A stretch of 64,000 bases of DNA, from positions 1 through 64,000 of the IMG/VR virus record IMGVR_UViG_3300029880_000008. One strand, 5' to 3'. A model generated the notes under the pieces. The model was not told the DNA's origin. It did no database searches and saw only the letters and a program-made list of their open reading frames with translations. The stretch is from a virus. The first letter of the stretch is position 1. Every line of letters begins with the position of its first letter. The position numbers and the translations under genes are program-made. This document shows positions 1 through 64,000 of this stretch, in pieces.

Positions 1-84
1 TTTAATAATTTGATATCCTTCCCTATCTCTACCATCAAATAATATTGGACTTGTATTAGCAATTGGCTCTTCATTAGCAGGATG

Positions 85-234
85 CTATAACTCTTTCAAG
101 AATTTTTCTTGCATCCATGTAGCACCTGATTTAAAAGCTTCTTCTATGATCCTCTGTATATTGTCATCATAGTTATTATACCCATCTTGTGCATAATTAG
201 TAGCTTCTTCTTCTATTTTCTTATCGTCTATCAT
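85..234 (-). CDS. Hypothetical small acidic protein
   Basis: ORF track 85..297 trimmed to the Met at 234 (MIDDKK...). The upstream ORF stops at 237, giving a TAATCATG junction. Confidence 0.4.
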   Translation of the reverse strand: MIDDKKIEEEATNYAQDGYNNYDDNIQRIIEEAFKSGATWMQEKFLKEL

Positions 235-236
235 GA

Positions 237-422
237 TTACTTCACTCTTTTGAATTGAACATTCTTTCCGTCTTTTCTGTCGATTGCGGCACAACAAATA
301 TCTTTGCAGATATTTTCATAAATATTGCTGCTTATCTCGTCAAAGAAGCAACCATTACATTCTTCTGTCTCGCTTTCAACCACCTTCAAGACGATTTCTG
401 AGCCAATAGGTAAATCTTCCAT
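237..422 (-). CDS. Hypothetical Cys-rich small protein
   Basis: 61-aa ORF packed tightly in the minus-strand operon. Contains CNGC...CKDICC cysteines. Confidence 0.45.
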   Translation of the reverse strand: MEDLPIGSEIVLKVVESETEECNGCFFDEISSNIYENICKDICCAAIDRKDGKNVQFKRVK

Positions 423-425
423 AAG

Positions 426-785
426 CTATTGTTTTTTACGTTTTAATTCCTCCAAGTCGTGTTTCAAACGCTTATGAAAGCTATCTTCGCCATCATCGCC
501 ACTAAGTAACCAGTCAATGCGCTGTGCGTAAACCTCGGCTTTCTTTAGTAGAGCTATACCTTTCTTGAACTCCTTGATGGTTTCCTTAGAATACTCGCTA
601 CGGTTTGGTATCGTATGATAATGCTTACGAACGTATTCTTTCTCGGAATCCTCTAACCAATGATCTTCAATATACCGATTTACGTCAAATTCATCATCAA
701 GAGAATGTCCGTAGATTTCATCCTCTATTTCCGTGTATATGTCAGCAATTCTGTACTGAGCATAATCAAATGCGCCTCCACTCAT
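426..785 (-). CDS. Hypothetical phage protein
   Basis: 119-aa ORF, contiguous with its neighbours on the minus strand. Confidence 0.55.
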   Translation of the reverse strand: MSGGAFDYAQYRIADIYTEIEDEIYGHSLDDEFDVNRYIEDHWLEDSEKEYVRKHYHTIPNRSEYSKETIKEFKKGIALLKKAEVYAQRIDWLLSGDDGEDSFHKRLKHDLEELKRKKQ

Positions 786-786
786 A

Positions 787-1671
787 CTATTCCGTTCTTT
801 TTAGTTTAAGTTGTCTCATTTTTGCCTTTACTGCACCAACAGATCGTCCTAGAGCCTTTGCAAGTTCTTCATCAGACATCTTGTCAAAGTTGCGTGACAG
901 GAAGTTTACCTGGATGCCGTTCCAAGGAAGGAATGCGTTATTCTGGTGTTCTTCACCATGATAGTCAACGCCATTAAGCTTCAGTCCTTCGTCGGCAGCG
1001 TTGTCTATTCTTTCCGGATTGCATACCTTCATTGCAACCACCTGCAAAGCCCTGTAGATCTGACCGCCTTCCTTGAAGTATTCAGCATCCTTGTCCGGTA
1101 TGAGAATCCTGGCAACCTCTCTCATCGAGGCATACATACCATACATAGACTGTATGAATTCTCCGCAAGGTCTTATGCTGCCGGAACTGATGCCACGCTC
1201 ACTCATAACGTCATCAAACTTCGTACACATATCGTGCAGCATGATTGACAGGTTGTAGGCTACGCATGCATACGCCTGAAGCTTGTGTTCCTTGATGTTG
1301 TTCTTCAAGAGTATGTTGTCGGTCGTGTAGAAGAGTCTCTGTATATCAATCTTCAGGTCTTCCTCCATGCTGTCTGTAATATCAAGCCAGAGTTCATACT
1401 GCGAAATCTCGGTAGTATACTTCTTGAATATACCTATAAGAGTCTCAGAACGGGAGAATGCCTCCTTTATGCGATACTTAAGTTCATGCTTAAACAGGTC
1501 CTTCCTCTCACTGAGATTGTCGTGCAAATCTTTGATTGCCGTCTGCGTGATTGTAGCGAGAGAACCGATAATGAGGTAATAGAGCGAAGTGATATGGTCT
1601 ACGGTTTCCCTGTCAGGCTCCTTGTAGTTGATGAAGAATGCCCCTTTCGGTGTGAAATTATATGCCGACAT
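787..1671 (-). CDS. Hypothetical protein with a C-terminal HTH-like segment
   Basis: ORF 787..1878 trimmed to the Met at 1671 (MSAYNF...), because a small ORF fills 1674..1832. The C-terminus SDEELAKALGRSVGAVKAKMRQL looks like a helix-turn-helix. Confidence 0.5.
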   Translation of the reverse strand: MSAYNFTPKGAFFINYKEPDRETVDHITSLYYLIIGSLATITQTAIKDLHDNLSERKDLFKHELKYRIKEAFSRSETLIGIFKKYTTEISQYELWLDITDSMEEDLKIDIQRLFYTTDNILLKNNIKEHKLQAYACVAYNLSIMLHDMCTKFDDVMSERGISSGSIRPCGEFIQSMYGMYASMREVARILIPDKDAEYFKEGGQIYRALQVVAMKVCNPERIDNAADEGLKLNGVDYHGEEHQNNAFLPWNGIQVNFLSRNFDKMSDEELAKALGRSVGAVKAKMRQLKLKRTE

Positions 1672-1673
1672 CC

Positions 1674-1832
1674 CTACACCTCCTTCTCTACTGCCAATGC
1701 GCAACTGAAACAGAAGACCATCAGAAGCGAAAGGAAAATGTGTTCGACCATAAAGCAGATGAACCCGTAACCTGCGATAATTGCTGCGATGATAAGCAGG
1801 ATCATCACTATTGTATGTTTGTATCTCTTCAT
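1674..1832 (-). CDS. Small two-TM membrane protein (below the track threshold)
   Basis: Hand translation: MKRYKHTIVMILLIIAAIIAGYGFICFMVEHIFLSLLMVFCFSCALAVEKEV. The stop abuts the next ATG. Confidence 0.35.
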   Translation of the reverse strand: MKRYKHTIVMILLIIAAIIAGYGFICFMVEHIFLSLLMVFCFSCALAVEKEV

Positions 1833-1834
1833 AT

Positions 1835-2140
1835 TTACTTTGATTTAATGTTTCCGTATGCAGCCATATAGCTATCAAGCTGCTGCGTTGCGTGTACCAG
1901 CTTCTGATTGTAGTTATCTCGCTCTGCCCTAGCTTTAGAGATAAAGATAAAGCTGACGATAAATGAGATTACTACCGTTATCACGATGAATAACCAAGGC
2001 AGCTTGTGTACTGCCTTATTGATTGCTCTTCCTATATTTCTCAGGATAACCAAAGAATAAACACCTATGAACACTACCGCCTGCTTGGTGGTTGCGTTAG
2101 TAACTTCTGCGATTTTACCTTTGCTTTCTACCATAATCAA
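1835..2140 (-). CDS. Membrane protein
   Basis: 101-aa ORF with two hydrophobic helices (AVVFIGVYSLVIL, LPWLFIVITVVISFIVSFIFI). Confidence 0.5.
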   Translation of the reverse strand: MIMVESKGKIAEVTNATTKQAVVFIGVYSLVILRNIGRAINKAVHKLPWLFIVITVVISFIVSFIFISKARAERDNYNQKLVHATQQLDSYMAAYGNIKSK

Positions 2141-2716
2141 CTAATTTAAAAATATTGGTAATCTTCTGAAAATCTCATTATCAGGAGTTTTAAACTCCTT
2201 ATCCCATGTTCTGTAAAGAACATTGAGATTCAGTTTCTTGGCGATGTATTTATAATTATTCTCAAACAAGTCAACATGCTCTTTGAAAACATATAGACGA
2301 TTACTCTTCCTTGTACGGATGCTTTCTCTTATGTCTTCACGAAGATGTGCCGATGCGTATTTAAGCTGTTCCCAATCTCCCTTTGTCTTTGGCGCAAAGT
2401 TGATGCCATCCAAAAAATTATATCCAAAGTTGTTGATGTTAAACACAAATGCGCTACCAGATGTATAAACATATACATTTTCGACATTTGGAAATTGTTT
2501 TTTAAGGTTTAAAGCAAATCTATCGATGTTAATATTGCTCATAAACGGCTCGCCACCAGTAATACAAACGGTATGAACTGTTTTCATTTCTTCTACTGTA
2601 GCTACAGGAATTTTGTCTATATCGTACATTTTATTACAACATAGATTGCATTTGTGGTCACAGTTATCAAGAATCATCAAATGCATGATTTCTGGTTTCA
2701 CTTTTCTTTCTGCCAT
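2141..2716 (-). CDS. Small radical SAM family protein
   Basis: CDHKCNLCC gives the CX3CX2C radical-SAM cluster motif, followed by a GGEPF glycine-rich motif. 191 aa. Preceded by the early-gene cassette. Confidence 0.6.
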   Translation of the reverse strand: MAERKVKPEIMHLMILDNCDHKCNLCCNKMYDIDKIPVATVEEMKTVHTVCITGGEPFMSNINIDRFALNLKKQFPNVENVYVYTSGSAFVFNINNFGYNFLDGINFAPKTKGDWEQLKYASAHLREDIRESIRTRKSNRLYVFKEHVDLFENNYKYIAKKLNLNVLYRTWDKEFKTPDNEIFRRLPIFLN

Positions 2717-2726
2717 AATTCTAAAA

Positions 2727-2831
2727 TTATTTGGTTCGGTTGCACCAGTTATCGGTAGATTGCCAATAACCGGCTAACCATATTTCTTTTGGTGTCGCAT
2801 TAGGATGCTCACTGAGCCATTCCTCTGCCAT
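2727..2831 (-). CDS. Possible 34-aa Trp-rich peptide
   Basis: Hand translation: MAEEWLSEHPNATPKEIWLAGYWQSTDNWCNRTK. The ATG is coupled to the upstream stop (TAAAATG). It overlaps the cassette hairpin, so this call is weak. Confidence 0.3.
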   Translation of the reverse strand: MAEEWLSEHPNATPKEIWLAGYWQSTDNWCNRTK

Positions 2832-2832
2832 T

Positions 2833-3498
2833 TTACTTACGTCTGCCATTTTTGTCTCGTTTTGATTCTTTTTCAAGTTTTCTCTTTAGTTTTTCAAGAG
2901 GTGACTTTTCAATATCAACACCCTTTAAGCGGCAATGCTCTTCATAAGAAATTGCTTTTCTTCTAGATTCCTCATCTTCTTTCTTTTGTTTCTCAGCTAA
3001 CTTCTGAGAATCAATTTCTGCTCTCTTTTCGTAGAGCTTACACATGTATTTTTCGAGAGCAATAAAAAGTTTTTGAGGATTTACTGTCTTTCCTACATAG
3101 ATTTCGCCATACTCACCCATAGAAAACTCGTAGAAGAATCTAGTAAGCTCACTAGGCGTAAGGTGATAGTATTCTTGTCTGATACGCTGTGTCATAGCCT
3201 TGAACTGATAAGTAGTGGTCGAATCAATAGCACCAATAACCATAAACAAGTCAATAAGCATTATCTTAATCCAAAACTCGCTTGCGCCATCTTTGAAGTA
3301 CTTATCAATACTAACTAACGACATACCGCCTCTAGCTACAGAATCATATACAGATGTAATTGCATCTGTTCGATTTTGCAAGGTAGGATATTTGTCCAGG
3401 AATAGCGCATATTGTCCACCGTATTTTTCCACCGCTTGCTTGCATTCAGTCGGCAAGGATTGAATTAATCTTGTTGAAAGTTCGTTGCTGTTGTTCAT
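2833..3498 (-). CDS. Hypothetical protein with a K/E-rich C-terminal tail
   Basis: ORF 2833..3564 trimmed to the Met at 3498 (MNNSNEL...). Confidence 0.5.
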   Translation of the reverse strand: MNNSNELSTRLIQSLPTECKQAVEKYGGQYALFLDKYPTLQNRTDAITSVYDSVARGGMSLVSIDKYFKDGASEFWIKIMLIDLFMVIGAIDSTTTYQFKAMTQRIRQEYYHLTPSELTRFFYEFSMGEYGEIYVGKTVNPQKLFIALEKYMCKLYEKRAEIDSQKLAEKQKKEDEESRRKAISYEEHCRLKGVDIEKSPLEKLKRKLEKESKRDKNGRRK

Positions 3499-3853
3499 AA
3501 CTATTTGCGTAATTGTTTTTAGGAGCGAACAACCCGGTGTAGTTGTTGCCCATGGAATACTCAACGATAACCTTTGCGTATTCTGGATTTCCGCTCGATA
3601 ACTGTAGGAGTTTCTTTTTAAGAGCTTCTAACCCTCGTGGCTTGTAAGTCTGACGTTTTTCTTTCTTGTATGCAAGCCACATTTCAAGAGCTTCTTGGCA
3701 AGGGTAAATCTCCTCTTGCTGCCCTTCTTCCTCAAAGTCTGATAAATCTTTGCCTAACGAGAACGCAGCACCCATACAAAAGACTTTCTGCTTTTCCAGG
3801 TTATTCGGGAAAAGCTCACTTGACTTCTGTCTTATTTCTTTAGGTAACATCAT
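3446..3853 (-). CDS. Hypothetical protein (possibly a DnaD-like replication helper)
   Basis: 135-aa ORF. The WLAYKKEKRQTYKPRGLEALKKKL segment resembles the C-termini of phage replisome-organizer or DnaD-like proteins. This is a weak motif impression only. Confidence 0.45.
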   Translation of the reverse strand: MMLPKEIRQKSSELFPNNLEKQKVFCMGAAFSLGKDLSDFEEEGQQEEIYPCQEALEMWLAYKKEKRQTYKPRGLEALKKKLLQLSSGNPEYAKVIVEYSMGNNYTGLFAPKNNYANSYEQQQRTFNKINSILAD

Positions 3854-3856
3854 TGT

Positions 3857-4294
3857 TTATAAATATTGTTTGGAATTCTGAATATCATGTTCGATGTGCA
3901 GAAGCGCGATGTACTCCTCAGAAGAAGGAATATATATGCCGGCTATGTTGCTAGACCAGTTTCTGAAACGTTCGATAGCCTCAGACAGCTCTTCTTTCGT
4001 AAGCTTTGCGGTCGATATTACGTATTCCCTGTCTGTTCCGAGCAGATCATCGTGCTTTTGTCGCACAAACAAGTCTCTATTAACAATCCTCTTGAAGTAA
4101 CAGGTCTTGACTTCATCTAGAGTGTTGCCGGTCTGCAATCCGAAGTAAGCGAGTATCGTGTGAAGGTACTTCAACTGTTGAAGCGTTTTCGCCTTCTTTT
4201 CCACGACCTCTACCATACTCTGCTTCTCAATCAGCTTCTCTATCTTCAGTCTGAGATTCTGCACTTCAAGAGGATTCTTGGTATTATACATCAT
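3857..4294 (-). CDS. NinB/Orf-like recombination mediator (tentative)
   Basis: 145 aa. KTLQQLKYLHTILAYFG and STAKLTKEELSEAIERFRNW resemble lambda Orf RSLDQNRKLWACLGDV and STSRMRVGEFAELLELIQAF. It sits next to SSB/exo/RecT. Confidence 0.4.
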   Translation of the reverse strand: MMYNTKNPLEVQNLRLKIEKLIEKQSMVEVVEKKAKTLQQLKYLHTILAYFGLQTGNTLDEVKTCYFKRIVNRDLFVRQKHDDLLGTDREYVISTAKLTKEELSEAIERFRNWSSNIAGIYIPSSEEYIALLHIEHDIQNSKQYL

Positions 4295-4345
4295 ACTATT
4301 TCAGCATTGAATGTATCTTTAATCAGATTCAGCTTGCCAGTAAGG

Positions 4346-4798
4346 CTAAAACGGGAGTTGATCAGATTGTCCTGCCGGTGCTCCTGGCTGCTGTGCCGGT
4401 GGAAACGGATTGTTTGGATTCATCGGGTTTGGTGCTCCGGCCATAGCTGCTTGTTGCGCTGCTTGTGCTGTCTGGGCGCCAGTCTGAGGATTCATATTGT
4501 AGCCGCCCTGCATAGGAGCCTGCTGACCGCTCTGACGAACGACCTGCCAAGCATTCACTGAGTTCCACCATTTTCCGTTGTACTCACGGGCATTGATATC
4601 AAATGATACTGTCACTTCCTCGCCAACCTGCAAGTTGAACTCTGTTATCTTGTCACCAAGTACATCAAAAGCAACCCTCTTAGGGTACTGCTCGTGTGTT
4701 TCGATGACCGCAGTTTGTGAACTCCATTGTGTTCCCCTAGCAGATGTTCCGCTTTTTGTCGGCAACACCGCTATAATTTTTCCTGTTATGTCTGCCAT
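4346..4798 (-). CDS. DUF3127-type ssDNA-binding-like protein with an SSB-style tail
   Basis: N-terminal about 90 aa: ITGKIIAVLP...VSFDINAREYNGKWWNSVNAWQV. A Q/P/G/A/M-rich low-complexity linker follows, ending in DQLPF. Confidence 0.55.
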   Translation of the reverse strand: MADITGKIIAVLPTKSGTSARGTQWSSQTAVIETHEQYPKRVAFDVLGDKITEFNLQVGEEVTVSFDINAREYNGKWWNSVNAWQVVRQSGQQAPMQGGYNMNPQTGAQTAQAAQQAAMAGAPNPMNPNNPFPPAQQPGAPAGQSDQLPF

Positions 4799-5491
4799 TT
4801 AATTATTTATGATTTCGTTAATAAAATCGTTTGCGAGTATTACTCTGTCTTCCATCAGCTTGATATCATCCTCTACTCTGTCTATCTCAGCCCAGTGAAT
4901 AGGCTTTGACAGCCAAGGACAATATACGATGAATATTCCACCTTTGGCGCCGGTACAGCTCATCTCAGCCATCATCTGCCAGTAGTACTTCGGCTCGGTT
5001 TCTTTGAGCGATGCGGCATCGTGGATGAGAGTTCGGTATTTCATATAAGTATTTATGTTCGGGCATTTGACCTCGATGATTTTGAGGTCTTCGCCGTCAC
5101 GACCATAGATTGCTCCGTCAGGAGAAGCCGCGAAGTAAGGGATTGTATCGTGTTTGCAGGAAGAAAGCTCAGTAATCTCACCTTCAGGGAAGTTCATCTG
5201 CATGTAGAGAGCCTTGGCAGCATCCTCCTGATCAGCACCCCACTGCATTGCCTTGGTGTTTACAGATACTTGGTCGATATAATCTTGAAAGATTCCGTCA
5301 TCATTCAAGAAGGTTGGATTGAACAGACGTTCTCCTGCAACCTGATAAAGATACGATTTAGCTGTATCTGAGAAGACTTCATCTTTCTTACGCCCAGACT
5401 TCATAATGTCGGCGATTTTAGAACCTGTCAAAAAACCGACGCGGCTACGGAACCACGAAATCGACCTCTGTTCTACGCCATCGGTAATCAT
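4799..5491 (-). CDS. YqaJ-like (lambda-Exo-type) recombination exonuclease
   Basis: QRSISWFRSRVGFLTGSKIADIM matches the YqaJ N-terminal signature. ASPDG...IIEVKCP is a PD-(D/E)xK motif. Overlaps recT by 4 nt. Confidence 0.75.
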   Translation of the reverse strand: MITDGVEQRSISWFRSRVGFLTGSKIADIMKSGRKKDEVFSDTAKSYLYQVAGERLFNPTFLNDDGIFQDYIDQVSVNTKAMQWGADQEDAAKALYMQMNFPEGEITELSSCKHDTIPYFAASPDGAIYGRDGEDLKIIEVKCPNINTYMKYRTLIHDAASLKETEPKYYWQMMAEMSCTGAKGGIFIVYCPWLSKPIHWAEIDRVEDDIKLMEDRVILANDFINEIINN

Positions 5492-6321
5492 TTCTTTTCC
5501 TCCTTCTTGGCAGCATCAGCCTTTGCTGCCTCAGCAGCCATAGCAGCAAGATTCTCCTTCTTCTCGCTCTCGATGTTATCAACATACTCTGGAGCAAAAG
5601 CGTCGATATCAAGGTCTTGAATATCAGAAGCATTTGTGTTAACTACTGACTGATCGAATGTGATAGCTCTCTGCATCTCCACAGACTTAGGCGCATATTT
5701 AAGGATAGACTTAAGTACTGTCTTCTGTGCCATAGCGTCGAAATCAGACTTCCAAGGAGAATTGTAGCCGGCACGGAATGCCTGAGAGAACTTTGTAGCG
5801 TGCGCCTTGACCTTGGCGATATCCCAATATGCAACCTTTGTAAATCCGTTCAGAAGCTCGAATTTTGCCATATATCCGATAATCTTATCAGAAGTTTTCT
5901 TCTTCTTATCGAATACATAGTCTTCATCGAACTCATCTCCGGAGACGTATTCTCCTTCATGAACAGGAGCTGCAAGAATCTTCTTGAACTGACCGCTTCG
6001 CTGACAGAGCTGCAAGATTCCGAGGTATCCCACCTGAAGTTGACACTGCGAGCCGTAAGGAATAAGATAAGCCTGCCCTAAGGTAGGGATGACCTGTAAC
6101 TGCATCGTAGCGGCAACCATAGCAGCACCGATGATACTCATTGGCTGAGCCTTTCGCAGCTGCGGATTTCCGTTAGCAACGCTGATAACCGAACTCATGA
6201 AGCTATTTGCCATCTGAGGGCTACTCCACACTTCGTTGAGCTTTCCGACTACAGCAGGTGAGTGCATTAACTCACCAAGCGACATATTGTTTTGTTGTGT
6301 CGCAACTTGTGTATTACTCAT
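5488..6321 (-). CDS. recT: RecT-family single-strand annealing protein
   Basis: 277 aa. Contains the RecT-like core AMVAATMQLQVIPTLGQAYLIPYG...QVGYLGILQLCQRSG and is paired with a YqaJ exonuclease. Confidence 0.8.
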   Translation of the reverse strand: MSNTQVATQQNNMSLGELMHSPAVVGKLNEVWSSPQMANSFMSSVISVANGNPQLRKAQPMSIIGAAMVAATMQLQVIPTLGQAYLIPYGSQCQLQVGYLGILQLCQRSGQFKKILAAPVHEGEYVSGDEFDEDYVFDKKKKTSDKIIGYMAKFELLNGFTKVAYWDIAKVKAHATKFSQAFRAGYNSPWKSDFDAMAQKTVLKSILKYAPKSVEMQRAITFDQSVVNTNASDIQDLDIDAFAPEYVDNIESEKKENLAAMAAEAAKADAAKKEEKK

Positions 6322-6346
6322 TTTTTGCTTAAAATTTAAAAATTAA

Positions 6347-6481
6347 TCACTGATACTTCCATTCCCAGTCTTTGCAAACGTAATCTCCATTGTAGCTTGC
6401 GTTAGGATCAGTACAAATCTGAAGGAAGATACAATCGTGACAACTCCTCTTATAGTGGAGAGCGAATCTACTGTTTGCCAT
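6347..6481 (-). CDS. Possible 44-aa Cys-rich peptide
   Basis: Hand translation: MANSRFALHYKRSCHDCIFLQICTDPNASYNGDYVCKDWEWKYQ. Fills the gap between recT and the next ORF. Confidence 0.3.
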   Translation of the reverse strand: MANSRFALHYKRSCHDCIFLQICTDPNASYNGDYVCKDWEWKYQ

Positions 6482-6492
6482 ACCGGGAATGA

Positions 6493-6756
6493 TTAATGTA
6501 TTCTATCTAAATATCTGAAGTAAGTTTCCACCGTCACGCTTTCGCCCTTTTCATTAAGGCGTTCATAATGAAGTGGAACCTTACCGAGTTTTCTACCCTC
6601 ACCTTCAATGTAGTTGAGGTATGCCGCCTTTTTGGCCAGCTGTACCGACTTGCTTCGTGGAAGTTCCATGAGGCACGCATGTACCTTACGCAAGTCAAGT
6701 ACAGCAAAGGCCATCTTGGCGGGCATTTTTGCTATTCTGTTATCTATTTCTGTCAT
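6493..6756 (-). CDS. Hypothetical protein
   Basis: 87-aa ORF in operon context. Confidence 0.5.
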   Translation of the reverse strand: MTEIDNRIAKMPAKMAFAVLDLRKVHACLMELPRSKSVQLAKKAAYLNYIEGEGRKLGKVPLHYERLNEKGESVTVETYFRYLDRIH

Positions 6757-7502
6757 TACACTTCCATAATAGGAATCTCAGGACAGAGCTTACGAATCTT
6801 GTCAAGCTCCGTATTGATGATCTTGTCGCGGGATTCTTCGATGATACATTCTGCATCAGCAGAGATAAGCGTCAGTAATGCCATGTTGCCTTCGACGTGA
6901 GCGATAGTCTCGATTGAAAGCTTCTCAGGCTCTGCGCCCTTGAAAATAGGAATATTGATAGTGAACGATGGAGGAAGATTAGAGTCTACAGCCTTCTCAT
7001 AGTTGTCAGTCACGGAACCATTGTCGCTGTATTCCTTCTTGATTGTTGTCTGAACCTTCGCCGAGAAGCTCTTGAGGAGATTGACGAGTTCCATGTTCTT
7101 CTCCTTCGTCTCGAAGAAAGAACGGTTGAGTCTGAAGAAGTCACCAAGCTGTACCGGTTTCCACAACTGACCGTCATTGATATGGAATCCCGAAAACTGA
7201 CGAGACAGCTGAATAGAGCCGATAATTGTCTGTGTAGTGCGCTCATCATTCTCGTTTGTAACAAGAGTAACAACGAGCTTCTCTCGATTAACCAGGATAT
7301 GCGTATGCTCTTTGTCAATCTGCTCTGTACCCCAACGCTTCTCAAGGAAGGCATAGATACAGGTAATAACACCGTCTACCTGAAGATTAAGAGGCTCCTT
7401 TGCAGGAAGCATATAAGGGTTCTCGTTACCTACCTCACGGAGAACAATCTCCGCATGATCCTGTCCAGGAGCGAGGTCTATCTGCAATTTTTCATTGTTC
7501 AT
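6756..7502 (-). CDS. Hypothetical protein
   Basis: 248-aa ORF. Its stop overlaps the downstream start. Confidence 0.55.
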   Translation of the reverse strand: MNNEKLQIDLAPGQDHAEIVLREVGNENPYMLPAKEPLNLQVDGVITCIYAFLEKRWGTEQIDKEHTHILVNREKLVVTLVTNENDERTTQTIIGSIQLSRQFSGFHINDGQLWKPVQLGDFFRLNRSFFETKEKNMELVNLLKSFSAKVQTTIKKEYSDNGSVTDNYEKAVDSNLPPSFTINIPIFKGAEPEKLSIETIAHVEGNMALLTLISADAECIIEESRDKIINTELDKIRKLCPEIPIMEV

Positions 7503-7544
7503 TTTACAAAATATTTTAGAATTTAGAAACTATGTGAAAACAGA

Positions 7545-7994
7545 CTACATAGCCTTCTTGTCACGATTAAGTGAGTATACATTGCTAGGGAGTTCGTCAC
7601 GTGTTGCCGGACGGGAAGAAACAAGATGACCCTCCTTATCATAGAAGGCAGTCATCTTTGCTTCACGGTCAACGAACTTGTAAACCTTCTCGTTAACCAT
7701 GCTACCCTTCTGCTTGATTTCCTTAAGGAGAGAAGAGATCTCTTCCTTGATAGGCTTCAGCTCTGCCTTTTTCTGCTCACGGAAATCCTTGATTTCCTCT
7801 TCGATGTCAGATGCCCGTGCAGACTGAAGAGCGAACAGGTCCTTCTTCTTCATCAGCTCATCAGAGTTGAATCGCTTGATGAACTCCATTTTCTCAACAG
7901 AGTCCGCGTTGTTGGCGAGGAAATCCTCACGCTCCTCCAGGTCCTCATACTCATGACCGAGGGTTGCAGAAATAGTTGCTTTTTCTTTTGCCAT
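7545..7994 (-). CDS. Hypothetical coiled-coil protein
   Basis: 149-aa ORF rich in E/K. Confidence 0.55.
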   Translation of the reverse strand: MAKEKATISATLGHEYEDLEEREDFLANNADSVEKMEFIKRFNSDELMKKKDLFALQSARASDIEEEIKDFREQKKAELKPIKEEISSLLKEIKQKGSMVNEKVYKFVDREAKMTAFYDKEGHLVSSRPATRDELPSNVYSLNRDKKAM

Positions 7995-8007
7995 TGTGTT
8001 ATATGAA

Positions 8008-8217
8008 TTAATGTGTTAATACTCGGCGCCAGCGTCCACGCTTGAATTTCTTGTCCGCGTGAATTCCGAACAATGTTGGTGTTGTTACGCCATTCATCAT
8101 AGGAAGCAAATTGTCCTTCTTCAAAATACGTTCGAAATGTGAAGAAGTGACAGGAGCGTGGCAGATGATGTTCTTCTTGACATCATACAGGTTGCCGTAC
8201 TTTGATACTACGCCCAT
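8008..8217 (-). CDS. Hypothetical small basic protein
   Basis: 69-aa ORF with a KKFKRGRWRR tail. Confidence 0.4.
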   Translation of the reverse strand: MGVVSKYGNLYDVKKNIICHAPVTSSHFERILKKDNLLPMMNGVTTPTLFGIHADKKFKRGRWRRVLTH

Positions 8218-8612
8218 TACTCGCCCTCCTCCATTATTTTCAACAACTCACGGATACCTTCAACGCCATGCACCTCCCCGTTTTTCACTTTTTCATGGAG
8301 TTCGTCGAGCTTCTTCATCTTAGCGAGGAAAGAGCTCTTCTTGTCCTCAAGCGAATTGAGGCGCTTGGTGATTGCCAGTTCCGGGTTCTCACTGAGAATG
8401 ATGTCCAATGCGATGCCGGCGAAAAGGTTCGTATTATTCTCCTTCTTGCCCTCATCATCAATCTCGTCGATATCACGAGTAAACTGGTTTTTGCCGTCGA
8501 TAACCTTCTCGATTTCATTGAACTCAGAAGGATTCTTCGAGATGTCGAATGCTCTGTCAACAAGAGCCTGCTTGTCAATTACTACACTGACGACAATTTT
8601 GTCTTTGTCCAT
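8217..8612 (-). CDS. Hypothetical protein
   Basis: 131-aa ORF in operon context. Confidence 0.55.
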   Translation of the reverse strand: MDKDKIVVSVVIDKQALVDRAFDISKNPSEFNEIEKVIDGKNQFTRDIDEIDDEGKKENNTNLFAGIALDIILSENPELAITKRLNSLEDKKSSFLAKMKKLDELHEKVKNGEVHGVEGIRELLKIMEEGE

Positions 8613-8638
8613 AATTTAAAATATTTAGAATTAAACTA

Positions 8639-8734
8639 CTAGTCTTCCTTATCCCAACCAAGGAGATGTGCGACGAATGCGCATGCAGCGAACATAGCTA
8701 CTGTTGCTATGAGACTATTGATAATAATAACCAT
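8639..8734 (-). CDS. Possible 31-aa single-TM peptide
   Basis: Hand translation: MVIIINSLIATVAMFAACAFVAHLLGWDKED. Confidence 0.25.
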   Translation of the reverse strand: MVIIINSLIATVAMFAACAFVAHLLGWDKED

Positions 8735-8755
8735 ATCTTCTTGTTTTATACCTTA

Positions 8756-9220
8756 TTATATTATATAGCAATCGGACGGTGGATAATCAACGATTTCCCA
8801 CTCGTTCTTCTTTATCTTGATAGCCTTACGGAATATAACGACAGACTCGCCGTTGTGACGTTTCTTGTTGTGAGCGATAAGTCTTGCTACGACAGCCTTG
8901 GTCGTTATCGAGAACTCTCTGAGCTTTGATGTGTAGAGGCTCTTGACATCACATATCACAATCCTATCACCTTCCCGATAAACGAAGTCGGCAGTATAGT
9001 TATGCCCGTAAAGCAGTGACATTCTCACGTACTTAACCTTAGTCTTAAGCTGCTTTGGTTTCAGCATCCATACCGGGTTGATGGCCGTGATGGTTACCTG
9101 TCTATGTATGCAGCTTATGCCAGGATCATCGAGGATGGTCTGCAAGTACAGATACTCCTCTCTTGAATCGTATTCGTTCCCGTCAGGAGCGTAATACTTC
9201 TTTGAACCTACGCGTCCCAT
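8756..9220 (-). CDS. PD-(D/E)xK nuclease (DUF1064-like, possible junction resolvase)
   Basis: YDSREEYLYL ... YTADFVY ... IVICDVKS fits the D...(D/E)xK layout of small phage endonucleases. Confidence 0.5.
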   Translation of the reverse strand: MGRVGSKKYYAPDGNEYDSREEYLYLQTILDDPGISCIHRQVTITAINPVWMLKPKQLKTKVKYVRMSLLYGHNYTADFVYREGDRIVICDVKSLYTSKLREFSITTKAVVARLIAHNKKRHNGESVVIFRKAIKIKKNEWEIVDYPPSDCYII

Positions 9221-9471
9221 GTCTTGCCGGCCTCCGCTCCGGGATTTTTGGAAAGCAGATTGATAGCTTCAGAGCCATATCTCTGCCACATTTTGTTACC
9301 CCACTGAACAAGATATTCACCCTTTCGGGCTTCGAGCTTACCGTCCGTACATTCCGGTTTAAGGCGAACAGTAATATCCCTTCCGTTCTGTTCTATGCTT
9401 TCAACGCATTCCAGATTCCGAAGAGCATTAATGTTTTCCTTACTGATTCTTATTATGTTTTTAACTTTCAT
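9208..9471 (-). CDS. Hypothetical protein
   Basis: 87-aa ORF overlapping the downstream start. Confidence 0.5.
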   Translation of the reverse strand: MKVKNIIRISKENINALRNLECVESIEQNGRDITVRLKPECTDGKLEARKGEYLVQWGNKMWQRYGSEAINLLSKNPGAEAGKTWDA

Positions 9472-9640
9472 CTATAGTAAAACCTCTCCGTTTAGCCAAC
9501 CACGCAAGGCAGGAGAGGTGATTGCACGTGGTTATTGTGATATGGAGTAGAAGTCAATGTTAAAGGGAGGAGGAAGGATTGACTCCCTCACTCCCAAAGA
9601 TAATCAAAAACTAGTAATTTATGGCACTCACAATTAAGTG

Positions 9641-9712
9641 AGCCACATGCAGGACTCGAACCTACGACCTGTCTGTACCTTAGACCGCTCTGACCAACTG
9701 AGCTAATGCGGC
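9641..9712 (-). tRNA. tRNA, Thr(GGU)-like, with a non-canonical anticodon arm
   Basis: Reverse complement: GCCGCAT-TA-GCTC-AGTTGGTCA-GAGC-G-GTCT-AAGGTAC-AGAC-AGGTC-GTAGG-TTCGAGT-CCTGC-ATGTGGC-T. Acceptor, D and T arms are good. The anticodon stem is only 4 bp and the loop is AAGGUAC, with no U33. Confidence 0.6.
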
Positions 9713-9835
9713 TTGTGTCTCCTACCTTCACAGGCAAGAGGATTTAATACTCAAAAAAAATATGAATAATTTATAAGAGTGTGCTGACCGCTGTCAGCTA
9801 AAGCAAAAACATTTTTAGAATTTTACCTACTCGGG

Positions 9836-9907
9836 AAGCCCAGGGGAGACTCCAACTCCCAACCTCGCGGATAGTACCACGGCTCTATGCAGTTGAGCTA
9901 CTGGGCG
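9836..9907 (-). tRNA. Degenerate tRNA-like gene, anticodon unresolved
   Basis: Reverse complement has TAGCTCA, GGGAG-TTGGAGT-CTCCC and a 6-bp acceptor GCCCAG/CTGGGC. The D-loop lacks GG, the T-loop is TTG, and the anticodon loop is 6 nt (CGTGG-TACTAT-CCGCG). Confidence 0.35.
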
Positions 9908-9952
9908 ACGCATAAGTTAACCAATCAAAATTCTTGAAAAATGAAAGAAAAT

Positions 9953-10029
9953 TGGGAAGAGAGGATGGATTCGCACCATCGACCTCCAAGAAACCTTCCC
10001 CCGGCGCTCTACTACTGAGCTACTCTCCA
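9953..10029 (-). tRNA. tRNA-like gene with encoded CCA and an expanded anticodon loop
   Basis: Reverse complement: TGGAGAG-TA-GCTC-AGTAGTA-GAGC-G-CCGGG-GGAAGGTTT-CTTGG-AGGTC-GATGG-TGCGAAT-CCATC-CTCTCTT-C-CCA. It has a 9-nt loop, or 7 nt if an extra G-U pair forms, and a 1:72 mismatch. Confidence 0.4.
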
Positions 10030-10148
10030 CAGAAATAAAAAATAATTCCTTCTAAAAGAGATAGACGTACCCTATCTTCTCAGACCAGATACGCAAGAAA
10101 CAATCTTTTCACATATAAACAATTTAGAGCTTTAAAAATAAACATTTG

Positions 10149-10221
10149 TGGCAGGTACAGAACTCGAATCTGTGACCTCTAGGTCATGAACCTAGCGAGC
10201 TACCAACTGCTCCAACCTGCG
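10149..10221 (-). tRNA. tRNA with CAU anticodon (elongator Met or Ile2)
   Basis: Reverse complement: (C)GCAGGT-TG-GAGC-AGTTGGTA-GCTC-G-CTAGG-TTCATGA-CCTAG-AGGTC-ACAGA-TTCGAGT-TCTGT-ACCTGC(C). A canonical cloverleaf. Confidence 0.85.
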
Positions 10222-10293
10222 ATGTGTGCAGCCTATCTTCACAGACGAGCTGCATTTTTAATTGAATAAATTTGAATACAATGAATTATACGT

Positions 10294-10382
10294 TGGAGGC
10301 TAGGGCTCAACGAAGAACCTCTTGCGATGATAAGATCGGTATCATTTTGTTATCGCCGTGCATCAGTTACACTACTAGCCTC
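10294..10382 (-). ncRNA. tRNA-like or structured RNA (89 nt)
   Basis: Perfect 7-bp terminal helix GAGGCTA/TAGCCTC followed by CA. Internal 6-bp hairpin ATGATA-CCGATCT-TATCAT nested in GCG/CGC. I could not find a convincing T-arm. Confidence 0.25.
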
Positions 10383-10783
10383 TGAGTTGTTATATGAATG
10401 ATGAAGATAAATCATCTTTTTGGATTTTCAGAACTTTTCCATGTTCACCAGACTGCAACGTTTTGGGCAGTGCTTGCACCGACAATTCTTCATTCCGGTG
10501 TAGTCCGTCTGCTTACTTGATGCAGATTAGCTGGATTTTCGTATGTCGTGCGTCCTTTCGCCAGGTCACGGCATCCATTGATGCTCTCCAGTTACTTCTT
10601 TTCCACGCATACTATTTCTGTGCATCAATATGTCAAAGAACAATTCTTTCATGTCCGTTCATTGAAACTCTCATCTGACGCAAGATTGTCGCTGCCCGAA
10701 CGACCTACTTTATAAGGTATAAGGACTTACCTTTGCGCCGTCAGAGAGGAATTCAACTACTAAACGGAACTAAAAAAAGAGTG

Positions 10784-10858
10784 TGACTGAGGTGAGGATC
10801 GAACTCACGACCCGGTGATTAGGAATCAACCTGCTCTATCCAACTGAGCTACTCAGTC
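10784..10858 (-). tRNA. tRNA-Arg(CCU) with a bulged anticodon stem
   Basis: Reverse complement: GACTGAG-TA-GCTC-AGTTGGATA-GAGC-A-GGT(T)GA-TTCCTAA-TCACC-GGGTC-GTGAG-TTCGATC-CTCAC-CTCAGTC-A. One extra T sits in the 5' strand of the anticodon stem. Confidence 0.75.
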
Positions 10859-11000
10859 TGATTGGGGCGAAATAAGCTAAACGAACAGACATCGCCCCAA
10901 AGTATCTACCGCTGTAGATAAAACCCAAATAACTAATAACTAACAATCATACTCTCACGAGCAAATGAAACAAATCTATAACTTTAACCATACCAATATT

Positions 11001-11204
11001 TCAACACACTTTATGCTCTTCAATGAGCTCATCTATATCAGACTTTTTAAAGAATGCGGTGTTACCTATCATATAATGATGAATCTGACCGCTCTTTCTC
11101 AAGTCGTGTATATAACCAGTGCTCATGCCAATATACTTGGCGAACTCTTTTGTAGAGAGCCATATCTTTTCGACAGGCTCTACTGATACTTTCTTACGAG
11201 GCAT
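11001..11204 (-). CDS. Excisionase-family or MerR-type HTH DNA-binding protein
   Basis: WLSTKEFAKYIGMSTGYIHDLRKSGQIHHYMIGNTAFFKKSDIDELI is the typical HTH_17/Xis-like pattern. Located in the lysogeny module. Confidence 0.65.
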   Translation of the reverse strand: MPRKKVSVEPVEKIWLSTKEFAKYIGMSTGYIHDLRKSGQIHHYMIGNTAFFKKSDIDELIEEHKVC

Positions 11205-11208
11205 ACGC

Positions 11209-12042
11209 TTAATCTTTAACCAATTCCTGTTCTATAGTCGGTATAACACCTCGACTCTTCAGCTCATCATACAAAAACAGCCTACCTTTCTGAGTCCATT
11301 TTGTATGCATCACAGACCCTGATGTTCCATTCGAATGAACGATAGGAACTGTCTCGGAATGAACATATCCGCAAGGTAGATATTTCGCATACAAGATCCA
11401 CTGGCCACCGACCTTGTGCTGAATACCATAGTTTCTGAGCATTATATTGAATGCCTTTGCTGACTTTCCGTAGTCCTGAGCTATCTGAGTAGTCGTTACA
11501 GTTTCCTTACTTGCCAATATCATATCAACGTAATTGACTTTTGGTTTCATATAAGAAATTGTACTACTTAGCTCAACAATTTCCTTATCCTTTGCATAAT
11601 TCTCGGTTTCTAGTGCTTTTATGCGCTCCTCTCTCCTTTTAAGAGTAGCTTTAGCGACAATAAGAGCTCTAGCCATCAAGTCTTCCTCGGACTCTTCGTC
11701 AGCCATGGTCATATACCCTCCATCTTGACGAATACTAGGAAGAACTTCACTCGTTACCCATCTTTTAAAGTCCTTTGCTTGTGGTAACTTGCTACCAAAA
11801 ATCAAGGCATAAAGACCAGACTCGCTTATGAAGTTCGTATTCTGCTTTCTTCCTTGGGAATCTATGACCTCACGTTTCGTTAGGTCATCGTCATCAACGT
11901 GATCACCAACAGCTTTCCAGGGATTTGAAAATCCAAGTGCCTTACATACATCACTTGCACAAAACAGAGGTTCTTTCTCTGTCCCCTCGATTCTAATAGT
12001 CCCAAACATCGGACTGATCTTCTTTAAGTGAATATCGTTCAT
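11209..12042 (-). CDS. Bro-N / KilAC-domain antirepressor
   Basis: N-terminus FGTIRIEG...PLFCASDVCKALGFSNPWKAV...SESGLYALIFGSKLPQAKDFKRWVTSEVLPSIR is a Bro-N domain. C-terminus TTTQIAQDYGKSAKAFNIMLRNYGIQHKVGGQWILYAKY is a KilAC domain. Confidence 0.8.
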   Translation of the reverse strand: MNDIHLKKISPMFGTIRIEGTEKEPLFCASDVCKALGFSNPWKAVGDHVDDDDLTKREVIDSQGRKQNTNFISESGLYALIFGSKLPQAKDFKRWVTSEVLPSIRQDGGYMTMADEESEEDLMARALIVAKATLKRREERIKALETENYAKDKEIVELSSTISYMKPKVNYVDMILASKETVTTTQIAQDYGKSAKAFNIMLRNYGIQHKVGGQWILYAKYLPCGYVHSETVPIVHSNGTSGSVMHTKWTQKGRLFLYDELKSRGVIPTIEQELVKD

Positions 12043-12062
12043 ATTTTACATATTTAAGTTTA

Positions 12063-12284
12063 CTACTCAACCGGAACAGCGGTGATAATCGCTGTATGGT
12101 TCTTGTAATCTGCCGAGGTTGAGTATTTAAGCACGCCCTTCGGCAAATCTTCGTATTGAGCGAGCTGATAAGCATATGTTACTGCCGACCGAACTGCTCT
12201 TGCGGACTCAAGCAGGAAGACTTCAAATTTTCCTGGTTTGATGCCCAATATGTCCTGTTTTGTTATTCTTGCAACTTTTTTCAT
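12063..12284 (-). CDS. Hypothetical first gene of the leftward lysogeny-switch operon (Cro-position)
   Basis: 73-aa ORF immediately downstream of the leftward promoter. The function is assigned by position only. Confidence 0.45.
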   Translation of the reverse strand: MKKVARITKQDILGIKPGKFEVFLLESARAVRSAVTYAYQLAQYEDLPKGVLKYSTSADYKNHTAIITAVPVE

Positions 12285-12336
12285 CTTTGTTACTTAAATA
12301 ATTCATTAAAAATTTGGAGGTATGCGAAAAAAGTCG

Positions 12337-12344
12337 TATATTTG
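12337..12344 (+). promoter_or_regulatory. Bacteroidota -7 promoter box TATATTTG (rightward, repressor side)
   Basis: Matches TAnnTTTG and lies about 200 nt upstream of the 12542 ATG. Confidence 0.5.
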
Positions 12345-12428
12345 CAGTGTCAATGTAAAGTACGTACTTTCGGTCGCACAAGCCTCCGTTTGTAACGGCT
12401 TTGTTGGTTACTCGACCGTTAACGAGTG

Positions 12429-12436
12429 CAAAGGTA
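12429..12436 (-). promoter_or_regulatory. Bacteroidota -7 promoter box TACCTTTG (leftward)
   Basis: Plus strand reads CAAAGGTA, so the minus strand reads TAccTTTG. It faces the rightward promoter. Confidence 0.5.
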
Positions 12437-12541
12437 CATGAATTTCGTGTAATAATCAAGTGATTTACACGTTTTTCTTGTACCATTAACCTTTATTAGC
12501 ACTTTAAGCGGTTTTAGTTACGTATATAAAACTAAAAGTGT

Positions 12542-13120
12542 ATGACAGTAACAGAAAATCGTGTAGCAGGACTACAAGAAAGACTGAAGGAAGTAATGAA
12601 GTGCGAACAGCTTAACAAGCAGCAGTTCATGAATGTGACCGATATAAGTAATATCGGTAGGAAGCTCGACGGCAAGGTCGCTATCACCAAGATGGACATA
12701 AGTAAGATGAAACACTCATTGCTAGTTAACGACCAGTGGCTTGAAACCGGCATCGGCCCGATGTACTTGCCTGAGAAACTAGAGGAGAAGACGAGGGAAC
12801 TAAACAGAATGTCTGGCAGTTATCCGAGTGTTCACATAAGCGATGACCTGATAAAATCGCAAATAGAACAAGCTATCCAGCATGCAAAAGACAACCCAAA
12901 CTCGCCGACATCCGTAATAGCAAGCATGTTTGGCCATCATAACAACCAGAATATCGAAACTGGAACAGATAGAGCCAAAGAGCGGGAAGAAGAGTCGCTC
13001 AAATACAAGAATGCCCAGCTCATTCAGATCATCAATGCCAAGGATGAAATAATAAGGTCAAAAGACAGCGAGATTCGTCTTCTCAGGAAGATTCTTGCAG
13101 ATAACGGAATCGAAGTATAA
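12542..13120 (+). CDS. XRE-type HTH regulator, CI-like repressor candidate
   Basis: LQERLKEVMKCEQLNKQQFMNVTDISNIGRKLDGKVAITKMDISKMKHSLLVNDQWLETG fits the XRE HTH pattern. It is divergent from the antirepressor operon and lies upstream of int. Confidence 0.6.
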   Translation: MTVTENRVAGLQERLKEVMKCEQLNKQQFMNVTDISNIGRKLDGKVAITKMDISKMKHSLLVNDQWLETGIGPMYLPEKLEEKTRELNRMSGSYPSVHISDDLIKSQIEQAIQHAKDNPNSPTSVIASMFGHHNNQNIETGTDRAKEREEESLKYKNAQLIQIINAKDEIIRSKDSEIRLLRKILADNGIEV

Positions 13121-13140
13121 CATTATTATATATAAGGATT

Positions 13141-13626
13141 ATGAAGAAGGTATTATTAGCAGCAATGATACTTCTTGCAGGAGCATCATTCACATCATGT
13201 AGCAGTAGCGATGATGACGACAATGAGAAACAGGAACAGAAGTTTGATGCCAGCAAGGTTATGAGCGGCAAGTGGAAACTGAGCAAGATTCAGGATTTCC
13301 CCATTCCGATAAACCACTACTCCATTCAGAAGGGAAATACAATTTCATTCTTGGATGGCGGCATCCTTCGCACAGAGGGAGACTTCTCGGTAGTAATCAA
13401 TGGGGACGCGGACAGACCGATGACAATGCCGTTCGGAAGCTACAAGACATGGAAGGCTGATACCACATACAAACAGGACGGAACTGTCGAAACAGGTACT
13501 TCTCCTGTGTACTTTGACGGAAGTGATATGTATGTGGCCTACTTTATGTCTGCAACGGAAATCAACTTGGTGAAGTTTGCGACAGACCGAATTGGAATAG
13601 TGTATGTACTCACAAAAGTGCAGTAA
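13141..13626 (+). CDS. Lipoprotein (moron)
   Basis: Signal peptide plus lipobox: MKKVLLAAMILLAGASFTSC followed by SSSDDDD. Confidence 0.7.
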   Translation: MKKVLLAAMILLAGASFTSCSSSDDDDNEKQEQKFDASKVMSGKWKLSKIQDFPIPINHYSIQKGNTISFLDGGILRTEGDFSVVINGDADRPMTMPFGSYKTWKADTTYKQDGTVETGTSPVYFDGSDMYVAYFMSATEINLVKFATDRIGIVYVLTKVQ

Positions 13627-13637
13627 AATACGATTTT

Positions 13638-13657
13638 TGTGAGTAATATGTGAGTAA
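13638..13657 (+). repeat. Two direct TGTGAGTAA repeats (integrase arm-type sites, left arm of attP)
   Basis: Copies at 13638-13646 and 13649-13657. Confidence 0.5.
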
Positions 13658-13733
13658 GCAACCGGTGATTATACCAAATACTATCAGTATTAGAGGCTTA
13701 TCAAGATATATGAGAGTCTTCCCAAGCCTGTGA

Positions 13734-13761
13734 GGCGGGTTCGACTCCCGTATCTCGCTCA
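13734..13761 (+). other. tRNA 3'-end fragment (T-arm plus 3' acceptor strand), candidate attP core
   Basis: GGCGGG-TTCGACT-CCCGT-ATCTCGC-TCA. No matching 5' acceptor strand (GCGAGAT) lies upstream, so this is not a whole tRNA. Confidence 0.45.
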
Positions 13762-13868
13762 AGTATTGATAATCAGCCACTTACATCGTTTTTCACTATA
13801 AAAACATAATCAAAAATCATCATTTTCACCCACAAAATAGGCACAAAATCGTGCATAATGTACGCCAA

Positions 13869-13943
13869 TGTGAGTAGTTTTGTGAGTAATATGTGAGTAA
13901 AATTGAGTTGTGAGTAAAAAATGTGAGTAAAATCTGTGAGTAA
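13869..13943 (+). repeat. Six direct TGTGAGTA(A/G) repeats (arm-type sites, right arm of attP, over the int 5' region)
   Basis: Copies start at 13869, 13881, 13892, 13909, 13922 and 13935. The last ends 2 nt before the int ATG. Confidence 0.55.
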
Positions 13944-13945
13944 GT

Positions 13946-15124
13946 ATGAATAGCATCAAGACGTACGTTGAAGGAAAGTCCCTAAAGGTTTTCTTCATCA
14001 TCAGTTATCAGGGAAAGAGATTCCAGGTCTATACCGGTATCACGAGTACCGTCAAATTCAGTGGGATGGTATTCCCGAAGAGTGTTCCGAACGCAAGATC
14101 CAAGACGGCCATGCTAGCAAGGCTATTTGCGTCCGTGGAAGAATATGTCTATATGAATGGTGATCTTCCGGCAGCAAGGATGAAGGACGAAATCAAAGCC
14201 ATCATCAACGGAAGGGCTGCATCGGTAGAGAAGAATATCCTCTACTACATCGATGAGTTCATCAAGACCAAGGCCAAGGACAGCACAAAGGAGATATTCC
14301 TCAGAACAAGGAAGAGGATTGAATCCTTCGATGAGCATGCGGATTTCGACAACATCGACAGGGACTGGCTTGAAAGATTCCAGGCACACGAGCTCCTGAA
14401 AGGGCGCATGAGCGGTGGAATCGCCATCGACCTCAGAAATATACGCACGGTATTCAACTGGGCCATAGACAACGAGATTACAACCAAATATCCTTTCCGT
14501 AAGTTTTCCATCAAGACGGAGCGTCAGCAGTACCTGTATCTGAGTGCCGATGAGATGAGGGAGTATCGCGACTTTCCGGTAGAGCCTTTCATGGAGAAGT
14601 ACCGTGACTTGTTCATGCTCGGGTTCTATCTGATAGGCATCAACCTCTCCGACCTGCTCGAACTTCCTGCTGACTGCATCAAGAGAGGGCGCATCCAATA
14701 CAAGCGCAACAAGACCGGCAGGCTCTACGACATCAAGGTTGAGCCGGAAGCGATGGAAATCATCAGGAAGTATAAGGGAAAGGACCATCTTCTGTGCATC
14801 CTGGATGACGGAACGAAGGAGTCAAGCTTCCGTAGAACGCTTGGTGACTACCTGAAGAGAATCGGACCTACCGAGATAAAGAAGAACAAGCGAGGCGCCT
14901 TAATCAAGAAGGAAATCAATCCCCTTCACAAGGATATTATATGGTACACCGCCAGAAGAAGCTGGGCTACCATAGCTGCTAGCATCGACATTCCGAAGGA
15001 AGTTATCGGCAAGGCTCTAGGTCATAGCGAGTGGGATTCCTCAACCACTGACCTTTATATTCAGTTCGACAATAAGAAGATAGACGAGGCGAACCGAAAA
15101 GTCATAGACTATCTGAACGGTTAA
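13946..15124 (+). CDS. int: Tyrosine integrase (Bacteroidota Arm-domain type)
   Basis: YTARRSWAT, ALGHS and TDLYIQF are C-terminal catalytic boxes. The N-terminal VFFIISYQGKRFQVYTGI resembles an Arm-binding domain. Box I reads GINLSD, so the first Arg is not obvious. Confidence 0.85.
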   Translation: MNSIKTYVEGKSLKVFFIISYQGKRFQVYTGITSTVKFSGMVFPKSVPNARSKTAMLARLFASVEEYVYMNGDLPAARMKDEIKAIINGRAASVEKNILYYIDEFIKTKAKDSTKEIFLRTRKRIESFDEHADFDNIDRDWLERFQAHELLKGRMSGGIAIDLRNIRTVFNWAIDNEITTKYPFRKFSIKTERQQYLYLSADEMREYRDFPVEPFMEKYRDLFMLGFYLIGINLSDLLELPADCIKRGRIQYKRNKTGRLYDIKVEPEAMEIIRKYKGKDHLLCILDDGTKESSFRRTLGDYLKRIGPTEIKKNKRGALIKKEINPLHKDIIWYTARRSWATIAASIDIPKEVIGKALGHSEWDSSTTDLYIQFDNKKIDEANRKVIDYLNG

Positions 15125-15134
15125 CAAATAAAAT

Positions 15135-15162
15135 CCCCACGCCATCGGCAAATGACGTGGGG
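15135..15162. terminator. Bidirectional intrinsic terminator between convergent genes
   Basis: CCCCACG-N14-CGTGGGG hairpin flanked by AAAAT and a T-rich run (GAAAGTTGTTTT). Confidence 0.6.
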
Positions 15163-15184
15163 AAAGTTGTTTTATGGCAAGTAT

Positions 15185-15697
15185 CTAATTATAGAGCTCG
15201 TTGAGTTCCTTGTCAACCTCAACGATTTTATCGGAAATCTCAGATTCCTCCTTCTCTGCATGATTCATCGCATCAACAAGCTGCTTCGATGTTATCTTGC
15301 GTTTGCAGTAATTGACCTTGGCGTGTTCGCAATTCCATCTTTTCTTCCACAGATCTCGCAGTAGTCTATAGACGTCTACGACCTTGCTCTTTCTGGCGAC
15401 CTGTAGACGGGCTGATTCCAGTTCCATCTCTGTATACGTCAGCTTCCTGTTAACTTTAACTAGTTCACTCTCCGCCTTCTTCAGCTTTTCCTTTGTCTCT
15501 ATCAGCTCTATTTTAAGCTTCTCGTTGCAGCGGAGAGTGTAGCAAACTTCGGTAGCAAGAAGTGTAATGACAAAACAGTCAGCAAACACGTCCCAGATTC
15601 CAAGAAAGGCCTCCGCAATACAGAGGCAGCTCCCGAGGATGATGCACACGACAAAGATGTCAATGCGGTCGAAAATCATTTTTAATCTTTCTTTCAT
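15185..15697 (-). CDS. Membrane-anchored coiled-coil protein
   Basis: Two N-terminal TM helices (IFVVCIILGSCLCIAEAFLGI, FVITLLATEVCY) followed by a heptad-like E/K-rich region. Confidence 0.55.
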   Translation of the reverse strand: MKERLKMIFDRIDIFVVCIILGSCLCIAEAFLGIWDVFADCFVITLLATEVCYTLRCNEKLKIELIETKEKLKKAESELVKVNRKLTYTEMELESARLQVARKSKVVDVYRLLRDLWKKRWNCEHAKVNYCKRKITSKQLVDAMNHAEKEESEISDKIVEVDKELNELYN

Positions 15698-15726
15698 AAA
15701 ATTAGCTCAAGGAAACCCACAAATCT

Positions 15727-16983
15727 TTAGTTTGTGGGAGGAATTGAGCAACTTTTCCTTCTTTCTGTTAATACACTTCTTCTGATGTCTACCAATCGTA
15801 TGTATTTACAACTGATAGAACCTTTGTTTACTTTTGTTCCGTCCAATTTTCTAATATCAAAGAATCCGCTATCTCTTCTCCCAAATATGTAATACAAATC
15901 ATTTTGGTATTCAACCAAGTCAAACAACCTATACCCTTTTACCAAGAATGGTGCTTGATTGAGCTTCTTCCTACCACCTTTCAAGAAATTAACCTTGTGT
16001 ATTTGTCTATTCTGACAACGTACTTTCTTTTGGTAGAAATAATACCCAAGCGGTTTTGCTTTAGAATTACCACTTATACATCTTGCATCAACATAATGGT
16101 CTTTTGGTAGACCATTAGTGATACGATTGTTCTTTGTGATATATCCAAAAGTCATATTTACATTAGGATAGATATTCTTTAGCCTCTCGTATGTAGTCCA
16201 ACGAGTAATCCCCATAAATGCTGCATCCCTGAATGATGCACCACGTTTTACCTTTATATCTATCTTACCATTGTGATATGCCTTATGGCAAGATTCACAT
16301 AGCGTGATTAGATTGCTTGGAGAGTTTCCTCCGATTTTTCTACTTTCAATGTGATGTACATTCAAGATATGATCTTTACTCTTACCCTTGCAATGTTGGC
16401 AAGTATGATTATCCCTAAACAAAACATACTCGCGGACGTTCCAAAAGCCAAGCTGTTCGCCCTTCTGATATTCTTCGCTTGATATACTTGGATTCTTAAT
16501 CTTTTGTATGTTAAATGAAGCAGTCTCAACTACGATATTAGTTATTGGTAGGAACTTATGAATTTTTTCTACAACAGTTAAGTGAGTTTGAATCTTGTTT
16601 TCAACAGATGGTGCTAACCAACCTTTGCGTTTTGAAGATACTCTGTTGTTAAAACGAACCTTACGATAACGTAATCTATTTCTACGCGTTCTTCTTTGTT
16701 CTCTACGAGTAGATAGTTTCTCCACAATGTCATTTCTCAGTTCTACATCTGCTGCATACAATTCCTTCTCACTTGTTGTTGCCGAAATGCCGATATGTTT
16801 ACTACCAGCATCTACACCCAAACTTATGGGCTGAACGAAATAAGTTGTCTCATAATCCAATTGAATTGTGAATGGGATACGGCATACAACGTGAGCAAGA
16901 CCATTTTTCAATAATCTTCTCACCTTGCCAAATCTTTCAGTCGGCATAAGTGCCTGTCCTTCTTTGCCTATTACATAAACCAT
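15727..16983 (-). CDS. iscB: IscB RNA-guided nuclease (RuvC with HNH insertion)
   Basis: N-terminal PLMP-type motif (GQALMPT). RuvC-I SLGVDAGSKHIG, RuvC-II VVETASF, HNH CQHCKG...NVHHIESRKIGGNSPSNLITLCESCHKAYH, RuvC-III KDHYVDARCI. 418 aa. Confidence 0.85.
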   Translation of the reverse strand: MVYVIGKEGQALMPTERFGKVRRLLKNGLAHVVCRIPFTIQLDYETTYFVQPISLGVDAGSKHIGISATTSEKELYAADVELRNDIVEKLSTRREQRRTRRNRLRYRKVRFNNRVSSKRKGWLAPSVENKIQTHLTVVEKIHKFLPITNIVVETASFNIQKIKNPSISSEEYQKGEQLGFWNVREYVLFRDNHTCQHCKGKSKDHILNVHHIESRKIGGNSPSNLITLCESCHKAYHNGKIDIKVKRGASFRDAAFMGITRWTTYERLKNIYPNVNMTFGYITKNNRITNGLPKDHYVDARCISGNSKAKPLGYYFYQKKVRCQNRQIHKVNFLKGGRKKLNQAPFLVKGYRLFDLVEYQNDLYYIFGRRDSGFFDIRKLDGTKVNKGSISCKYIRLVDIRRSVLTERRKSCSIPPTN

Positions 16984-17246
16984 TCGTTTTTTACTTTTTT
17001 TTAATTTTACTGTAAGTCGGATTTCTCCGTTAAATGCTCATCGCCAATGTTATGGAAAGGTTTTTTGTCAGCAACACTGTTCCTACCTCACAGAACTGTT
17101 TAATCACTGACCGCAGAGCAACAGACTTGAACAAACATCCGTTGGTGCCTATATATTCTCTCCTAACGTAGCACCCGAAGTGCTTAGGCTAATCAACTTG
17201 GGCTTTTTCAAGCCCACAGGTCTTTAACCTGTGGGTTGTTGACACG
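16984..17246 (-). ncRNA. Candidate IscB omega-RNA (guide plus scaffold)
   Basis: ORF-free 263 nt directly 5' of iscB. Minus-strand hairpins: CCCACAGG..CCTGTGGG, GGGCTTGAAAAAGCCC, and CCTAAGCAC-TTCG-GGTGCTACGTTAGG with a UUCG tetraloop. Confidence 0.65.
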
Positions 17247-18362
17247 CTACAAATCGTTTTTATAATCGTTAGAAATAATCCAGGAGCTCATTACAATATT
17301 GAATATCAGCAAGAGAATAATAATGGCCCAGTACTGCCCGTCGGTAAGCTCGATGGTAAGATAATCAAAATCCTCGAAGTTCTTTCTGTGCCATTCCTTT
17401 TCTACAATCGGACCGATGTACTCGGCGTAATTTTCGAGATTTACAGGATTACTCATAAACCAGTCTCTACTCTTAACGCCTACGACCGGGCTATCACACC
17501 ATGAAAATGCGTTGCACCACTTGACATTCTTGTTTTTGTCAATACCGACGCACACGACAAGCTCATTCTTGTTGCCGCCCTGCCAGTATGAGCGCTGCTT
17601 TTCAACTATTTCTTCCGGCTTGTTCGTAAAAAACAGGACGAACACCCTAAACTGCTTCCGCTCGCCATAGTATCCGTTCAGCCATCTCATCGCCTTCTCC
17701 TGGTTCTTCGGAATCTTCAGTCCAAGCACAGGGTTCTGGTCATAAAGAACGATATCCGGATACTCGAACAATCCAAGCTTTCGTGCCTGTTGATAATCAA
17801 TATCATCAAACTTGAAAATAGAACGCGAGGCTTTCACTTTATTCTTATAATCGTGCTCGGAAGATAATGTGTACGAGTTTTCAATGGAGCCATCCCACGC
17901 CCATTCCTGAGCATCGCCATCCTTAGTGTAGTAATCCCTGTGCATATCAATGAACACGCTTTGGGTTCCGAGAATCTTTCTGACTACATTAAACTCGTTG
18001 TCGGTCATGAAGTATTCTTCCTTGTTCCTAGCATCAAAATAAGTCCAACGTTCAGGGTGATTGTCTACGTACGAACAATCGTATGTTTCCGTACGTTTAT
18101 TCTTTCCGCTTCCAACGGTCCTTGTACACGTGCGGTGTATGTACTCATTCCAGGCATCGTAATGACGGATTCTTGTCACGTAGCTTCCAAGATACTCCGT
18201 GTCAGCAGCATTGGACTGCTTGAACACGAACTCCATGAGGATGCCTATGAGGATGGAAGGAACAATGAGTACTGCGTATTCCCACCAGGTGGTCTGCTTC
18301 CTGAAGAAAATCAACAGGAAAGCAGCAACCACGAATGGGATTAGGAATATGAATATTTCCAT
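17247..18362 (-). CDS. Membrane protein (two N-terminal TM helices, one C-terminal TM helix)
   Basis: 371-aa ORF. MEIFIFLIPFVVAAFLLIFF, YAVLIVPSILIGILMEFVF and a C-terminal YWAIIILLLIFNIVMSSWII. Confidence 0.6.
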   Translation of the reverse strand: MEIFIFLIPFVVAAFLLIFFRKQTTWWEYAVLIVPSILIGILMEFVFKQSNAADTEYLGSYVTRIRHYDAWNEYIHRTCTRTVGSGKNKRTETYDCSYVDNHPERWTYFDARNKEEYFMTDNEFNVVRKILGTQSVFIDMHRDYYTKDGDAQEWAWDGSIENSYTLSSEHDYKNKVKASRSIFKFDDIDYQQARKLGLFEYPDIVLYDQNPVLGLKIPKNQEKAMRWLNGYYGERKQFRVFVLFFTNKPEEIVEKQRSYWQGGNKNELVVCVGIDKNKNVKWCNAFSWCDSPVVGVKSRDWFMSNPVNLENYAEYIGPIVEKEWHRKNFEDFDYLTIELTDGQYWAIIILLLIFNIVMSSWIISNDYKNDL

Positions 18363-18368
18363 AAGCCG

Positions 18369-18914
18369 TTACTTCTTGAACAGGTCTACGTCGTTATCCT
18401 CTCCAAGCTGCATGATCATCTTTGTCTTGGATGAGGAGATAACCTTGTATTCGATAGGTTTTGTATCGGAGATGAACCATTTTGCCGGATATGTCTTCAC
18501 GAGCGTCTCGTGCTCACGGATGATATCAATCATTCTCTCCTGTGATGTCTGAAACTCGGAGCGCTGAATCTCTATTGACTGCATGAGGTCCTTGTATAGC
18601 GAAACGTCGAAGTTAGGATTACTTTCCTTGATCCACTTCATAAGAGAGCCGTCTCCCTTTGAGTATCTGCCCTCGATAAGTTTCGGATAGATGGACTCGA
18701 ATGCGGACTTGTACTCATCCGTAACCTGTGCCTTATTCTGAAGAACCTTCCACATCTTGTCGTGAACACCCTCAATCTTGCCACGCTGAGCCTCAGACTG
18801 CTGGCGAAGTGAGATTTCCTGGTTGTTGTAATGGAAATAACAACCGATAACTGAACCTGCGGCGAGTACTACTATTGCGAGTACTGATGCCAAAATAATG
18901 TTTTTTACACTCAT
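18369..18914 (-). CDS. LemA-like membrane-anchored protein (tentative)
   Basis: N-terminal TM helix followed by a HYNNQEISLRQQSEAQRGKIEGVHDKMWKVLQNKAQV layout that recalls LemA. Confidence 0.4.
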   Translation of the reverse strand: MSVKNIILASVLAIVVLAAGSVIGCYFHYNNQEISLRQQSEAQRGKIEGVHDKMWKVLQNKAQVTDEYKSAFESIYPKLIEGRYSKGDGSLMKWIKESNPNFDVSLYKDLMQSIEIQRSEFQTSQERMIDIIREHETLVKTYPAKWFISDTKPIEYKVISSSKTKMIMQLGEDNDVDLFKK

Positions 18915-18941
18915 AATGTTTAAAATTTAAAAAAATTATAC

Positions 18942-19853
18942 TTAGTCTTTTTGGTTTGACAACTTGTTATTGAGCCTGATGTAGAAGTCTTCCTCAGACT
19001 CTCCGTTCTCCTTGAAGTCAAGATTGTTTTCCTCAACGAAGTCAAGGATGGAATATACGCTCTTATTGCCGAGATTCCTGAGCTTCATAAGCTCTGACCT
19101 TCCGCGGAGATTACGAACCAGGTCACCTACTGTATATACGTCGAGTGTTTTGAGTGCATTCAGGATGCGGACAGAGAATCCGCAGTCATTTATATCCCTG
19201 GAAAGGATCAGCGGAGGAAGTACTGCGCTACTGACAGGCTTGTCTCCTTTCGCGCGCCGGTATTCGTCGAAGCTTACCTGTAGAGACTTGATTACCTTCT
19301 TCAGGCGCTCAACTTCATACTGCAAGGCTCTGTTCGTGGAGAGCTCAGCAATGACAATATCCTCGTTGTAGGTAAGTTTGTTGCAAGTCTTGTCTATAAT
19401 CTGCCTGATTCTAGTTGCAGACACGCCGTACTTGATTGACAGTTCGTCATAGGTCATTCCGTTAATGACGTCCTTAAGAAGACTGGACTCACGATAGGTA
19501 AGATTCGGTAATACACCAAGATGCGACATTGTATTGATTACACCGAACAGCATGCCTACAGCGTTTGCAGCCAGCTTGCCGTTTGCGGTAGCTCTGTCTC
19601 TCAGTTCAGTGAGTTCTACGTTGATTGCGCGCTTGCGATACTCGACTTCCTTGAGCTTCTCGTCAATCATCTTCTCGTTTGCTGCAATCATCTTGTATTT
19701 CTGAGCATATTTCTCGATATCCTCGCTGTTGACATACAGGATGCCGTGTTCGCCTACGTAGCTTCCAAGGATTCCTTCCTTGATGTAGTTGCTGATAGTC
19801 TGTCTTGATACTCCCAGTATCTCGGCAGCTTTGTTTCTTGTTATTCTTGCCAT
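18942..19853 (-). CDS. Multi-domain transcription regulator: N-terminal HTH, sigma-70 region-4-like HTH, RNAP alpha-CTD-like domain
   Basis: N-terminus: RITRNKAAEILGVSRQTISNYIKEG. Middle: LTYRESSLLKDVINGMTYDELSIKYGVSATRIRQIIDKTCNKL. C-terminus: FSVRILNALKTLDVYTVGDLVRNLRGRSELMKLRNLGNKSVYSILDFV, compared with E. coli alpha-CTD LTVRSANCLK...IGDLV...ELLKTPNLGKKSLTEI. Confidence 0.6.
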   Translation of the reverse strand: MARITRNKAAEILGVSRQTISNYIKEGILGSYVGEHGILYVNSEDIEKYAQKYKMIAANEKMIDEKLKEVEYRKRAINVELTELRDRATANGKLAANAVGMLFGVINTMSHLGVLPNLTYRESSLLKDVINGMTYDELSIKYGVSATRIRQIIDKTCNKLTYNEDIVIAELSTNRALQYEVERLKKVIKSLQVSFDEYRRAKGDKPVSSAVLPPLILSRDINDCGFSVRILNALKTLDVYTVGDLVRNLRGRSELMKLRNLGNKSVYSILDFVEENNLDFKENGESEEDFYIRLNNKLSNQKD

Positions 19854-20348
19854 AGAACTAATGTTTAACGTTTTTCTTCATTTACATATACAACACCTCT
19901 ATACCCATAAGAATAAATGGGATAGCCAAGCGAGCCGAACCTTATTTTTTATCAACTACAATATATATAATATACCATAGTAGTTCGTACTCCTTGTAAA
20001 GCCAGCATAAGTCTTCTGATACCCACAGAGCTTTGTTCGTTATGGTCGGCTTTCTCATTTCTGATATGGGCACCCGTCGTGAGGTGACACGTTGCGGGAT
20101 TTACACAACCATAATGTAACTTACCTGACAGAGCAGTTTTATATATCGGTCGATAACTCCGAAGAGGACTGCACGGATTAAACCTCGTATGTATTTGCTT
20201 GAAACTTTGAGATAGGGTAAAGAAAAAACCCTATCCGCCGTCTGGGTCACGCTCCAAACTTTGGATAGGGTATATCATTGTAGTTGAACTAATCAACTTC
20301 TAGATAAAACTTATTTATTTGCTAGCGCGTGACTTCTAACAAGCACTG

Positions 20349-20356
20349 CAAAGATA
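20349..20356 (-). promoter_or_regulatory. Bacteroidota -7 promoter box TATCTTTG (leftward)
   Basis: Plus strand reads CAAAGATA. It lies about 490 nt upstream of the 19853 start, which implies a long leader. Confidence 0.4.
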
Positions 20357-20623
20357 CGACGATTTTCTATTCCGTGCAATAGTTCAGTTTTCACCATAAA
20401 CCGTACTTATTAAAGTAAAAAGTGAGGACAAGTATTTTAAAGATACTGGTATAGCTAAAGGTTTCAAGCGAAGTAAAAACAGCTGATTGCAGCATTCATT
20501 AAAGTACAGAATGTTTACAATTAACGTAGTTTAAGAAAAAAGTGTGATTTTCGTTGCTTTTTTGGTGGCTATCTTAATAAAATAGCCGCCTATCTGTAAG
20601 TGGATAAGCGGCTAGTTGTATTG

Positions 20624-20971
20624 CTATTTGTCTGTATCGAAGCGAAGTCCTTGCTTTGCCTCCTCCGGGGAAGAGACATCCTTCTTCAGAAGGTAATGTA
20701 TGTGTCCGTCATAATTCAATTCGGTAACGAACTGCCATCCTCTCGCTGACATGTAGTTGAGAATGTCGGTGAGGTTATTGAACTCAATCTTCTTTCCCTC
20801 CTCGTTACGAAGGGCTACAAGTTGCTTCAGCTCGCCCCATTCAAGTTCTAGTCTGATCTTCATCGCCAGGTTGTACGTACCGCTAATGGTACAGTAGTAA
20901 GGATGCTTCTCCTGTGCGAAGGATGATGCCGTTACAAGTGCAAACATCAGCATAAATAAAATCTTCTTCAT
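20624..20971 (-). CDS. Secreted small protein (moron)
   Basis: Signal peptide MKKILFMLMFALVTASSFA/QE. Confidence 0.6.
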   Translation of the reverse strand: MKKILFMLMFALVTASSFAQEKHPYYCTISGTYNLAMKIRLELEWGELKQLVALRNEEGKKIEFNNLTDILNYMSARGWQFVTELNYDGHIHYLLKKDVSSPEEAKQGLRFDTDK

Positions 20972-21010
20972 AGAAATGACTTAACCGTGATGTCGAGGGC
21001 TGAAGGGTTA

Positions 21011-21262
21011 TTATTTTACTTCATTTTCGTCTCCAATAGCATCCGTGAGTCTATCGACAAGGAAGCTGCAAGCTTCAGACAGGCTGTTTGCACTCTGACG
21101 GAGCAGCATCATCTCTGCAACAGCGCCAGCGTCTTGCTTTCCACCGTGCTTTGGGTACGCCAAGTCAAGCATATCAATGCTATGATTACTAACCAAGTCA
21201 TTGATCAGCTCATAAACATTATCCACCTTGTTTCTGGCTGTAACTAAATTCTCTGTTGTCAT
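21011..21262 (-). CDS. Hypothetical protein
   Basis: ORF 21011..21379 trimmed to the Met at 21262 (MTTENLV...), which carries the early-gene cassette upstream. Confidence 0.5.
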   Translation of the reverse strand: MTTENLVTARNKVDNVYELINDLVSNHSIDMLDLAYPKHGGKQDAGAVAEMMLLRQSANSLSEACSFLVDRLTDAIGDENEVK

Positions 21263-21427
21263 ATTCTTATCGCTTGACCGTGTTGCGTAGGGCTTGGTTA
21301 TTAATTGCAGGAGCCGAAGCTCCCTATTTTTGGCTAATCGGGGCCGTTTTAAAAAATCCCCTCCTACCCTCACGGGCAAGAGAGGACACTCATTTAAACA
21401 ATCTAGCTATGAAAAACTAGAAATATC

Positions 21428-21856
21428 TTATTTTCCGCACTTAACAACTTCGAAAACACGATGCTCTCTGTCGGCGGAAAGTCTATTACCTTCTTCATCG
21501 CATATGTGGCCCTCTTCGTTGACCCACATCTTCTGGTTGAACATCTCTTCGCACATTCCCAGGATCTTAAGATATTCCTGTGCCTCGAAGATGACGTTCT
21601 TGCCATCACGCTCTGCCCTCTTGAAGTTCTCGATAAGGTCAGGATTCAGGTCAGGTGCAGTGATATCGTACTCATCCATTTCATCGTGATAGTGGATGTT
21701 GAGAATCTCCAACTCTTCCACCATTGCGGAGTTCGTACCAATCTCGCCAGTCAGAGCCTTCATCACGGTCTCCTTTTCGAGCTTTTCGTACTTCTTCCGG
21801 CACTCATTGATGAGTTTATTCAACTCTTCTACTGTATAATCTTCTACCATATTCAT
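21428..21856 (-). CDS. Hypothetical acidic protein
   Basis: 142-aa ORF with the cassette upstream. Confidence 0.55.
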   Translation of the reverse strand: MNMVEDYTVEELNKLINECRKKYEKLEKETVMKALTGEIGTNSAMVEELEILNIHYHDEMDEYDITAPDLNPDLIENFKRAERDGKNVIFEAQEYLKILGMCEEMFNQKMWVNEEGHICDEEGNRLSADREHRVFEVVKCGK

Positions 21857-21913
21857 TATTTTAATTGGTTAAACAATGGCAGGAGATGGCTGCTAACCAC
21901 CTCCAGTTTTAGC

Positions 21914-22933
21914 TTAATCCTCATCTAGACCGTTATCGAGGTCTTCTTCATAGACGCCGAACAATCTCAGTGTATTGCTGTCAATCTCGGTCTTACCGAC
22001 AATGTAGCGCTGTGTCATCTGTATATTAGGCATACCGTTACTGGTATGTCCCATCATGACGGCAATCTGCTCAAGAGGCACTCCCTTCTTTGAGAGATTC
22101 GTTGCGAACGAGCGTCTGCCGGTATGGGATGATACGAACCGATACTTCTTTCCTGTCTCTTCCTTTCCAGCCTTGAACACCTTCGTGTTCGTATCTATTC
22201 CGCAGTCACGGCAGATATCGCGGAGTGCTCTATTGAACGTCCTTTCACCTATCTCACCCGGAAGAGGCTCGTCACCAGTACCGCATACGAGGAACTTGCG
22301 GAGCTTCTTGTGAAGTGGGACCCTTACCTCGGTCTTTGTCTTCTGAGTAACATACACGAGGAAGTGTCCGGTATCATCTATGTTCTCTTCTGTCATTCTC
22401 TGGCAGTCGCTGTAACGTGCGCCACAGAGACATTCCATGATAAACATTCTCTGAACATATCTTTTTGTTTTCCCGTGAGGATTGTACTTGATGATTCTGT
22501 TTATCTCCTCATCAGAGAGATATACAGACTGGACCGGTACAGCCTTCGCTCTAAGTATTCTGCCGAACGTAGGACTAGGAATTTCCCTGGTAGCATCGTT
22601 CTCACGTATCACAGCCTTGATGGTTGCACATACGGTTCTTGCCGAGTTAGGAGCGTAGTTCTCCTGGATCTTCTCGAAGAGGTCGCGCAGATTGTCGTCG
22701 GTGATGTCTTCCCATAATGGCTTATGCCCAAGCATCTCTTCGAACATCCTTACAACCTTAATAAGCTTCGGGTATTTCCAGATGTATGCACCATAGAACG
22801 TGTCATGCCTCCAGGCGTTGCTGTGATAATTGGCGAACCAACCCTGCTTGATGGCAGTCTTGTACTTCTGCTGCTGTGTGTAGCTAAGAAGTCTCTCCCA
22901 ATCTCTTGTCTTGATTCTTATTTCTTCTGTCAT
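21914..22933 (-). CDS. Second tyrosine recombinase (phage-integrase family)
   Basis: CGARYSDC (Arg I), HTGRRSFAT (HxxR), MMGH and TQRYIV (Tyr) boxes are all present. 339 aa. Confidence 0.8.
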   Translation of the reverse strand: MTEEIRIKTRDWERLLSYTQQQKYKTAIKQGWFANYHSNAWRHDTFYGAYIWKYPKLIKVVRMFEEMLGHKPLWEDITDDNLRDLFEKIQENYAPNSARTVCATIKAVIRENDATREIPSPTFGRILRAKAVPVQSVYLSDEEINRIIKYNPHGKTKRYVQRMFIMECLCGARYSDCQRMTEENIDDTGHFLVYVTQKTKTEVRVPLHKKLRKFLVCGTGDEPLPGEIGERTFNRALRDICRDCGIDTNTKVFKAGKEETGKKYRFVSSHTGRRSFATNLSKKGVPLEQIAVMMGHTSNGMPNIQMTQRYIVGKTEIDSNTLRLFGVYEEDLDNGLDED

Positions 22934-22959
22934 AATTCTATAATTTTGGTTACTAGTGG

Positions 22960-22967
22960 CAAAGATA
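22960..22967 (-). promoter_or_regulatory. Bacteroidota -7 promoter box TATCTTTG (leftward)
   Basis: Plus strand reads CAAAGATA, about 30 nt upstream of the recombinase ATG. Confidence 0.5.
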
Positions 22968-23016
22968 CGAAAAGTTTATAATATAAACCATCGTCTTTGC
23001 CGTTTTTAACGCTAAT

Positions 23017-23535
23017 TTAACCTTCCGAAGCAGTCTGCTTCTCGACTGATACGAGTCTTAGGGTAGAACCATTATGGTCATTCCACACACGCATGTAGTC
23101 TTCCGCCTCATCCAATGCATCTTTATATGATTTTGCTCGGAATACGTACGGATTCTCCTTAGGAATGAAAATTCCATCATTGTAGGCAATCTTATACTTT
23201 GCAGCATAGACACCAATATAGCCGTTCAGCTCATCGTTCAGACTAGTAGCGATGTCTGCAAGAAGGTCAACGGGTATATCGTCATCTGTAGCTTTTGCTT
23301 CCGGGAATTCAAACCCTATAGAAGTGCATCGGCTATGAATGATAGGGATAGCCGTATCGCTGCCGCCTACCTCTACTATGTTCACCTCCCTGTTGTCGTC
23401 GGCACGTACAGGCCAATCGAACACCTTTCTGCTCACATTTTGCTCTCTCATTATCTCACGGATGGTGCATGCAAGTTCCATCTTTGCTGTTGAACGCAAC
23501 TCATCAATCTTGTCTTTCAGTACTTTTCTATCCAT
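23017..23535 (-). CDS. Hypothetical early protein
   Basis: ORF trimmed to the cassette-associated Met (MDRKVLK...). Confidence 0.55.
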   Translation of the reverse strand: MDRKVLKDKIDELRSTAKMELACTIREIMREQNVSRKVFDWPVRADDNREVNIVEVGGSDTAIPIIHSRCTSIGFEFPEAKATDDDIPVDLLADIATSLNDELNGYIGVYAAKYKIAYNDGIFIPKENPYVFRAKSYKDALDEAEDYMRVWNDHNGSTLRLVSVEKQTASEG

Positions 23536-23592
23536 AATCTTAATATTTTGGTTTAACTTGATGCCCACCGTTTTCCGGCAGGCTTGTTTGGC

Positions 23593-24165
23593 TTAGTCTT
23601 TTCTTTCGATATCTAGGCCCGTAAGCACGCCTTTCATATAGGCTAATGTCTCTTCCTTGCATTCCGATAGAAACTTCTGGCATCCATCAATGATAACGCC
23701 GTACTTACCGCTCGGATAATTCTGTAGAGAGCACGAGTGGTAATGCTTTCCGGATTTCTCCTCGATTTCTCCTGCGAGTCGCTTCCCTTCGTCGGTCTCA
23801 TTTGGACGATTTTCTGGGTACTCATCGTAAAAATACTCGTGCCATAAATCTAGTAGCATATCCTTGCAATCCTCCATATCTTGCAAAATATCCGATAATT
23901 TGTATGGTGCGCCGTTAGCACCATGTCCATCCTCGCCAATCCATTTACTGGCTTCCTCGTCAGGATCGAAGTCGCTATAATATTGATACAACTTATCCAT
24001 GAAGTCAGACTTATTGCCATTCTCGAACCAAATTGTGGCAATGAAATCTTGGCCTTGTGGGGAATACTTCTCTAACTCGACGCAAACCTCACCTCTTTCG
24101 TTAGGTGTATCGTCAACATTATAACTCCATCCTAAATTCTCTGCTAATTTCAAAAAATCATTCAT
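23593..24165 (-). CDS. Hypothetical acidic early protein
   Basis: 190-aa ORF with the cassette upstream. Confidence 0.55.
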   Translation of the reverse strand: MNDFLKLAENLGWSYNVDDTPNERGEVCVELEKYSPQGQDFIATIWFENGNKSDFMDKLYQYYSDFDPDEEASKWIGEDGHGANGAPYKLSDILQDMEDCKDMLLDLWHEYFYDEYPENRPNETDEGKRLAGEIEEKSGKHYHSCSLQNYPSGKYGVIIDGCQKFLSECKEETLAYMKGVLTGLDIERKD

Positions 24166-24213
24166 ATCTTTAATTTTAATTGGTAAAACATTGCACCCTC
24201 CGAAGAGGGCTTT

Positions 24214-24609
24214 TTAGGCTTCCTGGTAAGCGAGAATCTGTATGTGACGCATCTCGAAATTGACGAAGATGTTAAGATATATGCCATCGTCAGTAAGGAG
24301 CGTGGTTCCGTTGTTCTCCTCGGTGATAATTTTCTTTTGTTCTGTGCCAATAAGATTATTCACCAAATCGTTTGCAACAATAGCAAGGCGTAGATTGTTC
24401 GCACAATCCTTTATCCATGTGACATCCATCGCATTGCCATATACCTCTGCGTGACAGGCGTTAGAATAGATAAAACCGACAGCCTCGTTGCATCTGTCGT
24501 CCGTATATTTACCTTCATCGAACATCTTCTCCCACAGAGACTCATAATAGAGTTCGTTCTCCATGTTGTAATTGTCCAACTTACACACATTTACATCTAC
24601 TATTTCCAT
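24214..24609 (-). CDS. Hypothetical early protein
   Basis: ORF trimmed to the cassette-associated Met (MEIVDV...). Confidence 0.55.
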   Translation of the reverse strand: MEIVDVNVCKLDNYNMENELYYESLWEKMFDEGKYTDDRCNEAVGFIYSNACHAEVYGNAMDVTWIKDCANNLRLAIVANDLVNNLIGTEQKKIITEENNGTTLLTDDGIYLNIFVNFEMRHIQILAYQEA

Positions 24610-24675
24610 AATCATTCTATTTAATTGGTTAATGTTGGGAGCGTGAAACAATAATGTTCCACGTCTTGTTCGGTT

Positions 24676-25110
24676 TTACACCGGCAGAGACACGATGTAT
24701 TCCTTCTTCTTCTTTCGTGTTCTGCTCTTCACAGTGAATCCACAAAAATCTCTCAGCCACCCGGCAGCATTGCCGATGAAAGGCTCGTTCACCATAAGGA
24801 TAGGACGGAGCATTCCGTTCTTCTTCATGAACTGATAGTCGGTGAAGTCGAACGGATCATCCAGGTCCTCACTCTTCTTTGCCCATATGTTCACGTCGAG
24901 ATAGTCGATGAAGTCTCCCTCTGGCGGGTTGTCCATCTCGATGAATCTCTTTGGAGTCAGGAGAATCGTTTCTTTCGCCTCATGGGTCATAAAGAAATTC
25001 TCTACAACCTCATTGAACTTATTCATGTCCATCTGTTTCTGGACAATGCCCTTTCTCTTCATGATGTCGGAAGCTTTGAGCATTTTTGTTCCTCTTCTTG
25101 CTGTTGCCAT
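24676..25110 (-). CDS. Hypothetical early protein
   Basis: 144-aa ORF with the cassette upstream. Confidence 0.55.
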   Translation of the reverse strand: MATARRGTKMLKASDIMKRKGIVQKQMDMNKFNEVVENFFMTHEAKETILLTPKRFIEMDNPPEGDFIDYLDVNIWAKKSEDLDDPFDFTDYQFMKKNGMLRPILMVNEPFIGNAAGWLRDFCGFTVKSRTRKKKKEYIVSLPV

Positions 25111-25169
25111 AATTCAAAATTTTAATTGGTTAGACATAGTACCCCGTCATTCCTGACGAGGATTTTTGG

Positions 25170-25874
25170 CTAGTGTGCAAGGAATCCTACCGCCTGCCCC
25201 TTACCGATGGACCAGCATAGTCTGTCTTCCTTCAGGCACTCTGTGCAGTTTCCGGTACACAGACGTGTTCCTTCCGGAGCAGACGTTCCGCTCTCGAAGA
25301 TAGGATGCGCCTCAGGGAATCCATGGCGGTTATCCATCTTAAGACCAAGCCATCCGCTGAATAGGATATGCATGTTCTCTGGGATTACATTGCCCTCATC
25401 GAGATACTCGTTGCATACATCGAACATCTTCGTGAACGCCAGGAACTTGGTATCCTTGTGCTTGCGTGCAATATCGCACATCTTGTCAAGATACCATTTA
25501 TCCTGGATATCACCACCGATATGGAATCGGAAGGCGCGAGGGAATCTGTAGTCGAGATACCCGTCAATCTCCTTGAAGTATCGCTCGGGATCCTCATGAT
25601 AGATTGCCGAGCTGATAGCTCTCGTCTTGATTACCTCCTTGTAGATAAGGTCGTTTCGCAGGTCGTAGCAGCTCTTTGCACAGATAGCGCAGTTGCCGCA
25701 GTCCATGACCGGGATGAGTGATATGGAAGGGATTGCTCCCAATTTTGTATTGCCATCGCTAATCTTGACGTGTAGGTTTTCTACGTTCTCTAATGCGTTC
25801 TCATAAGCTGCCTGTGCCTTTGACAGACGAGTCTTCATTCCTTCCTTACCTAATGTCCAGTAATTTCTACTCAT
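25170..25874 (-). CDS. Cys-cluster protein (possibly the GP88-like domain family)
   Basis: NTKLGAIPSISLIPVMDCGNCAICAKSCYD recalls the N.KLG...C..C...CY pattern of phage gp88-type proteins. There is a second cluster, CTGNCTEC. This is from memory and not searched. Confidence 0.35.
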   Translation of the reverse strand: MSRNYWTLGKEGMKTRLSKAQAAYENALENVENLHVKISDGNTKLGAIPSISLIPVMDCGNCAICAKSCYDLRNDLIYKEVIKTRAISSAIYHEDPERYFKEIDGYLDYRFPRAFRFHIGGDIQDKWYLDKMCDIARKHKDTKFLAFTKMFDVCNEYLDEGNVIPENMHILFSGWLGLKMDNRHGFPEAHPIFESGTSAPEGTRLCTGNCTECLKEDRLCWSIGKGQAVGFLAH

Positions 25875-26008
25875 AATTCTAATTTAAAATTGGTTAAACT
25901 TGTGGAACAAAAAACCGGCGTGTCTCACGACAGACCGGCTTGAACCATTTAAACAAAATTTAGTTATGATATGAGTAGTCAGCCGCTGCTAACGACTGAC
26001 CTGTTTGA

Positions 26009-26404
26009 CTAATCTTCATCTACTTTTACATTGTAGTGAAATCTTACTGTAAGGTAATCTGTGCTCAGAAAGAATGTATAGATTAAAGGCTCAGCCTGGC
26101 GTTCGTCGAGATACTGCTTCGTATCGTAATAGTATATGCTATTTTTTGATTCGCCAGTCAGTCGTTTGACAATCTCTCTACCCCACTCTGATGTAATCCA
26201 CGATCGAAGCTTCCTGATAGATAGGTAGTTTCCGTGATACTCTATCATTGTAGGTGCACCTCCGACAAATCCCAATGAAAAAAACTTATTGGTGAGATAT
26301 TGCGAATCGTCAAAGATGGTGTCTAGAAGTGATTCCTCGACGACATTCTTCCCGTCAATAGGAGCCTTCACATACTTTCTTGTATCTACATTAATTTCCT
26401 TCAT
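26009..26404 (-). CDS. Hypothetical early protein
   Basis: 131-aa ORF with the cassette upstream. Confidence 0.55.
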   Translation of the reverse strand: MKEINVDTRKYVKAPIDGKNVVEESLLDTIFDDSQYLTNKFFSLGFVGGAPTMIEYHGNYLSIRKLRSWITSEWGREIVKRLTGESKNSIYYYDTKQYLDERQAEPLIYTFFLSTDYLTVRFHYNVKVDED

Positions 26405-26629
26405 AATCCTTCATTTTATTGGTTAGACATAGAATCGGTTACCGAATCAGTAACCGACTTTTGGCTAGAATGATCCCCGGCTGGCGCCTTACTTTAATAG
26501 TTCGATCTAGAGAGCTTTAGCTCGAAGGATTACCTCCAGTAGTGACTGGAGGAGATCCTTCGTTGAAGAAGCTCTTGTGAATTTCTGCCGAGCCACCATT
26601 CTTTAGGCGGCGAACCTTACGTCTGATGA

Positions 26630-27688
26630 TTACTTGTTCTCGCTCTTGGCTTTCTTCCATTCAAGAATCTTGCCCTGGACGCTGATATTATTGTCCTTGA
26701 TAAGCTGCTTGAGTACACCGAGCATCTTCCAACCCTCTTCATCGTAGAGCTTGGCTTTAGACTCAAGTTCCTTCAGAGAATTGGCCTCTGACATCTTTCG
26801 TCCGTTCTTCATGAATCTTGCTCCATGGAACATGATGAGGTTTCTCATCGTGTAGTAGGAACCAGACCCTTTGTAAGCATGGATGAATGCATCTGCCTGC
26901 TTGGTATCCCACGCGAGATGCTTGCGGTTCTTGTTGAACTTGCGAACGGCATCGTAGAGATCCTTGTGGTCGTCTACAGTAGCCATCTTGTTGGCAAGGT
27001 CACGGAGAGGATTGTATACCTTTCTATCCAAGTCAGCGACAAAAATGTCCTCGTTCTGAAGACGTACGTAAGGATTGCCCTTGCAGGTATGCTTATATGT
27101 CTTCTTCTTGTTTCCATCCTTGTCCTCCTTGGTAGTGTAGATGCACTTGTCGTCAATGTAGCTTCTGAGCTTTTTGATGTAGTCAATAGCCATATCGTAT
27201 GCTACACAACCGTTGAACCAGCGATATCTCGCCTTTGTGTTCTCGTAGTCCTTGTGGTCACACATCTTCATCTGAGCGTAGAGCTCATTTTCAAGCATGC
27301 GCCACTGATACTCGTAGCCCTTGCGCTGCAACACCTCGTTGAATGACAGATAACTCTTATCCATGTCTCGCAACATGTGGAACATCTGACTCATCACCCA
27401 ACGACGGAAGAGCTTCCAGTTACTTACGTATCCACCCTCTATAATCTGCCTGCCTACCGCATCGATGGTTGCATCGTCCATATCAACAGGGACAGCCGCA
27501 CCATTTTCGATTTTGATAAGCTGATCATCACCGAGAGGGAAGTACTTACTTACGTCAACGCCTGCTGCCTTAAGAGCTTCGAGACGCATCTGCGCCTTGG
27601 TCTTCTTACCTGCACAAGCTGCATTAACCTCTACATTGTTAGCTACTACCTTAAGATTCTCACCAGTGATTGTTACAATCTGCTTCAT
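26630..27688 (-). CDS. Hypothetical early protein (352 aa)
   Basis: Long ORF with the cassette upstream. No motif recognised. Confidence 0.6.
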   Translation of the reverse strand: MKQIVTITGENLKVVANNVEVNAACAGKKTKAQMRLEALKAAGVDVSKYFPLGDDQLIKIENGAAVPVDMDDATIDAVGRQIIEGGYVSNWKLFRRWVMSQMFHMLRDMDKSYLSFNEVLQRKGYEYQWRMLENELYAQMKMCDHKDYENTKARYRWFNGCVAYDMAIDYIKKLRSYIDDKCIYTTKEDKDGNKKKTYKHTCKGNPYVRLQNEDIFVADLDRKVYNPLRDLANKMATVDDHKDLYDAVRKFNKNRKHLAWDTKQADAFIHAYKGSGSYYTMRNLIMFHGARFMKNGRKMSEANSLKELESKAKLYDEEGWKMLGVLKQLIKDNNISVQGKILEWKKAKSENK

Positions 27689-27747
27689 AATTCAATTAAT
27701 TTTAAATTGGTTATACTAAAAATTTATTTAACTCTAGTGGATGAGGC

Positions 27748-28200
27748 TTACGCCCCACCCTTGTTTGGCTCAATCCAGTCTCTGAGGATAATCAGATCCT
27801 TGTCGTTCTCGGACTTCCAGAACCATCTTCCCCATCTGTTCTCCCATGCAAGGTTGCCTCTTAGAAGCTGAATCAGTATGTATAGCTCCAGCTTACATCT
27901 AGCTACCTCCCGTCGCTCACCATACATCATATCTTCGTCTGAGAGCTCTTTCTCTGGCAAAGCCTTGAAGTAGTAGCGGCGATGGGATTCAGAACGCTCA
28001 GACGGCACAGAATGCTTGTATGCCTTATATCTCTGTTCTATTGCGAACAGGACTACTGCATGTGTCAGGTAAGGTGTATCTTTCGGCTTATCTTCCTCGG
28101 ACATCACTATCTTGCCATTCACTCTACATGTTCTCTTCTGGAAGTTGATGGTGAACTTTGCACCATTCTCAACTGCATTGATAATCTCGTCGTATGTCAT
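27748..28200 (-). CDS. Hypothetical early protein
   Basis: 150-aa ORF with the cassette upstream. Confidence 0.55.
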   Translation of the reverse strand: MTYDEIINAVENGAKFTINFQKRTCRVNGKIVMSEEDKPKDTPYLTHAVVLFAIEQRYKAYKHSVPSERSESHRRYYFKALPEKELSDEDMMYGERREVARCKLELYILIQLLRGNLAWENRWGRWFWKSENDKDLIILRDWIEPNKGGA

Positions 28201-28232
28201 AATTCTATTGTATTGGTTAATAGGGATAGTGC

Positions 28233-28478
28233 TTATTCTTGCACTATCAAATTGGCTTCTTCGAGTTCATCCTTACTCAGTACATCTTCGTCTTCTCCGA
28301 AGTGGATATAGAATTTGTCTCCGTTCGCCCACTCCATTGCACGCATATACAACCAGTGAGCCTCTTCGATAGAGAATCCGTCTGCGCTTACTGAATCAAG
28401 CATCTCGCCCATGCAAACTTCTGACGTTTCGTACTCTTTCTTGATTTCCTCAAGCTTCTTTAGTAATCTGCTGTTCAT
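28233..28478 (-). CDS. Hypothetical acidic early protein
   Basis: 81-aa ORF with the cassette upstream. Confidence 0.5.
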   Translation of the reverse strand: MNSRLLKKLEEIKKEYETSEVCMGEMLDSVSADGFSIEEAHWLYMRAMEWANGDKFYIHFGEDEDVLSKDELEEANLIVQE

Positions 28479-28499
28479 AATTCTTAAATATTGGTTAAT

Positions 28500-29672
28500 G
28501 GGAATGCGCTCAGAGAATCTGTTGCGTAACTATAAGGTCTTGATTAATACTGTATCTGAGTCCTGACGGATCCAGGTAATCACCTGGATTCTCAGGATGG
28601 TTGATACCGTATTGTACAATCTATTCTCCTTGCGCACCATATCCGGCTCGCAATAACCTAGACTTATCTCATGTATTATGTTGCATGGATATATGTTCTC
28701 GATTCGGTCCCGTGACTGGATACCTGTGCCTGCGGAGATATCGGCAGGCACAGGTATTCCACCTTACGGGATATTAAACCTCATACTCTTGATAAGTCGT
28801 GATGCAATTCACATGGTTGTTTGTAGGTACACTCATAGGTCTGTTGTCTTGCTACAGGCTGATGATTGGAACCAGCTGGGTTTACGCGGGGAGCATCGTT
28901 GCTCTAAGGATGACTCCCCGCGTTATTTACCCAGCGGGTATAAATACGCAACCTCCTTGTGTACCTCGTTTGGCAATAACGTTGTCTTCATCTGAGAGTG
29001 TGGCACGTAGCTATAGCAGCTTGATTCGAGGGCTGTTGTAAGTCGCCGGATGGCACTGGGATTCCAGTGAAGGCCGGCGGCATGTAAACAGCACTATAAA
29101 TTCACTCTCCTCTGAAGACTACCCTCGTGCTAGGGTAATTCCCTGACCGGTGGCTAGGCACAATACTTTATGTTTCTGATTTGACACAGGATTCGCCAGA
29201 ATAGATGATCCAGAGGTCGTAAGTAGTATACGACGCCCTCAGGATCAACTACTCTGGTTAAGAGACCTGTTGCATAAACTTCTGCCATCCATCAGGGAGT
29301 GGTGGTGTGCGCCACCGGTGGAAGTCATACGGACTGGCACATTTCTGTACTTCGTTGATGAGCTACGCCTTGTGCGTCATACGAAGGTCCCGAGTTATCT
29401 CAAGTCGTAGACTTGGGTAACTCGAGGCCCTTCAGTTTGAGGTCTTCGAGGCGTCGCCTGAATCTATCCGTCCTTCTCCCACGTCCGTGTGCTCGGTTAC
29501 AGAGTCTGCCGGTCAGAAGATACTGCGCATAGCTATATCAGATTGATAATATCCTGGTGGAGAGGATCGCTGGACCATCTCAGATTATGAGATGCTGTCC
29601 GCGATCTTCGAGACCGGATGTTTAAAACCTTGCGTCTTCATTCCGGCAAAATCCTTGCGCTAGGATGCTCAT
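28500..29672. ncRNA. Candidate large structured RNA or template region next to the RT (strand unresolved, probably co-transcribed on minus)
   Basis: 1.17 kb with no cassette-preceded ORF, against about 40-60 nt for all other gaps in the array. Long helices at 28561-28597, 28723-28754, 28874-28935, 29045-29078, 29217-29234, 29391-29424, 29575-29616, and a long-range pairing of 29509-29521 with 29614-29627. Confidence 0.4.
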
Positions 29673-30938
29673 CTACAGAGTATTCACCAATGTGTTGTAC
29701 GCTGCCCTGCTCGTCCGCAAGGCGTTCTGAGCACAGCCGATTGATAGATACCCCTTGATTTCGCTCTCTGTCTTACTCCTGTTAGCTTTCACGTTCCTGC
29801 CACGGCCTCGGTCTATGCAACCTACAGCCTGAGTCTTCACGTATCCGAGACCACCGACCTTTCTCTTGCCTGTCTTGACCGCACGGATGCAGTCCATGAC
29901 GAATGCGTTGAGTTTGTCGATGTCCTGTTTCACGTTTATGACTGGAAGAACCTGAGTCGACCAGGAATAATCGCAGTACCCCTTGTAGAGATACCTGTTT
30001 ACTGCATTGATGGCTTTCGTCATCGTGGTGTCACGTTTCTTTATCGTCCTCTTCTCAATCTCCTTCTGAAAGGTCTTGATGCGTGTGGACGACAAAGAGA
30101 TATTGTGACCCTTGATGGAATATCCGAGGAACTTGAACCAGTGATTAGCGTCAAGATACTCAACCTTCTTCGGATTGAGCGTCATCTGCATCATCTCCAG
30201 CTCGCTCTTCATGATATCCATGGCTTTCTCATAGTCTTCACCGACAAACAGCGTATCATCTGAATAGCGGACGTAATATCCGTTAAGCTTAGATAGCTTG
30301 TCGTCAAGATGATAGAGAATGACATCAGCCAGCCATGCAGCAACAGAGCACCCCTGCTTGAGGGACTGATACTTCTCACAGAGGTTATTGTCCTCATCAA
30401 AATAGATATCTGTGTGATAGTAGTCACGAATGACATCTATCAGCGCAGATTTTCCGTACTTCTCCTCTACCTTGTCAAATGCCCAGTCGATGAACCGAAT
30501 GGGCACAGAATCAAAGTACTTGGAGAAGTCACCTTTCCATCCGATGATTTTTCCCTCTGCCGAGTATATTATCCGAGACACATCTTGCACCACACGACCG
30601 CAGCCGATACCCTTTTGGTATGACGTACAGCGCGGATGCACCATCTCTGGCATCAGCTCGAACAGGAGGTCGTTTGCTATACTCAAAAGGATTCTATCTA
30701 CAGGCTCATTCACATAGACAGTACGGAAATCTCCGTTGTCTTTAGGAATCTTTGCTGTGTGTGGCGGCATTATCTTGTAATTGCCGCTCTTGATCCTCTG
30801 ATACATAGCCAGACGAGCCTTTGGTGTTGTCAGCTGATACATTACTGCTTTGTTCATGTCCTTGAATAAGCCTTTCTCGATAGCATACTGCCATCTGGCT
30901 TTCTCAAAGAACATTTCTAGGATTCTGTCTTCATTCAT
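29673..30938 (-). CDS. Reverse transcriptase (group-II-intron-like or retron-like palm, thumb with maturase-X-like motif)
   Basis: RT motifs: KIPKDNGDFRTVYVNEPVDRILL (1-2), SYQKGIG (3), GDFSKYFDSVP (A), LKQGCSVAAWLADV (4), YVRYSDDTLFVG (YxDD), LNPKKVEY...FKFLGYSI (6-7). The thumb has AVNRYLYKGYCDYSW, compared with RGWxNYY. Confidence 0.85.
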   Translation of the reverse strand: MNEDRILEMFFEKARWQYAIEKGLFKDMNKAVMYQLTTPKARLAMYQRIKSGNYKIMPPHTAKIPKDNGDFRTVYVNEPVDRILLSIANDLLFELMPEMVHPRCTSYQKGIGCGRVVQDVSRIIYSAEGKIIGWKGDFSKYFDSVPIRFIDWAFDKVEEKYGKSALIDVIRDYYHTDIYFDEDNNLCEKYQSLKQGCSVAAWLADVILYHLDDKLSKLNGYYVRYSDDTLFVGEDYEKAMDIMKSELEMMQMTLNPKKVEYLDANHWFKFLGYSIKGHNISLSSTRIKTFQKEIEKRTIKKRDTTMTKAINAVNRYLYKGYCDYSWSTQVLPVINVKQDIDKLNAFVMDCIRAVKTGKRKVGGLGYVKTQAVGCIDRGRGRNVKANRSKTESEIKGYLSIGCAQNALRTSRAAYNTLVNTL

Positions 30939-30970
30939 AATTCTTATGTTTTGGTTATTGTGCGCAGTCC

Positions 30971-31150
30971 TTAGCTGCGCTTTTTAGGCAATGTTATTTC
31001 ATCGCAGGGGAAGCACTGGTCTATAGGCCACCAGTATTCATTATCAATTCCCGCGAATCCTCTTTCCTCTGAAACGTGAGTGACAACGTGTTCCTTTGAT
31101 TGGGAATGTATGTCGCAGAATACCCTCGTTCCTACTTTGATTTTCTTCAT
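30971..31150 (-). CDS. 59-aa hypothetical protein directly upstream of the RT
   Basis: Hand translation: MKKIKVGTRVFCDIHSQSKEHVVTHVSEERGFAGIDNEYWWPIDQCFPCDEITLPKKRS. Cassette upstream. One residue under the track cutoff. Confidence 0.45.
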   Translation of the reverse strand: MKKIKVGTRVFCDIHSQSKEHVVTHVSEERGFAGIDNEYWWPIDQCFPCDEITLPKKRS

Positions 31151-31200
31151 ATCTCTAATATTTTTGGTTATTGGTAGGGAGATTGCTCTCCCCGTTTGGC

Positions 31201-31438
31201 TTAGTCGATGTGCTGGAGTGCTACGCTGTCATCTTCTTCGGATTCTCTCCAGTACTCCTGATCTGGTTCGATCTCGATAACCTCACCTGAGAAATTGTCA
31301 GCGTCAAGAATAATATCGCTATTATTATAGGCATCCTGCACTTTCTGTACGGCTTCATTCTCACTCTCAGCATCAACGCTGACTACCTTGTTCAAATGTT
31401 CTGTGACTGATACGTAATATCTCTTCATAATCTTTAAT
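31201..31438 (-). CDS. Hypothetical acidic early protein
   Basis: ORF trimmed to the cassette-associated Met (MKRYYVSV...). Confidence 0.5.
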
Positions 31439-31478
31439 AATTTGGTTAATGATGTCAGAGGGATTGCTCCCTCCGTTT

Positions 31479-31736
31479 TTAGGCTAATGCGTTCAATACT
31501 CTGTGGGCGTTGTATGCGACAGGATTGCTGTACTTTGCTTTCTCCCACTTTTTACGCTCACAAACTTTCAGGCAATACTCATGTGCTATATTCTCTGATA
31601 GTGCATCGAACGTGTTGTGTGTAATATCTGATGGCTTACCGAAATAAACTCTGTAACCATCCCTGTAGCATACTATACGTCTGCCCAGTCTGTAGATGGT
31701 TCTACTGCCCTTCTCTACAAATGTAATTCTTTCCAT
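31479..31736 (-). CDS. Hypothetical early protein
   Basis: ORF trimmed to the cassette-associated Met (MERITFVEKG...). Confidence 0.5.
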   Translation of the reverse strand: MERITFVEKGSRTIYRLGRRIVCYRDGYRVYFGKPSDITHNTFDALSENIAHEYCLKVCERKKWEKAKYSNPVAYNAHRVLNALA

Positions 31737-31783
31737 AATTCTCTGTATTTGGTTATTGGCAGGTAGCCAAATGGCTACCAATT

Positions 31784-32116
31784 TTAGGCTCTGTTCCATG
31801 CTTCCCACGCTTCATTCGTGTTCTTGGTGATTGCCTCGTTCCAAAGCTTCTCCATGTTGTAGAAAATTTCCTGAAATGCTTTAGGGGTATCCTTCGGATC
31901 AATCTTCTTGCCGAAATACGGGCGTCCACATCTTCTTTCGTCGTGCTCCCAGATGCACCGTATCATTCCCGTCTCCGTTGGAGTGCATCCGAGGAATGTT
32001 CCCATTGTACCGAATGTCTTTTCTCTAAGCCACTTCGGATAAGGAACGTAGATTGTCCACGCATCCACGCAGTCACGGAACTTCTTTCTTGTGTCGTGAT
32101 AAAGTTTCAATTTCAT
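31784..32116 (-). CDS. Hypothetical early protein
   Basis: ORF trimmed to the cassette-associated Met (MKLKLYHD...). Confidence 0.5.
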   Translation of the reverse strand: MKLKLYHDTRKKFRDCVDAWTIYVPYPKWLREKTFGTMGTFLGCTPTETGMIRCIWEHDERRCGRPYFGKKIDPKDTPKAFQEIFYNMEKLWNEAITKNTNEAWEAWNRA

Positions 32117-32165
32117 AATTCTTTGTAATTTGGTTAATGGAAGAGGAGCATGCAAGCTCCCCTTG

Positions 32166-32987
32166 TTAGGCTGTTTCTTTTAGTTTGATTCCATTCTCTT
32201 CGAGAGCGTCTTTAATCAGCTCGTCAGAGTCCTCGTAGTACTCTCCCCAGCAGGAATCAATCTGCTCCCAGTCGTAGTCGTCCTCCGGCTCACGACCTAT
32301 TTCCGTGAAGACTTTCTTGTAATGGACTTTCTTCTCTAAGACGAACCCCTTAACATCTCCCCACATCCAAAGACCTATGCACTTAACCTCATGCTCAAAT
32401 AGGTCCAAGGCTCGCTTTCTCCAGTTTTTTGTATTAGTGTCACAATACTTTGAGAAACGCTTCTTGTCGCAGTAGGCATATCCGCTGACATAATCTCCCT
32501 GGTTGTATCCAGTAGAGGACCACTCGTAGAATGCAATATCCTTACAATCGTGCAGAAGGTACGTGAAATCGTCCTCTTCGAGGATATCGCAAAGTTCCTC
32601 TCTATAGTCGAATCTCTTCAAGTCGCTCGGGCAGAACTCTTCGTGGTTATACCACTCACCCTCGTACAGACTTTCAAGATACCACATGCGGTCACTCTTG
32701 TCATAGCGCATACGGTAATTGTCGACGTTTTCACTATTGATATAATCAATAATCTTCTTTTGTGACACGTAGTTACAAACTAGATCCTTCAATGCATCCT
32801 CCGCATTTTTAGCGTTGACTTCGCTGCTACAACCACGAGAAAGCCACCTGTTGTATCCGTAATCGGAATAGTCCCAGAAGTAAACTCCCACCAAATCCCA
32901 TTCTGTGCAAGGGCATTCGGCATCCTCATCCTGGTAAATGGTGATTCTGTAATCACCAATCTCCTTCTTTGCAAATTCGTAACTCAT
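32166..32987 (-). CDS. Hypothetical strongly acidic, aromatic-rich early protein
   Basis: ORF trimmed to the Met at 32987 (MSYEFAKK...). Many D/E/Y/W residues. Confidence 0.55.
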   Translation of the reverse strand: MSYEFAKKEIGDYRITIYQDEDAECPCTEWDLVGVYFWDYSDYGYNRWLSRGCSSEVNAKNAEDALKDLVCNYVSQKKIIDYINSENVDNYRMRYDKSDRMWYLESLYEGEWYNHEEFCPSDLKRFDYREELCDILEEDDFTYLLHDCKDIAFYEWSSTGYNQGDYVSGYAYCDKKRFSKYCDTNTKNWRKRALDLFEHEVKCIGLWMWGDVKGFVLEKKVHYKKVFTEIGREPEDDYDWEQIDSCWGEYYEDSDELIKDALEENGIKLKETA

Positions 32988-33042
32988 ATCTAATATCATT
33001 TAAATGGTTTAACATTGAATATCCCCATGCTAGGGGATATTG

Positions 33043-33582
33043 TTAGGCTTCCTCATAATCTTCCTCCATCATGGAGTGAACCTCTTCAAGCTCGTTCGAG
33101 AAATTGTACTTGATGTTGTACGTGCCGAAGGCCTTGAAATACCATTCTTCGAGGTACGCTCTGTCCTTGTTAGCCTGCTCGCTGTCCTCTGCGGAATCAA
33201 GTCGGGCTACCATCTGAGGATACAAATCGTAGTAATCGTCGCCATCGTAGTCTGATGCCCACCAAACACCTGTTCTGCGCTTAGGGTAGTCCTCGTACAG
33301 ATTGGCAAAATTGCCATTCATGTGCTGGTCATTAAGATGTAGATATTTCTTCATTTCCTTGTTTGCCTTATGGGTAAACTCCCACGCAAGAGACTGGATA
33401 TTCTTTTCGAATACATCTGCAATGTATTCTTCCAGATCTTCTGCGTCATCGAAATTTTCAAGACACTCACGATAGAGGCTCTCGATAACCGCGGCAAAAC
33501 TTGCCACACCGATATAATCGGCTACTTTCTCGACAACTTCACCCTTGTTGTTCATAACAACTTCTACAATATTCTTTTCCAT
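33043..33582 (-). CDS. Hypothetical strongly acidic early protein
   Basis: 179-aa ORF with the cassette upstream. Contains DDAEDLEEY and a C-terminal MMEEDYEEA. Confidence 0.55.
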   Translation of the reverse strand: MEKNIVEVVMNNKGEVVEKVADYIGVASFAAVIESLYRECLENFDDAEDLEEYIADVFEKNIQSLAWEFTHKANKEMKKYLHLNDQHMNGNFANLYEDYPKRRTGVWWASDYDGDDYYDLYPQMVARLDSAEDSEQANKDRAYLEEWYFKAFGTYNIKYNFSNELEEVHSMMEEDYEEA

Positions 33583-33634
33583 AATTCATCTGTTTAATGG
33601 TTCATAATGGTTCCCCACATTATCGTGGGGAGGT

Positions 33635-33874
33635 TTAGCCACATATGGCAATGTCGCCATAATTTCTGAAGAAATGCTTGTACGCCTCAAGACCACTGGC
33701 AGCTTTCAAGTCTTTGACCTCTAGCTTACCGGTATCCTTGCGTACCTCTGCAATAGAGTATGTATTGTCGTGCGTCCACTTGATGAGGTCCACACGCCTA
33801 ACAGGATTCTCTACTGACTCTACGATTTTACACTTCAGTAAATCGTCATTCAGGATTTTCTCTAATTCACTCAT
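33635..33874 (-). CDS. Hypothetical early protein
   Basis: 79-aa ORF. Confidence 0.5.
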   Translation of the reverse strand: MSELEKILNDDLLKCKIVESVENPVRRVDLIKWTHDNTYSIAEVRKDTGKLEVKDLKAASGLEAYKHFFRNYGDIAICG

Positions 33875-33883
33875 AATTATAGA

Positions 33884-34039
33884 TTAATTATAGTTACACA
33901 TTATTTCTGTCTCACTGATAATTTCAGCACAATACTTGCAGCGATGGCACATTATGTAGCCTTTTGCCAGCAATTTGCTGAACTTCGGATATGGGCATTT
34001 CTCGCCCATGCCAGCTCTCGTAATCTCAATTTTCTTCAT
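33884..34039 (-). CDS. 51-aa Cys-rich (zinc-ribbon-like) peptide
   Basis: Hand translation: MKKIEITRAGMGEKCPYPKFSKLLAKGYIMCHRCKYCAEIISETEIMCNYN. Cassette upstream. Confidence 0.4.
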   Translation of the reverse strand: MKKIEITRAGMGEKCPYPKFSKLLAKGYIMCHRCKYCAEIISETEIMCNYN

Positions 34040-34096
34040 ATTTCAATCTGTTTGGTTAATAGAAATCCACACCCGTGAGAGTGAGGATTGTTTTGG

Positions 34097-34561
34097 CTAA
34101 TCACCGAAATCGCTTTCGTCCTGATCGTACCACCAGTCCTGGAATCGATTCGCAACCTCTTCCAATGCATACTTAGCAAATGTGTCGTAGATATTTCTGC
34201 TCTCGCCCTCGTTAAAAGGAGCATACAGAGCCTTGCCGATAGCATCATAGGTGACGGATTTGTCGTCCTTGAAATTCCCGAAGCCCTTAATCATCGTGAT
34301 AAGGTCTTCTCCTAAATCATCGGCAAGCTCATGCATATTCTCCATGATAGCACTCTTGTTCTCGTTCCAGAACTTGCTTGTTTGAGAATGATAACAGAAT
34401 CCAGTGTACCCCTCATTGGCATTTCTGACCTTATCGAGCGTATTAAGCATTGTGTCTTCATTAACACCGCCAAGCTGCTCTACTACGGCATATGCCATCT
34501 TTACGAATGATGGATTATCATTTTCCTTGATAAACGCATCCCATACTTTCTGTATATTCAT
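34097..34561 (-). CDS. Hypothetical acidic early protein
   Basis: 154-aa ORF with the cassette upstream. Confidence 0.55.
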   Translation of the reverse strand: MNIQKVWDAFIKENDNPSFVKMAYAVVEQLGGVNEDTMLNTLDKVRNANEGYTGFCYHSQTSKFWNENKSAIMENMHELADDLGEDLITMIKGFGNFKDDKSVTYDAIGKALYAPFNEGESRNIYDTFAKYALEEVANRFQDWWYDQDESDFGD

Positions 34562-34621
34562 ATTTCTGTATTTTGGTTGATAATAGAAACGAGCAAGCGC
34601 ACCATACGCTTACCCGTAATT

Positions 34622-34840
34622 TTAGCCGAAAACCCAGATAGCCGTAGTTCTTGCACAAATGGCATACAGCTTTCCGCTGTGACCACGGAACAGCATTCCG
34701 TTGCATCCGTACACACCGGAAGAATAGCCTACCTGACTATATTCTTCCGGGATGGCTGCACGGCTTGAACTGTGTGTTATATCCTTGGCAGCTCCTACTC
34801 TAACGAGTCTCTTCAACTCTTTCTGTGTCATTTTCTCCAT
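34622..34840 (-). CDS. Hypothetical early protein
   Basis: 72-aa ORF with the cassette upstream. Confidence 0.5.
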   Translation of the reverse strand: MEKMTQKELKRLVRVGAAKDITHSSSRAAIPEEYSQVGYSSGVYGCNGMLFRGHSGKLYAICARTTAIWVFG

Positions 34841-34902
34841 AATTCTTTAATTTTGATGATTTAACATGGTTTCTGTGCAGTCTATCTGCACAGAATGTTT
34901 GG

Positions 34903-35079
34903 CTAGAACTTGCGAGGGCGCATGCACGATTGCTCAATCTCCTGAGCCTTTTTGTCTGCACGTGCTACGCGTCTGAAATACTCGCTCTTGTCGAGATTCT
35001 TGCGTCTGCACTCCTCGCTGATAACTGCCTTGTGACTCGCTACGAGCCTGGCAAGGAACTTTCTGTCTCCGTCTGTCAT
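34903..35079 (-). CDS. 58-aa basic early protein
   Basis: Hand translation: MTDGDRKFLARLVASHKAVISEECRRKNLDKSEYFRRVARADKKAQEIEQSCMRPRKF. Cassette upstream. Preferred over track ORF 34934..35158, which is in another frame. Confidence 0.45.
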   Translation of the reverse strand: MTDGDRKFLARLVASHKAVISEECRRKNLDKSEYFRRVARADKKAQEIEQSCMRPRKF

Positions 35080-35142
35080 AATTCTGAATTTTGATTTGGT
35101 TAATAATAGAAGCAGGACACAGGACGTGCCCCGCTGTTTTGG

Positions 35143-35289
35143 CTACTTGCCACCGCACGCAATACTATGAGGACAGCAATGAATCTTGCCATCCGTCAAT
35201 CCGTGAAAGCAGCACCCTACACATCTCTCTGTGACTATATCCCACTCTCGCTCTATTCCGTGTCTGTCAGTTACTCTTACTGTTTCCAT
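35143..35289 (-). CDS. 48-aa Cys-rich peptide
   Basis: Track ORF 35143..35418 trimmed to the cassette-associated Met (METVRVTDRHG...CVGCCFHG...CCPHSIACGGK). Confidence 0.45.
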   Translation of the reverse strand: METVRVTDRHGIEREWDIVTERCVGCCFHGLTDGKIHCCPHSIACGGK

Positions 35290-35348
35290 AATTCTATATG
35301 TTTTGGTTAATAGCAGGCAGCACATTATCGTACTACCCATTTTTTTGG

Positions 35349-35618
35349 CTAGAGATTGTACACCGGACTTTCTGAAGCACACAGAATCGTAGGACCGGTG
35401 AGGATGGAGAACGCACAAGGGTCGAAACTATCGACTTTCTTCATGCTCTCTATCTTCTTCTGTACTACATCACGTATGGATGACAGATTAAGTCTGCCGT
35501 CGATAGGCATAATAGAATCCATGCCCACCATTTCCACAACGCTCACCTCATCGGTGAATCTCATGTTCACAAGGTCAAACTTGTTAATCTTATGATAAAA
35601 CTGAATCCACTTGCTCAT
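35349..35618 (-). CDS. Hypothetical early protein
   Basis: 89-aa ORF with the cassette upstream. Confidence 0.5.
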   Translation of the reverse strand: MSKWIQFYHKINKFDLVNMRFTDEVSVVEMVGMDSIMPIDGRLNLSSIRDVVQKKIESMKKVDSFDPCAFSILTGPTILCASESPVYNL

Positions 35619-35667
35619 AATTCTACATTTTTGGTTTATAGGAGAGGGAGAAATAACTCCCTCAATT

Positions 35668-35955
35668 TCAGGCTATGTACTTCTTGAGAAATTCTGCGAG
35701 CTTATTGTATTCATCGTCAATTTCCTCCTTGTTATCCACATGAAAGAAATTTGCGGTACAGCTGTCTTTTATGTTAGCCGTGCCATCAAAAAAGACAGCA
35801 GCATGAGCAGACATAGAGCCAGTGTCGCCGTCTAATCTGACAGTAAGGCTCACACCTGGCAGATTCTCTGCCAAATCTCTCTGAATTTCCTGCAACTGCG
35901 GTAGGATGGTAGAACGTATGTACTCTACATTCTCCTTGTATTCTTCATCTATCAT
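35668..35955 (-). CDS. Hypothetical early protein
   Basis: 95-aa ORF with the cassette upstream. Confidence 0.5.
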   Translation of the reverse strand: MIDEEYKENVEYIRSTILPQLQEIQRDLAENLPGVSLTVRLDGDTGSMSAHAAVFFDGTANIKDSCTANFFHVDNKEEIDDEYNKLAEFLKKYIA

Positions 35956-36007
35956 AATCTATAATTTTTGGTGAATAATTGTATGCGTGACAATCGCCAC
36001 GCACATT

Positions 36008-36184
36008 TCAGCTCATGCACAATACTGCAATCTCAGAGAAGCTCTTGGAAATAGCCTCCTTGCTACGATAATCTCTGTAGCCTCTGGTATTATTATTGTG
36101 CCACTGGCGTGCAGCAATCTTGATCTTCTCCATCTCATGCATAAGCGCACGCTCAAAATTCTTCTGTGATTTTCTGTCTAACAT
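36008..36184 (-). CDS. 58-aa basic early protein
   Basis: Hand translation: MLDRKSQKNFERALMHEMEKIKIAARQWHNNNTRGYRDYRSKEAISKSFSEIAVLCMS. Cassette upstream. Confidence 0.45.
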   Translation of the reverse strand: MLDRKSQKNFERALMHEMEKIKIAARQWHNNNTRGYRDYRSKEAISKSFSEIAVLCMS

Positions 36185-36207
36185 AATTCTTTTGCTTAAT
36201 TGGTTAT

Positions 36208-36574
36208 ATTATCGTACTGCCTAGATTTCTCCAAGCAGAATTTAGCTAAATGTTTCCAAGCACAATTATCGTACTTTCCAAATCTGTCACGCTCCAGGCA
36301 GGATGAAATTCTCCAAGCGGAGCGTGGATCGCCACATCTCTCTGAAGAACCACCTGCCAATTATCGTACTGCTCCAGAATATTCCAAGCACAATTCCCCA
36401 AAATATTCCAAGCAGAATAATGGCAATATTCGTACTTGCTAAACACAACAGAGCAGGAACGCTCTGAATAAATCCAAGCACAATTATCGTACTTGAATAA
36501 ATAATCTGTCTTGCTTTCATATCTATATTTTTTTTGGTAATTGTTCCGTAGCCACGCACGACAATTATCGTACT
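36208..36574. repeat. Irregular array of ATTATCGTACT / CCAAGCA(C/G)AAT repeats
   Basis: ATTATCGTACT at 36208, 36265, 36360, 36483 and 36564. Variant ATATTCGTACT at 36426. One outlier at 35324. The longer unit CCAAGCACAATTATCGTACT occurs at 36257 and 36474. Partial CCAAGCA(C/G)(A/G)A copies lie near 36231, 36314, 36384 and 36409. Confidence 0.7.
36287..36520 (-). CDS. Possible 77-aa hydrophobic protein overlapping the repeat array
   Basis: Cassette-associated Met: MKARQIIYSSTIIVLGFIQSVPALLCLASTNIAIILLGIFWGIVLGIFWSSTIIGRWFF... The competing frame 36246..36596 has no cassette. Confidence 0.4.
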   Translation of the reverse strand: MKARQIIYSSTIIVLGFIQSVPALLCLASTNIAIILLGIFWGIVLGIFWSSTIIGRWFFREMWRSTLRLENFILPGA

Positions 36575-36592
36575 GGCTACAGATTTTTAGGC

Positions 36593-36727
36593 TCACGCCA
36601 CGCAGAATAATGTAAGCACACCATTCTTTAGCGACCCGAATTCTACGTGACTCAAAATCTCCTGAGCATCTGCAATGATACTCTCAACCTCGCACATATC
36701 GAGGCATTTAACTCTTAGCGTACTCAT
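36593..36727 (-). CDS. Possible 44-aa peptide
   Basis: Hand translation: MSTLRVKCLDMCEVESIIADAQEILSHVEFGSLKNGVLTLFCVA. Cassette upstream. Confidence 0.35.
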   Translation of the reverse strand: MSTLRVKCLDMCEVESIIADAQEILSHVEFGSLKNGVLTLFCVA

Positions 36728-36776
36728 AATTCTAATATTTTTGGTTATTGTTCCCTACACGCGTAGGGAGATTAGG

Positions 36777-36935
36777 CTACAATATATCGAAAGAAGAATA
36801 TAGCTCCTCTTTCTCTTCTTCTGTTTCCGGCTCTTCTGTAATATAGGACCATCCTTTTTCGTCTTTAACATATCCAAGAAACTCCATATCTTCGTCTGAG
36901 CGGTTTGCCGTAACATAATGCTTGATAATTTTCAT
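36777..36935 (-). CDS. Possible 52-aa acidic peptide
   Basis: Hand translation: MKIIKHYVTANRSDEDMEFLGYVKDEKGWSYITEEPETEEEKEELYSSFDIL. Cassette upstream. This is the first cassette gene of the array. Confidence 0.4.
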   Translation of the reverse strand: MKIIKHYVTANRSDEDMEFLGYVKDEKGWSYITEEPETEEEKEELYSSFDIL

Positions 36936-36999
36936 AATTCTATATTTTTATTTGGTTTGTAATTGTAGAGCGGAGATTTCTCCCCGCCCCGTTAGCCAG

Positions 37000-37625
37000 G
37001 ATGCGCATCTTTGCACCACGTTTTATCTTTATCGTCTTAACTACGTGGCTCACACCCTACAGATTTTATGCTTCTGCCAGCAACTTGTTTATTTCTGAGG
37101 AGATAAATATCTCGCACGGATGACAAGCAACCGCTTTCAGTCAGCGTGGATAGTGTGCGCCTTGATACGCTGCAAATCGTGATTGCACACACAATTGATT
37201 CTCGGGTAACCAGCCCGACCGGACAATTCCAAACCGGTAGAATATGAATTATGATTTATCCGTCCGTTATCTCGCTAGATAACTGCACAGCTACGGCTCT
37301 TACTCTTTCCACGTGCCTCATCTCATTCGGTATCGTGGTGGCTCTGTGCTCTCTCGCTACCCTCGACGGGATTTCTCGCCCGCCTTTCTGTATCACTACA
37401 GATTCGTTTGCCGGATAGCTCTCTGAAATTTTGACAATAAATCCCCTGAGGGAGAATAAATTCTCTCTCTGGAATAATACCAAAATTTCTGTTTTGTTCC
37501 CTTATGCGGCACCGACCCGCAAATGTACGCTTAAACGTGATAGGAAAAATAAGGGTACGACGACCCGCTCCAAGTTGAAAAACCTGGAGTAAAATTTCCC
37601 ACTGGCTACCGGTCAGATAGTCAGC
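37000..37625. ncRNA. Second ORF-poor, structured non-coding region (leader or ncRNA candidate)
   Basis: About 625 nt between the terminator of the first leftward gene and the first cassette. Local helices include GAGATAAATATCTC, ACCGG..CCGGT, GCGGCACCGACCCGC and CTCCAAG..CTGGAG. The only ORF (37256..37483) lacks a cassette. Confidence 0.35.
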
Positions 37626-37634
37626 GGGAAAAAC

Positions 37635-37666
37635 TAGATAGCTAGATTTCTCTAGCTATCTGTTTT
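37635..37666 (-). terminator. Intrinsic terminator after the 37674..38195 gene
   Basis: AGATAGCTAGA-GAAA-TCTAGCTATCT on the minus strand, followed by AGTTTTTCCC. An A-run lies on the other side, so it may act in both directions. Confidence 0.75.
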
Positions 37667-37673
37667 GTGTTGC

Positions 37674-38195
37674 TTACTTTTGCGCTGCTGCAAGTTTAGC
37701 TTGCAACTCTGCAATTTGTTTCTGTAAATCTGTAATAGACTCAGATTTTTTCTTTGCTACCTTTGCACCGCTTGAAAATGCTTGGTGCAAAGAACACAAC
37801 TTTGAACCCAAACGCTGCAAACTATCTATAATAGTGGTTTGCGTATCTTTGCCGTTATCATCAAACCACTTAAAGAAATTAGGTAGTTTATGTTTGCGGG
37901 AAAACTCGCTAACAGCAGAGCGCACACACTCAGTTTGCAAATTGCAGTAGCTTTTGTCTGAAAGTACGTAATTTGTTGCTAACTTATTGTACTTCGCGCG
38001 TGCTTTCTCTAGTTCTTTCTTTGCGCTTACTACTTCGTTATCAGTACACTCGCTTAATAGCTTTTTGCGGTAACTATTAAGTACTTCTAAACTCTGCGCT
38101 AAGACTGCGCTACCTTTGCACTCGGCTACATAACTAGCAACCTTAGTACTTACGTGCTCGTAGCCTTGAGCACCTTTTATTTCTAAATCTTTCAT
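37674..38195 (-). CDS. Hypothetical protein, first gene of the leftward early transcript
   Basis: 173-aa ORF about 60 nt downstream of the promoter box at 38255. The C-terminus is coiled-coil (LQKQIAELQAKLAAAQK). Confidence 0.6.
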   Translation of the reverse strand: MKDLEIKGAQGYEHVSTKVASYVAECKGSAVLAQSLEVLNSYRKKLLSECTDNEVVSAKKELEKARAKYNKLATNYVLSDKSYCNLQTECVRSAVSEFSRKHKLPNFFKWFDDNGKDTQTTIIDSLQRLGSKLCSLHQAFSSGAKVAKKKSESITDLQKQIAELQAKLAAAQK

Positions 38196-38254
38196 ATCTA
38201 AATTGTTTAAATGTTACTTATAGGATAGTGTCCTATCTCTTTCTTTTTGTACTG

Positions 38255-38262
38255 CAAAGGTA
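38255..38262 (-). promoter_or_regulatory. Bacteroidota -7 promoter box TACCTTTG (leftward early promoter)
   Basis: Plus strand reads CAAAGGTA. It lies upstream of the 38195 start. Confidence 0.55.
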
Positions 38263-38418
38263 CGAAAATTTATTGAAAAAAGCAAATTTTTTATGTTAAA
38301 AATCGACCTTTAAAGATATTATAACATATTGATATATAGATAGTTATGGTTTTAACACTTTGTGGCAAAGTATTAATATGTTACGTTTTACTTTCGTATA
38401 TCCAACTACATAATCACT

Positions 38419-38440
38419 AAATGTTAAGATTTTAACATTT
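38419..38440. promoter_or_regulatory. Perfect 9-bp inverted repeat AAATGTTAA-GATT-TTAACATTT (operator candidate)
   Basis: Located between the divergent promoters. Extra half-sites (ATGTTAA, TTAACA, ATGTTAC, ATGTAACA) lie at about 38286-38470. Confidence 0.45.
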
Positions 38441-38979
38441 AACCAGTGCGTTATTATGTAACATTTTTTTTGGTCAAGAAATTTGTAATAAACTTTGATG
38501 TTTCACGAAATAGTAATAATGCATATTTATGCAAGAAAATGAATATAAACAAAATCATAAAGTATTGATTATTAAGGGGTTACATAAATTTTTTATAAAT
38601 ATAAACCGACAATTTGAAATAATTACAAAAATATTGTTTTACGATGGTTTTCACTATATAAACCGACACAAAATGTAATAATTTCAGAAGAAACACCCCC
38701 ACACCCCCTTTATAGCTATAAATCAGCGCGGTAGTCACCTCATCTAAAAATTTTTTCTTCCGATTTTTCAGCCTTTTTGTAAAGTTTAATTACTTTCCTC
38801 CATAAAGAATAATTATGCATATTCATTCATCCGTTATTTATTAACATTTGATAGCATAAACTCTTACTTTGCAGACCAAACCATAAATGTATACCTATCC
38901 TTCATTTAATGTATACCTAAAATGTATATTTATACCCTTTATTTACTAGGGTTTTACCGGATATTCAGGATATTATCTG

Positions 38980-38987
38980 TATCTTTG
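38980..38987 (+). promoter_or_regulatory. Bacteroidota -7 promoter box TATCTTTG (rightward replication operon)
   Basis: Lies about 130 nt upstream of the 39115 ATG and is preceded by TATTCAGGAT at 38962. Confidence 0.5.
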
Positions 38988-39114
38988 TATTGTCGATATT
39001 TTATAGACGACATGTTGTAAGGACGACCTGACACGTGTTATCCTTCAGAAAGCCCCTGTTTATCGGGGGTTATCCTACACAATAACGGAAAATTAATATT
39101 ATTATTGTACATAA

Positions 39115-40677
39115 ATGGAAAATGGTATTGCTATAGACACATTGCACGCTCAGCTGCTTGACCTTTCGAGGCATGACGAGTACGGCTTCGAAGAGCTCCG
39201 TTGTCAGGACTGGGGTAAGGCGAACTCTGAGAAGTACAACAAGCTGAAGTCCAATTTCATCAGGTCCATGAGACGTCTGGCGAAGAAGGCTCCGGTGAAG
39301 TACTACAACGGTGCTTACTACATGTTTAACGGCAAGATATACGAAGCTGTTCCGAAGATAGTCCTTGAGCAGGCTTACCAGCTGTTGCTTCTTGACCTGG
39401 CCATGGCTCCGATGCTCGGCATCAGTACGGTGATGAACAAGTCATTCATGGAGGTGATAGAGTGCTACAACATACTGAGACCTACATTCGATATCGTTGC
39501 ATTCGCCAACGGAGTTGTTGACTTCGGCAGCGGGTTGAAGTATCCGAACGTTATGCCATTCTCTCCCGAGTACCATGTCACATACTATCATCCTTACGAC
39601 TACAATCCGAAGGCGAAGTGCGACAGGTGGATGAACTTCATCAAGGAGGTCCTTCCGGACAGGACGTCAAGGATGATCCTACAGATGTTCCTTGGTCTCG
39701 GTCTCATACAGAGAGGTACTGCATACAATCCGTACGAGGGGAAGGAATCATCGAAGATTGAGCTCTGCCTTCTCCTTATAGGTACGGGAGCCAACGGAAA
39801 GAGCGTCATCTTCGACGTTGCCTGCAACATATTCGGCAAGGACAGGATAAGCAAGATGGACTACGCTGACCTCACTGCCGACGGCGACGAGGGAATGAGG
39901 GGAAGGTATCCAATAAGGAACGCCATCTTCAACTGGTCTTCCGATTCCGACCCGAAGAAGTTCGGAAGGAAGAACACCGGTATGTTCAAGAGACTCGTGA
40001 GCGGTGAGCCCGTCCCGATGAGAAAGCTCGGCAGGGATATCCTGGAGGGGAACTCAATCCCCTACCTCATCTTCAACCTCAATGAGCTTCCGTTCCCAGA
40101 CGATGCTTCGCTCGGATTCATCAGACGCTTGCAGTACGTGAGCTTCGATGTCACCATCCCTAAGGAGAGGCAGGACCCGGATCTTGCGAGCAAGATCATC
40201 CGTGAGGAGCTGAGCGGAGTGTTCAACTGGATATTCCGTGGCGCGATGGAGCTGAGGAGCAGGAAGTACAGGTTCCCGGCAGCTGAGGGCAGCAGGAGAC
40301 AGCTGCTTATCTCCCTTCTCGGAAGCAATCCTATCTATGCCTGGATAAGGGCGTATGATATGAGGTGCAGCCAAGAGGCGAGGGGCGAGATTTCGGAATG
40401 CATGCTTGCCAAGGAGATGTACGAGAGATTCGTCGAGTTCTGCAAGGCCAACGATGTCGAGGAGAAGGATATCCCTACGATCCAGAAGTTCGGGCGTGAT
40501 ATGAGCGACAAGTACGGCTTCTTCAAGAAGAGGTCACAGGGCGGAATGACCTATCAGGTGTACGGCGCGCAGATGATTGACCTGAAGCAGGAGCTTCTCA
40601 TCAATGACGTGAAGAATAAATTGCGTGGTGAGGAGGACATCAAGCAGCCTGAGAGCTTCATTCAGCCTGATGATTAA
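39115..40677 (+). CDS. D5/P4-type primase-helicase (SF3 NTPase)
   Basis: Walker A LLIGTGANGKSV and Walker B-like PYLIFNLNELP. 520 aa, typical of phage/plasmid primase P4-family C-terminal domain proteins. Confidence 0.75.
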   Translation: MENGIAIDTLHAQLLDLSRHDEYGFEELRCQDWGKANSEKYNKLKSNFIRSMRRLAKKAPVKYYNGAYYMFNGKIYEAVPKIVLEQAYQLLLLDLAMAPMLGISTVMNKSFMEVIECYNILRPTFDIVAFANGVVDFGSGLKYPNVMPFSPEYHVTYYHPYDYNPKAKCDRWMNFIKEVLPDRTSRMILQMFLGLGLIQRGTAYNPYEGKESSKIELCLLLIGTGANGKSVIFDVACNIFGKDRISKMDYADLTADGDEGMRGRYPIRNAIFNWSSDSDPKKFGRKNTGMFKRLVSGEPVPMRKLGRDILEGNSIPYLIFNLNELPFPDDASLGFIRRLQYVSFDVTIPKERQDPDLASKIIREELSGVFNWIFRGAMELRSRKYRFPAAEGSRRQLLISLLGSNPIYAWIRAYDMRCSQEARGEISECMLAKEMYERFVEFCKANDVEEKDIPTIQKFGRDMSDKYGFFKKRSQGGMTYQVYGAQMIDLKQELLINDVKNKLRGEEDIKQPESFIQPDD

Positions 40678-40697
40678 CGGTTATAAAACAGATTTCT

Positions 40698-40904
40698 ATG
40701 ATAGACAAGGAATATATCAAGGAGATTATATCCCGTATCACGAAGAAGAAGGCTGATGGGAATATTGTTCCGGCCACCGCTTCGATGCAGGAGATTATGA
40801 TTGCTGTCCGCGATGATGCCCTGGAGTGCATGAGGATCATGTGCAACGATAAGGAGATTGTGGTGAACAGAACGTTGAACAGTGTTTCATTCAAGTGCCT
40901 ATGA
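40698..40904 (+). CDS. Hypothetical small protein
   Basis: 68-aa ORF in operon context. Confidence 0.5.
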   Translation: MIDKEYIKEIISRITKKKADGNIVPATASMQEIMIAVRDDALECMRIMCNDKEIVVNRTLNSVSFKCL

Positions 40905-41122
40905 GAAGACATCACAATCCGAACAAGGTTCCACCGTTCAAGCCAGACCCCGAGCATTGGACTAGAAAGGTTCATTCATGGAAGGCGAAGGTCGTATACG
41001 AGACTGAGGATGATGCTTGGGAGTTTCTGAATCAGATTCCGAGGTTGAAGGCACTTGGCTGGCACCCTTACTTATGCAAGGTTTGCTCAAAGTGGCATAT
41101 TGGTAGGTTACATAATAAATAG
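40895..41122 (+). CDS. Small basic protein with a C-terminal CxxCxxWH motif
   Basis: 75-aa ORF ending in PYLCKVCSKWHIG. Confidence 0.5.
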   Translation: MPMRRHHNPNKVPPFKPDPEHWTRKVHSWKAKVVYETEDDAWEFLNQIPRLKALGWHPYLCKVCSKWHIGRLHNK

Positions 41123-41129
41123 TTGAGAT

Positions 41130-41591
41130 ATGGAAATTAGAGTTAACGTTTTAGGAAAGGTCTCATACATACAAGGAGAAAGTAGGGATAATAAGGCGAA
41201 AGCCGAACTATACACATCAGGAGAGGGTGTGTATGCTGTAATGGATGGAGACGATTTCGTGTGTCTAAGAGTTGTGTCTTCCAAGATTCATGATGATACA
41301 AAAGGCGATTATTATGCATGTGTAGAAGAAAACTGGACGCATGCAAAAATCGCAAACTCTATAAACGTTATAGAGCACGAAGAAAGATTGAAGGATTATA
41401 TAGACAAGCGTTTCGGTGAGCTGCAATCAGCTATCGAAAACACGATGAGTAGTGCAGATAGCATAAATGATGCAGTATGCTCTATAAAGAGTTCCATTGA
41501 CAAGATAGAGAAAGATGGTGTTGGTAGTGGAAAAGGTATCAGCGAAAAGACATTGTTGTCTGCCATCGAGATTGTCTCCAAACAGAAATAG
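41130..41591 (+). CDS. Hypothetical protein
   Basis: 153-aa ORF. Confidence 0.55.
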   Translation: MEIRVNVLGKVSYIQGESRDNKAKAELYTSGEGVYAVMDGDDFVCLRVVSSKIHDDTKGDYYACVEENWTHAKIANSINVIEHEERLKDYIDKRFGELQSAIENTMSSADSINDAVCSIKSSIDKIEKDGVGSGKGISEKTLLSAIEIVSKQK

Positions 41592-41599
41592 TTGAGAAT

Positions 41600-42004
41600 A
41601 TGAAGAAGAAAGGATATTACGAATACGACCCTGTTATCTATCCGAGATTGTTATGTGTCGCTATTGGCATGAGCCAAGAAGACGCTAATAAGTGTTTTGA
41701 AGGTAGAGATGGCGAGGTTTTGAAGGTTGATTTCTCTAATTCTGACGCAATAACCTACGATACAGTTAGAGAAAAGGAGAATAAGAGGCTTTGTTCATTT
41801 ATTAATTTTGCAAGCAAGGATTCTATGAGAATGGGAGTTTGTTGTCATGAGGCTTCTCACGCATGCGATGTCATCGAGGATGATATTGGTATGGAACATG
41901 GCGGCGAGCCTTCTGCCTATCTGATAGGTTGGATTGCGTCTTGCATCAACAAGGCTCGTTTGGGTATTGGTGATTTTGTTGAAATTAAAGATAAGGAGGA
42001 ATAG
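41600..42004 (+). CDS. Small protein with an HExxH motif (possible zinc metallopeptidase)
   Basis: CCHEASHACDVIEDDIGMEHGGEPSAY. The call rests on this motif alone. Confidence 0.4.
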   Translation: MKKKGYYEYDPVIYPRLLCVAIGMSQEDANKCFEGRDGEVLKVDFSNSDAITYDTVREKENKRLCSFINFASKDSMRMGVCCHEASHACDVIEDDIGMEHGGEPSAYLIGWIASCINKARLGIGDFVEIKDKEE

Positions 42005-42007
42005 CTT

Positions 42008-42334
42008 ATGGATAAAAACGAGAAATTAAAACTTGGTGACATTTGCCTTGCGCCAAAAGAGTTTTTTATAAATAATTCCGATGGAAAGCTAAAGCAGAAA
42101 ATAGAAAGTTATGCGGAAGTCAGAAAAGATGGCATGGTTATGTGCGCGGTTGTTGAGGATGTAAATTCAGTTTTCCCCAATGAATCATTATATACAATCG
42201 CTGTGAAACAAAAACAATTTGCACCTCCAATTAGGGTTTGTGTCAGTAAGGATTATAACCTTGATTGTTTTGAATTGCTTTCTGAAAAAGAGATGAAAGT
42301 TGCTGGTTTACTTTGGTTTTGTTATGGTGTTTAA
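42008..42334 (+). CDS. Hypothetical protein
   Basis: 108-aa ORF. Confidence 0.5.
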   Translation: MDKNEKLKLGDICLAPKEFFINNSDGKLKQKIESYAEVRKDGMVMCAVVEDVNSVFPNESLYTIAVKQKQFAPPIRVCVSKDYNLDCFELLSEKEMKVAGLLWFCYGV

Positions 42335-42352
42335 TATAGAAGGAAATAGCTT

Positions 42353-43021
42353 ATGATTAAGAAAGAAGATATTAAGATAGGATTAGAGTTTGCTCTTCCG
42401 TTCAGAGTGAGAGAATACGAAGAAGAGGTGGAAAGATTTCGTCATTATCAAATAATGGGCGAAGACTACCCTGTATTCCCAATGTACAAAACAGATTTAG
42501 AGATTCGTGGTGGATTTAAAATCATTACAACCCCAACCCGTCCTATTTTTAAGGTTATAGATAGTCCGATTTGGTGTTTTATTCCTTCCATTGACAATTC
42601 TTGTTGTTTATTTGTAAAAGTAACTTGTGACGAGATTAAAAACGAGGTCTTCATGCTTTCAGTTAAAGATATTATGAAACGTGGAGAAATTTTGAATAAA
42701 GAAAATCTTGAACCAAAGATACACGAGTGTTCATCTGCTGAAGATGCTAAAACATTCAAGTCTATCACCGACAAGATGAGTGATACCTACAAGCGTAAGA
42801 ATCACGATTATGGGAATGCTTTTTCCGAAATGTATGATGAGCTTGGTATCAACTACGGCTACGGAAAGATACGAGAGAAGGTGAATCGCATCAAGACGCT
42901 GAAGGACAATGAGGCGCAAGTTGCTAATGAACCATTGGAAGATGCTCTTCTTGACTGCGCTAACTATTGTATCTTGACATTGATGGAATATCAAAAACGT
43001 AAGGAACATGGAACAGACTGA
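42353..43021 (+). CDS. Hypothetical protein with a DUF1599-like C-terminal domain (tentative)
   Basis: C-terminus: YKRKNHDYGNAFSEMYDELG...GKIREKVNRIKTL...EDALLDCANYCIL. The domain name is from memory. Confidence 0.45.
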   Translation: MIKKEDIKIGLEFALPFRVREYEEEVERFRHYQIMGEDYPVFPMYKTDLEIRGGFKIITTPTRPIFKVIDSPIWCFIPSIDNSCCLFVKVTCDEIKNEVFMLSVKDIMKRGEILNKENLEPKIHECSSAEDAKTFKSITDKMSDTYKRKNHDYGNAFSEMYDELGINYGYGKIREKVNRIKTLKDNEAQVANEPLEDALLDCANYCILTLMEYQKRKEHGTD

Positions 43022-43151
43022 TTACACTTGCAAGGATTGCTTTTTCTTCAAGAATGGAGCTTGTAACCACCCTAATGAGATTAGGTTTACTTCTGAGGAG
43101 AATCCATCTTGCACAGATTTCGAGTATAAGGAAATAAAAGTTGAACTTTAA
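43008..43151 (+). CDS. 47-aa Cys-rich peptide
   Basis: Hand translation: MEQTDYTCKDCFFFKNGACNHPNEIRFTSEENPSCTDFEYKEIKVEL. Overlaps the upstream stop. Confidence 0.4.
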   Translation: MEQTDYTCKDCFFFKNGACNHPNEIRFTSEENPSCTDFEYKEIKVEL

Positions 43152-43163
43152 AATATTGTTATC

Positions 43164-43715
43164 ATGGCATTACCATTTGGAAAGACTATCAAGACAAGAC
43201 ACTTCACCGTGCTGAAGTTCAGCAAGAGCTTGTCTAAGAAAGAAGTTGCTTCACTCAGAGAGGATATTCCTGCTGAGATCAAGAAGCATTTACAGAGAGG
43301 TTCGCTGCCTTTCATTAAGATTGCTAACATTGCCGGAACATGGGGAATCGAGTACTCTATCGGTACATCAATGTATGCTGCACTCGATGAATGTGTTCCT
43401 GTGGCTGTAGGAGACCATTATGAGTTCTCCAAGGATGATGGAAACATCATCGAGGCATTTGCCCAGCTTATGTATGCGGATACATCGTTGCCTGGCGATG
43501 CAGAATACACGGCAGGTAAGTTGAAACTCCGTGACGAATACATTTCTCGTGAGGCTGCAAGAAGAAACGCTGCTGCCGACGAGGGTAAGACAGAAGAGCA
43601 GCTTCGCAAGGAGAGCGATGAGGCCGTACAGGAAGTCATCGACCGCGATAAGCACGCCGAGACTATTCTTAAGATGGCAGAGCAGATTAAGAAGGAAGGA
43701 GGCAAGGATGAGTGA
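43164..43715 (+). CDS. Hypothetical protein
   Basis: 183-aa ORF. Confidence 0.55.
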   Translation: MALPFGKTIKTRHFTVLKFSKSLSKKEVASLREDIPAEIKKHLQRGSLPFIKIANIAGTWGIEYSIGTSMYAALDECVPVAVGDHYEFSKDDGNIIEAFAQLMYADTSLPGDAEYTAGKLKLRDEYISREAARRNAAADEGKTEEQLRKESDEAVQEVIDRDKHAETILKMAEQIKKEGGKDE

Positions 43716-43899
43716 TAAATTGCTTGAGGTCGTTCAAGACCATACTTCCCTAGTACAGGCACTTCAGCTCGTTTTGGAGGCCGCAGAGACGAAGAAACTG
43801 CCATCATACGGCATTCTTCCTATGTTTAACGACCCTCTTCTTGATGATCAGGTAATAACTGCGCTTGAGCTCATCACTGGAGAGAAGTATCCTGATTGA
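43708..43899 (+). CDS. Hypothetical small protein
   Basis: Track ORF 43531..43899 trimmed to MSDKLLEVV, with an ATGAGTGA overlap onto the upstream stop. Confidence 0.45.
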   Translation: MSDKLLEVVQDHTSLVQALQLVLEAAETKKLPSYGILPMFNDPLLDDQVITALELITGEKYPD

Positions 43900-43935
43900 A
43901 TTTATATTTTTCTTCTACTTTCATAATATAAAAGT

Positions 43936-43967
43936 GAGGGGTGGCATCTGTGAAGACACCACCCCTC
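43936..43967 (-). terminator. Intrinsic terminator between convergent operons
   Basis: GAGGGGTGG-N14-CCACCCCTC hairpin. The minus strand is followed by ACTTTTAT. Confidence 0.6.
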
Positions 43968-44086
43968 GTAACCAATTAAACAGAATTACGAACAGCAGAA
44001 CGAATCTGTGAACGTATATCTGTTTGCAAAGGTACTTGGTTTTGCAGAAATTCTAGTAAAACAAAGTTACTTTAACACGAATTTAA

Positions 44087-44632
44087 CTATTTCTTCTTCT
44101 TTTGAAAGGTCGCCTGGCCATTTTTGAAGATAATGCAGTCCTCGCAGCATCGAGGCATTGATAGAGGAATGTAGTAGTGGACCACATTATTTTCTGTATC
44201 AATTTCGTCCTGCTTAATCTTAGAGTAGTCGGCTATCATGGCAGTTGTCTTTTGCCACTCTGGAGAGCCAAACTTCTGCTTGCGCTGAGCGATAACGAGG
44301 TTTCTCAGAATCTCTTCCTTCGAGGTAGCCTTAATAAGTTCCTCCTGGGTGAGTTCATCGGCGTTCTCGTTCTTCGCTTTCTTGCCCTGAACCTCTGCTA
44401 TTCTCTTCTGAACAGACTCTAAAGACTCTAGCTTGTTCATCTCTCGTTCCAGAACGTCTTTTGTCCAGTTGAATCCTTCTCCCTGGAAGGAAATCGCCCA
44501 ACAATCCCTCATTGGCATACCTGAGCCACGGAGACTTGCATAGATGTAATAGCGAGGGTCTTTCATACCGAGAGCCTTCGCCTTCTTGTATGTATCGACG
44601 GATAATGTGTATCCTTTTGTTTCTTCAATCAT
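44087..44632 (-). CDS. Hypothetical packaging or head-module protein
   Basis: Track ORF 44087..44815 trimmed to the Met at 44632 (MIEETKGY...), because the upstream gene stops at 44637. Last gene of the TerL-portal operon. Confidence 0.5.
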   Translation of the reverse strand: MIEETKGYTLSVDTYKKAKALGMKDPRYYIYASLRGSGMPMRDCWAISFQGEGFNWTKDVLEREMNKLESLESVQKRIAEVQGKKAKNENADELTQEELIKATSKEEILRNLVIAQRKQKFGSPEWQKTTAMIADYSKIKQDEIDTENNVVHYYIPLSMPRCCEDCIIFKNGQATFQKKKK

Positions 44633-44636
44633 AGTC

Positions 44637-45413
44637 TTATTTCTTTTTATTATTCTTGAACGCAAATACTGTGTAGCAACAACACGAAACGTGAAATGGC
44701 GGATATGGATCTTTGAAAGAGTGGATGCCAGCGTCGGCTTCATTTTGACAAATATCGCACGGATAACTGCTCCCTCTCTTGACGTAGAACCCGATAGCCT
44801 TGTTCTCCTGCCCATACTCCTGCTCTGCCTGTCCCCATGCTAAGGCAATCACCTGAGAGGCGTTTCTTACAATGTTCTGATAGGCGTTCTTGTAGTAGCC
44901 CTTTCCGTAAGAAGGAACATCGATGTTGATATCCTTTCTCTTCGCTTTGGTGATAACTGATGTGTGATATGGGTCCTTGTAGCCGGTTCGGATAGAAGAT
45001 AGGAGCTGCTGGTCTGAATATCCCATAAGAGTACCCGCCTTGATCATCCTTACAATATCTTCAGCAAAGTTTCCGAGATAGACAGCGTTTCTTTCAGATG
45101 TCGTCTTTCCGTAGATGTCGCTGACGAGAAATGATTCTATATTCTCGCTGTCAATCCCGAGAATCTTGCACGAAGCCTTGGAGTAAGCAGAGATGTAGCT
45201 ATTGATACTCTCCTCTGCATCAGCAGTAACATTCTTGGCGTAAGAGAGCAGGGCTGACTCGTTTGTGAGCCTGCCCGCACCTCTGTATCGCTTACTTGCG
45301 GCAATTATTTTCTGTGTCGATTTCCAGAGAATATCTGCAACATGGTCCTCGCAGTTTCGGATTGCCTGCAAGCGCTTCCTGCTGTAATCGACAGAACGTT
45401 TTAACTCATCCAT
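44637..45413 (-). CDS. Minor head protein, Mu-F / SPP1 gp7-like
   Basis: C-terminus DPYPPFHVSCCCYT matches the Mu-F PPxHxxCRC signature. Located directly after the portal gene. Confidence 0.7.
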   Translation of the reverse strand: MDELKRSVDYSRKRLQAIRNCEDHVADILWKSTQKIIAASKRYRGAGRLTNESALLSYAKNVTADAEESINSYISAYSKASCKILGIDSENIESFLVSDIYGKTTSERNAVYLGNFAEDIVRMIKAGTLMGYSDQQLLSSIRTGYKDPYHTSVITKAKRKDINIDVPSYGKGYYKNAYQNIVRNASQVIALAWGQAEQEYGQENKAIGFYVKRGSSYPCDICQNEADAGIHSFKDPYPPFHVSCCCYTVFAFKNNKKK

Positions 45414-45419
45414 AAGCTA

Positions 45420-47147
45420 TTAATGAGTTTGATTGTATTTTTTCCAATTATTCTCTTGAGGCTTGTTTCCCCATTTATCGGTGTTCTTACCCTCACTAGG
45501 TCTTCCTGCCTTCCTGCCATTACCGGTACGAACGTTACCATTGTCTCCGTTCTGAATCCTCGCAGTAGCTTCCTGCTCCTCGATGGCATTCTCTGTCTCA
45601 TTATCCGCACGCTGAATATCCATGAGTAGGTCCTGCTGATCCTCTTCCTTCTTTTCTCGTAAGATACGCTCCCACTCGGCATTCTTAGGAAAATCAGGAC
45701 AACGCTCCGATGCAGTCTGCTTCGATAGGAATCCGTTCTGAACGGCAGTTGCAAGATTTGTAAGAAGTTCAGTTTTATTCTGATGAGTATAAGGCTCTAT
45801 CCAAGCATTGATGTCGAGACCAACAATAGAAGCCGTCGCATTGTTTTCGTGGCCGATTCCAAACTTGGCAATTTCTACCAGCTTATCAAGGAATGGCTGC
45901 AACTTCTGGGAATCATTCATAGCTACCTCCAATGCAGGAGAATAAAGAAGCTTGATAGCTACACCAGGGAGGTCTCCTGACTTCAGCTCAGGAGGCTTTA
46001 CGGTAAATGACAGCTCATAGATGAGGTCATACGACTTGTTGAGCTGGGTCGCAAAAGCTTCTGATGCATCGGTTCCATTGAGGAATCCTGCATCGTTATC
46101 CTTGCTGTTCATAGCGATAACCTTTGCAGCTCCAGTCATATCGTCGCCAGAAATGGTAATCTCCTCACCGTCACCCTTTACGTAGAATACAGGAAAAGCA
46201 TACGCTTTGTTATTCTCGCATAGGTACGAGAATGCCTCCTCGTAATCTTCGATGTTCTTCTGAACATTGGACCAGCATGGTCCCTCATCATTTCTGATGT
46301 ATGCAACCGGAATTGAATTGAAGTGATGTTCTTTCTTTTCGGCAAGAGCATATCCGTTCATTCCGAACAATCCCTTAATGAGGTTCGCTGCCTTCTTAGT
46401 TACGCTCTTTTTACCAACATCATTTCTGAACCTATAATAATAGGTATCATCCCAGACCTCAACCCACTCAATCTGAGCGTTTCCGTCTTCATCCAAGTCG
46501 TAATACTTACGGGCGAATACAGAGAGTTCTCCTGTTATTGAATCGTAATGCGGGTAGAGATAGTCTCCATTCTTGAATGACAGGACCTTAACTCCGAACT
46601 TTCCTTTATCGATATAGCCGACTGCGGCGGTTTCTGCAACGATCATGTAAGAGCTTACCGCTTCAAAGAACGCAATCTCCATATTGTGCATAAGCCATCC
46701 CTTCTTGAAGACATTGAGGTTCTTCTGGGATTCCTCTTCCTCTTCAAGCTCATCTGTGCTGTCTGCAAGCTCGAACTGAATATCGTTTCCGGTTAGGTGC
46801 AAGGTGTGTTTTGTTGCGATAACCTGTTGGAAAGCAAATGCGCATCTTGTAATAGGCTGCAAGTAATAATGATTGCCGGTAGAAGGATCTTTCGGGTCCC
46901 AATCAGGATTCTCCTTGATTATATCCGGATACGCATTCTTGTCCCAGATTCTGTGTCCGCTTGTGAAGTACTCACGAAGGAAGTCGGACTGGGTTTTTAC
47001 TCTCCATACACAAGGGTCGTAAGGCATATTCTGCATACTCCTATCACCAACCTTGTCGGAGAAAGTGCCATGACTCATGTATCCGTCAGGCTTAAGCTCG
47101 TAGAATGGCTTCTTTACGAGTATTTCTCTAAAATTTAAATTCTCCAT
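45420..47147 (-). CDS. Portal protein
   Basis: 575 aa, between TerL and the Mu-F-like gene. Overlaps the TerL stop. Acidic C-terminal tail. Confidence 0.7.
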   Translation of the reverse strand: MENLNFREILVKKPFYELKPDGYMSHGTFSDKVGDRSMQNMPYDPCVWRVKTQSDFLREYFTSGHRIWDKNAYPDIIKENPDWDPKDPSTGNHYYLQPITRCAFAFQQVIATKHTLHLTGNDIQFELADSTDELEEEEESQKNLNVFKKGWLMHNMEIAFFEAVSSYMIVAETAAVGYIDKGKFGVKVLSFKNGDYLYPHYDSITGELSVFARKYYDLDEDGNAQIEWVEVWDDTYYYRFRNDVGKKSVTKKAANLIKGLFGMNGYALAEKKEHHFNSIPVAYIRNDEGPCWSNVQKNIEDYEEAFSYLCENNKAYAFPVFYVKGDGEEITISGDDMTGAAKVIAMNSKDNDAGFLNGTDASEAFATQLNKSYDLIYELSFTVKPPELKSGDLPGVAIKLLYSPALEVAMNDSQKLQPFLDKLVEIAKFGIGHENNATASIVGLDINAWIEPYTHQNKTELLTNLATAVQNGFLSKQTASERCPDFPKNAEWERILREKKEEDQQDLLMDIQRADNETENAIEEQEATARIQNGDNGNVRTGNGRKAGRPSEGKNTDKWGNKPQENNWKKYNQTH

Positions 47148-48772
47148 AATCCTTTTACCTTTTTATGTTTCTTTTTTGTTAAACTGAATATCATTACGTA
47201 GAACCAAGACTCAAAGAAGTCAGGCGAGTGCCCGACATATTTCTTGGCAATCTTCTTAGGTAATAGCTTGAATCCCATATCGTCGCTGTTCTCGTCGCGC
47301 CGAAGCATCTTTCTCTCCTTCTGAAGAATCTGTCTGAGAGAGACCTTGTCGAATCCGTTTCCAGAATACTTTCTTTCGAGTAGGGACGAGTCGATGGAAA
47401 TCTGCTTCTCCTTTATCATCTTATAGAATAACCACGCACACTGAGACTTCAAATCCTTATATAGGTATTTGATTCCTTCTTCTTCCTGATGATTCTGAGG
47501 TATAGGCGCTGCCTGGTTGTTAAATGGGACGGCATCCTTGAAGAATCCCTTGAAGTACTGACCTATGCCCTGCATATCGTAAGTGAAGTTACATTCCTCA
47601 ACGCCCCACTCTCTCAGCTTAGCCTCAACTACAGAAACAAGTGTCTTAGGGTCCAGCCTCAGAACAACCAAGTCTTTGCAGTGCCATCCTTCCCAGAGCC
47701 ACATCACGAAGTTGTCGCCGCCCGTGAATGCAACATCGGCAGAAGCTCTGCGCTTTCCGTCTCCTGTCTGTTCGGAGTTATCGAATATTTCTTCAAGGTC
47801 TTCCATTTTGATCATGTCATCGCCGGCAGCTTTCCAGTTCCAGTTGGCTTCGAGGTCTCGCATACGCTGTTCCTCGTCCTGCTGTGCAAGGTTGGCGATA
47901 TACGAAGCATCGGTGGAGATGAGCTTGATGTTCTCTGATACATCGGCGCGGATGAATGTTGCCGACTTGATGAACATTTCGAGCTTTGTGTATCCAAGCT
48001 CCTCGTAGCTGTCCTTCCAAAGACTATCGATGATGCCCTTGCACTGCTCGTAAACCTCTTCTCTTGTGTCGCCCCAGTAGATTGAGTCCGGCGTATCTCC
48101 ATCCATAAAGCAGTATCGGATAACTCCGTCTCGCTCCGGTATGATGTAACCATTCTCGTCAACCCACCAGTCGATGAACTTTCGTACCCATGATTCCGGG
48201 TCAGGGTTACATGTAATCCAGAAGCGGTTACGGATATGTGCTGCATTTCGGTTGTTGGTCAAGAGATACTTGAACTTCTTATATGGGCACTGAGTACCCT
48301 CATCGATGCAGACATACGCATACTGTCGCCCCTGGAATCTTGTCTTGAAATCCTGATAGGCTCCTGCATAGTATGAGAACTTAAGCCACCCTCCGTTATC
48401 GAAGTTCCAGGTCATGTCGTTTTGTGACTTATTGTAAGTTCCGAATTGGGAGAACAATTTGTAAGAGTCTGTTACTAAGGATTGTAAGTCATCTTTTTCG
48501 TTACGAAGGATAGTTGCATGAAAGTCCGGATTTTTGATATCCTTCAAAACTTCCATAAGAGAAGAGAAGGATTTTGAGCCACCTCGTGAGCCTCCAACTA
48601 TCTTAATATCAGCATCAATAGATAGCATACGCTCCTGACCGCCACGCTGAGCAATAATCTTCAGCTTGTCGGGATGCTTCTTGTCGGTGTCTCGTAGAGA
48701 CTGGATATACTCTTGAGTGTAAATCGGCTCTCCGTTATCCAATTTTAATCCTGAATAAATCTCATTTTGCAT
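47135..48772 (-). CDS. terL: Terminase large subunit
   Basis: 545 aa. Walker A-like VGGSRGGSKSFS, Walker B YVCIDEGTQ, and a C-terminal nuclease-like region. Synteny with the portal gene. Confidence 0.8.
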   Translation of the reverse strand: MQNEIYSGLKLDNGEPIYTQEYIQSLRDTDKKHPDKLKIIAQRGGQERMLSIDADIKIVGGSRGGSKSFSSLMEVLKDIKNPDFHATILRNEKDDLQSLVTDSYKLFSQFGTYNKSQNDMTWNFDNGGWLKFSYYAGAYQDFKTRFQGRQYAYVCIDEGTQCPYKKFKYLLTNNRNAAHIRNRFWITCNPDPESWVRKFIDWWVDENGYIIPERDGVIRYCFMDGDTPDSIYWGDTREEVYEQCKGIIDSLWKDSYEELGYTKLEMFIKSATFIRADVSENIKLISTDASYIANLAQQDEEQRMRDLEANWNWKAAGDDMIKMEDLEEIFDNSEQTGDGKRRASADVAFTGGDNFVMWLWEGWHCKDLVVLRLDPKTLVSVVEAKLREWGVEECNFTYDMQGIGQYFKGFFKDAVPFNNQAAPIPQNHQEEEGIKYLYKDLKSQCAWLFYKMIKEKQISIDSSLLERKYSGNGFDKVSLRQILQKERKMLRRDENSDDMGFKLLPKKIAKKYVGHSPDFFESWFYVMIFSLTKKKHKKVKGLWRI

Positions 48773-48791
48773 AAATATACATTTAATACTG

Positions 48792-48799
48792 CAAAAATA
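48792..48799 (-). promoter_or_regulatory. Bacteroidota -7 promoter box TATTTTTG (leftward, packaging operon)
   Basis: Plus strand reads CAAAAATA, 20 nt upstream of the TerL ATG. Confidence 0.4.
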
Positions 48800-48833
48800 T
48801 ACAATTTTTCTTGGATAATTGCATATTTATTCA

Positions 48834-48841
48834 TATATTTG
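48834..48841 (+). promoter_or_regulatory. Bacteroidota -7 promoter box TATATTTG (rightward, head operon)
   Basis: Matches TAnnTTTG, about 80 nt upstream of the 48920 ATG. Confidence 0.5.
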
Positions 48842-48919
48842 CAAAATAAAAGGTATATTTATACATTTTTTGAGGTGGAAGAACCGCTTCAGGATAACAT
48901 TTTTAATCAAAAAAACAAC

Positions 48920-49621
48920 ATGACAAGAGAAGAACTCTTAGCATTGGTCAACAAGGAACTCGGTAGTACCAAGTTGACAATTAGCGAGAAAACCATCAAT
49001 GAAGAACTTGATGACGTACTCGAAGATTTTGGTGAAGACGAAGCTGCAAACGCTAAGTTGGTAACCAAGGTTACAAATCGCTTGAAACGCATGGACGGTA
49101 ATCTCCATTCTGACGTTTCTCAGCAGGTTAAGGAATACAAGAAGAAGGCGAAAGAACGTCAGAAGGCAAAGGAAACTGAGCTTGACGAGGAAGAGCCGGA
49201 AAAAGACGAAATTCCTAACGAAGAGGATATGCCTGAGTGGGCAAAAAAGCTCATTGGTGAAGTCAAGAAGGAGCGTGAGGCGCGAGAGCAGAAGGAAGCA
49301 GCTGACGCGAAGAAGGCGTTGGTGAACTCCATTAAGGAAGGTCTTAAGGCTAAGTTTGAGAAGGCCAACATTCCTTTGAATTCGTTTTTCGTTAAGACAG
49401 CTTTGGATAAGCTTGAGATTCCTGAGGGTGAAGCAGACATTAAGGATCTTGTCGGTAAGGCAGAGGTTCTTTACAATGCTGACCTCAAGGAAGCTGGTAT
49501 CAATCCAGACACCAAGCCTAGAAGCGGAGGTGGCGGAGCCGGAGGAACCGGAACCGTAGACGAACACGAGTTCGATGACGTTGCAGCTATCAGATCTCGA
49601 CACAAGCCAAAGGACGAATAA
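48920..49621 (+). CDS. Scaffolding protein
   Basis: Track ORF trimmed to MTREELLALV. E/K-rich coiled coil. First gene of the head operon, before the capsid genes. Confidence 0.6.
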   Translation: MTREELLALVNKELGSTKLTISEKTINEELDDVLEDFGEDEAANAKLVTKVTNRLKRMDGNLHSDVSQQVKEYKKKAKERQKAKETELDEEEPEKDEIPNEEDMPEWAKKLIGEVKKEREAREQKEAADAKKALVNSIKEGLKAKFEKANIPLNSFFVKTALDKLEIPEGEADIKDLVGKAEVLYNADLKEAGINPDTKPRSGGGGAGGTGTVDEHEFDDVAAIRSRHKPKDE

Positions 49622-49658
49622 CAATTAGTATTCAGGATAACAAAATTATTTATTGATT

Positions 49659-50411
49659 ATGGGAACAGTTTCTCCTTATTACAGTGAAAGGATGAATGGT
49701 AGCGGCTTCTTGCCAGGTCGTTCACTCATCCAGGCTCGTGGCGAAATCGGCGGTATCCGCTATGTATTCGTCAAGTTGAATGGCGCCGTAAAGGATGCTT
49801 TCCGTACTCCTACAACTGGTGGTAAGCTGCTCAACCCTTTCAAGGGTCCTGCAAAGATTTACGCCGGTGACTTCCTGGAGTATGATCCTGGCATCTATGG
49901 CAACGCAGGCGCTACTGTTAAGATTCTTAAGTCTTACCAGTGTGCAAAGAAGACCGGCGCTACTGACACAACTCTCCTTATTGTACGTGATGGCTACAAG
50001 CACATTCCGTTCATTGGAGACAATATCATGGTAGCTCCTAACGCTCTCGATGGAACAGGCACAGCAGTTACGGTTACTGGTGTTGAGAAGACAACCGAGG
50101 CTGGCGCAGACGTATGGAAGCTTACTTTGTCAGCAACACTCGGTATTGTAGCGAAGGATGCGATACTCGTTGAGGCAGCAGCTGCCGGCGACGCCAAGAA
50201 GCCTATGGTAACCAACCCTAACGGTTATGCTCAGTGCGACTACGACTTCCTGTTCACTCCTGGTGACGATTTCGAGGATGGTTCTCGCTACTTGCTTACT
50301 CCATTCCTTGCTAACGACGACACCGTTATGTACATCGACAGGATGTCTCCAATCCCTCCTGCAATCAAGGCTCTCAACAAGAGTCGCGTTAACGGATGGT
50401 TCCATCTCTAA
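49659..50411 (+). CDS. Capsid-associated protein (decoration-protein position)
   Basis: 250 aa, between the scaffold and the E-like capsid gene as in the lambda order Nu3-D-E. Assigned by position only. Confidence 0.45.
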   Translation: MGTVSPYYSERMNGSGFLPGRSLIQARGEIGGIRYVFVKLNGAVKDAFRTPTTGGKLLNPFKGPAKIYAGDFLEYDPGIYGNAGATVKILKSYQCAKKTGATDTTLLIVRDGYKHIPFIGDNIMVAPNALDGTGTAVTVTGVEKTTEAGADVWKLTLSATLGIVAKDAILVEAAAAGDAKKPMVTNPNGYAQCDYDFLFTPGDDFEDGSRYLLTPFLANDDTVMYIDRMSPIPPAIKALNKSRVNGWFHL

Positions 50412-50440
50412 TTATTAACCTTAAAGATTGATTCAGGATT

Positions 50441-51622
50441 ATGGCAAAATTTGATTTTAATAATTCGCGACTTGCTAAGTTCTTCGGTTCTCAGGAGAAT
50501 ACGGCATATTTGCAGAGTTTCCTTGATAAAAAGGACATCTTCTTTACTAATTATGGCTGGTACAAGACACAGGGACATAACGCTTCGTTCCTGACATCTA
50601 CTGACAACTATGGCTTGGCAACATTCAACGTCAAGGCGCGCAAGTTGAAGGCAGCTCCTATGGCTGACCTCCGTGCTCCTCTCGGTGATTCTAACCAGAT
50701 GGACAAGAACGGACATAAGTGGTACACCGCTTCTATCCCTGACTTCATCACTCCTGGTTATGTTGAGACCGCAGTTGAGCGTTATGCACGCATCAAACAG
50801 TTTGAGGAGTTCGGTAACGATGCCGATATCTTGGCAGACTGGTGTGATGAGGTTCAGACCCGTATCGACTCTGTTGATGCGACAATGAACTTTATGACCG
50901 CTCAGTTGATGTCTACCGGTAAGATCGACTACTCCGGCATTGGTCGTGGTATCTCCACTCCACTGCACAAGGCTATCGACCCTATCGAGTATGGCGACAA
51001 CTTCATCAATGGTGGTGCTAAGAAGTGGAATGACCCTGCTGCTACCATCCTTACCTACATGAAGGAGAAGGAGGCTAAGTATCGTGAGACCCGAGGCGGT
51101 TTCGACGGCGCTCTGAAGTGGCAGATGACTCGCAATACATTCTACAATGTATTCTTGAAGAACGCAGAGGTTCGCGAGCTTGTTACCAATTACCGCCAGC
51201 TGAACTACATTGCCTCTACCAAGACAATGCCTATCAGCAAGGAACAGTTCATCCAGGCATTCGTTGACTTCGAGGGTGTATCTCCTATCGAGATTGTGAC
51301 CGAGAAGGAGCGCAACCTTACTCATACAACCGATGAGTACAAGCAGGGTTGGTCTGACGACATCGTTGTTCTCCGTCCTGCCGGTGATGCTTGTGAGTTC
51401 GAGCGCACAGACAGTCTCGATCGTAAGTTGATTGAGTATGCTGGTAACAAGGCTATCTCTACCGTGTTCGGTACAACTAACGATGGTCTCGGTCTGCTCA
51501 TGAACTCAGTAGTTCCTAACGGTAAGTACATGGAGTGGCACACAGACATCATGTTCTCTGCTTGCCCAGCTCTCATCGACTTCCCAGACCATTGCATTAT
51601 GGACATTACCAAGACTGATTAA
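50441..51622 (+). CDS. Major capsid protein, lambda gpE-like
   Basis: 393 aa. FITPGYVE compares with lambda FTPGYVKPK, and the C-terminus FSACPALIDFPDH compares with lambda QSAPLMLLADPDE. Confidence 0.7.
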   Translation: MAKFDFNNSRLAKFFGSQENTAYLQSFLDKKDIFFTNYGWYKTQGHNASFLTSTDNYGLATFNVKARKLKAAPMADLRAPLGDSNQMDKNGHKWYTASIPDFITPGYVETAVERYARIKQFEEFGNDADILADWCDEVQTRIDSVDATMNFMTAQLMSTGKIDYSGIGRGISTPLHKAIDPIEYGDNFINGGAKKWNDPAATILTYMKEKEAKYRETRGGFDGALKWQMTRNTFYNVFLKNAEVRELVTNYRQLNYIASTKTMPISKEQFIQAFVDFEGVSPIEIVTEKERNLTHTTDEYKQGWSDDIVVLRPAGDACEFERTDSLDRKLIEYAGNKAISTVFGTTNDGLGLLMNSVVPNGKYMEWHTDIMFSACPALIDFPDHCIMDITKTD

Positions 51623-51657
51623 TTTCGGTCTTGGAACTATTAACGTAACTAGATTGT

Positions 51658-52092
51658 ATGACTATGGATTCGGAGATGAACATTTACACTGTGAACGACT
51701 ACCTTATTAATAAGGTGAAGTTCGAGATGCCGATGAAGGCTCTGTTGGGCATCATGCACGACAGGGAGCTTGAAAATGGCATTGACCTCGAAGCCTGCGA
51801 CAAGGACAAGGTTAGACTTGCCTATGCCGACATGCTGAAATGGTTTATTCTTGGTCCGAGCAAGGTGAACAACACCTCCGATTCCGATAACGGATGGACT
51901 CATTCGGGAGGTGGCTATGACATGTCGGACAACGACAGGAGCGAGATGAAGGCAGAGGCTAACGCTATCTATGCGGAGCTGGAGCCTGATTCGATGCTCA
52001 AGAAGAAATCCACCTTCCGGGTGACCTCCCACGGAGTAAAGAGGGCGAATTATTCTCCTTGGGGAGAACCTCTCCCTCACATCATCAAATAA
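51658..52092 (+). CDS. Head-tail connector or head-completion protein (by position)
   Basis: 144-aa ORF after the capsid gene. Confidence 0.45.
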   Translation: MTMDSEMNIYTVNDYLINKVKFEMPMKALLGIMHDRELENGIDLEACDKDKVRLAYADMLKWFILGPSKVNNTSDSDNGWTHSGGGYDMSDNDRSEMKAEANAIYAELEPDSMLKKKSTFRVTSHGVKRANYSPWGEPLPHIIK

Positions 52093-52097
52093 GGCGT

Positions 52098-52475
52098 ATG
52101 GAAAAGGAAAACATCAGAAACCCAAGATATCCTCACATCATCAAGATCGTGAGGAAGGTCGTCGGAAAAGCCGACCCTGATGACCCGTTTGCCGATGATG
52201 ATGCTCCGGTTGGTGAGGACAAGGAAATCATTCTCTACTATGGCGAAGGCCGAAGCTATACCGATACCACTACAGAGGGAGACAAGAACGTCGATCAGAA
52301 CAAGAGGAAGGCATCGATTCCTGTCAGATATGACGAATGGGATGCTGACAGATGTCCTCTTGACGGCGACACCATCTACTCCACTGTCGGCAACAACACC
52401 GAGGTAGGTATGGTTAAGGACTGCGAGCCGGATAATAACAGGACTGTTGTATATTGGAATTTGACAAGGGTTTAG
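52098..52475 (+). CDS. Head-tail joining protein (by position)
   Basis: Track ORF trimmed to MEKENIRNP. Confidence 0.45.
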   Translation: MEKENIRNPRYPHIIKIVRKVVGKADPDDPFADDDAPVGEDKEIILYYGEGRSYTDTTTEGDKNVDQNKRKASIPVRYDEWDADRCPLDGDTIYSTVGNNTEVGMVKDCEPDNNRTVVYWNLTRV

Positions 52476-52478
52476 ATT

Positions 52479-53012
52479 ATGACAAGTTTATCAGGTCAGT
52501 TTTTACAGGTCGAGAAGAAAATTCGTCAGATGGCTGTAGAAAAGATGCAGCAGAAGATGGATCATGCGGCTGAAATGACAATGAAGGCTGCCGACAAGTC
52601 TCGCAACTATGATGACGTAACCGGTAACTTGTACAAGTCAACCGCCATCGGTACATATTACAACGGCTCATTGCAGTCAATTCATTATGCTCCTGGTCCA
52701 GAGCCAACCCGAGTAACCCTTGCTGCTGGAGAGAGATACAACCTCGAAAAGTATTATCGCAGTTCGTTCTCCTTCAAAGACAGCGGACGGAGACCTTTCA
52801 AGGGTGAATATGGAGAAGGTGGCGAATATGGTCCGAACGCTGCGTGGGATGAACTTGTTTCAAGGGAACACAACAAAGGAAAGTACGATGCTACATGGCA
52901 GATGCTTCTAGTTGCCGGCGTGGATTACGCTAAGTTTGTCGAGGTAAAGAGAGGTCACGACGTAATTACCTCTCTCAGAGAATATTTGGTTAGATACTTT
53001 AGATCGATGTAA
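52479..53012 (+). CDS. HK97 gp10-like tail-completion protein (tentative)
   Basis: The VTGNLYKSTAIG motif resembles DTGxLRxSI of the gp10 family. Position is consistent. Confidence 0.45.
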   Translation: MTSLSGQFLQVEKKIRQMAVEKMQQKMDHAAEMTMKAADKSRNYDDVTGNLYKSTAIGTYYNGSLQSIHYAPGPEPTRVTLAAGERYNLEKYYRSSFSFKDSGRRPFKGEYGEGGEYGPNAAWDELVSREHNKGKYDATWQMLLVAGVDYAKFVEVKRGHDVITSLREYLVRYFRSM

Positions 53013-53015
53013 GAT

Positions 53016-53423
53016 ATGGTTAGTATTAAGACTCTATATTTCGATGTCGGTAATGCAATGAAGGGGATTTGCGACAAGCTCTACTCCCGGAGCCGACCAA
53101 AAGCAGTTGATACGAAAATCAACAGCTACATCGTGGTATACTTTCCATCTAGTATCTACAATAACGAGATGAACTCAAGTGGAGTTTACAATGATTTCAC
53201 CACTATAGCTCAAATCGAATTGTATGTGCGCGATAAGAATTCGGCAAGCAACCCGCACACACTTGATGTATCTAGCGTTGACGAGAAAGTCCAGGAGATT
53301 ATGGACAGATTTCCAATCTCCACAAAAAATCTCATTGTTTCAAATCCTCGTATAACACTACAGACAGACGACGGAGCAGGTTTTTCCGTGACGATCATAC
53401 AAGGAAGGTTACGTACTAAATAA
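53016..53423 (+). CDS. Tail terminator or tail-completion protein (by position)
   Basis: 135-aa ORF immediately before the major tail gene. Confidence 0.4.
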   Translation: MVSIKTLYFDVGNAMKGICDKLYSRSRPKAVDTKINSYIVVYFPSSIYNNEMNSSGVYNDFTTIAQIELYVRDKNSASNPHTLDVSSVDEKVQEIMDRFPISTKNLIVSNPRITLQTDDGAGFSVTIIQGRLRTK

Positions 53424-53458
53424 GTATTCAGGTATAACAATTTAAAATATTTTAGATT

Positions 53459-54070
53459 ATGGCTATGACAACTATTGACAAGATGAAGGACATTTTCAAT
53501 GGTCCTAAAACTCTGCTCTACTCAAAGGCTATTACCGATTTGAACAAGGCTACAGTTGACATTACCCCAGATGTTGAGCTTCCGGTTACCGTTGACTCGC
53601 TGAAGGCGACTATGGATGACCCAACCATCAACCACTACAAGGTTATCGGTCTTGCAGGCGACTGGGCAACTACAGCAGAGCTCGGCGACTTCAATGTAGA
53701 GTTCGTTGTTCCATCAAAGGCAAAGGACCTGCTGAAAATTATGTTCGGCGAGGATGCAATCACAGAGCTAACCAAGGTTACACTGAAGGGTACAGGTGAC
53801 GCCACCCTCGACGCTTCTACCGGCTTTACAGGTATCGCTGTTGAGCCTAAGAAGTTCAAGATCAAGGGTACTATCGTTATCGTTGACGATGAGAAGGAAA
53901 ACCTCATGGTTATCACCAACATCGCTCTCTACGCTACCTTGCAGTGGGATAACTCTGGTACTGAGCCTGTCGCGTTCAAGTTCTCTGGTTCTATCGAGGG
54001 TGCAGGTAAGCGTAGCATCGCTTGGCTTACTAAGGCTCCAGTTGGTGTGGGACCAGGCATTGGCGGTTAA
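53459..54070 (+). CDS. Major tail protein
   Basis: 203 aa, directly upstream of the chaperone pair and the tape measure. Followed by a strong hairpin. Confidence 0.6.
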   Translation: MAMTTIDKMKDIFNGPKTLLYSKAITDLNKATVDITPDVELPVTVDSLKATMDDPTINHYKVIGLAGDWATTAELGDFNVEFVVPSKAKDLLKIMFGEDAITELTKVTLKGTGDATLDASTGFTGIAVEPKKFKIKGTIVIVDDEKENLMVITNIALYATLQWDNSGTEPVAFKFSGSIEGAGKRSIAWLTKAPVGVGPGIGG

Positions 54071-54118
54071 TCAAGAGAAAAAAGCTTCTTTAGGTAATTA
54101 TATTCAGGATAACAAACC

Positions 54119-54156
54119 GTAGGGCGGCAGGCTAATCAACAGCCGTGCCGCCCTAC
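54119..54156 (+). terminator. Hairpin after the major tail gene (partial terminator or attenuator)
   Basis: GTAGGGCGGCA-N15-TGCCGCCCTAC followed by TTCATTT. Confidence 0.45.
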
Positions 54157-54177
54157 TTCATTTAATAGCATACAATC

Positions 54178-54636
54178 ATGGCAGAAGAAAAGAAAATAGA
54201 GCAGCCTTCGGTGGATTTGCAGGAGTTGCTAGACAGCGTGCTGCACGACGAGCCTACCGAGTTCGTGTTCCGTGGCAAGAAGCACAAGCTCGGTTGGCTT
54301 CGCAAGGGAACCATGAGCAAGTGTTCCCACATCAGGGCAAAGGAGAAGAATGAATGGAAACGCAACGTCAAGATTTGTGTCTGCATTCTCCTCAACAACA
54401 TCTGGAAGATTCGATTCCTGTATTGGATCTACTGGCGCTGGCTCTACTACATCAAGGATGTGGACGTGGCCGAGGTGCTGAGGGTCCTCGATGTTTCTAA
54501 AAAAAAAATTCCATCGAACGCATTCTCACTGGCTACCATATTAGCGACCGGGATTACGGACGTGATGATGACGATGACGAGGAGCGAAGTAGAAGCTATC
54601 CAAGCAGAACCAGCTGGGGAGCAGCCTTCTCACTAG
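54178..54636 (+). CDS. Tail assembly chaperone (G-like, zero-frame product)
   Basis: 152-aa ORF between the major tail and tape measure genes. Confidence 0.65.
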   Translation: MAEEKKIEQPSVDLQELLDSVLHDEPTEFVFRGKKHKLGWLRKGTMSKCSHIRAKEKNEWKRNVKICVCILLNNIWKIRFLYWIYWRWLYYIKDVDVAEVLRVLDVSKKKIPSNAFSLATILATGITDVMMTMTRSEVEAIQAEPAGEQPSH

Positions 54637-54905
54637 CGGAGAAGTTCGGTTTCCTCTTTCAGCGCAAGTACTTTATCGCGGCCTACGACTACTGGTGGGG
54701 CTATTCATCGGCACAGATTGACCTTATGGTTGCTGACCAGCCTCTTGTCGTCTATCCTAAGACGAAGAAGGAAGGTGGTCCGAAGAAGCACACCAAGAAG
54801 GAGATGGATGACCTCTACGACAGGTGGATGGAGAAAAAGAAGAAAGAAGGAAGTCTTGTCGGCGAGAAAATAAATCTTGCTGATTACTTAAACAATAAAC
54901 TCTAA
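54178..54905 (+). CDS. Tail assembly chaperone GT-like fusion by -1 frameshift
   Basis: After the A10 run, the -1 frame stays open for 133 codons (NSIERILTGYH...GEKINLADYLNNKL) to the TAA at 54903-54905, and has no ATG of its own. Confidence 0.6.
54499..54508 (+). promoter_or_regulatory. Slippery A10 tract (programmed -1 frameshift or transcriptional slippage site)
   Basis: TCT AAA AAA AAA ATT in the zero frame. Confidence 0.6.
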
Positions 54906-54923
54906 TTTTAAAATATTCAGGAT

Positions 54924-57900
54924 ATGGCAGGTGGAAATATGGGAGACCTCAGTTTCTCGCTCACTCTTAAATCGAGAATTGAAGAGGAAACCAAAAAGAT
55001 TACCAAAGAATTAAACAAGATTGATGCTACTGGTAAGCAGGCACAGAATGCTTTGGAAGCAATATCCGAAGCAACAAAAGGTATTGGAGATAAGGGAGGT
55101 CGTAGTTTTGAAAAGCTAAACAACTTCGTTAAAGAATTACGTCGTAACATTGGTGTATTTTCAAGCGAAGATTTCTTTAGTCCGAAAAAACTCCAGCAGT
55201 TGGAGTCTGTCCAGGACGGGTTGTATAAAATAGGTCGCATACTCGGAGAGGTGTCTAAGGAAGGTGCTGGATTCAACATATTCCCTAACAGCGTTGCAAC
55301 TGAGGCAAACAGGGCAGAGAGAGAACTTTATAAGTTATCTTCTATTATTGACGAAATCAACAAACGCCATGGTGAAGGCATACAGATGTTTGGAGTCGAT
55401 TCAACGAACAACATACGTCAGTCGTTGTCAGAGCTGTCTAAATACAGAACTGAGTTAGAACAGATCAGGAATAACAGAGGTATTCATCCTATCACAGGAC
55501 TCACAGCAACTGATGTCGTAAAGAGTTCCGGGTATCTTAATGCTATAGATAAAGCAAATACTTATGCAAAGGTTATAAAGGACGCAGCACGCGAGGCAAA
55601 AGAGGCAGAGAGGCAACGCCAGAATGATTTGAAGAACACGGAGCGTCGGTATGATTCTCTCGGAAATAAGGTTCGCCAGCTTCGCTCGGAATACAGCAGG
55701 GGCATCTCTATCGGTGCAGATGTGAGCAAGGCTGAAGCCGAGATTAACAGACTTCTTTCTTTAATGAGAGCCCTTATAAATATTAAGGGAAGACTTAATT
55801 CAGAAAACTGGAAGGATAGCCTCGGTTTGCTTGGTAATATTGGTAGTGGCCACGATACCACATTGGCTTCGAGAGTCCTTCAAGATCAGAAAGCAGTAAA
55901 CCGAGAGGTTCAAAGAGGCATTGAGCTGGAGCAGAAGCGTCAGCAGGAGATTGCTCAGACGGCTGCAAAGGTTCAGTCTGATTTGGTCCGCGGCTTCGAG
56001 AGAGCCAACAGTCATGCAGGAAAGCTGAATTCAACCGTGCAGGATTTGAAGTCACTTTTCTTGCAGGGAGGTCTTGTGTTCGGCGCACAGCAGTTCGCTA
56101 TGAGCATCATCACTACTGGTGGTGAGATGGAGAAGCAGCATATTGCTCTCCAGTCAATCCTTGGCGATATGCAGAATGCGAATACAATGTTCAATCAGAT
56201 TAAGGAACTCGCTCTTAATTCGCCATTTACATTCTCTGAATTGAACCGAGATGTTAAGCAGTTGGCTGCGTATGGCGTAGAATACGACCAGCTTTACGAT
56301 ACAACCAAGAGGCTTGCTGATATGTCTTCCGGTCTTGGTGTTAGCTTTGACCGTATCGCATTGGCATTTGGTCAGGTTCAGGCTCGTGGCTGGCTCGATG
56401 GTAAGGAACTCCGCCAGATTGCTTATGCAGGTATTCCTCTGCTTGAAAAGTTATCTGAGTTCTACTCTAAGCAAGAGGGTCGAAATGTCTCTACATCAGA
56501 GATTAAGACTCGTATATCAAGCAGAGACGTAAGTTTTGATGATGTGAAGTCTATCTTCTGGCAGATGACTGATGCAGGTGGTCAGTTCTATAATATGCAG
56601 CAGGTTCTGAGTGAAACTCTGCTCGGACGCTACAATAAACTGAAGGATGCCTGGGAAATCATGCTTGCCGACTTTGCTAATGGCAAGAATGTTATAGGTG
56701 GAACTTTCAAGGGTATTCTTGATGTTGTCACCAATCTCGTGCAGCAGATTCACGTCTTGGGTCCTGCTATGGTTGCGGCATTCGCAGGTCCAGCCCTTAT
56801 GCGTGGAGTTAAGACCCTGGAAGGCGGCATAGGAAAGAGGATACTGAACTCTAAGGGAAATATTGCGAAAGAAGCAGAACTTAAGCTTTTGCGTGGAGAG
56901 AAAATAACTCCTGTAGAGAAACAGATTCTTCAGTACAAAAATCAGATTCGGATTCAGGATATTCAGGCACTCGCGAAGGCGAATGCGATAACAAAAGCCG
57001 AGCTCAGGCGATTGTATGTTACCGGTCAGATAACCAAGGAGATGTACAAGCAAGGTATGGCTCTCACCAAACAGGAGGGTCAGGTAAACAGAATCTCCCT
57101 TGGTGGAGTACTGAAGGGATTGGCTAGCCCTAGCAAATGGGAAGCAGCAGGAGGTTTGCTTCTCGGAGGATTGAAATCAGGATTCAGTTCTATCATCGGT
57201 TTTCTTGGTGGTCTTCCAGGAATAGCTATATCTGCCGGATCTGCAATCTTTGCATACTACTGGGAGAAGCATCAGCAGTTGAAACAGGATATGGAGACTA
57301 CGGCTGACGAACTGAAAGACAGGTACACTCAGATTGGCGAGTTCCTTCGCGATAACGATGCAGATAAAGCCATTAAGGACGGCGATGAGAAAGAGATAGA
57401 AAACCTCATTGACGCATATAAGGAAAAGCTTAAGGAGATTGCTCCAGAAAAGGAGAATGCTTTCACTATGAGCCTTCTTGAAAAGAAATCGAATGAGGAC
57501 AGACTTAAGTATCTCAAAGAACAGCTCATTCTTCTCAAGCAGGTTGAGGAGAGTACTCAGAAATCTCTTTCGGACGAGGGTACATACAAGGGATTCGACG
57601 AGAAACTGTCTTCTGCAAAGGAGATAGCAGAAGCATTCTCTTCAGCATCCGCAAAGGCGAATATGATTAATGCCACCCAATCCGACTTCGCTAGCTTCAA
57701 CTCCTGGGAGGAAAAGTATAAGGATGAGGTGAAAGCCATGCGCGATTATCTCATTGATGAGCTTGGAGATATTAGCAACAGCCCGAAGTTGCAGGGTAAG
57801 GCTAACCAGATTCTTTCGTCATTCTTTGCAAAGCAGGGATGGAACCAGGATGTTTCTGATCAGTTCCGTGCTGACGTTCTTAATGCGATGGGTGTTGAAA

Positions 57901-60900
57901 CTGGCTTCTACGAGAACAAATTCAAGGATGCTCTCGATAACGCAGTAAACACTTCGTTTCCCTGGATTGGTGACAAGATTCGCAACAACCAGGAATTGAC
58001 AGATGCAGAGAAGGTACAGGTTTCAAACATGATGAAGGATGCTGCGGCTCAGGTTCAGAAAGACTATCCTTTTGCATCAGACGCATTGAAGCGAATGCTT
58101 GCGGCTGATAGATTCGAGGCTGTCATTCATCTCGTATTCAGGAACGATGACTCGGATCTCACTCAGCAGCTCGAAAAGAATCTCAAGGGTAGTGGTTACG
58201 ACTACCATGAGAAGAACAAGTACGTCAAGAGCTGGGGAAAGGATGCCGGATACGACTACGATAAAGCAAAGAGCAACGCAGAGTCGGACATTACTTCTGC
58301 AAAAAAGGAACTCAACACCAGAAAGAAGATGCTTGCGCTGGGCAATCTTTCTCTCGATGAGTTTACACAGAAGCAGAAGGAGTACGAACTTAAGATGCAG
58401 GCTTATCATGATAACTGGGGCGAATGGTTTACTGGTGACGACAAGAAGAAAAACAAGAAAACCGGTGGCCGTAGGTCAACAGGCGCGCAGACAGATAAGG
58501 CTCTTGAAGATTTGAGGAAGCGCATCGACTTATACAAGAAGATGTATGCTGAAATCAAGAAGTTTAAGGAGCTTTATGGAGAAGGTGCTCTTGGTCAGCT
58601 TGCTAATGACGGAGAGTTTGAGGCTATATTCAATGATAAAAAGAGATTCCCTATCTCCGACTACACCAATTATGAGACCTCTATTAAAGAACTCTTGAAG
58701 ACTCTCCCGGCCTCAACAAGGGAGAGATTGGACTATGCTGCAAACGAGAAGGCTGGCATTCAAACTGAAAACCGAAAACTTCTCGAAGACCAGCGCAGAG
58801 ACGAACTGAATGTACTCAATAAGCAACTTGATACTATATCTGAGCAGTATGAGACATACAAGAAGATATATGAGCTGACAGGAAACAAGAAGGGTTCAGA
58901 AAACATAGCTTTCGGAGGAACTGTCCAGTTTGATACATACAAGAGGTTCCTGGAGGAGCAGCTCGATATTGCGGTAAAGCACGACAACGTTCAGTCCGGC
59001 CTTAACTTGACTACGGACGAGGTTAAGGGAATGAGTCTTGAAAATGTCAAGGATAAATATGGCGATGAGACTCGTGTTTACGATATCCGCAAGAAACTGG
59101 AAGATGAGAACAACAAGATCAAGAAGGAGACCATCGACCTGATGACTAGTCTTATTGAAAAGAATGCAACCATCGCCCAACAGATTGAGGATGAAAACCG
59201 TAAATACGAGAGACAGCTTGAACTCATCAAGGGCATCGAAGACCCACAGATGAGAGACAGAGCCAAGGCCGGAGCCACAAAGACTCACGATGAGAATGTG
59301 GCAAAGCTTCAGTTCGAGCAGTTTAAACAGGAATCTGATTGGTTTTCCATCTTTGATGACCTCGACAGGGTGGCTTCCGCTACAATAGACTCAATGATTG
59401 AGAAGATTGACCAGTTCTCAATGACTACCGGTTTGTCTGTAGAATCTATCAAACAGTTGAGGGACGCTTTGGATAAGCTCAGAAATGAGCAGATTAGCAG
59501 AAACCCGTTCGGCTTCATCTTCGGAGGGGTGAATCGCGGTAAGGCTATCGGAAAGTTCATAAATGAGCGTCTTGGCGGTATGGACGATACTGCGAAGATA
59601 TTCATCAGCAAGGAGGATGCTTCGAGACTTGGAATAGCTGGCGGCGTAAGAACCAAGGCGAGTCTGAAGAATGATCAGCAGTCAGCATACGCCGACTCGT
59701 CTAAGGCCATCTCTGAACTTGCGACAAAGATGCAGGCGCTCAATACGGTTCTTGCCCCGGTAATCAATCTGTTCAAGGCTATGGGTGAAGAGGATTCAAT
59801 CCTTGGTCAAATTGTAGGTGGAGCATCAGGCGCATTCTCTTCGGCAGCAAGTACAGCCGGGGCTTTTGATACCCTCGGCAAAATGGAGGGTCTCGGGTTC
59901 CTCAAAGGTGCTGGTCCATACGCAGCAGCCGCTTCCGCAGCGTTGAGCATTGGCGGCTCGCTCATCAAGGCGTTCGGTGCAGACTACAGCAGCTACAACA
60001 AGGCGAAGGCTGAGTACGACAACCTGACCTCAATTTGGGATTCTCTCATCTCCAAGAAGACTGAGTACATGAACATTCATTGGGGTACAGAGGCTACAGA
60101 GGCATCCAAGGAAGCTCAGGAAATGCTTAAGGCGGAGATTGAGCAGACCAAGGTTATCGCCCAGAAGAGGCTCAATTCTGGTGCTTCTGCCGGATCTCAT
60201 TCTATTTGGTATCGAATGTGGAAGGGTTCGTACAAGTACAATGGTCAGAATTGGCGTGATGTAGCAGGAGAAATTTCTTCAAAGTACGGAGTTCAGTTCA
60301 ATGGAATGGAGGATATGCTCAATATGGACGCCGATACTCTTTCAAAGATAAAAAAGGATTATACCGGTCTTTGGGCTAGTATGGACTCTGAGTTCAGGGA
60401 TTACCTGGAAAAGCTCATTCAGTACGGAGAGAAGGCTGATGATATGATTGAGTCTCTTACAGAGAAGCTTACCGGCAACAAGTTCTCCGACCTAGTGTCT
60501 TCTTGGGGAGATGCTATGGCTACGATGGCAAACACGTCAGACAATCTCGTTGACCATTTCGAGGAAAATCTGAAGAAGACCATCTTGAATTCAATGATTG
60601 AGAATAAATATGGAGACAAGATTAAGGCTCTTTTGAAGAAGACTCAGGGGTACGCAGATAATGGTGACAAGATTAAGGATTCCAACGGAAATGTAATTTC
60701 AGAATACACAGGAGCCGAGTATGCCGACGTAAAGAACAGTACAGATGAGCTCTCAAAGCAAATCGAGGCAACGAGAGATTACCTTAAGAAAACTTACGGA
60801 TGGTCAGATAATAGCAGTTCTTCTTCTAGAAATTCCATTAAGAGTATCACTGAAGAGACTGGTGACCTTATCGCCAGTTACCTCAATGAAATCAGGGCTG

Positions 60901-61106
60901 ATTGTGCAGTAATGAGAGCCGAGCAGGCAAAGTACTATCCGGAGATGAGTGAGATTGCGAAGTCACAACTGACGCAGCTCAATGTGATTGCTCAGAATAC
61001 TCTTCGCAATGCTGATGCAGCCGAGAGGATTGAACGCATATTCGTGGAGTACAACGACAACTTCAACAGAGTTCTCAACGGAACAAAATCTTTAAAGATG
61101 AAGTAA
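54924..61106 (+). CDS. Tape measure protein
   Basis: 2060-aa ORF, mostly coiled-coil, with a hydrophobic/Gly-rich central segment. Canonical position. Confidence 0.85.
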   Translation: MAGGNMGDLSFSLTLKSRIEEETKKITKELNKIDATGKQAQNALEAISEATKGIGDKGGRSFEKLNNFVKELRRNIGVFSSEDFFSPKKLQQLESVQDGLYKIGRILGEVSKEGAGFNIFPNSVATEANRAERELYKLSSIIDEINKRHGEGIQMFGVDSTNNIRQSLSELSKYRTELEQIRNNRGIHPITGLTATDVVKSSGYLNAIDKANTYAKVIKDAAREAKEAERQRQNDLKNTERRYDSLGNKVRQLRSEYSRGISIGADVSKAEAEINRLLSLMRALINIKGRLNSENWKDSLGLLGNIGSGHDTTLASRVLQDQKAVNREVQRGIELEQKRQQEIAQTAAKVQSDLVRGFERANSHAGKLNSTVQDLKSLFLQGGLVFGAQQFAMSIITTGGEMEKQHIALQSILGDMQNANTMFNQIKELALNSPFTFSELNRDVKQLAAYGVEYDQLYDTTKRLADMSSGLGVSFDRIALAFGQVQARGWLDGKELRQIAYAGIPLLEKLSEFYSKQEGRNVSTSEIKTRISSRDVSFDDVKSIFWQMTDAGGQFYNMQQVLSETLLGRYNKLKDAWEIMLADFANGKNVIGGTFKGILDVVTNLVQQIHVLGPAMVAAFAGPALMRGVKTLEGGIGKRILNSKGNIAKEAELKLLRGEKITPVEKQILQYKNQIRIQDIQALAKANAITKAELRRLYVTGQITKEMYKQGMALTKQEGQVNRISLGGVLKGLASPSKWEAAGGLLLGGLKSGFSSIIGFLGGLPGIAISAGSAIFAYYWEKHQQLKQDMETTADELKDRYTQIGEFLRDNDADKAIKDGDEKEIENLIDAYKEKLKEIAPEKENAFTMSLLEKKSNEDRLKYLKEQLILLKQVEESTQKSLSDEGTYKGFDEKLSSAKEIAEAFSSASAKANMINATQSDFASFNSWEEKYKDEVKAMRDYLIDELGDISNSPKLQGKANQILSSFFAKQGWNQDVSDQFRADVLNAMGVETGFYENKFKDALDNAVNTSFPWIGDKIRNNQELTDAEKVQVSNMMKDAAAQVQKDYPFASDALKRMLAADRFEAVIHLVFRNDDSDLTQQLEKNLKGSGYDYHEKNKYVKSWGKDAGYDYDKAKSNAESDITSAKKELNTRKKMLALGNLSLDEFTQKQKEYELKMQAYHDNWGEWFTGDDKKKNKKTGGRRSTGAQTDKALEDLRKRIDLYKKMYAEIKKFKELYGEGALGQLANDGEFEAIFNDKKRFPISDYTNYETSIKELLKTLPASTRERLDYAANEKAGIQTENRKLLEDQRRDELNVLNKQLDTISEQYETYKKIYELTGNKKGSENIAFGGTVQFDTYKRFLEEQLDIAVKHDNVQSGLNLTTDEVKGMSLENVKDKYGDETRVYDIRKKLEDENNKIKKETIDLMTSLIEKNATIAQQIEDENRKYERQLELIKGIEDPQMRDRAKAGATKTHDENVAKLQFEQFKQESDWFSIFDDLDRVASATIDSMIEKIDQFSMTTGLSVESIKQLRDALDKLRNEQISRNPFGFIFGGVNRGKAIGKFINERLGGMDDTAKIFISKEDASRLGIAGGVRTKASLKNDQQSAYADSSKAISELATKMQALNTVLAPVINLFKAMGEEDSILGQIVGGASGAFSSAASTAGAFDTLGKMEGLGFLKGAGPYAAAASAALSIGGSLIKAFGADYSSYNKAKAEYDNLTSIWDSLISKKTEYMNIHWGTEATEASKEAQEMLKAEIEQTKVIAQKRLNSGASAGSHSIWYRMWKGSYKYNGQNWRDVAGEISSKYGVQFNGMEDMLNMDADTLSKIKKDYTGLWASMDSEFRDYLEKLIQYGEKADDMIESLTEKLTGNKFSDLVSSWGDAMATMANTSDNLVDHFEENLKKTILNSMIENKYGDKIKALLKKTQGYADNGDKIKDSNGNVISEYTGAEYADVKNSTDELSKQIEATRDYLKKTYGWSDNSSSSSRNSIKSITEETGDLIASYLNEIRADCAVMRAEQAKYYPEMSEIAKSQLTQLNVIAQNTLRNADAAERIERIFVEYNDNFNRVLNGTKSLKMK

Positions 61107-61112
61107 TAATCG

Positions 61113-61144
61113 GGGGCGCAGATCTATATCTGCGCCCTCTTTTG
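61113..61144 (+). terminator. Intrinsic terminator after the tape measure gene
   Basis: GGGCGCAGAT-CTAT-ATCTGCGCCC followed by TCTTTTG. Confidence 0.75.
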
Positions 61145-61197
61145 TATATTTATGCATTTTTAATCGGATATTTCTTGTATATTTATTCTATTTTTTG

Positions 61198-61205
61198 TAT
61201 ATTTG
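61198..61205 (+). promoter_or_regulatory. Bacteroidota -7 promoter box TATATTTG (distal tail operon)
   Basis: Third of three TTGTATATTT repeats. Lies 26 nt upstream of the 61231 ATG. Confidence 0.5.
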
Positions 61206-61230
61206 CAATTATAAAAAGTTGAATTAAGGT

Positions 61231-61719
61231 ATGAAAGATTATTTCAGGATATACATGCAGAAGGAAGGCGATGGGAACGAGGTGAAGGACTCCATCGCCG
61301 ACTTCGGTATGTACGTCAGCGAGAGTCCGTTCAAGCCTTGTGATTCTGTCAAGGAACCACCGAAAAGGGAGTGGCACGATGAGCATGGTGATGACGAATA
61401 TATCGGAAAGGATGGACTTTATATGGCAGCATACGAGAATAAGGTTAAGTTTATGTTCCACGGCGAGGCTTTCGGCGCTAACGAGAAATGTAAGGCTTTT
61501 ATTGATTACATCCGCAAGTCAGGCATGATGAAGATGTATTGCGACTTCAATAGAATCGGAAGACAGCATGTAAGACTTAAGGATATTGATCCAAACCTAT
61601 ATAGGGATCCGGATAACGAGGACTTGCTAGTCCTCTCTATTACTTTCAAGTTTAACGACCCTGTTACTGATATTAAGCCGATTAAGGATACACAGGGCAA
61701 TATTTCAAATTTAGTATAG
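61231..61719 (+). CDS. Distal tail protein (Dit-like)
   Basis: 162-aa ORF directly after the tape measure gene. Assigned by position and size. Confidence 0.55.
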   Translation: MKDYFRIYMQKEGDGNEVKDSIADFGMYVSESPFKPCDSVKEPPKREWHDEHGDDEYIGKDGLYMAAYENKVKFMFHGEAFGANEKCKAFIDYIRKSGMMKMYCDFNRIGRQHVRLKDIDPNLYRDPDNEDLLVLSITFKFNDPVTDIKPIKDTQGNISNLV

Positions 61720-61726
61720 CATACAG

Positions 61727-64000
61727 ATGAGCACTTGGAATATTTATCATAAGGATGGCTCGAAGCTGACAGACGTTAACGAAGAGCAGATAACCGTTCA
61801 TGGATTGGAATACTCCGATTCTTGGATGGGTGAGTGCTTCGTGAATATCAATTTCAAGCATGAAGTGCCTATCAACTTCCAGATAGGCGACTATATTGTC
61901 TATCGTGGCGAGCGATTCGAGCTCAACTACGAGCCGGGCAAAGATAAGCAGGCAAGACCTGACACCTACGGTGAGGGCTTCGTGTATGACAGCGTAAAGT
62001 TCAACGCATTGCAGGACGAGCTTGCCAGGGCAGAGTTCCTCGATGTGGTATTGAATGATAATGAACTTCACTACACTGCCCTACCGAAATTCCCATTCTA
62101 TGTACAGACTTTGGATGATCTACTAGACAGGATCCAGGCGAACCTCGATGAGCAGATTGGTGCAGGTCTTTGGAAGATTTACTCTAGAAACATGGAACGT
62201 TCCGTGCAGCGTGGATGCCTCGCGAGCGACTGGCTGTCAATGTACGGCGAAGGAACAAGAGATAACGTCATCGAATCGATGTCTATCACAGTGGATTCAC
62301 AGACCTGTTGGCAGGCCCTTGCGCTTGTGAACGAGAAGTGGGACATAAACTTCATAGTCAGAGGAAGAAACATCTATGTCGGTACTACCGGAATACAGGC
62401 AAACCATATCTTTAAGTACGGACTCGGCAATGGACTCTATGAGATTGTTCAGAACGCTGATTCCGACCAGAGTGTCGTTACAAGACTAAGAGCCTATGGT
62501 TCCGAGAAGAACCTTCCTTCTCATTACTATGCGGACCTCGGTGTCAAGTACGTGGCGAATATCACGAAAGTGGTTACAGCTAGCACAAATGTTGAGCTTG
62601 AACTGGATATCGATTATATCGAGACGTATTTCAAGAATCCGAGAAAGTATATTGTTTCTGGAGAAACTGGCGAGCAGTCTTCCGGTTGGGTACTTAAGGT
62701 TACATTTGATTTCAAGACTGAGATTACCGGTTATGTAACAAAGAAATACAATACCAATAAGTGTAGATTCTATTCGGAATACAAGGGAACGCAGGTAGAT
62801 AGCGGTGATGAAGAGTCAAGGGAAAACCTTAACACTTTCATCGCTCAGGTTAAGGCAGGAAACACGAAGATGTATATCACATCCGGCCTCAACAATAAAA
62901 ATGTTCCTTCGTCCATGAAGGAATATGCAGAGAATCTCCCGAACAATATGTCAATCAACAGGCTTATGCTGCCTGGATTTCCCCATGTATCGCTGAGTGA
63001 CTTCTATGATTCACTCACGGATGAGGAGAAGAAGTACGTGAACCCTACCGGAAAACAACACAGATTCTCTACTGACCCGCATAGGCCATACATCGATTCC
63101 ATCAACATCGATCAGATTGGTCTTCGTTCGGCATCGCAGTTCTTCGATACCGATGATAAGACGAATGGAGTCGTAGAAATCTACCCTACCATCGAAGAAA
63201 TGGTTATCGGTGGCGTACGTGTTGATGAGATTGATGAGGGTGTGGCTCCTGATGATGACGGAAGATTTGGCGATAATGAAACCGTAAAGAATGTTGATAT
63301 CTATCTTAAAAAGGCTATCGACTTTGATATCAACGACTTAAAGGATGACGACTTCTCCATCTCGATGAAGGATGGTATGTGTGGTGGTCGAACGTTCAAG
63401 GTAGCATCCTCAACCAAGGTCGATGGGAGATGGAGGCTCACTATCGAGCGAATCAAGGACGACGCTCTTGAGCTTTGGTTTCCATACAAGGACTACCCTA
63501 TCAAGAAAGGAGACCATTTCGTTCTTACCGGCATCACACTTCCTGATTCGTATGTCAATGCTGCGTCTCTGAAGCTCCTTAAATATGCCATAGCATTCAT
63601 TGACAAGAACGACTACACAAGGTACGTCTATCAGCCTAAGGTTGATGAGATTTTCATGGCAAGACAGCATGATCTTGCTGAAAATGATACTACAGGAGGT
63701 ATCAAGAGTCTTCATGATACGCTCAAAGCCGGAGACTTGATGGAGTTTGAGGATACTGACCTCAGAATTGGCGGTGTAATATCCATAGATCAGCTCACAA
63801 TCAAGGAAGAAGATGGTAAGATTCCTACCTACGATATAACTCTTCGCGAGGATAAGGAGGTTGGAACTATCCAGAAGATCCAACAGCAGATATCGTCGCT
63901 CCAAAGTGGAAATGGCGGAACAGGTGCAGGCTTGACAACTACACAAGTCAAGGGCCAGATTGCGACAGAGGGAAGCAAGCACTTCATCTCAAAGATAAAC
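61727..64000 (+). CDS. Tail-associated (Tal-like) or baseplate hub protein, 3' end beyond the window
   Basis: ATG at 61727 (MSTWNIYHKDGSKL...). Where I hand-translated it (the first ~800 nt and the last codons), this frame is open and it runs through position 64000. It is absent from the track because there is no in-window stop. Confidence 0.65.
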   Translation, partial: MSTWNIYHKDGSKLTDVNEEQITVHGLEYSDSWMGECFVNINFKHEVPINFQIGDYIVYRGERFELNYEPGKDKQARPDTYGEGFVYDSVKFNALQDELARAEFLDVVLNDNELHYTALPKFPFYVQTLDDLLDRIQANLDEQIGAGLWKIYSRNMERSVQRGCLASDWLSMYGEGTRDNVIESMSITVDSQTCWQALALVNEKWDINFIVRGRNIYVGTTGIQANHIFKYGLGNGLYEIVQNADSDQSVVTRLRAYGSEKNLPSHYYADLGVKYVANITKVVTASTNVELELDIDYIETYFKNPRKYIVSGETGEQSSGWVLKVTFDFKTEITGYVTKKYNTNKCRFYSEYKGTQVDSGDEESRENLNTFIAQVKAGNTKMYITSGLNNKNVPSSMKEYAENLPNNMSINRLMLPGFPHVSLSDFYDSLTDEEKKYVNPTGKQHRFSTDPHRPYIDSINIDQIGLRSASQFFDTDDKTNGVVEIYPTIEEMVIGGVRVDEIDEGVAPDDDGRFGDNETVKNVDIYLKKAIDFDINDLKDDDFSISMKDGMCGGRTFKVASSTKVDGRWRLTIERIKDDALELWFPYKDYPIKKGDHFVLTGITLPDSYVNAASLKLLKYAIAFIDKNDYTRYVYQPKVDEIFMARQHDLAENDTTGGIKSLHDTLKAGDLMEFEDTDLRIGGVISIDQLTIKEEDGKIPTYDITLREDKEVGTIQKIQQQISSLQSGNGGTGAGLTTTQVKGQIATEGSKHFISKIN

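What the first reader, a model, noticed from the sequence alone, without database searches (positions are those of the whole stretch)
28500..31150. Phage early-operon reverse transcriptase followed by about 1.17 kb of ORF-free, helix-dense sequence
A 421-aa RT (29673-30938, minus strand) has complete palm motifs, including RYSDD, and a group-II-maturase-like thumb (NRYLYKGYCDYSW). It sits inside an array of small phage early genes and uses the same leader cassette as its neighbours.

Every other intergenic gap in this roughly 16 kb array is about 40-60 nt. Immediately 3' of the RT stop there are 1173 nt with no cassette-preceded ORF. That stretch has many long helices: 28561-28597, 28723-28754, 28874-28935, 29045-29078, 29391-29424, 29575-29616, and a long-range closing stem pairing 29509-29521 with 29614-29627. 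It also looks more G+C-rich by eye.

The layout does not fit known RT classes:
- Retron and DRT2/DRT9 ncRNAs are short and lie upstream of the RT.
- A group II intron would need about 600 nt of domains I-III upstream of the ORF and a domain V downstream. I found neither.
- A DGR would need Avd and a TR/VR pair. I saw neither.
- No recognisable effector gene is adjacent.

This could be a new phage RT plus large ncRNA or template system, acting in anti-defence, superinfection exclusion or cDNA synthesis.
Basis: partly seen in the sequence, partly recalled or inferred. Interest (0 to 1): 0.8.

Follow-up and report, generated by a model that had tools for sequence, protein, structure and literature searches.

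The report
Known phage UG27 retroelement, hairpin-RNA array
The reverse transcriptase and its 1.2-kb gene-free neighbour are a complete copy of the UG27 system already described in human-gut phages, and the gene-free stretch is a tandem array of seven related RNA hairpin units whose function is still unknown.

Summary
A 421-aa RT (29673-30938, minus) is followed by 1194 nt with stops in all six frames. That stretch folds far better than shuffles (z = -11) and is richer in G+C.

The claim that it fits no known RT class is wrong. The RT matches PADLOC RT_UG27 end to end (E = 4e-227). The two conserved downstream genes match RTas346 (27748-28200) and RTas337 (26630-27688). Mestre et al. 2022 (PMC9226505) defined this system in about 1,450 gut-phage genomes, including a putative ncRNA in this intergenic region.

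What I add: the gap is not one large fold. It is a head-to-tail array of seven paralogous hairpin modules of 136-166 nt on the RT strand. An eighth module follows RTas337. Each has conserved 5' (GCRCAAGGAG-like) and 3' (AATCAAG-N5-TATAG-N2-AYGYRMC) handles around a variable, compensated hairpin. Seventy-odd divergent loci (RT 54-69% identical) carry 2-7 detected modules, usually 4-7. Cross-clade covariation is strong. No Rfam family matches.

Group II intron, retron, DGR, decayed-ORF and recoded-ORF readings are rejected. Function is unknown; I infer that the modules are RT-bound templates or primers. Bacteroides phage BS-TP1 is a cultured carrier.

The parts
29673..30938 (-). UG27-class reverse transcriptase, 421 aa, with a YSDD active site
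   Evidence: ORF. PADLOC RT_UG27 E = 4.2e-227 over residues 3-421. Pfam RVT_1. Catalytic residues are invariant in 46 homologs.
28479..29672 (-). Non-coding array of seven tandem hairpin modules (D1-D7), read on the RT strand
   Evidence: No ORF, with stops in all frames. MFE z = -11. 413 predicted pairs, 94.7% paired, 93 compensated, against 26-36 when partners are slid. 23% of pairs are compensated, against 9-10% in coding controls.
29505..29650 (-). Module D1 (3' handle motif at 29523-29548)
   Evidence: CM R1 hit 29492-29669, E = 1e-3. HMM hit. Folds alone with z = -5.3. 13 compensated pairs.
29318..29482 (-). Module D2 (3' handle motif at 29334-29360)
   Evidence: 3'-motif HMM hit, 18.6 bits, E = 0.0016. 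Helices. 8 compensated pairs. Motif alignment.
29140..29298 (-). Module D3 (3' handle motif at 29154-29181). This is the weakest sequence match.
   Evidence: Helices. Folds with z = -4.8. 14 compensated pairs. The motif is seen in the alignment, but the HMM gives only 4.8 bits.
28984..29119 (-). Module D4 (3' handle motif at 29000-29026)
   Evidence: CM R1 hit 28969-29139, 34 bits, E = 4.5e-8. HMM hit. z = -5.1.
28825..28966 (-). Module D5 (3' handle motif at 28841-28867)
   Evidence: CM R1 hit 28827-28965, E = 3e-4. z = -5.7. 16 compensated pairs.
28662..28798 (-). Module D6 (3' handle motif at 28678-28704). Most close relatives have one extra module of about 160 nt right after it.
   Evidence: CM R1 hit 28663-28812, E = 4e-3. 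z = -5.6. The insert is seen in the alignment.
28493..28658 (-). Module D7, the last and most widely conserved. Its 3' handle is at 28519-28545. Its base overlaps the leader cassette of the next gene.
   Evidence: Source of model R1. That model's best hits in divergent loci, where checked, are the last module before RTas346. nhmmer gives cross-clade homology.
28233..28478 (-). 81-aa ORF between the array and RTas346. It is not a conserved part of the system.
   Evidence: Found in only 14 of 82 divergent loci. No family in Pfam, PHROGs, PADLOC or NCBIfam.
27748..28200 (-). RTas346 accessory protein (150 aa), function unknown
   Evidence: PADLOC RTas346 E = 1.9e-61. Present in 73 of 82 divergent loci. 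In 68 of them it lies downstream of the RT with the array, where detected, directly upstream. AF2 pLDDT 77 with no fold match.
26630..27688 (-). RTas337 accessory protein (352 aa), function unknown
   Evidence: PADLOC RTas337 E = 2.2e-112. Present in 70 of 82 divergent loci. No Pfam, PHROG or PDB match. AF2 pLDDT is only 56.
26460..26620 (-). Solitary eighth module (D8) in the spacer after RTas337 (3' handle at about 26480-26506)
   Evidence: CM R1 13.4 bits. HMM 10.4 bits. The spacer folds at -80.3 kcal/mol, z = -6.75. Handle motifs are visible and 97% of cells are paired in 53 relatives. 18 equivalent post-RTas337 motif hits occur in other loci.

Best explanation
Identity. This is a complete UG27 system, a known phage-borne member of the UG/Abi reverse transcriptases. 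It sits in the early operon of a tailed gut phage whose host is probably Bacteroides. The order is RT, then seven ncRNA modules, then an unrelated 81-aa ORF, then RTas346, then RTas337, then one more ncRNA module.

What is shown. The ORF-free stretch is a tandem array of paralogous hairpin units of 136-166 nt, most likely transcribed with the operon. Each unit has a conserved two-part handle: a 5' GCRCAAGGAG-like motif, and an asymmetric 3' internal loop reading AATCAAG-N5-TATAG-N2-AYGYRMC, with closing stems. This handle flanks a long hairpin whose sequence drifts while its pairing is kept.

What is inferred about mechanism. The conserved handle is the docking site for the RT, possibly together with RTas346 and RTas337. 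The RT uses each unit as template and/or primer, so that a set of structured cDNAs or RNA-DNA hybrids is made early in infection. These would serve the phage, for example in counter-defence or host takeover. They would not defend a host. The last module abuts the start of the next gene (RTas346 in most loci, the 81-aa ORF here) and may also gate its translation.
For: Identity:
- RT_UG27, 752 bits, full length.
- RTas337 and RTas346.
- The literature description matches: UG27 in gut phages, no defence-island association, and a putative ncRNA between the RT and the accessory gene (PMC9226505).
- The window carries phage genes: TerL, portal, head, tape measure and primase.
- A 66.7%-identical RT with the same layout occurs in Bacteroides phage BS-TP1.

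Array:
- The model built from D7 finds D4, D5, D1 and D6 in the window, all on the RT strand. D2 and D3 share the handle motifs.
- In 82 divergent loci, 329 of 350 3'-motif hits lie between the RT and RTas346, spaced about 150-180 nt apart and usually 4-7 per locus. Eighteen more lie just after RTas337. Overall there are 406 hits on the RT strand and 7 on the other.

Structure:
- In the cross-clade alignment of 106 modules, 88.6% of cells are paired against 52.7% in shuffles. 37 of 39 pairs are compensated. The covariation score is 0.75, against 0.06-0.11 when partners are slid.
- Within the window's clade, 93 pairs are compensated against 26-36 when slid, and each module has 8-16.
- Paired columns evolve at 0.112 differences per site, against 0.15-0.23 at four-fold degenerate sites of the neighbouring genes.

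Strand:
- G.U outnumbers A.C 180 to 61 across clades, with one conserved G.U pair.
- All genes of the operon are on this strand.

RT competence: the YSDD motif and motif-A aspartates are invariant.

Term counts in an unreadable 2026 preprint ('UG27 ncRNA' x11, cDNA x24) are compatible with cDNA synthesis, but I could not inspect them.
Against: - Nothing here shows transcription, RT binding or cDNA synthesis. The mechanism is an analogy with retrons, DRT2 and DRT9.
- Within the window's own clade the G.U versus A.C count is symmetric (1213 against 1482 over the union of both strands' predictions). The strand assignment therefore rests on the cross-clade set, which was aligned with a sense-strand model.
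- In three loci the array lies 4-5 kb from the RT but directly upstream of RTas346. Its primary partner could therefore be RTas346 and not the RT.
- D3 and D8 match the module models only weakly.
- Anti-defence is a guess. The only support is the phage location, the early operon, and a DpnD/PcfM-like neighbour.
Confidence: 0.55

Rival explanations
1. The array is an RNA scaffold, decoy or regulatory element that works without being reverse-transcribed. The modules would bind RTas346 or RTas337, or a host factor, for instance as a sponge for a host nuclease or immune sensor. Alternatively they would control translation or stability of the downstream accessory genes. In this reading the RT acts on some other substrate.
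For: - The array tracks RTas346 even when it is separated from the RT (L226, L241, L243).
- Modules flank the RTas346-RTas337 pair on both sides.
- The last module ends at the leader of the next gene.
- Only structure and a short handle are conserved. The hairpin sequence is not.
Against: - In 68 of the 73 divergent loci with RTas346, the RT lies on the same strand upstream of it, and the array, where detected, sits between the two. Mestre et al. define RT plus clusters 337 and 346 as one system.
- Every characterised ncRNA-associated UG/Abi RT that I know of (DRT2, DRT3, DRT9) uses its ncRNA as template. That is my own knowledge and was not tested here.
- The catalytic residues are strictly conserved, so polymerisation on some template is under selection.
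Confidence: 0.25
2. The element works at the DNA level. The repeats would be iteron-like or single-strand hairpin signals, for example a replication origin, a primosome or single-strand-initiation site, or a packaging signal, and not an RNA.
For: - Within the window's clade wobble counts are symmetric between strands, as expected if both strands, or the DNA, matter.
- The units are tandemly repeated with a regular period.
- Local GC skew flips to positive over 28.8-29.6 kb.
Against: - Across clades G.U exceeds A.C three to one, and a G.U pair is conserved.
- Units of 136-166 nt with long irregular hairpins and an asymmetric conserved loop do not resemble 17-22-bp iterons.
- Cumulative GC skew has no turning point here.
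- The element is always on the transcribed strand of the RT operon and is tied to specific protein genes in very different phage backbones.
Confidence: 0.07
3. It is a decayed or recoded protein-coding gene, or a cluster of selfish palindromic repeats (MITE/REP-like) that happened to accumulate in a spacer.
For: - Its size (about 1.2 kb) is gene-like.
- Gut phages often reassign stop codons.
- One database representative (P0122, 1872 aa) reads through from a UG27 RT into a helicase-like region.
Against: - All three stop codons occur 1-14 times in every frame, and no suppressor tRNA is present.
- No homologous locus has an ORF in place of the array.
- The region evolves more slowly than synonymous sites, with compensated pairs.
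- Motif hits are confined to the RT-RTas346 interval and the post-RTas337 spacer, and are not scattered over the 64-kb window or the other loci.
Confidence: 0.02
4. It is a group II intron, retron, DGR or DRT2/DRT9-type element with displaced partner elements.
For: - The RT's nearest solved relatives are group II intron RTs (E = 3e-32), Cas6-RT-Cas1, and the 9ioa entries, which I take to be DRT9 (1.8e-29).
- The thumb is maturase-like.
- Each module has a closing stem plus a long hairpin, which loosely resembles a retron msr-msd.
Against: - NCBIfam scores fall far below the cut-offs: group II RT 100.9 against 300, retron St85 42.5 against 235, Drt2 43.8 against 390.
- PADLOC gives UG27 752 bits, against at most 112 for any other class.
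- No Rfam group II, retron or other family matches, even at E <= 5.
- No copy of any part of the gap exists elsewhere in the window, so there is no TR/VR pair, and there is no second RT.
- No consistent stop-free concatemer frame exists, so there is no sign of a DRT2-style ORF.
Confidence: 0.02

Closest known systems
UG27 system of the UG/Abi reverse transcriptases (Mestre et al., NAR 2022, PMC9226505; PADLOC models RT_UG27, RTas337, RTas346)
   Same: Everything that defines it is here: the RT class, both accessory proteins, an intergenic structured ncRNA after the RT, and residence in human-gut phage genomes with no defence-island context. This locus is a typical member. Its RT cluster alone holds more than 6,500 database sequences.
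   Different: No difference in kind. The paper's main text speaks of a putative ncRNA with three long stem-loops. Here the region resolves into 7+1 paralogous modules, and usually 4-7 in other clades. I could not see the paper's Supplementary Figure S6, nor a 2026 preprint that treats the 'UG27 ncRNA'. The array description may therefore be new or may already be published.
DRT9 (UG28) and DRT2 (UG2): defence RTs that reverse-transcribe a dedicated ncRNA
   Same: A stand-alone RT without fused effector domains is paired with a conserved structured ncRNA in cis. By profile score the UG27 RT is nearer to Drt9 (97 bits) than to Drt2.
   Different: Those are host defence systems with a single ncRNA upstream of the RT. 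UG27 is phage-encoded. Its ncRNA is downstream, is repeated 4-8 times, and comes with two extra proteins. No Drt2-type open concatemer frame exists, and I saw no obvious homopolymer template.
Retrons (msr-msd ncRNA plus RT plus effector)
   Same: Each module has flanking complementary strands that close a long, sequence-variable hairpin next to a conserved recognition element. The operon has accessory proteins.
   Different: The RT fails retron models. No Rfam retron RNA matches. The units are arrayed in tandem and lie downstream of the RT. No branching-G context could be identified.
Group II intron RT/maturases
   Same: They are the closest solved structures by sequence (GsI-IIC RT, E = 3e-32), and the thumb motif is similar.
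   Different: The score is one third of the TIGR04416 cut-off. There are no intron RNA domains and no En or D domain. The RT is not embedded in an intron.

Membership tests
UG27 system (UG/Abi Class 2; Mestre 2022 / PADLOC) | The RT matches the UG27 profile over its full length and better than any other RT class | tested here: met
   RT_UG27 E = 4.2e-227, 752 bits, residues 3-421 of 421. The next best is RT_UG26 at 112 bits.
UG27 system (UG/Abi Class 2; Mestre 2022 / PADLOC) | Associated protein cluster 337 is present in the locus | tested here: met
   ORF 26630-27688 matches RTas337, E = 2.2e-112, over profile positions 2-316 of 316.
UG27 system (UG/Abi Class 2; Mestre 2022 / PADLOC) | Associated protein cluster 346 is present in the locus | tested here: met
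   ORF 27748-28200 matches RTas346, E = 1.9e-61, over profile positions 3-147 of 147.
UG27 system (UG/Abi Class 2; Mestre 2022 / PADLOC) | A structurally conserved non-coding region lies between the RT and the accessory gene | tested here: met
   1194-nt array. 37 of 39 module pairs are compensated across clades, and 93 pairs are compensated within the clade. I could not compare it with the authors' own covariance model, which is not available.
UG27 system (UG/Abi Class 2; Mestre 2022 / PADLOC) | Encoded in viral (human-gut phage) genomes and not in defence islands | tested here: met
   TerL, portal, major head, tape measure and primase are in the window. More than 400 IMG/VR contigs carry close relatives. 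A homolog occurs in Bacteroides phage BS-TP1.
Group II intron | The RT/maturase reaches the curated family score (TIGR04416) | tested here: not met
   100.9 bits against a cut-off of 300.
Group II intron | Intron RNA domains (D1-D4, D5/D6) flank the ORF | tested here: not met
   No Rfam group II family at gathering score in the window, nor at E <= 5 in 26350-29750.
Retron | Retron-type RT plus an msr-msd ncRNA | tested here: not met
   Retron St85 model 42.5 bits against a cut-off of 235. PADLOC retron RT models score at most 43 bits. No Rfam RNA match. The 2'-5' branched product cannot be tested with these tools.
Diversity-generating retroelement (DGR) | A template repeat / variable repeat pair with adenine-specific differences | tested here: not met
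   A sensitive blastn of the gap against the whole 64-kb window finds only its own internal inverted repeats. The rest of the roughly 87-kb genome is outside the window.
Diversity-generating retroelement (DGR) | Avd-type accessory protein and a DGR-clade RT | tested here: not met
   No Avd or other Pfam domain in the nine neighbours. The RT is assigned to UG27. No second RT is in the window.
DRT2 / DRT9 | The RT reaches the family's curated score | tested here: not met
   NCBIfam Drt2 43.8 bits against a cut-off of 390. PADLOC Drt9 97 bits against 752 for UG27.
DRT2 / DRT9 | Template that yields a stop-free concatemeric ORF (DRT2) | tested here: not met
   No consistent open frame in concatenated modules. 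D2, D7 and D8 have none on either strand even with up to 30-nt trimming at each end.

The most novel reading that the evidence does not exclude
The tandem-array organisation may be new: 4-8 diverged hairpin modules that are conserved position by position, each with a bipartite handle, plus a solitary module after RTas337. In this reading each module is a separate retron-like substrate, so one phage RT makes a panel of distinct structured cDNAs early in infection to neutralise host immunity. That would be the first multi-template retroelement, and the first counter-defence role for a UG/Abi RT.
Probability: 0.2. Interest if true: 0.75.

Novelty: already known. Interest (0 to 1): 0.4.

Why it matters
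UG27 is one of the most abundant reverse transcriptases in the human gut virome, yet I could find no function for it in the literature I could read. It is the clearest case of a UG/Abi RT kept by phages and not by their hosts.

This analysis shows that its non-coding partner is a modular array with a defined handle motif. It shows which two proteins travel with the array, and that the array follows RTas346 even when it is separated from the RT. Together these give concrete constructs to test: single modules, handle mutants and an RT active-site mutant. They also point to a cultured phage-host pair in which to test them (BS-TP1 on Bacteroides salyersiae BG8).

For the scan itself the lesson is calibration.

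Tried and rejected
Searches that gave nothing useful:
- Megablast of the region against GenBank phages found no match.
- A related-loci scan with the divergent-RT alignment returned only the same 97-99% identical loci, because hits are ranked against the first sequence. That scan was wasted.
- Single divergent RTs as queries gave 1 and 0 loci.
I solved this with a hand-designed degenerate DNA pattern that excludes the window's clade.

Literature:
- The 2026 preprint 10.64898/2026.09.22.753630 could not be opened under any identifier. Term and phrase counts were the only access, and they do not settle what it reports.
- The supplements of Mestre et al. are not held.
- One literature query was too broad and gave nothing useful.

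Hypotheses tested and dropped:
- Recoded ORF.
- Uniquely hypervariable gap. The flanking genes are equally divergent, and the array evolves more slowly than four-fold degenerate sites.
- The 351-aa ORF in L160 as a homolog of the 352-aa gene. It is not.
- DGR repeat.
- DRT2-like open concatemer frame.
- Rfam similarity at lenient thresholds, where the only hits were chance miRNA and lncRNA matches.

Other limits:
- The strand test within the window's clade was inconclusive.
I replaced it with nhmmer profiles of the 3' handle.
- The structure prediction of RTas337 was too poor to search with (pLDDT 56).
- RTas346 (pLDDT 77) has no informative fold match in PDB or BFVD.


Full report

Yes. The 421-aa ORF at 29673-30938 (minus strand) is present. 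It carries a full RVT_1 domain.

Between its stop codon and the next start codon (28478) lie 1194 nt. The longest ORF on either strand there is 105 aa. TAA, TAG and TGA all occur in each of the six frames. The window's three tRNAs (Thr, Met, Arg) are not suppressors. A hidden gene under stop-codon reassignment is therefore excluded.

On the RT strand the stretch folds to -442 kcal/mol. Forty dinucleotide shuffles give -337 +/- 10 (z = -11). The value is also lower than each of 15 same-strand windows of equal length. G+C rises to 0.48-0.51 from about 0.41-0.46.

The leader cassette is real. ATTAACCAA-like sites precede the minus-strand genes from 24.6 to 36.7 kb, with 34 matches against 17 +/- 4 expected.

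The proposed long-range stem is only the closing stem of the first unit, with a slightly different partner.

**2. What is the RT?**

It matches PADLOC's RT_UG27 model from end to end (E = 4.2e-227, 752 bits). The next classes score far lower: UG26 at 112 bits and Drt9 at 97 bits.

It fails the curated cut-offs for other classes:
- group II intron RT: 100.9 against 300
- retron St85: 42.5 against 235
- Drt2: 43.8 against 390
- Drt3a and Drt4 also fail.

UG27 is a published class. Mestre et al. (NAR 2022, PMC9226505) report the following:
- It is encoded mainly in predicted human-gut phages of Bacteroidetes and Firmicutes, in 1,447 dereplicated genomes.
- It is not enriched in defence islands.
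- It is associated with two domain-less protein clusters, 337 and 346.
- It has a putative structurally conserved ncRNA in the intergenic region after the RT, which CRISPR spacers sometimes target.

The two solid genes downstream of the gap match the PADLOC models for exactly those clusters. ORF 27748-28200 matches RTas346 (E = 2e-61). ORF 26630-27688 matches RTas337 (E = 2e-112). The window therefore holds a complete, typical UG27 system.

**3. Context**

The window is a tailed-phage genome. It has a large terminase, portal, major head protein, tape measure and primase, plus two integrase-like genes.

More than 400 IMG/VR contigs encode close relatives of the RT. The 90%-identity cluster nearest to it has more than 6,500 members.

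A cultured carrier exists. Bacteroides phage BS-TP1 (PQ571274.1, host B. salyersiae BG8; PMC12694917) has a 66.7%-identical RT, gp79, which the record labels 'tail protein'. It is followed by 1349 unannotated nt, then an RTas346 homolog (gp80), and further on an RTas337 homolog (gp82).

**4. What travels with the RT?**

A degenerate DNA pattern designed to miss the window's own clade brought in 120 loci with RTs 38-77% identical. Of these, 82 had enough downstream sequence to analyse.

- RTas346 is present in 73 of the 82, and RTas337 in 70.
- None of the upstream neighbours is conserved.
- The 81-aa ORF at 28233-28478 recurs in only 14.

The RT-to-RTas346 distance is usually 700-1470 nt with no convincing ORF. 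Independent gene calls in other assemblies show the same uncalled interval.

**5. The gap is an array, not one big RNA**

*Conservation and covariation in the window's clade.* An alignment of the gap from 49 distinct close relatives shows alternating conserved blocks and variable, indel-rich blocks. RNAalifold predicts 413 pairs. Of these, 23% have changes on both sides, against 9-10% in two coding controls of the same divergence. With partners slid by 1-3 columns, pairing drops from 94.7% to 34-39%, and compensated pairs drop from 93 to 26-36.

*Modular layout.* The helices group into seven consecutive self-contained hairpin domains. Only 6 of 413 pairs cross a domain border. The domains are:
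- D1: 29650-29505
- D2: 29482-29318
- D3: 29298-29140
- D4: 29119-28984
- D5: 28966-28825
- D6: 28798-28662
- D7: 28658-28493

Six of the seven, folded alone, give z-scores between -3.6 and -5.7. D2 gave -2.1 on truncated coordinates.

*The domains are paralogs.* A covariance model built only from D7 finds D4 (E = 4.5e-8), D5 (3e-4), D1 (1e-3) and D6 (4e-3) in the window, all on the RT strand. Aligning the seven units shows a shared bipartite signature that also includes D2 and D3. The 5' side reads GCRCAAGGAG or similar. The 3' side reads AATCAAG-N5-TATAG-N2-AYGYRMC.

*An eighth unit.* The 225-nt spacer after RTas337 holds another module at about 26460-26620.

*Size variants.* Most close relatives have one more module than the window, between D6 and D7. 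One near-complete contig has only 510 nt between the RT and the next gene.

**6. The array is a hallmark of the family**

The D7 model gives 106 hits in the divergent loci, often two to four in tandem. All the hits I checked against the RT's orientation lie on its strand.

Their alignment shows the following:
- 88.6% of cells are paired, against 52.7% in shuffles.
- 37 of 39 pairs are compensated.
- The covariation score is 0.75, against 0.06-0.11 for slid partners.

This alignment was fitted to the model, which favours the structure. The margin is nevertheless very large.

A profile of the 3' handle alone gives 406 hits on the RT strand and 7 on the other. Of the 350 hits at 8 bits or more, 329 lie between the RT and RTas346 with a spacing of about 150-180 nt, usually 4-7 per locus. 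Eighteen more lie just after RTas337.

In three loci (L226, L241, L243) other genes separate the RT from RTas346. There the array stays directly upstream of RTas346, 4-5 kb from the RT.

No Rfam 15 family matches the modules, even at E <= 5.

**7. Constraint and strand**

In the window's clade the array evolves at 0.135 differences per site. Paired columns run at 0.112 and unpaired columns at 0.175. Four-fold degenerate sites of RT, RTas346 and RTas337 in the same genomes run at 0.15-0.23. The array is therefore constrained mainly for pairing. It is not hypervariable, although it looked so at first because the loci had been selected for RT identity.

The strand test within the clade is symmetric. 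Across clades G.U outnumbers A.C 180 to 61, and one basal pair is G.U in 53 of the 81 distinct sequences. Together with the uniform orientation, this favours a folded transcript of the same sense as the operon. I hold this at roughly 85%.

**8. Rivals excluded**

- Decayed or recoded ORF.
- Group II intron, retron, DRT2 or DRT9 membership.
- DGR. No copy of any part of the gap exists elsewhere in the 64-kb window. There is no Avd-like neighbour and no second RT.
- DRT2-style never-ending ORF. There is no consistent open frame in concatenated modules.
- Scattered selfish palindromes. The motif is confined to two specific intervals.

A DNA-level role such as an origin or a single-strand signal is not excluded, but the cross-clade wobble bias and the absence of a skew turning point disfavour it.

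**9. How it probably works**

*Shown:* an intact RT, a conserved modular structured element on its strand, and two co-inherited proteins.

*Inferred:*
- The bipartite handle is the protein-docking site.
- The RT uses the modules as templates or primers, by analogy with retrons, DRT2 and DRT9, all of which reverse-transcribe a dedicated ncRNA. That analogy rests on my own knowledge.
- The products serve the phage early in infection.

The main rival is that the array is a scaffold, decoy or translational regulator centred on RTas346 and RTas337. Its linkage to RTas346 supports that reading.

The accessory proteins give no help. They have no Pfam, PHROG, NCBIfam or PDB relatives. RTas346 (pLDDT 77) has no informative fold match. 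RTas337 modelled poorly (pLDDT 56).

No UG27 structure is in the PDB copy. The nearest solved relatives are group II intron RTs, Cas6-RT-Cas1 and the 9ioa entries.

**10. Novelty and score**

The system, its phage habitat, its accessory genes and the existence of an intergenic ncRNA are all published. The finding is therefore already known.

The resolution of that ncRNA into a tandem array of paralogous handle-plus-hairpin modules may go beyond the 'three long stem-loops' of the 2022 main text. The same applies to its linkage to RTas346 and to the solitary module after RTas337. I could not check this against the 2022 supplement.

I also could not read a September 2026 preprint that mentions UG27 74 times, 'UG27 ncRNA' 11 times and cDNA 24 times.

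Interest is moderate at 0.4. This is a rediscovery, but of an abundant and functionally unsolved phage retroelement, now with sharper anatomy and a cultured model.

Noticed in passing
window 15727-17243 (-): A HEARO/omega-type RNA (Rfam RF02033, 150.7 bits, 17029-17243) lies directly upstream of a 418-aa HNH-endonuclease-like ORF (15727-16983, phrog_119). This looks like an IscB-type RNA-guided nuclease element inside the phage genome.
   Followed up: partly
window 9640-10858 (-): Three phage-encoded tRNA genes: Thr(GGT), Met(CAT) and Arg(CCT). None is a suppressor.
   Followed up: yes
window 13946-15124 (+) and 21914-22933 (-): Two tyrosine-integrase-like ORFs (phrog_1). This suggests a temperate lifestyle or an integrated mobile element. 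The cultured relative BS-TP1 is described as temperate.
   Followed up: no
window 31201-31548 (-): An ORF in the same early operon carries a DpnD/PcfM-like domain (PF14207, E = 5e-18). From my own knowledge, this domain occurs in the early-expressed leading regions of conjugative elements. That would fit an early host-takeover or anti-restriction context.
   Followed up: no
window 24600-36750 (-): A conserved leader cassette containing ATTAACCAA(T) sits shortly before the start codons of most small genes in the operon (34 matches against 17 +/- 4 expected). The base of module D7 pairs with part of the cassette of the next gene.
   Followed up: partly
protein P0122 (representative library; no contig available): An 1872-aa predicted protein has a UG27 RT (68% identical) at its N-terminus and SNF2 / helicase-C signatures around residues 1000-1420. 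It is either a real fusion or a gene-calling read-through in a recoded phage.
   Followed up: no
L281 4495-5757 (GenBank PQ571274.1 79351-80613): The UG27 RT of Bacteroides phage BS-TP1 (gp79) carries the product name 'tail protein' in the record, with reverse transcriptase appearing only in a secondary note. The 1349-nt array after it is unannotated.
   Followed up: yes
L059 (IMGVR_UViG_3300045988_095041), RT-to-next-gene interval; also alignment columns 1076-1246 of the clade alignment: There are natural array-size variants. One 84.8-kb contig keeps only 510 nt (about three modules). Most close relatives have one module more than the window, inserted between window 28662 and 28661.
   Followed up: partly
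L226, L241, L243 (array 4-5 kb downstream of the RT); L249, L280 (RTas346 upstream of the RT): These are rearranged UG27 loci in which the module array stays next to RTas346 and not next to the RT. This hints that the array's closest functional partner may be RTas346.
   Followed up: partly
window about 26416-26445 (-), 3' end of the post-RTas337 spacer: After the eighth module there is a perfect 12-bp hairpin (GUCGGUUACUGAUUCGGUAACCGAU, coordinates approximate) without a U-tract. It could be a processing site or a terminator-like element closing the system.
   Followed up: no
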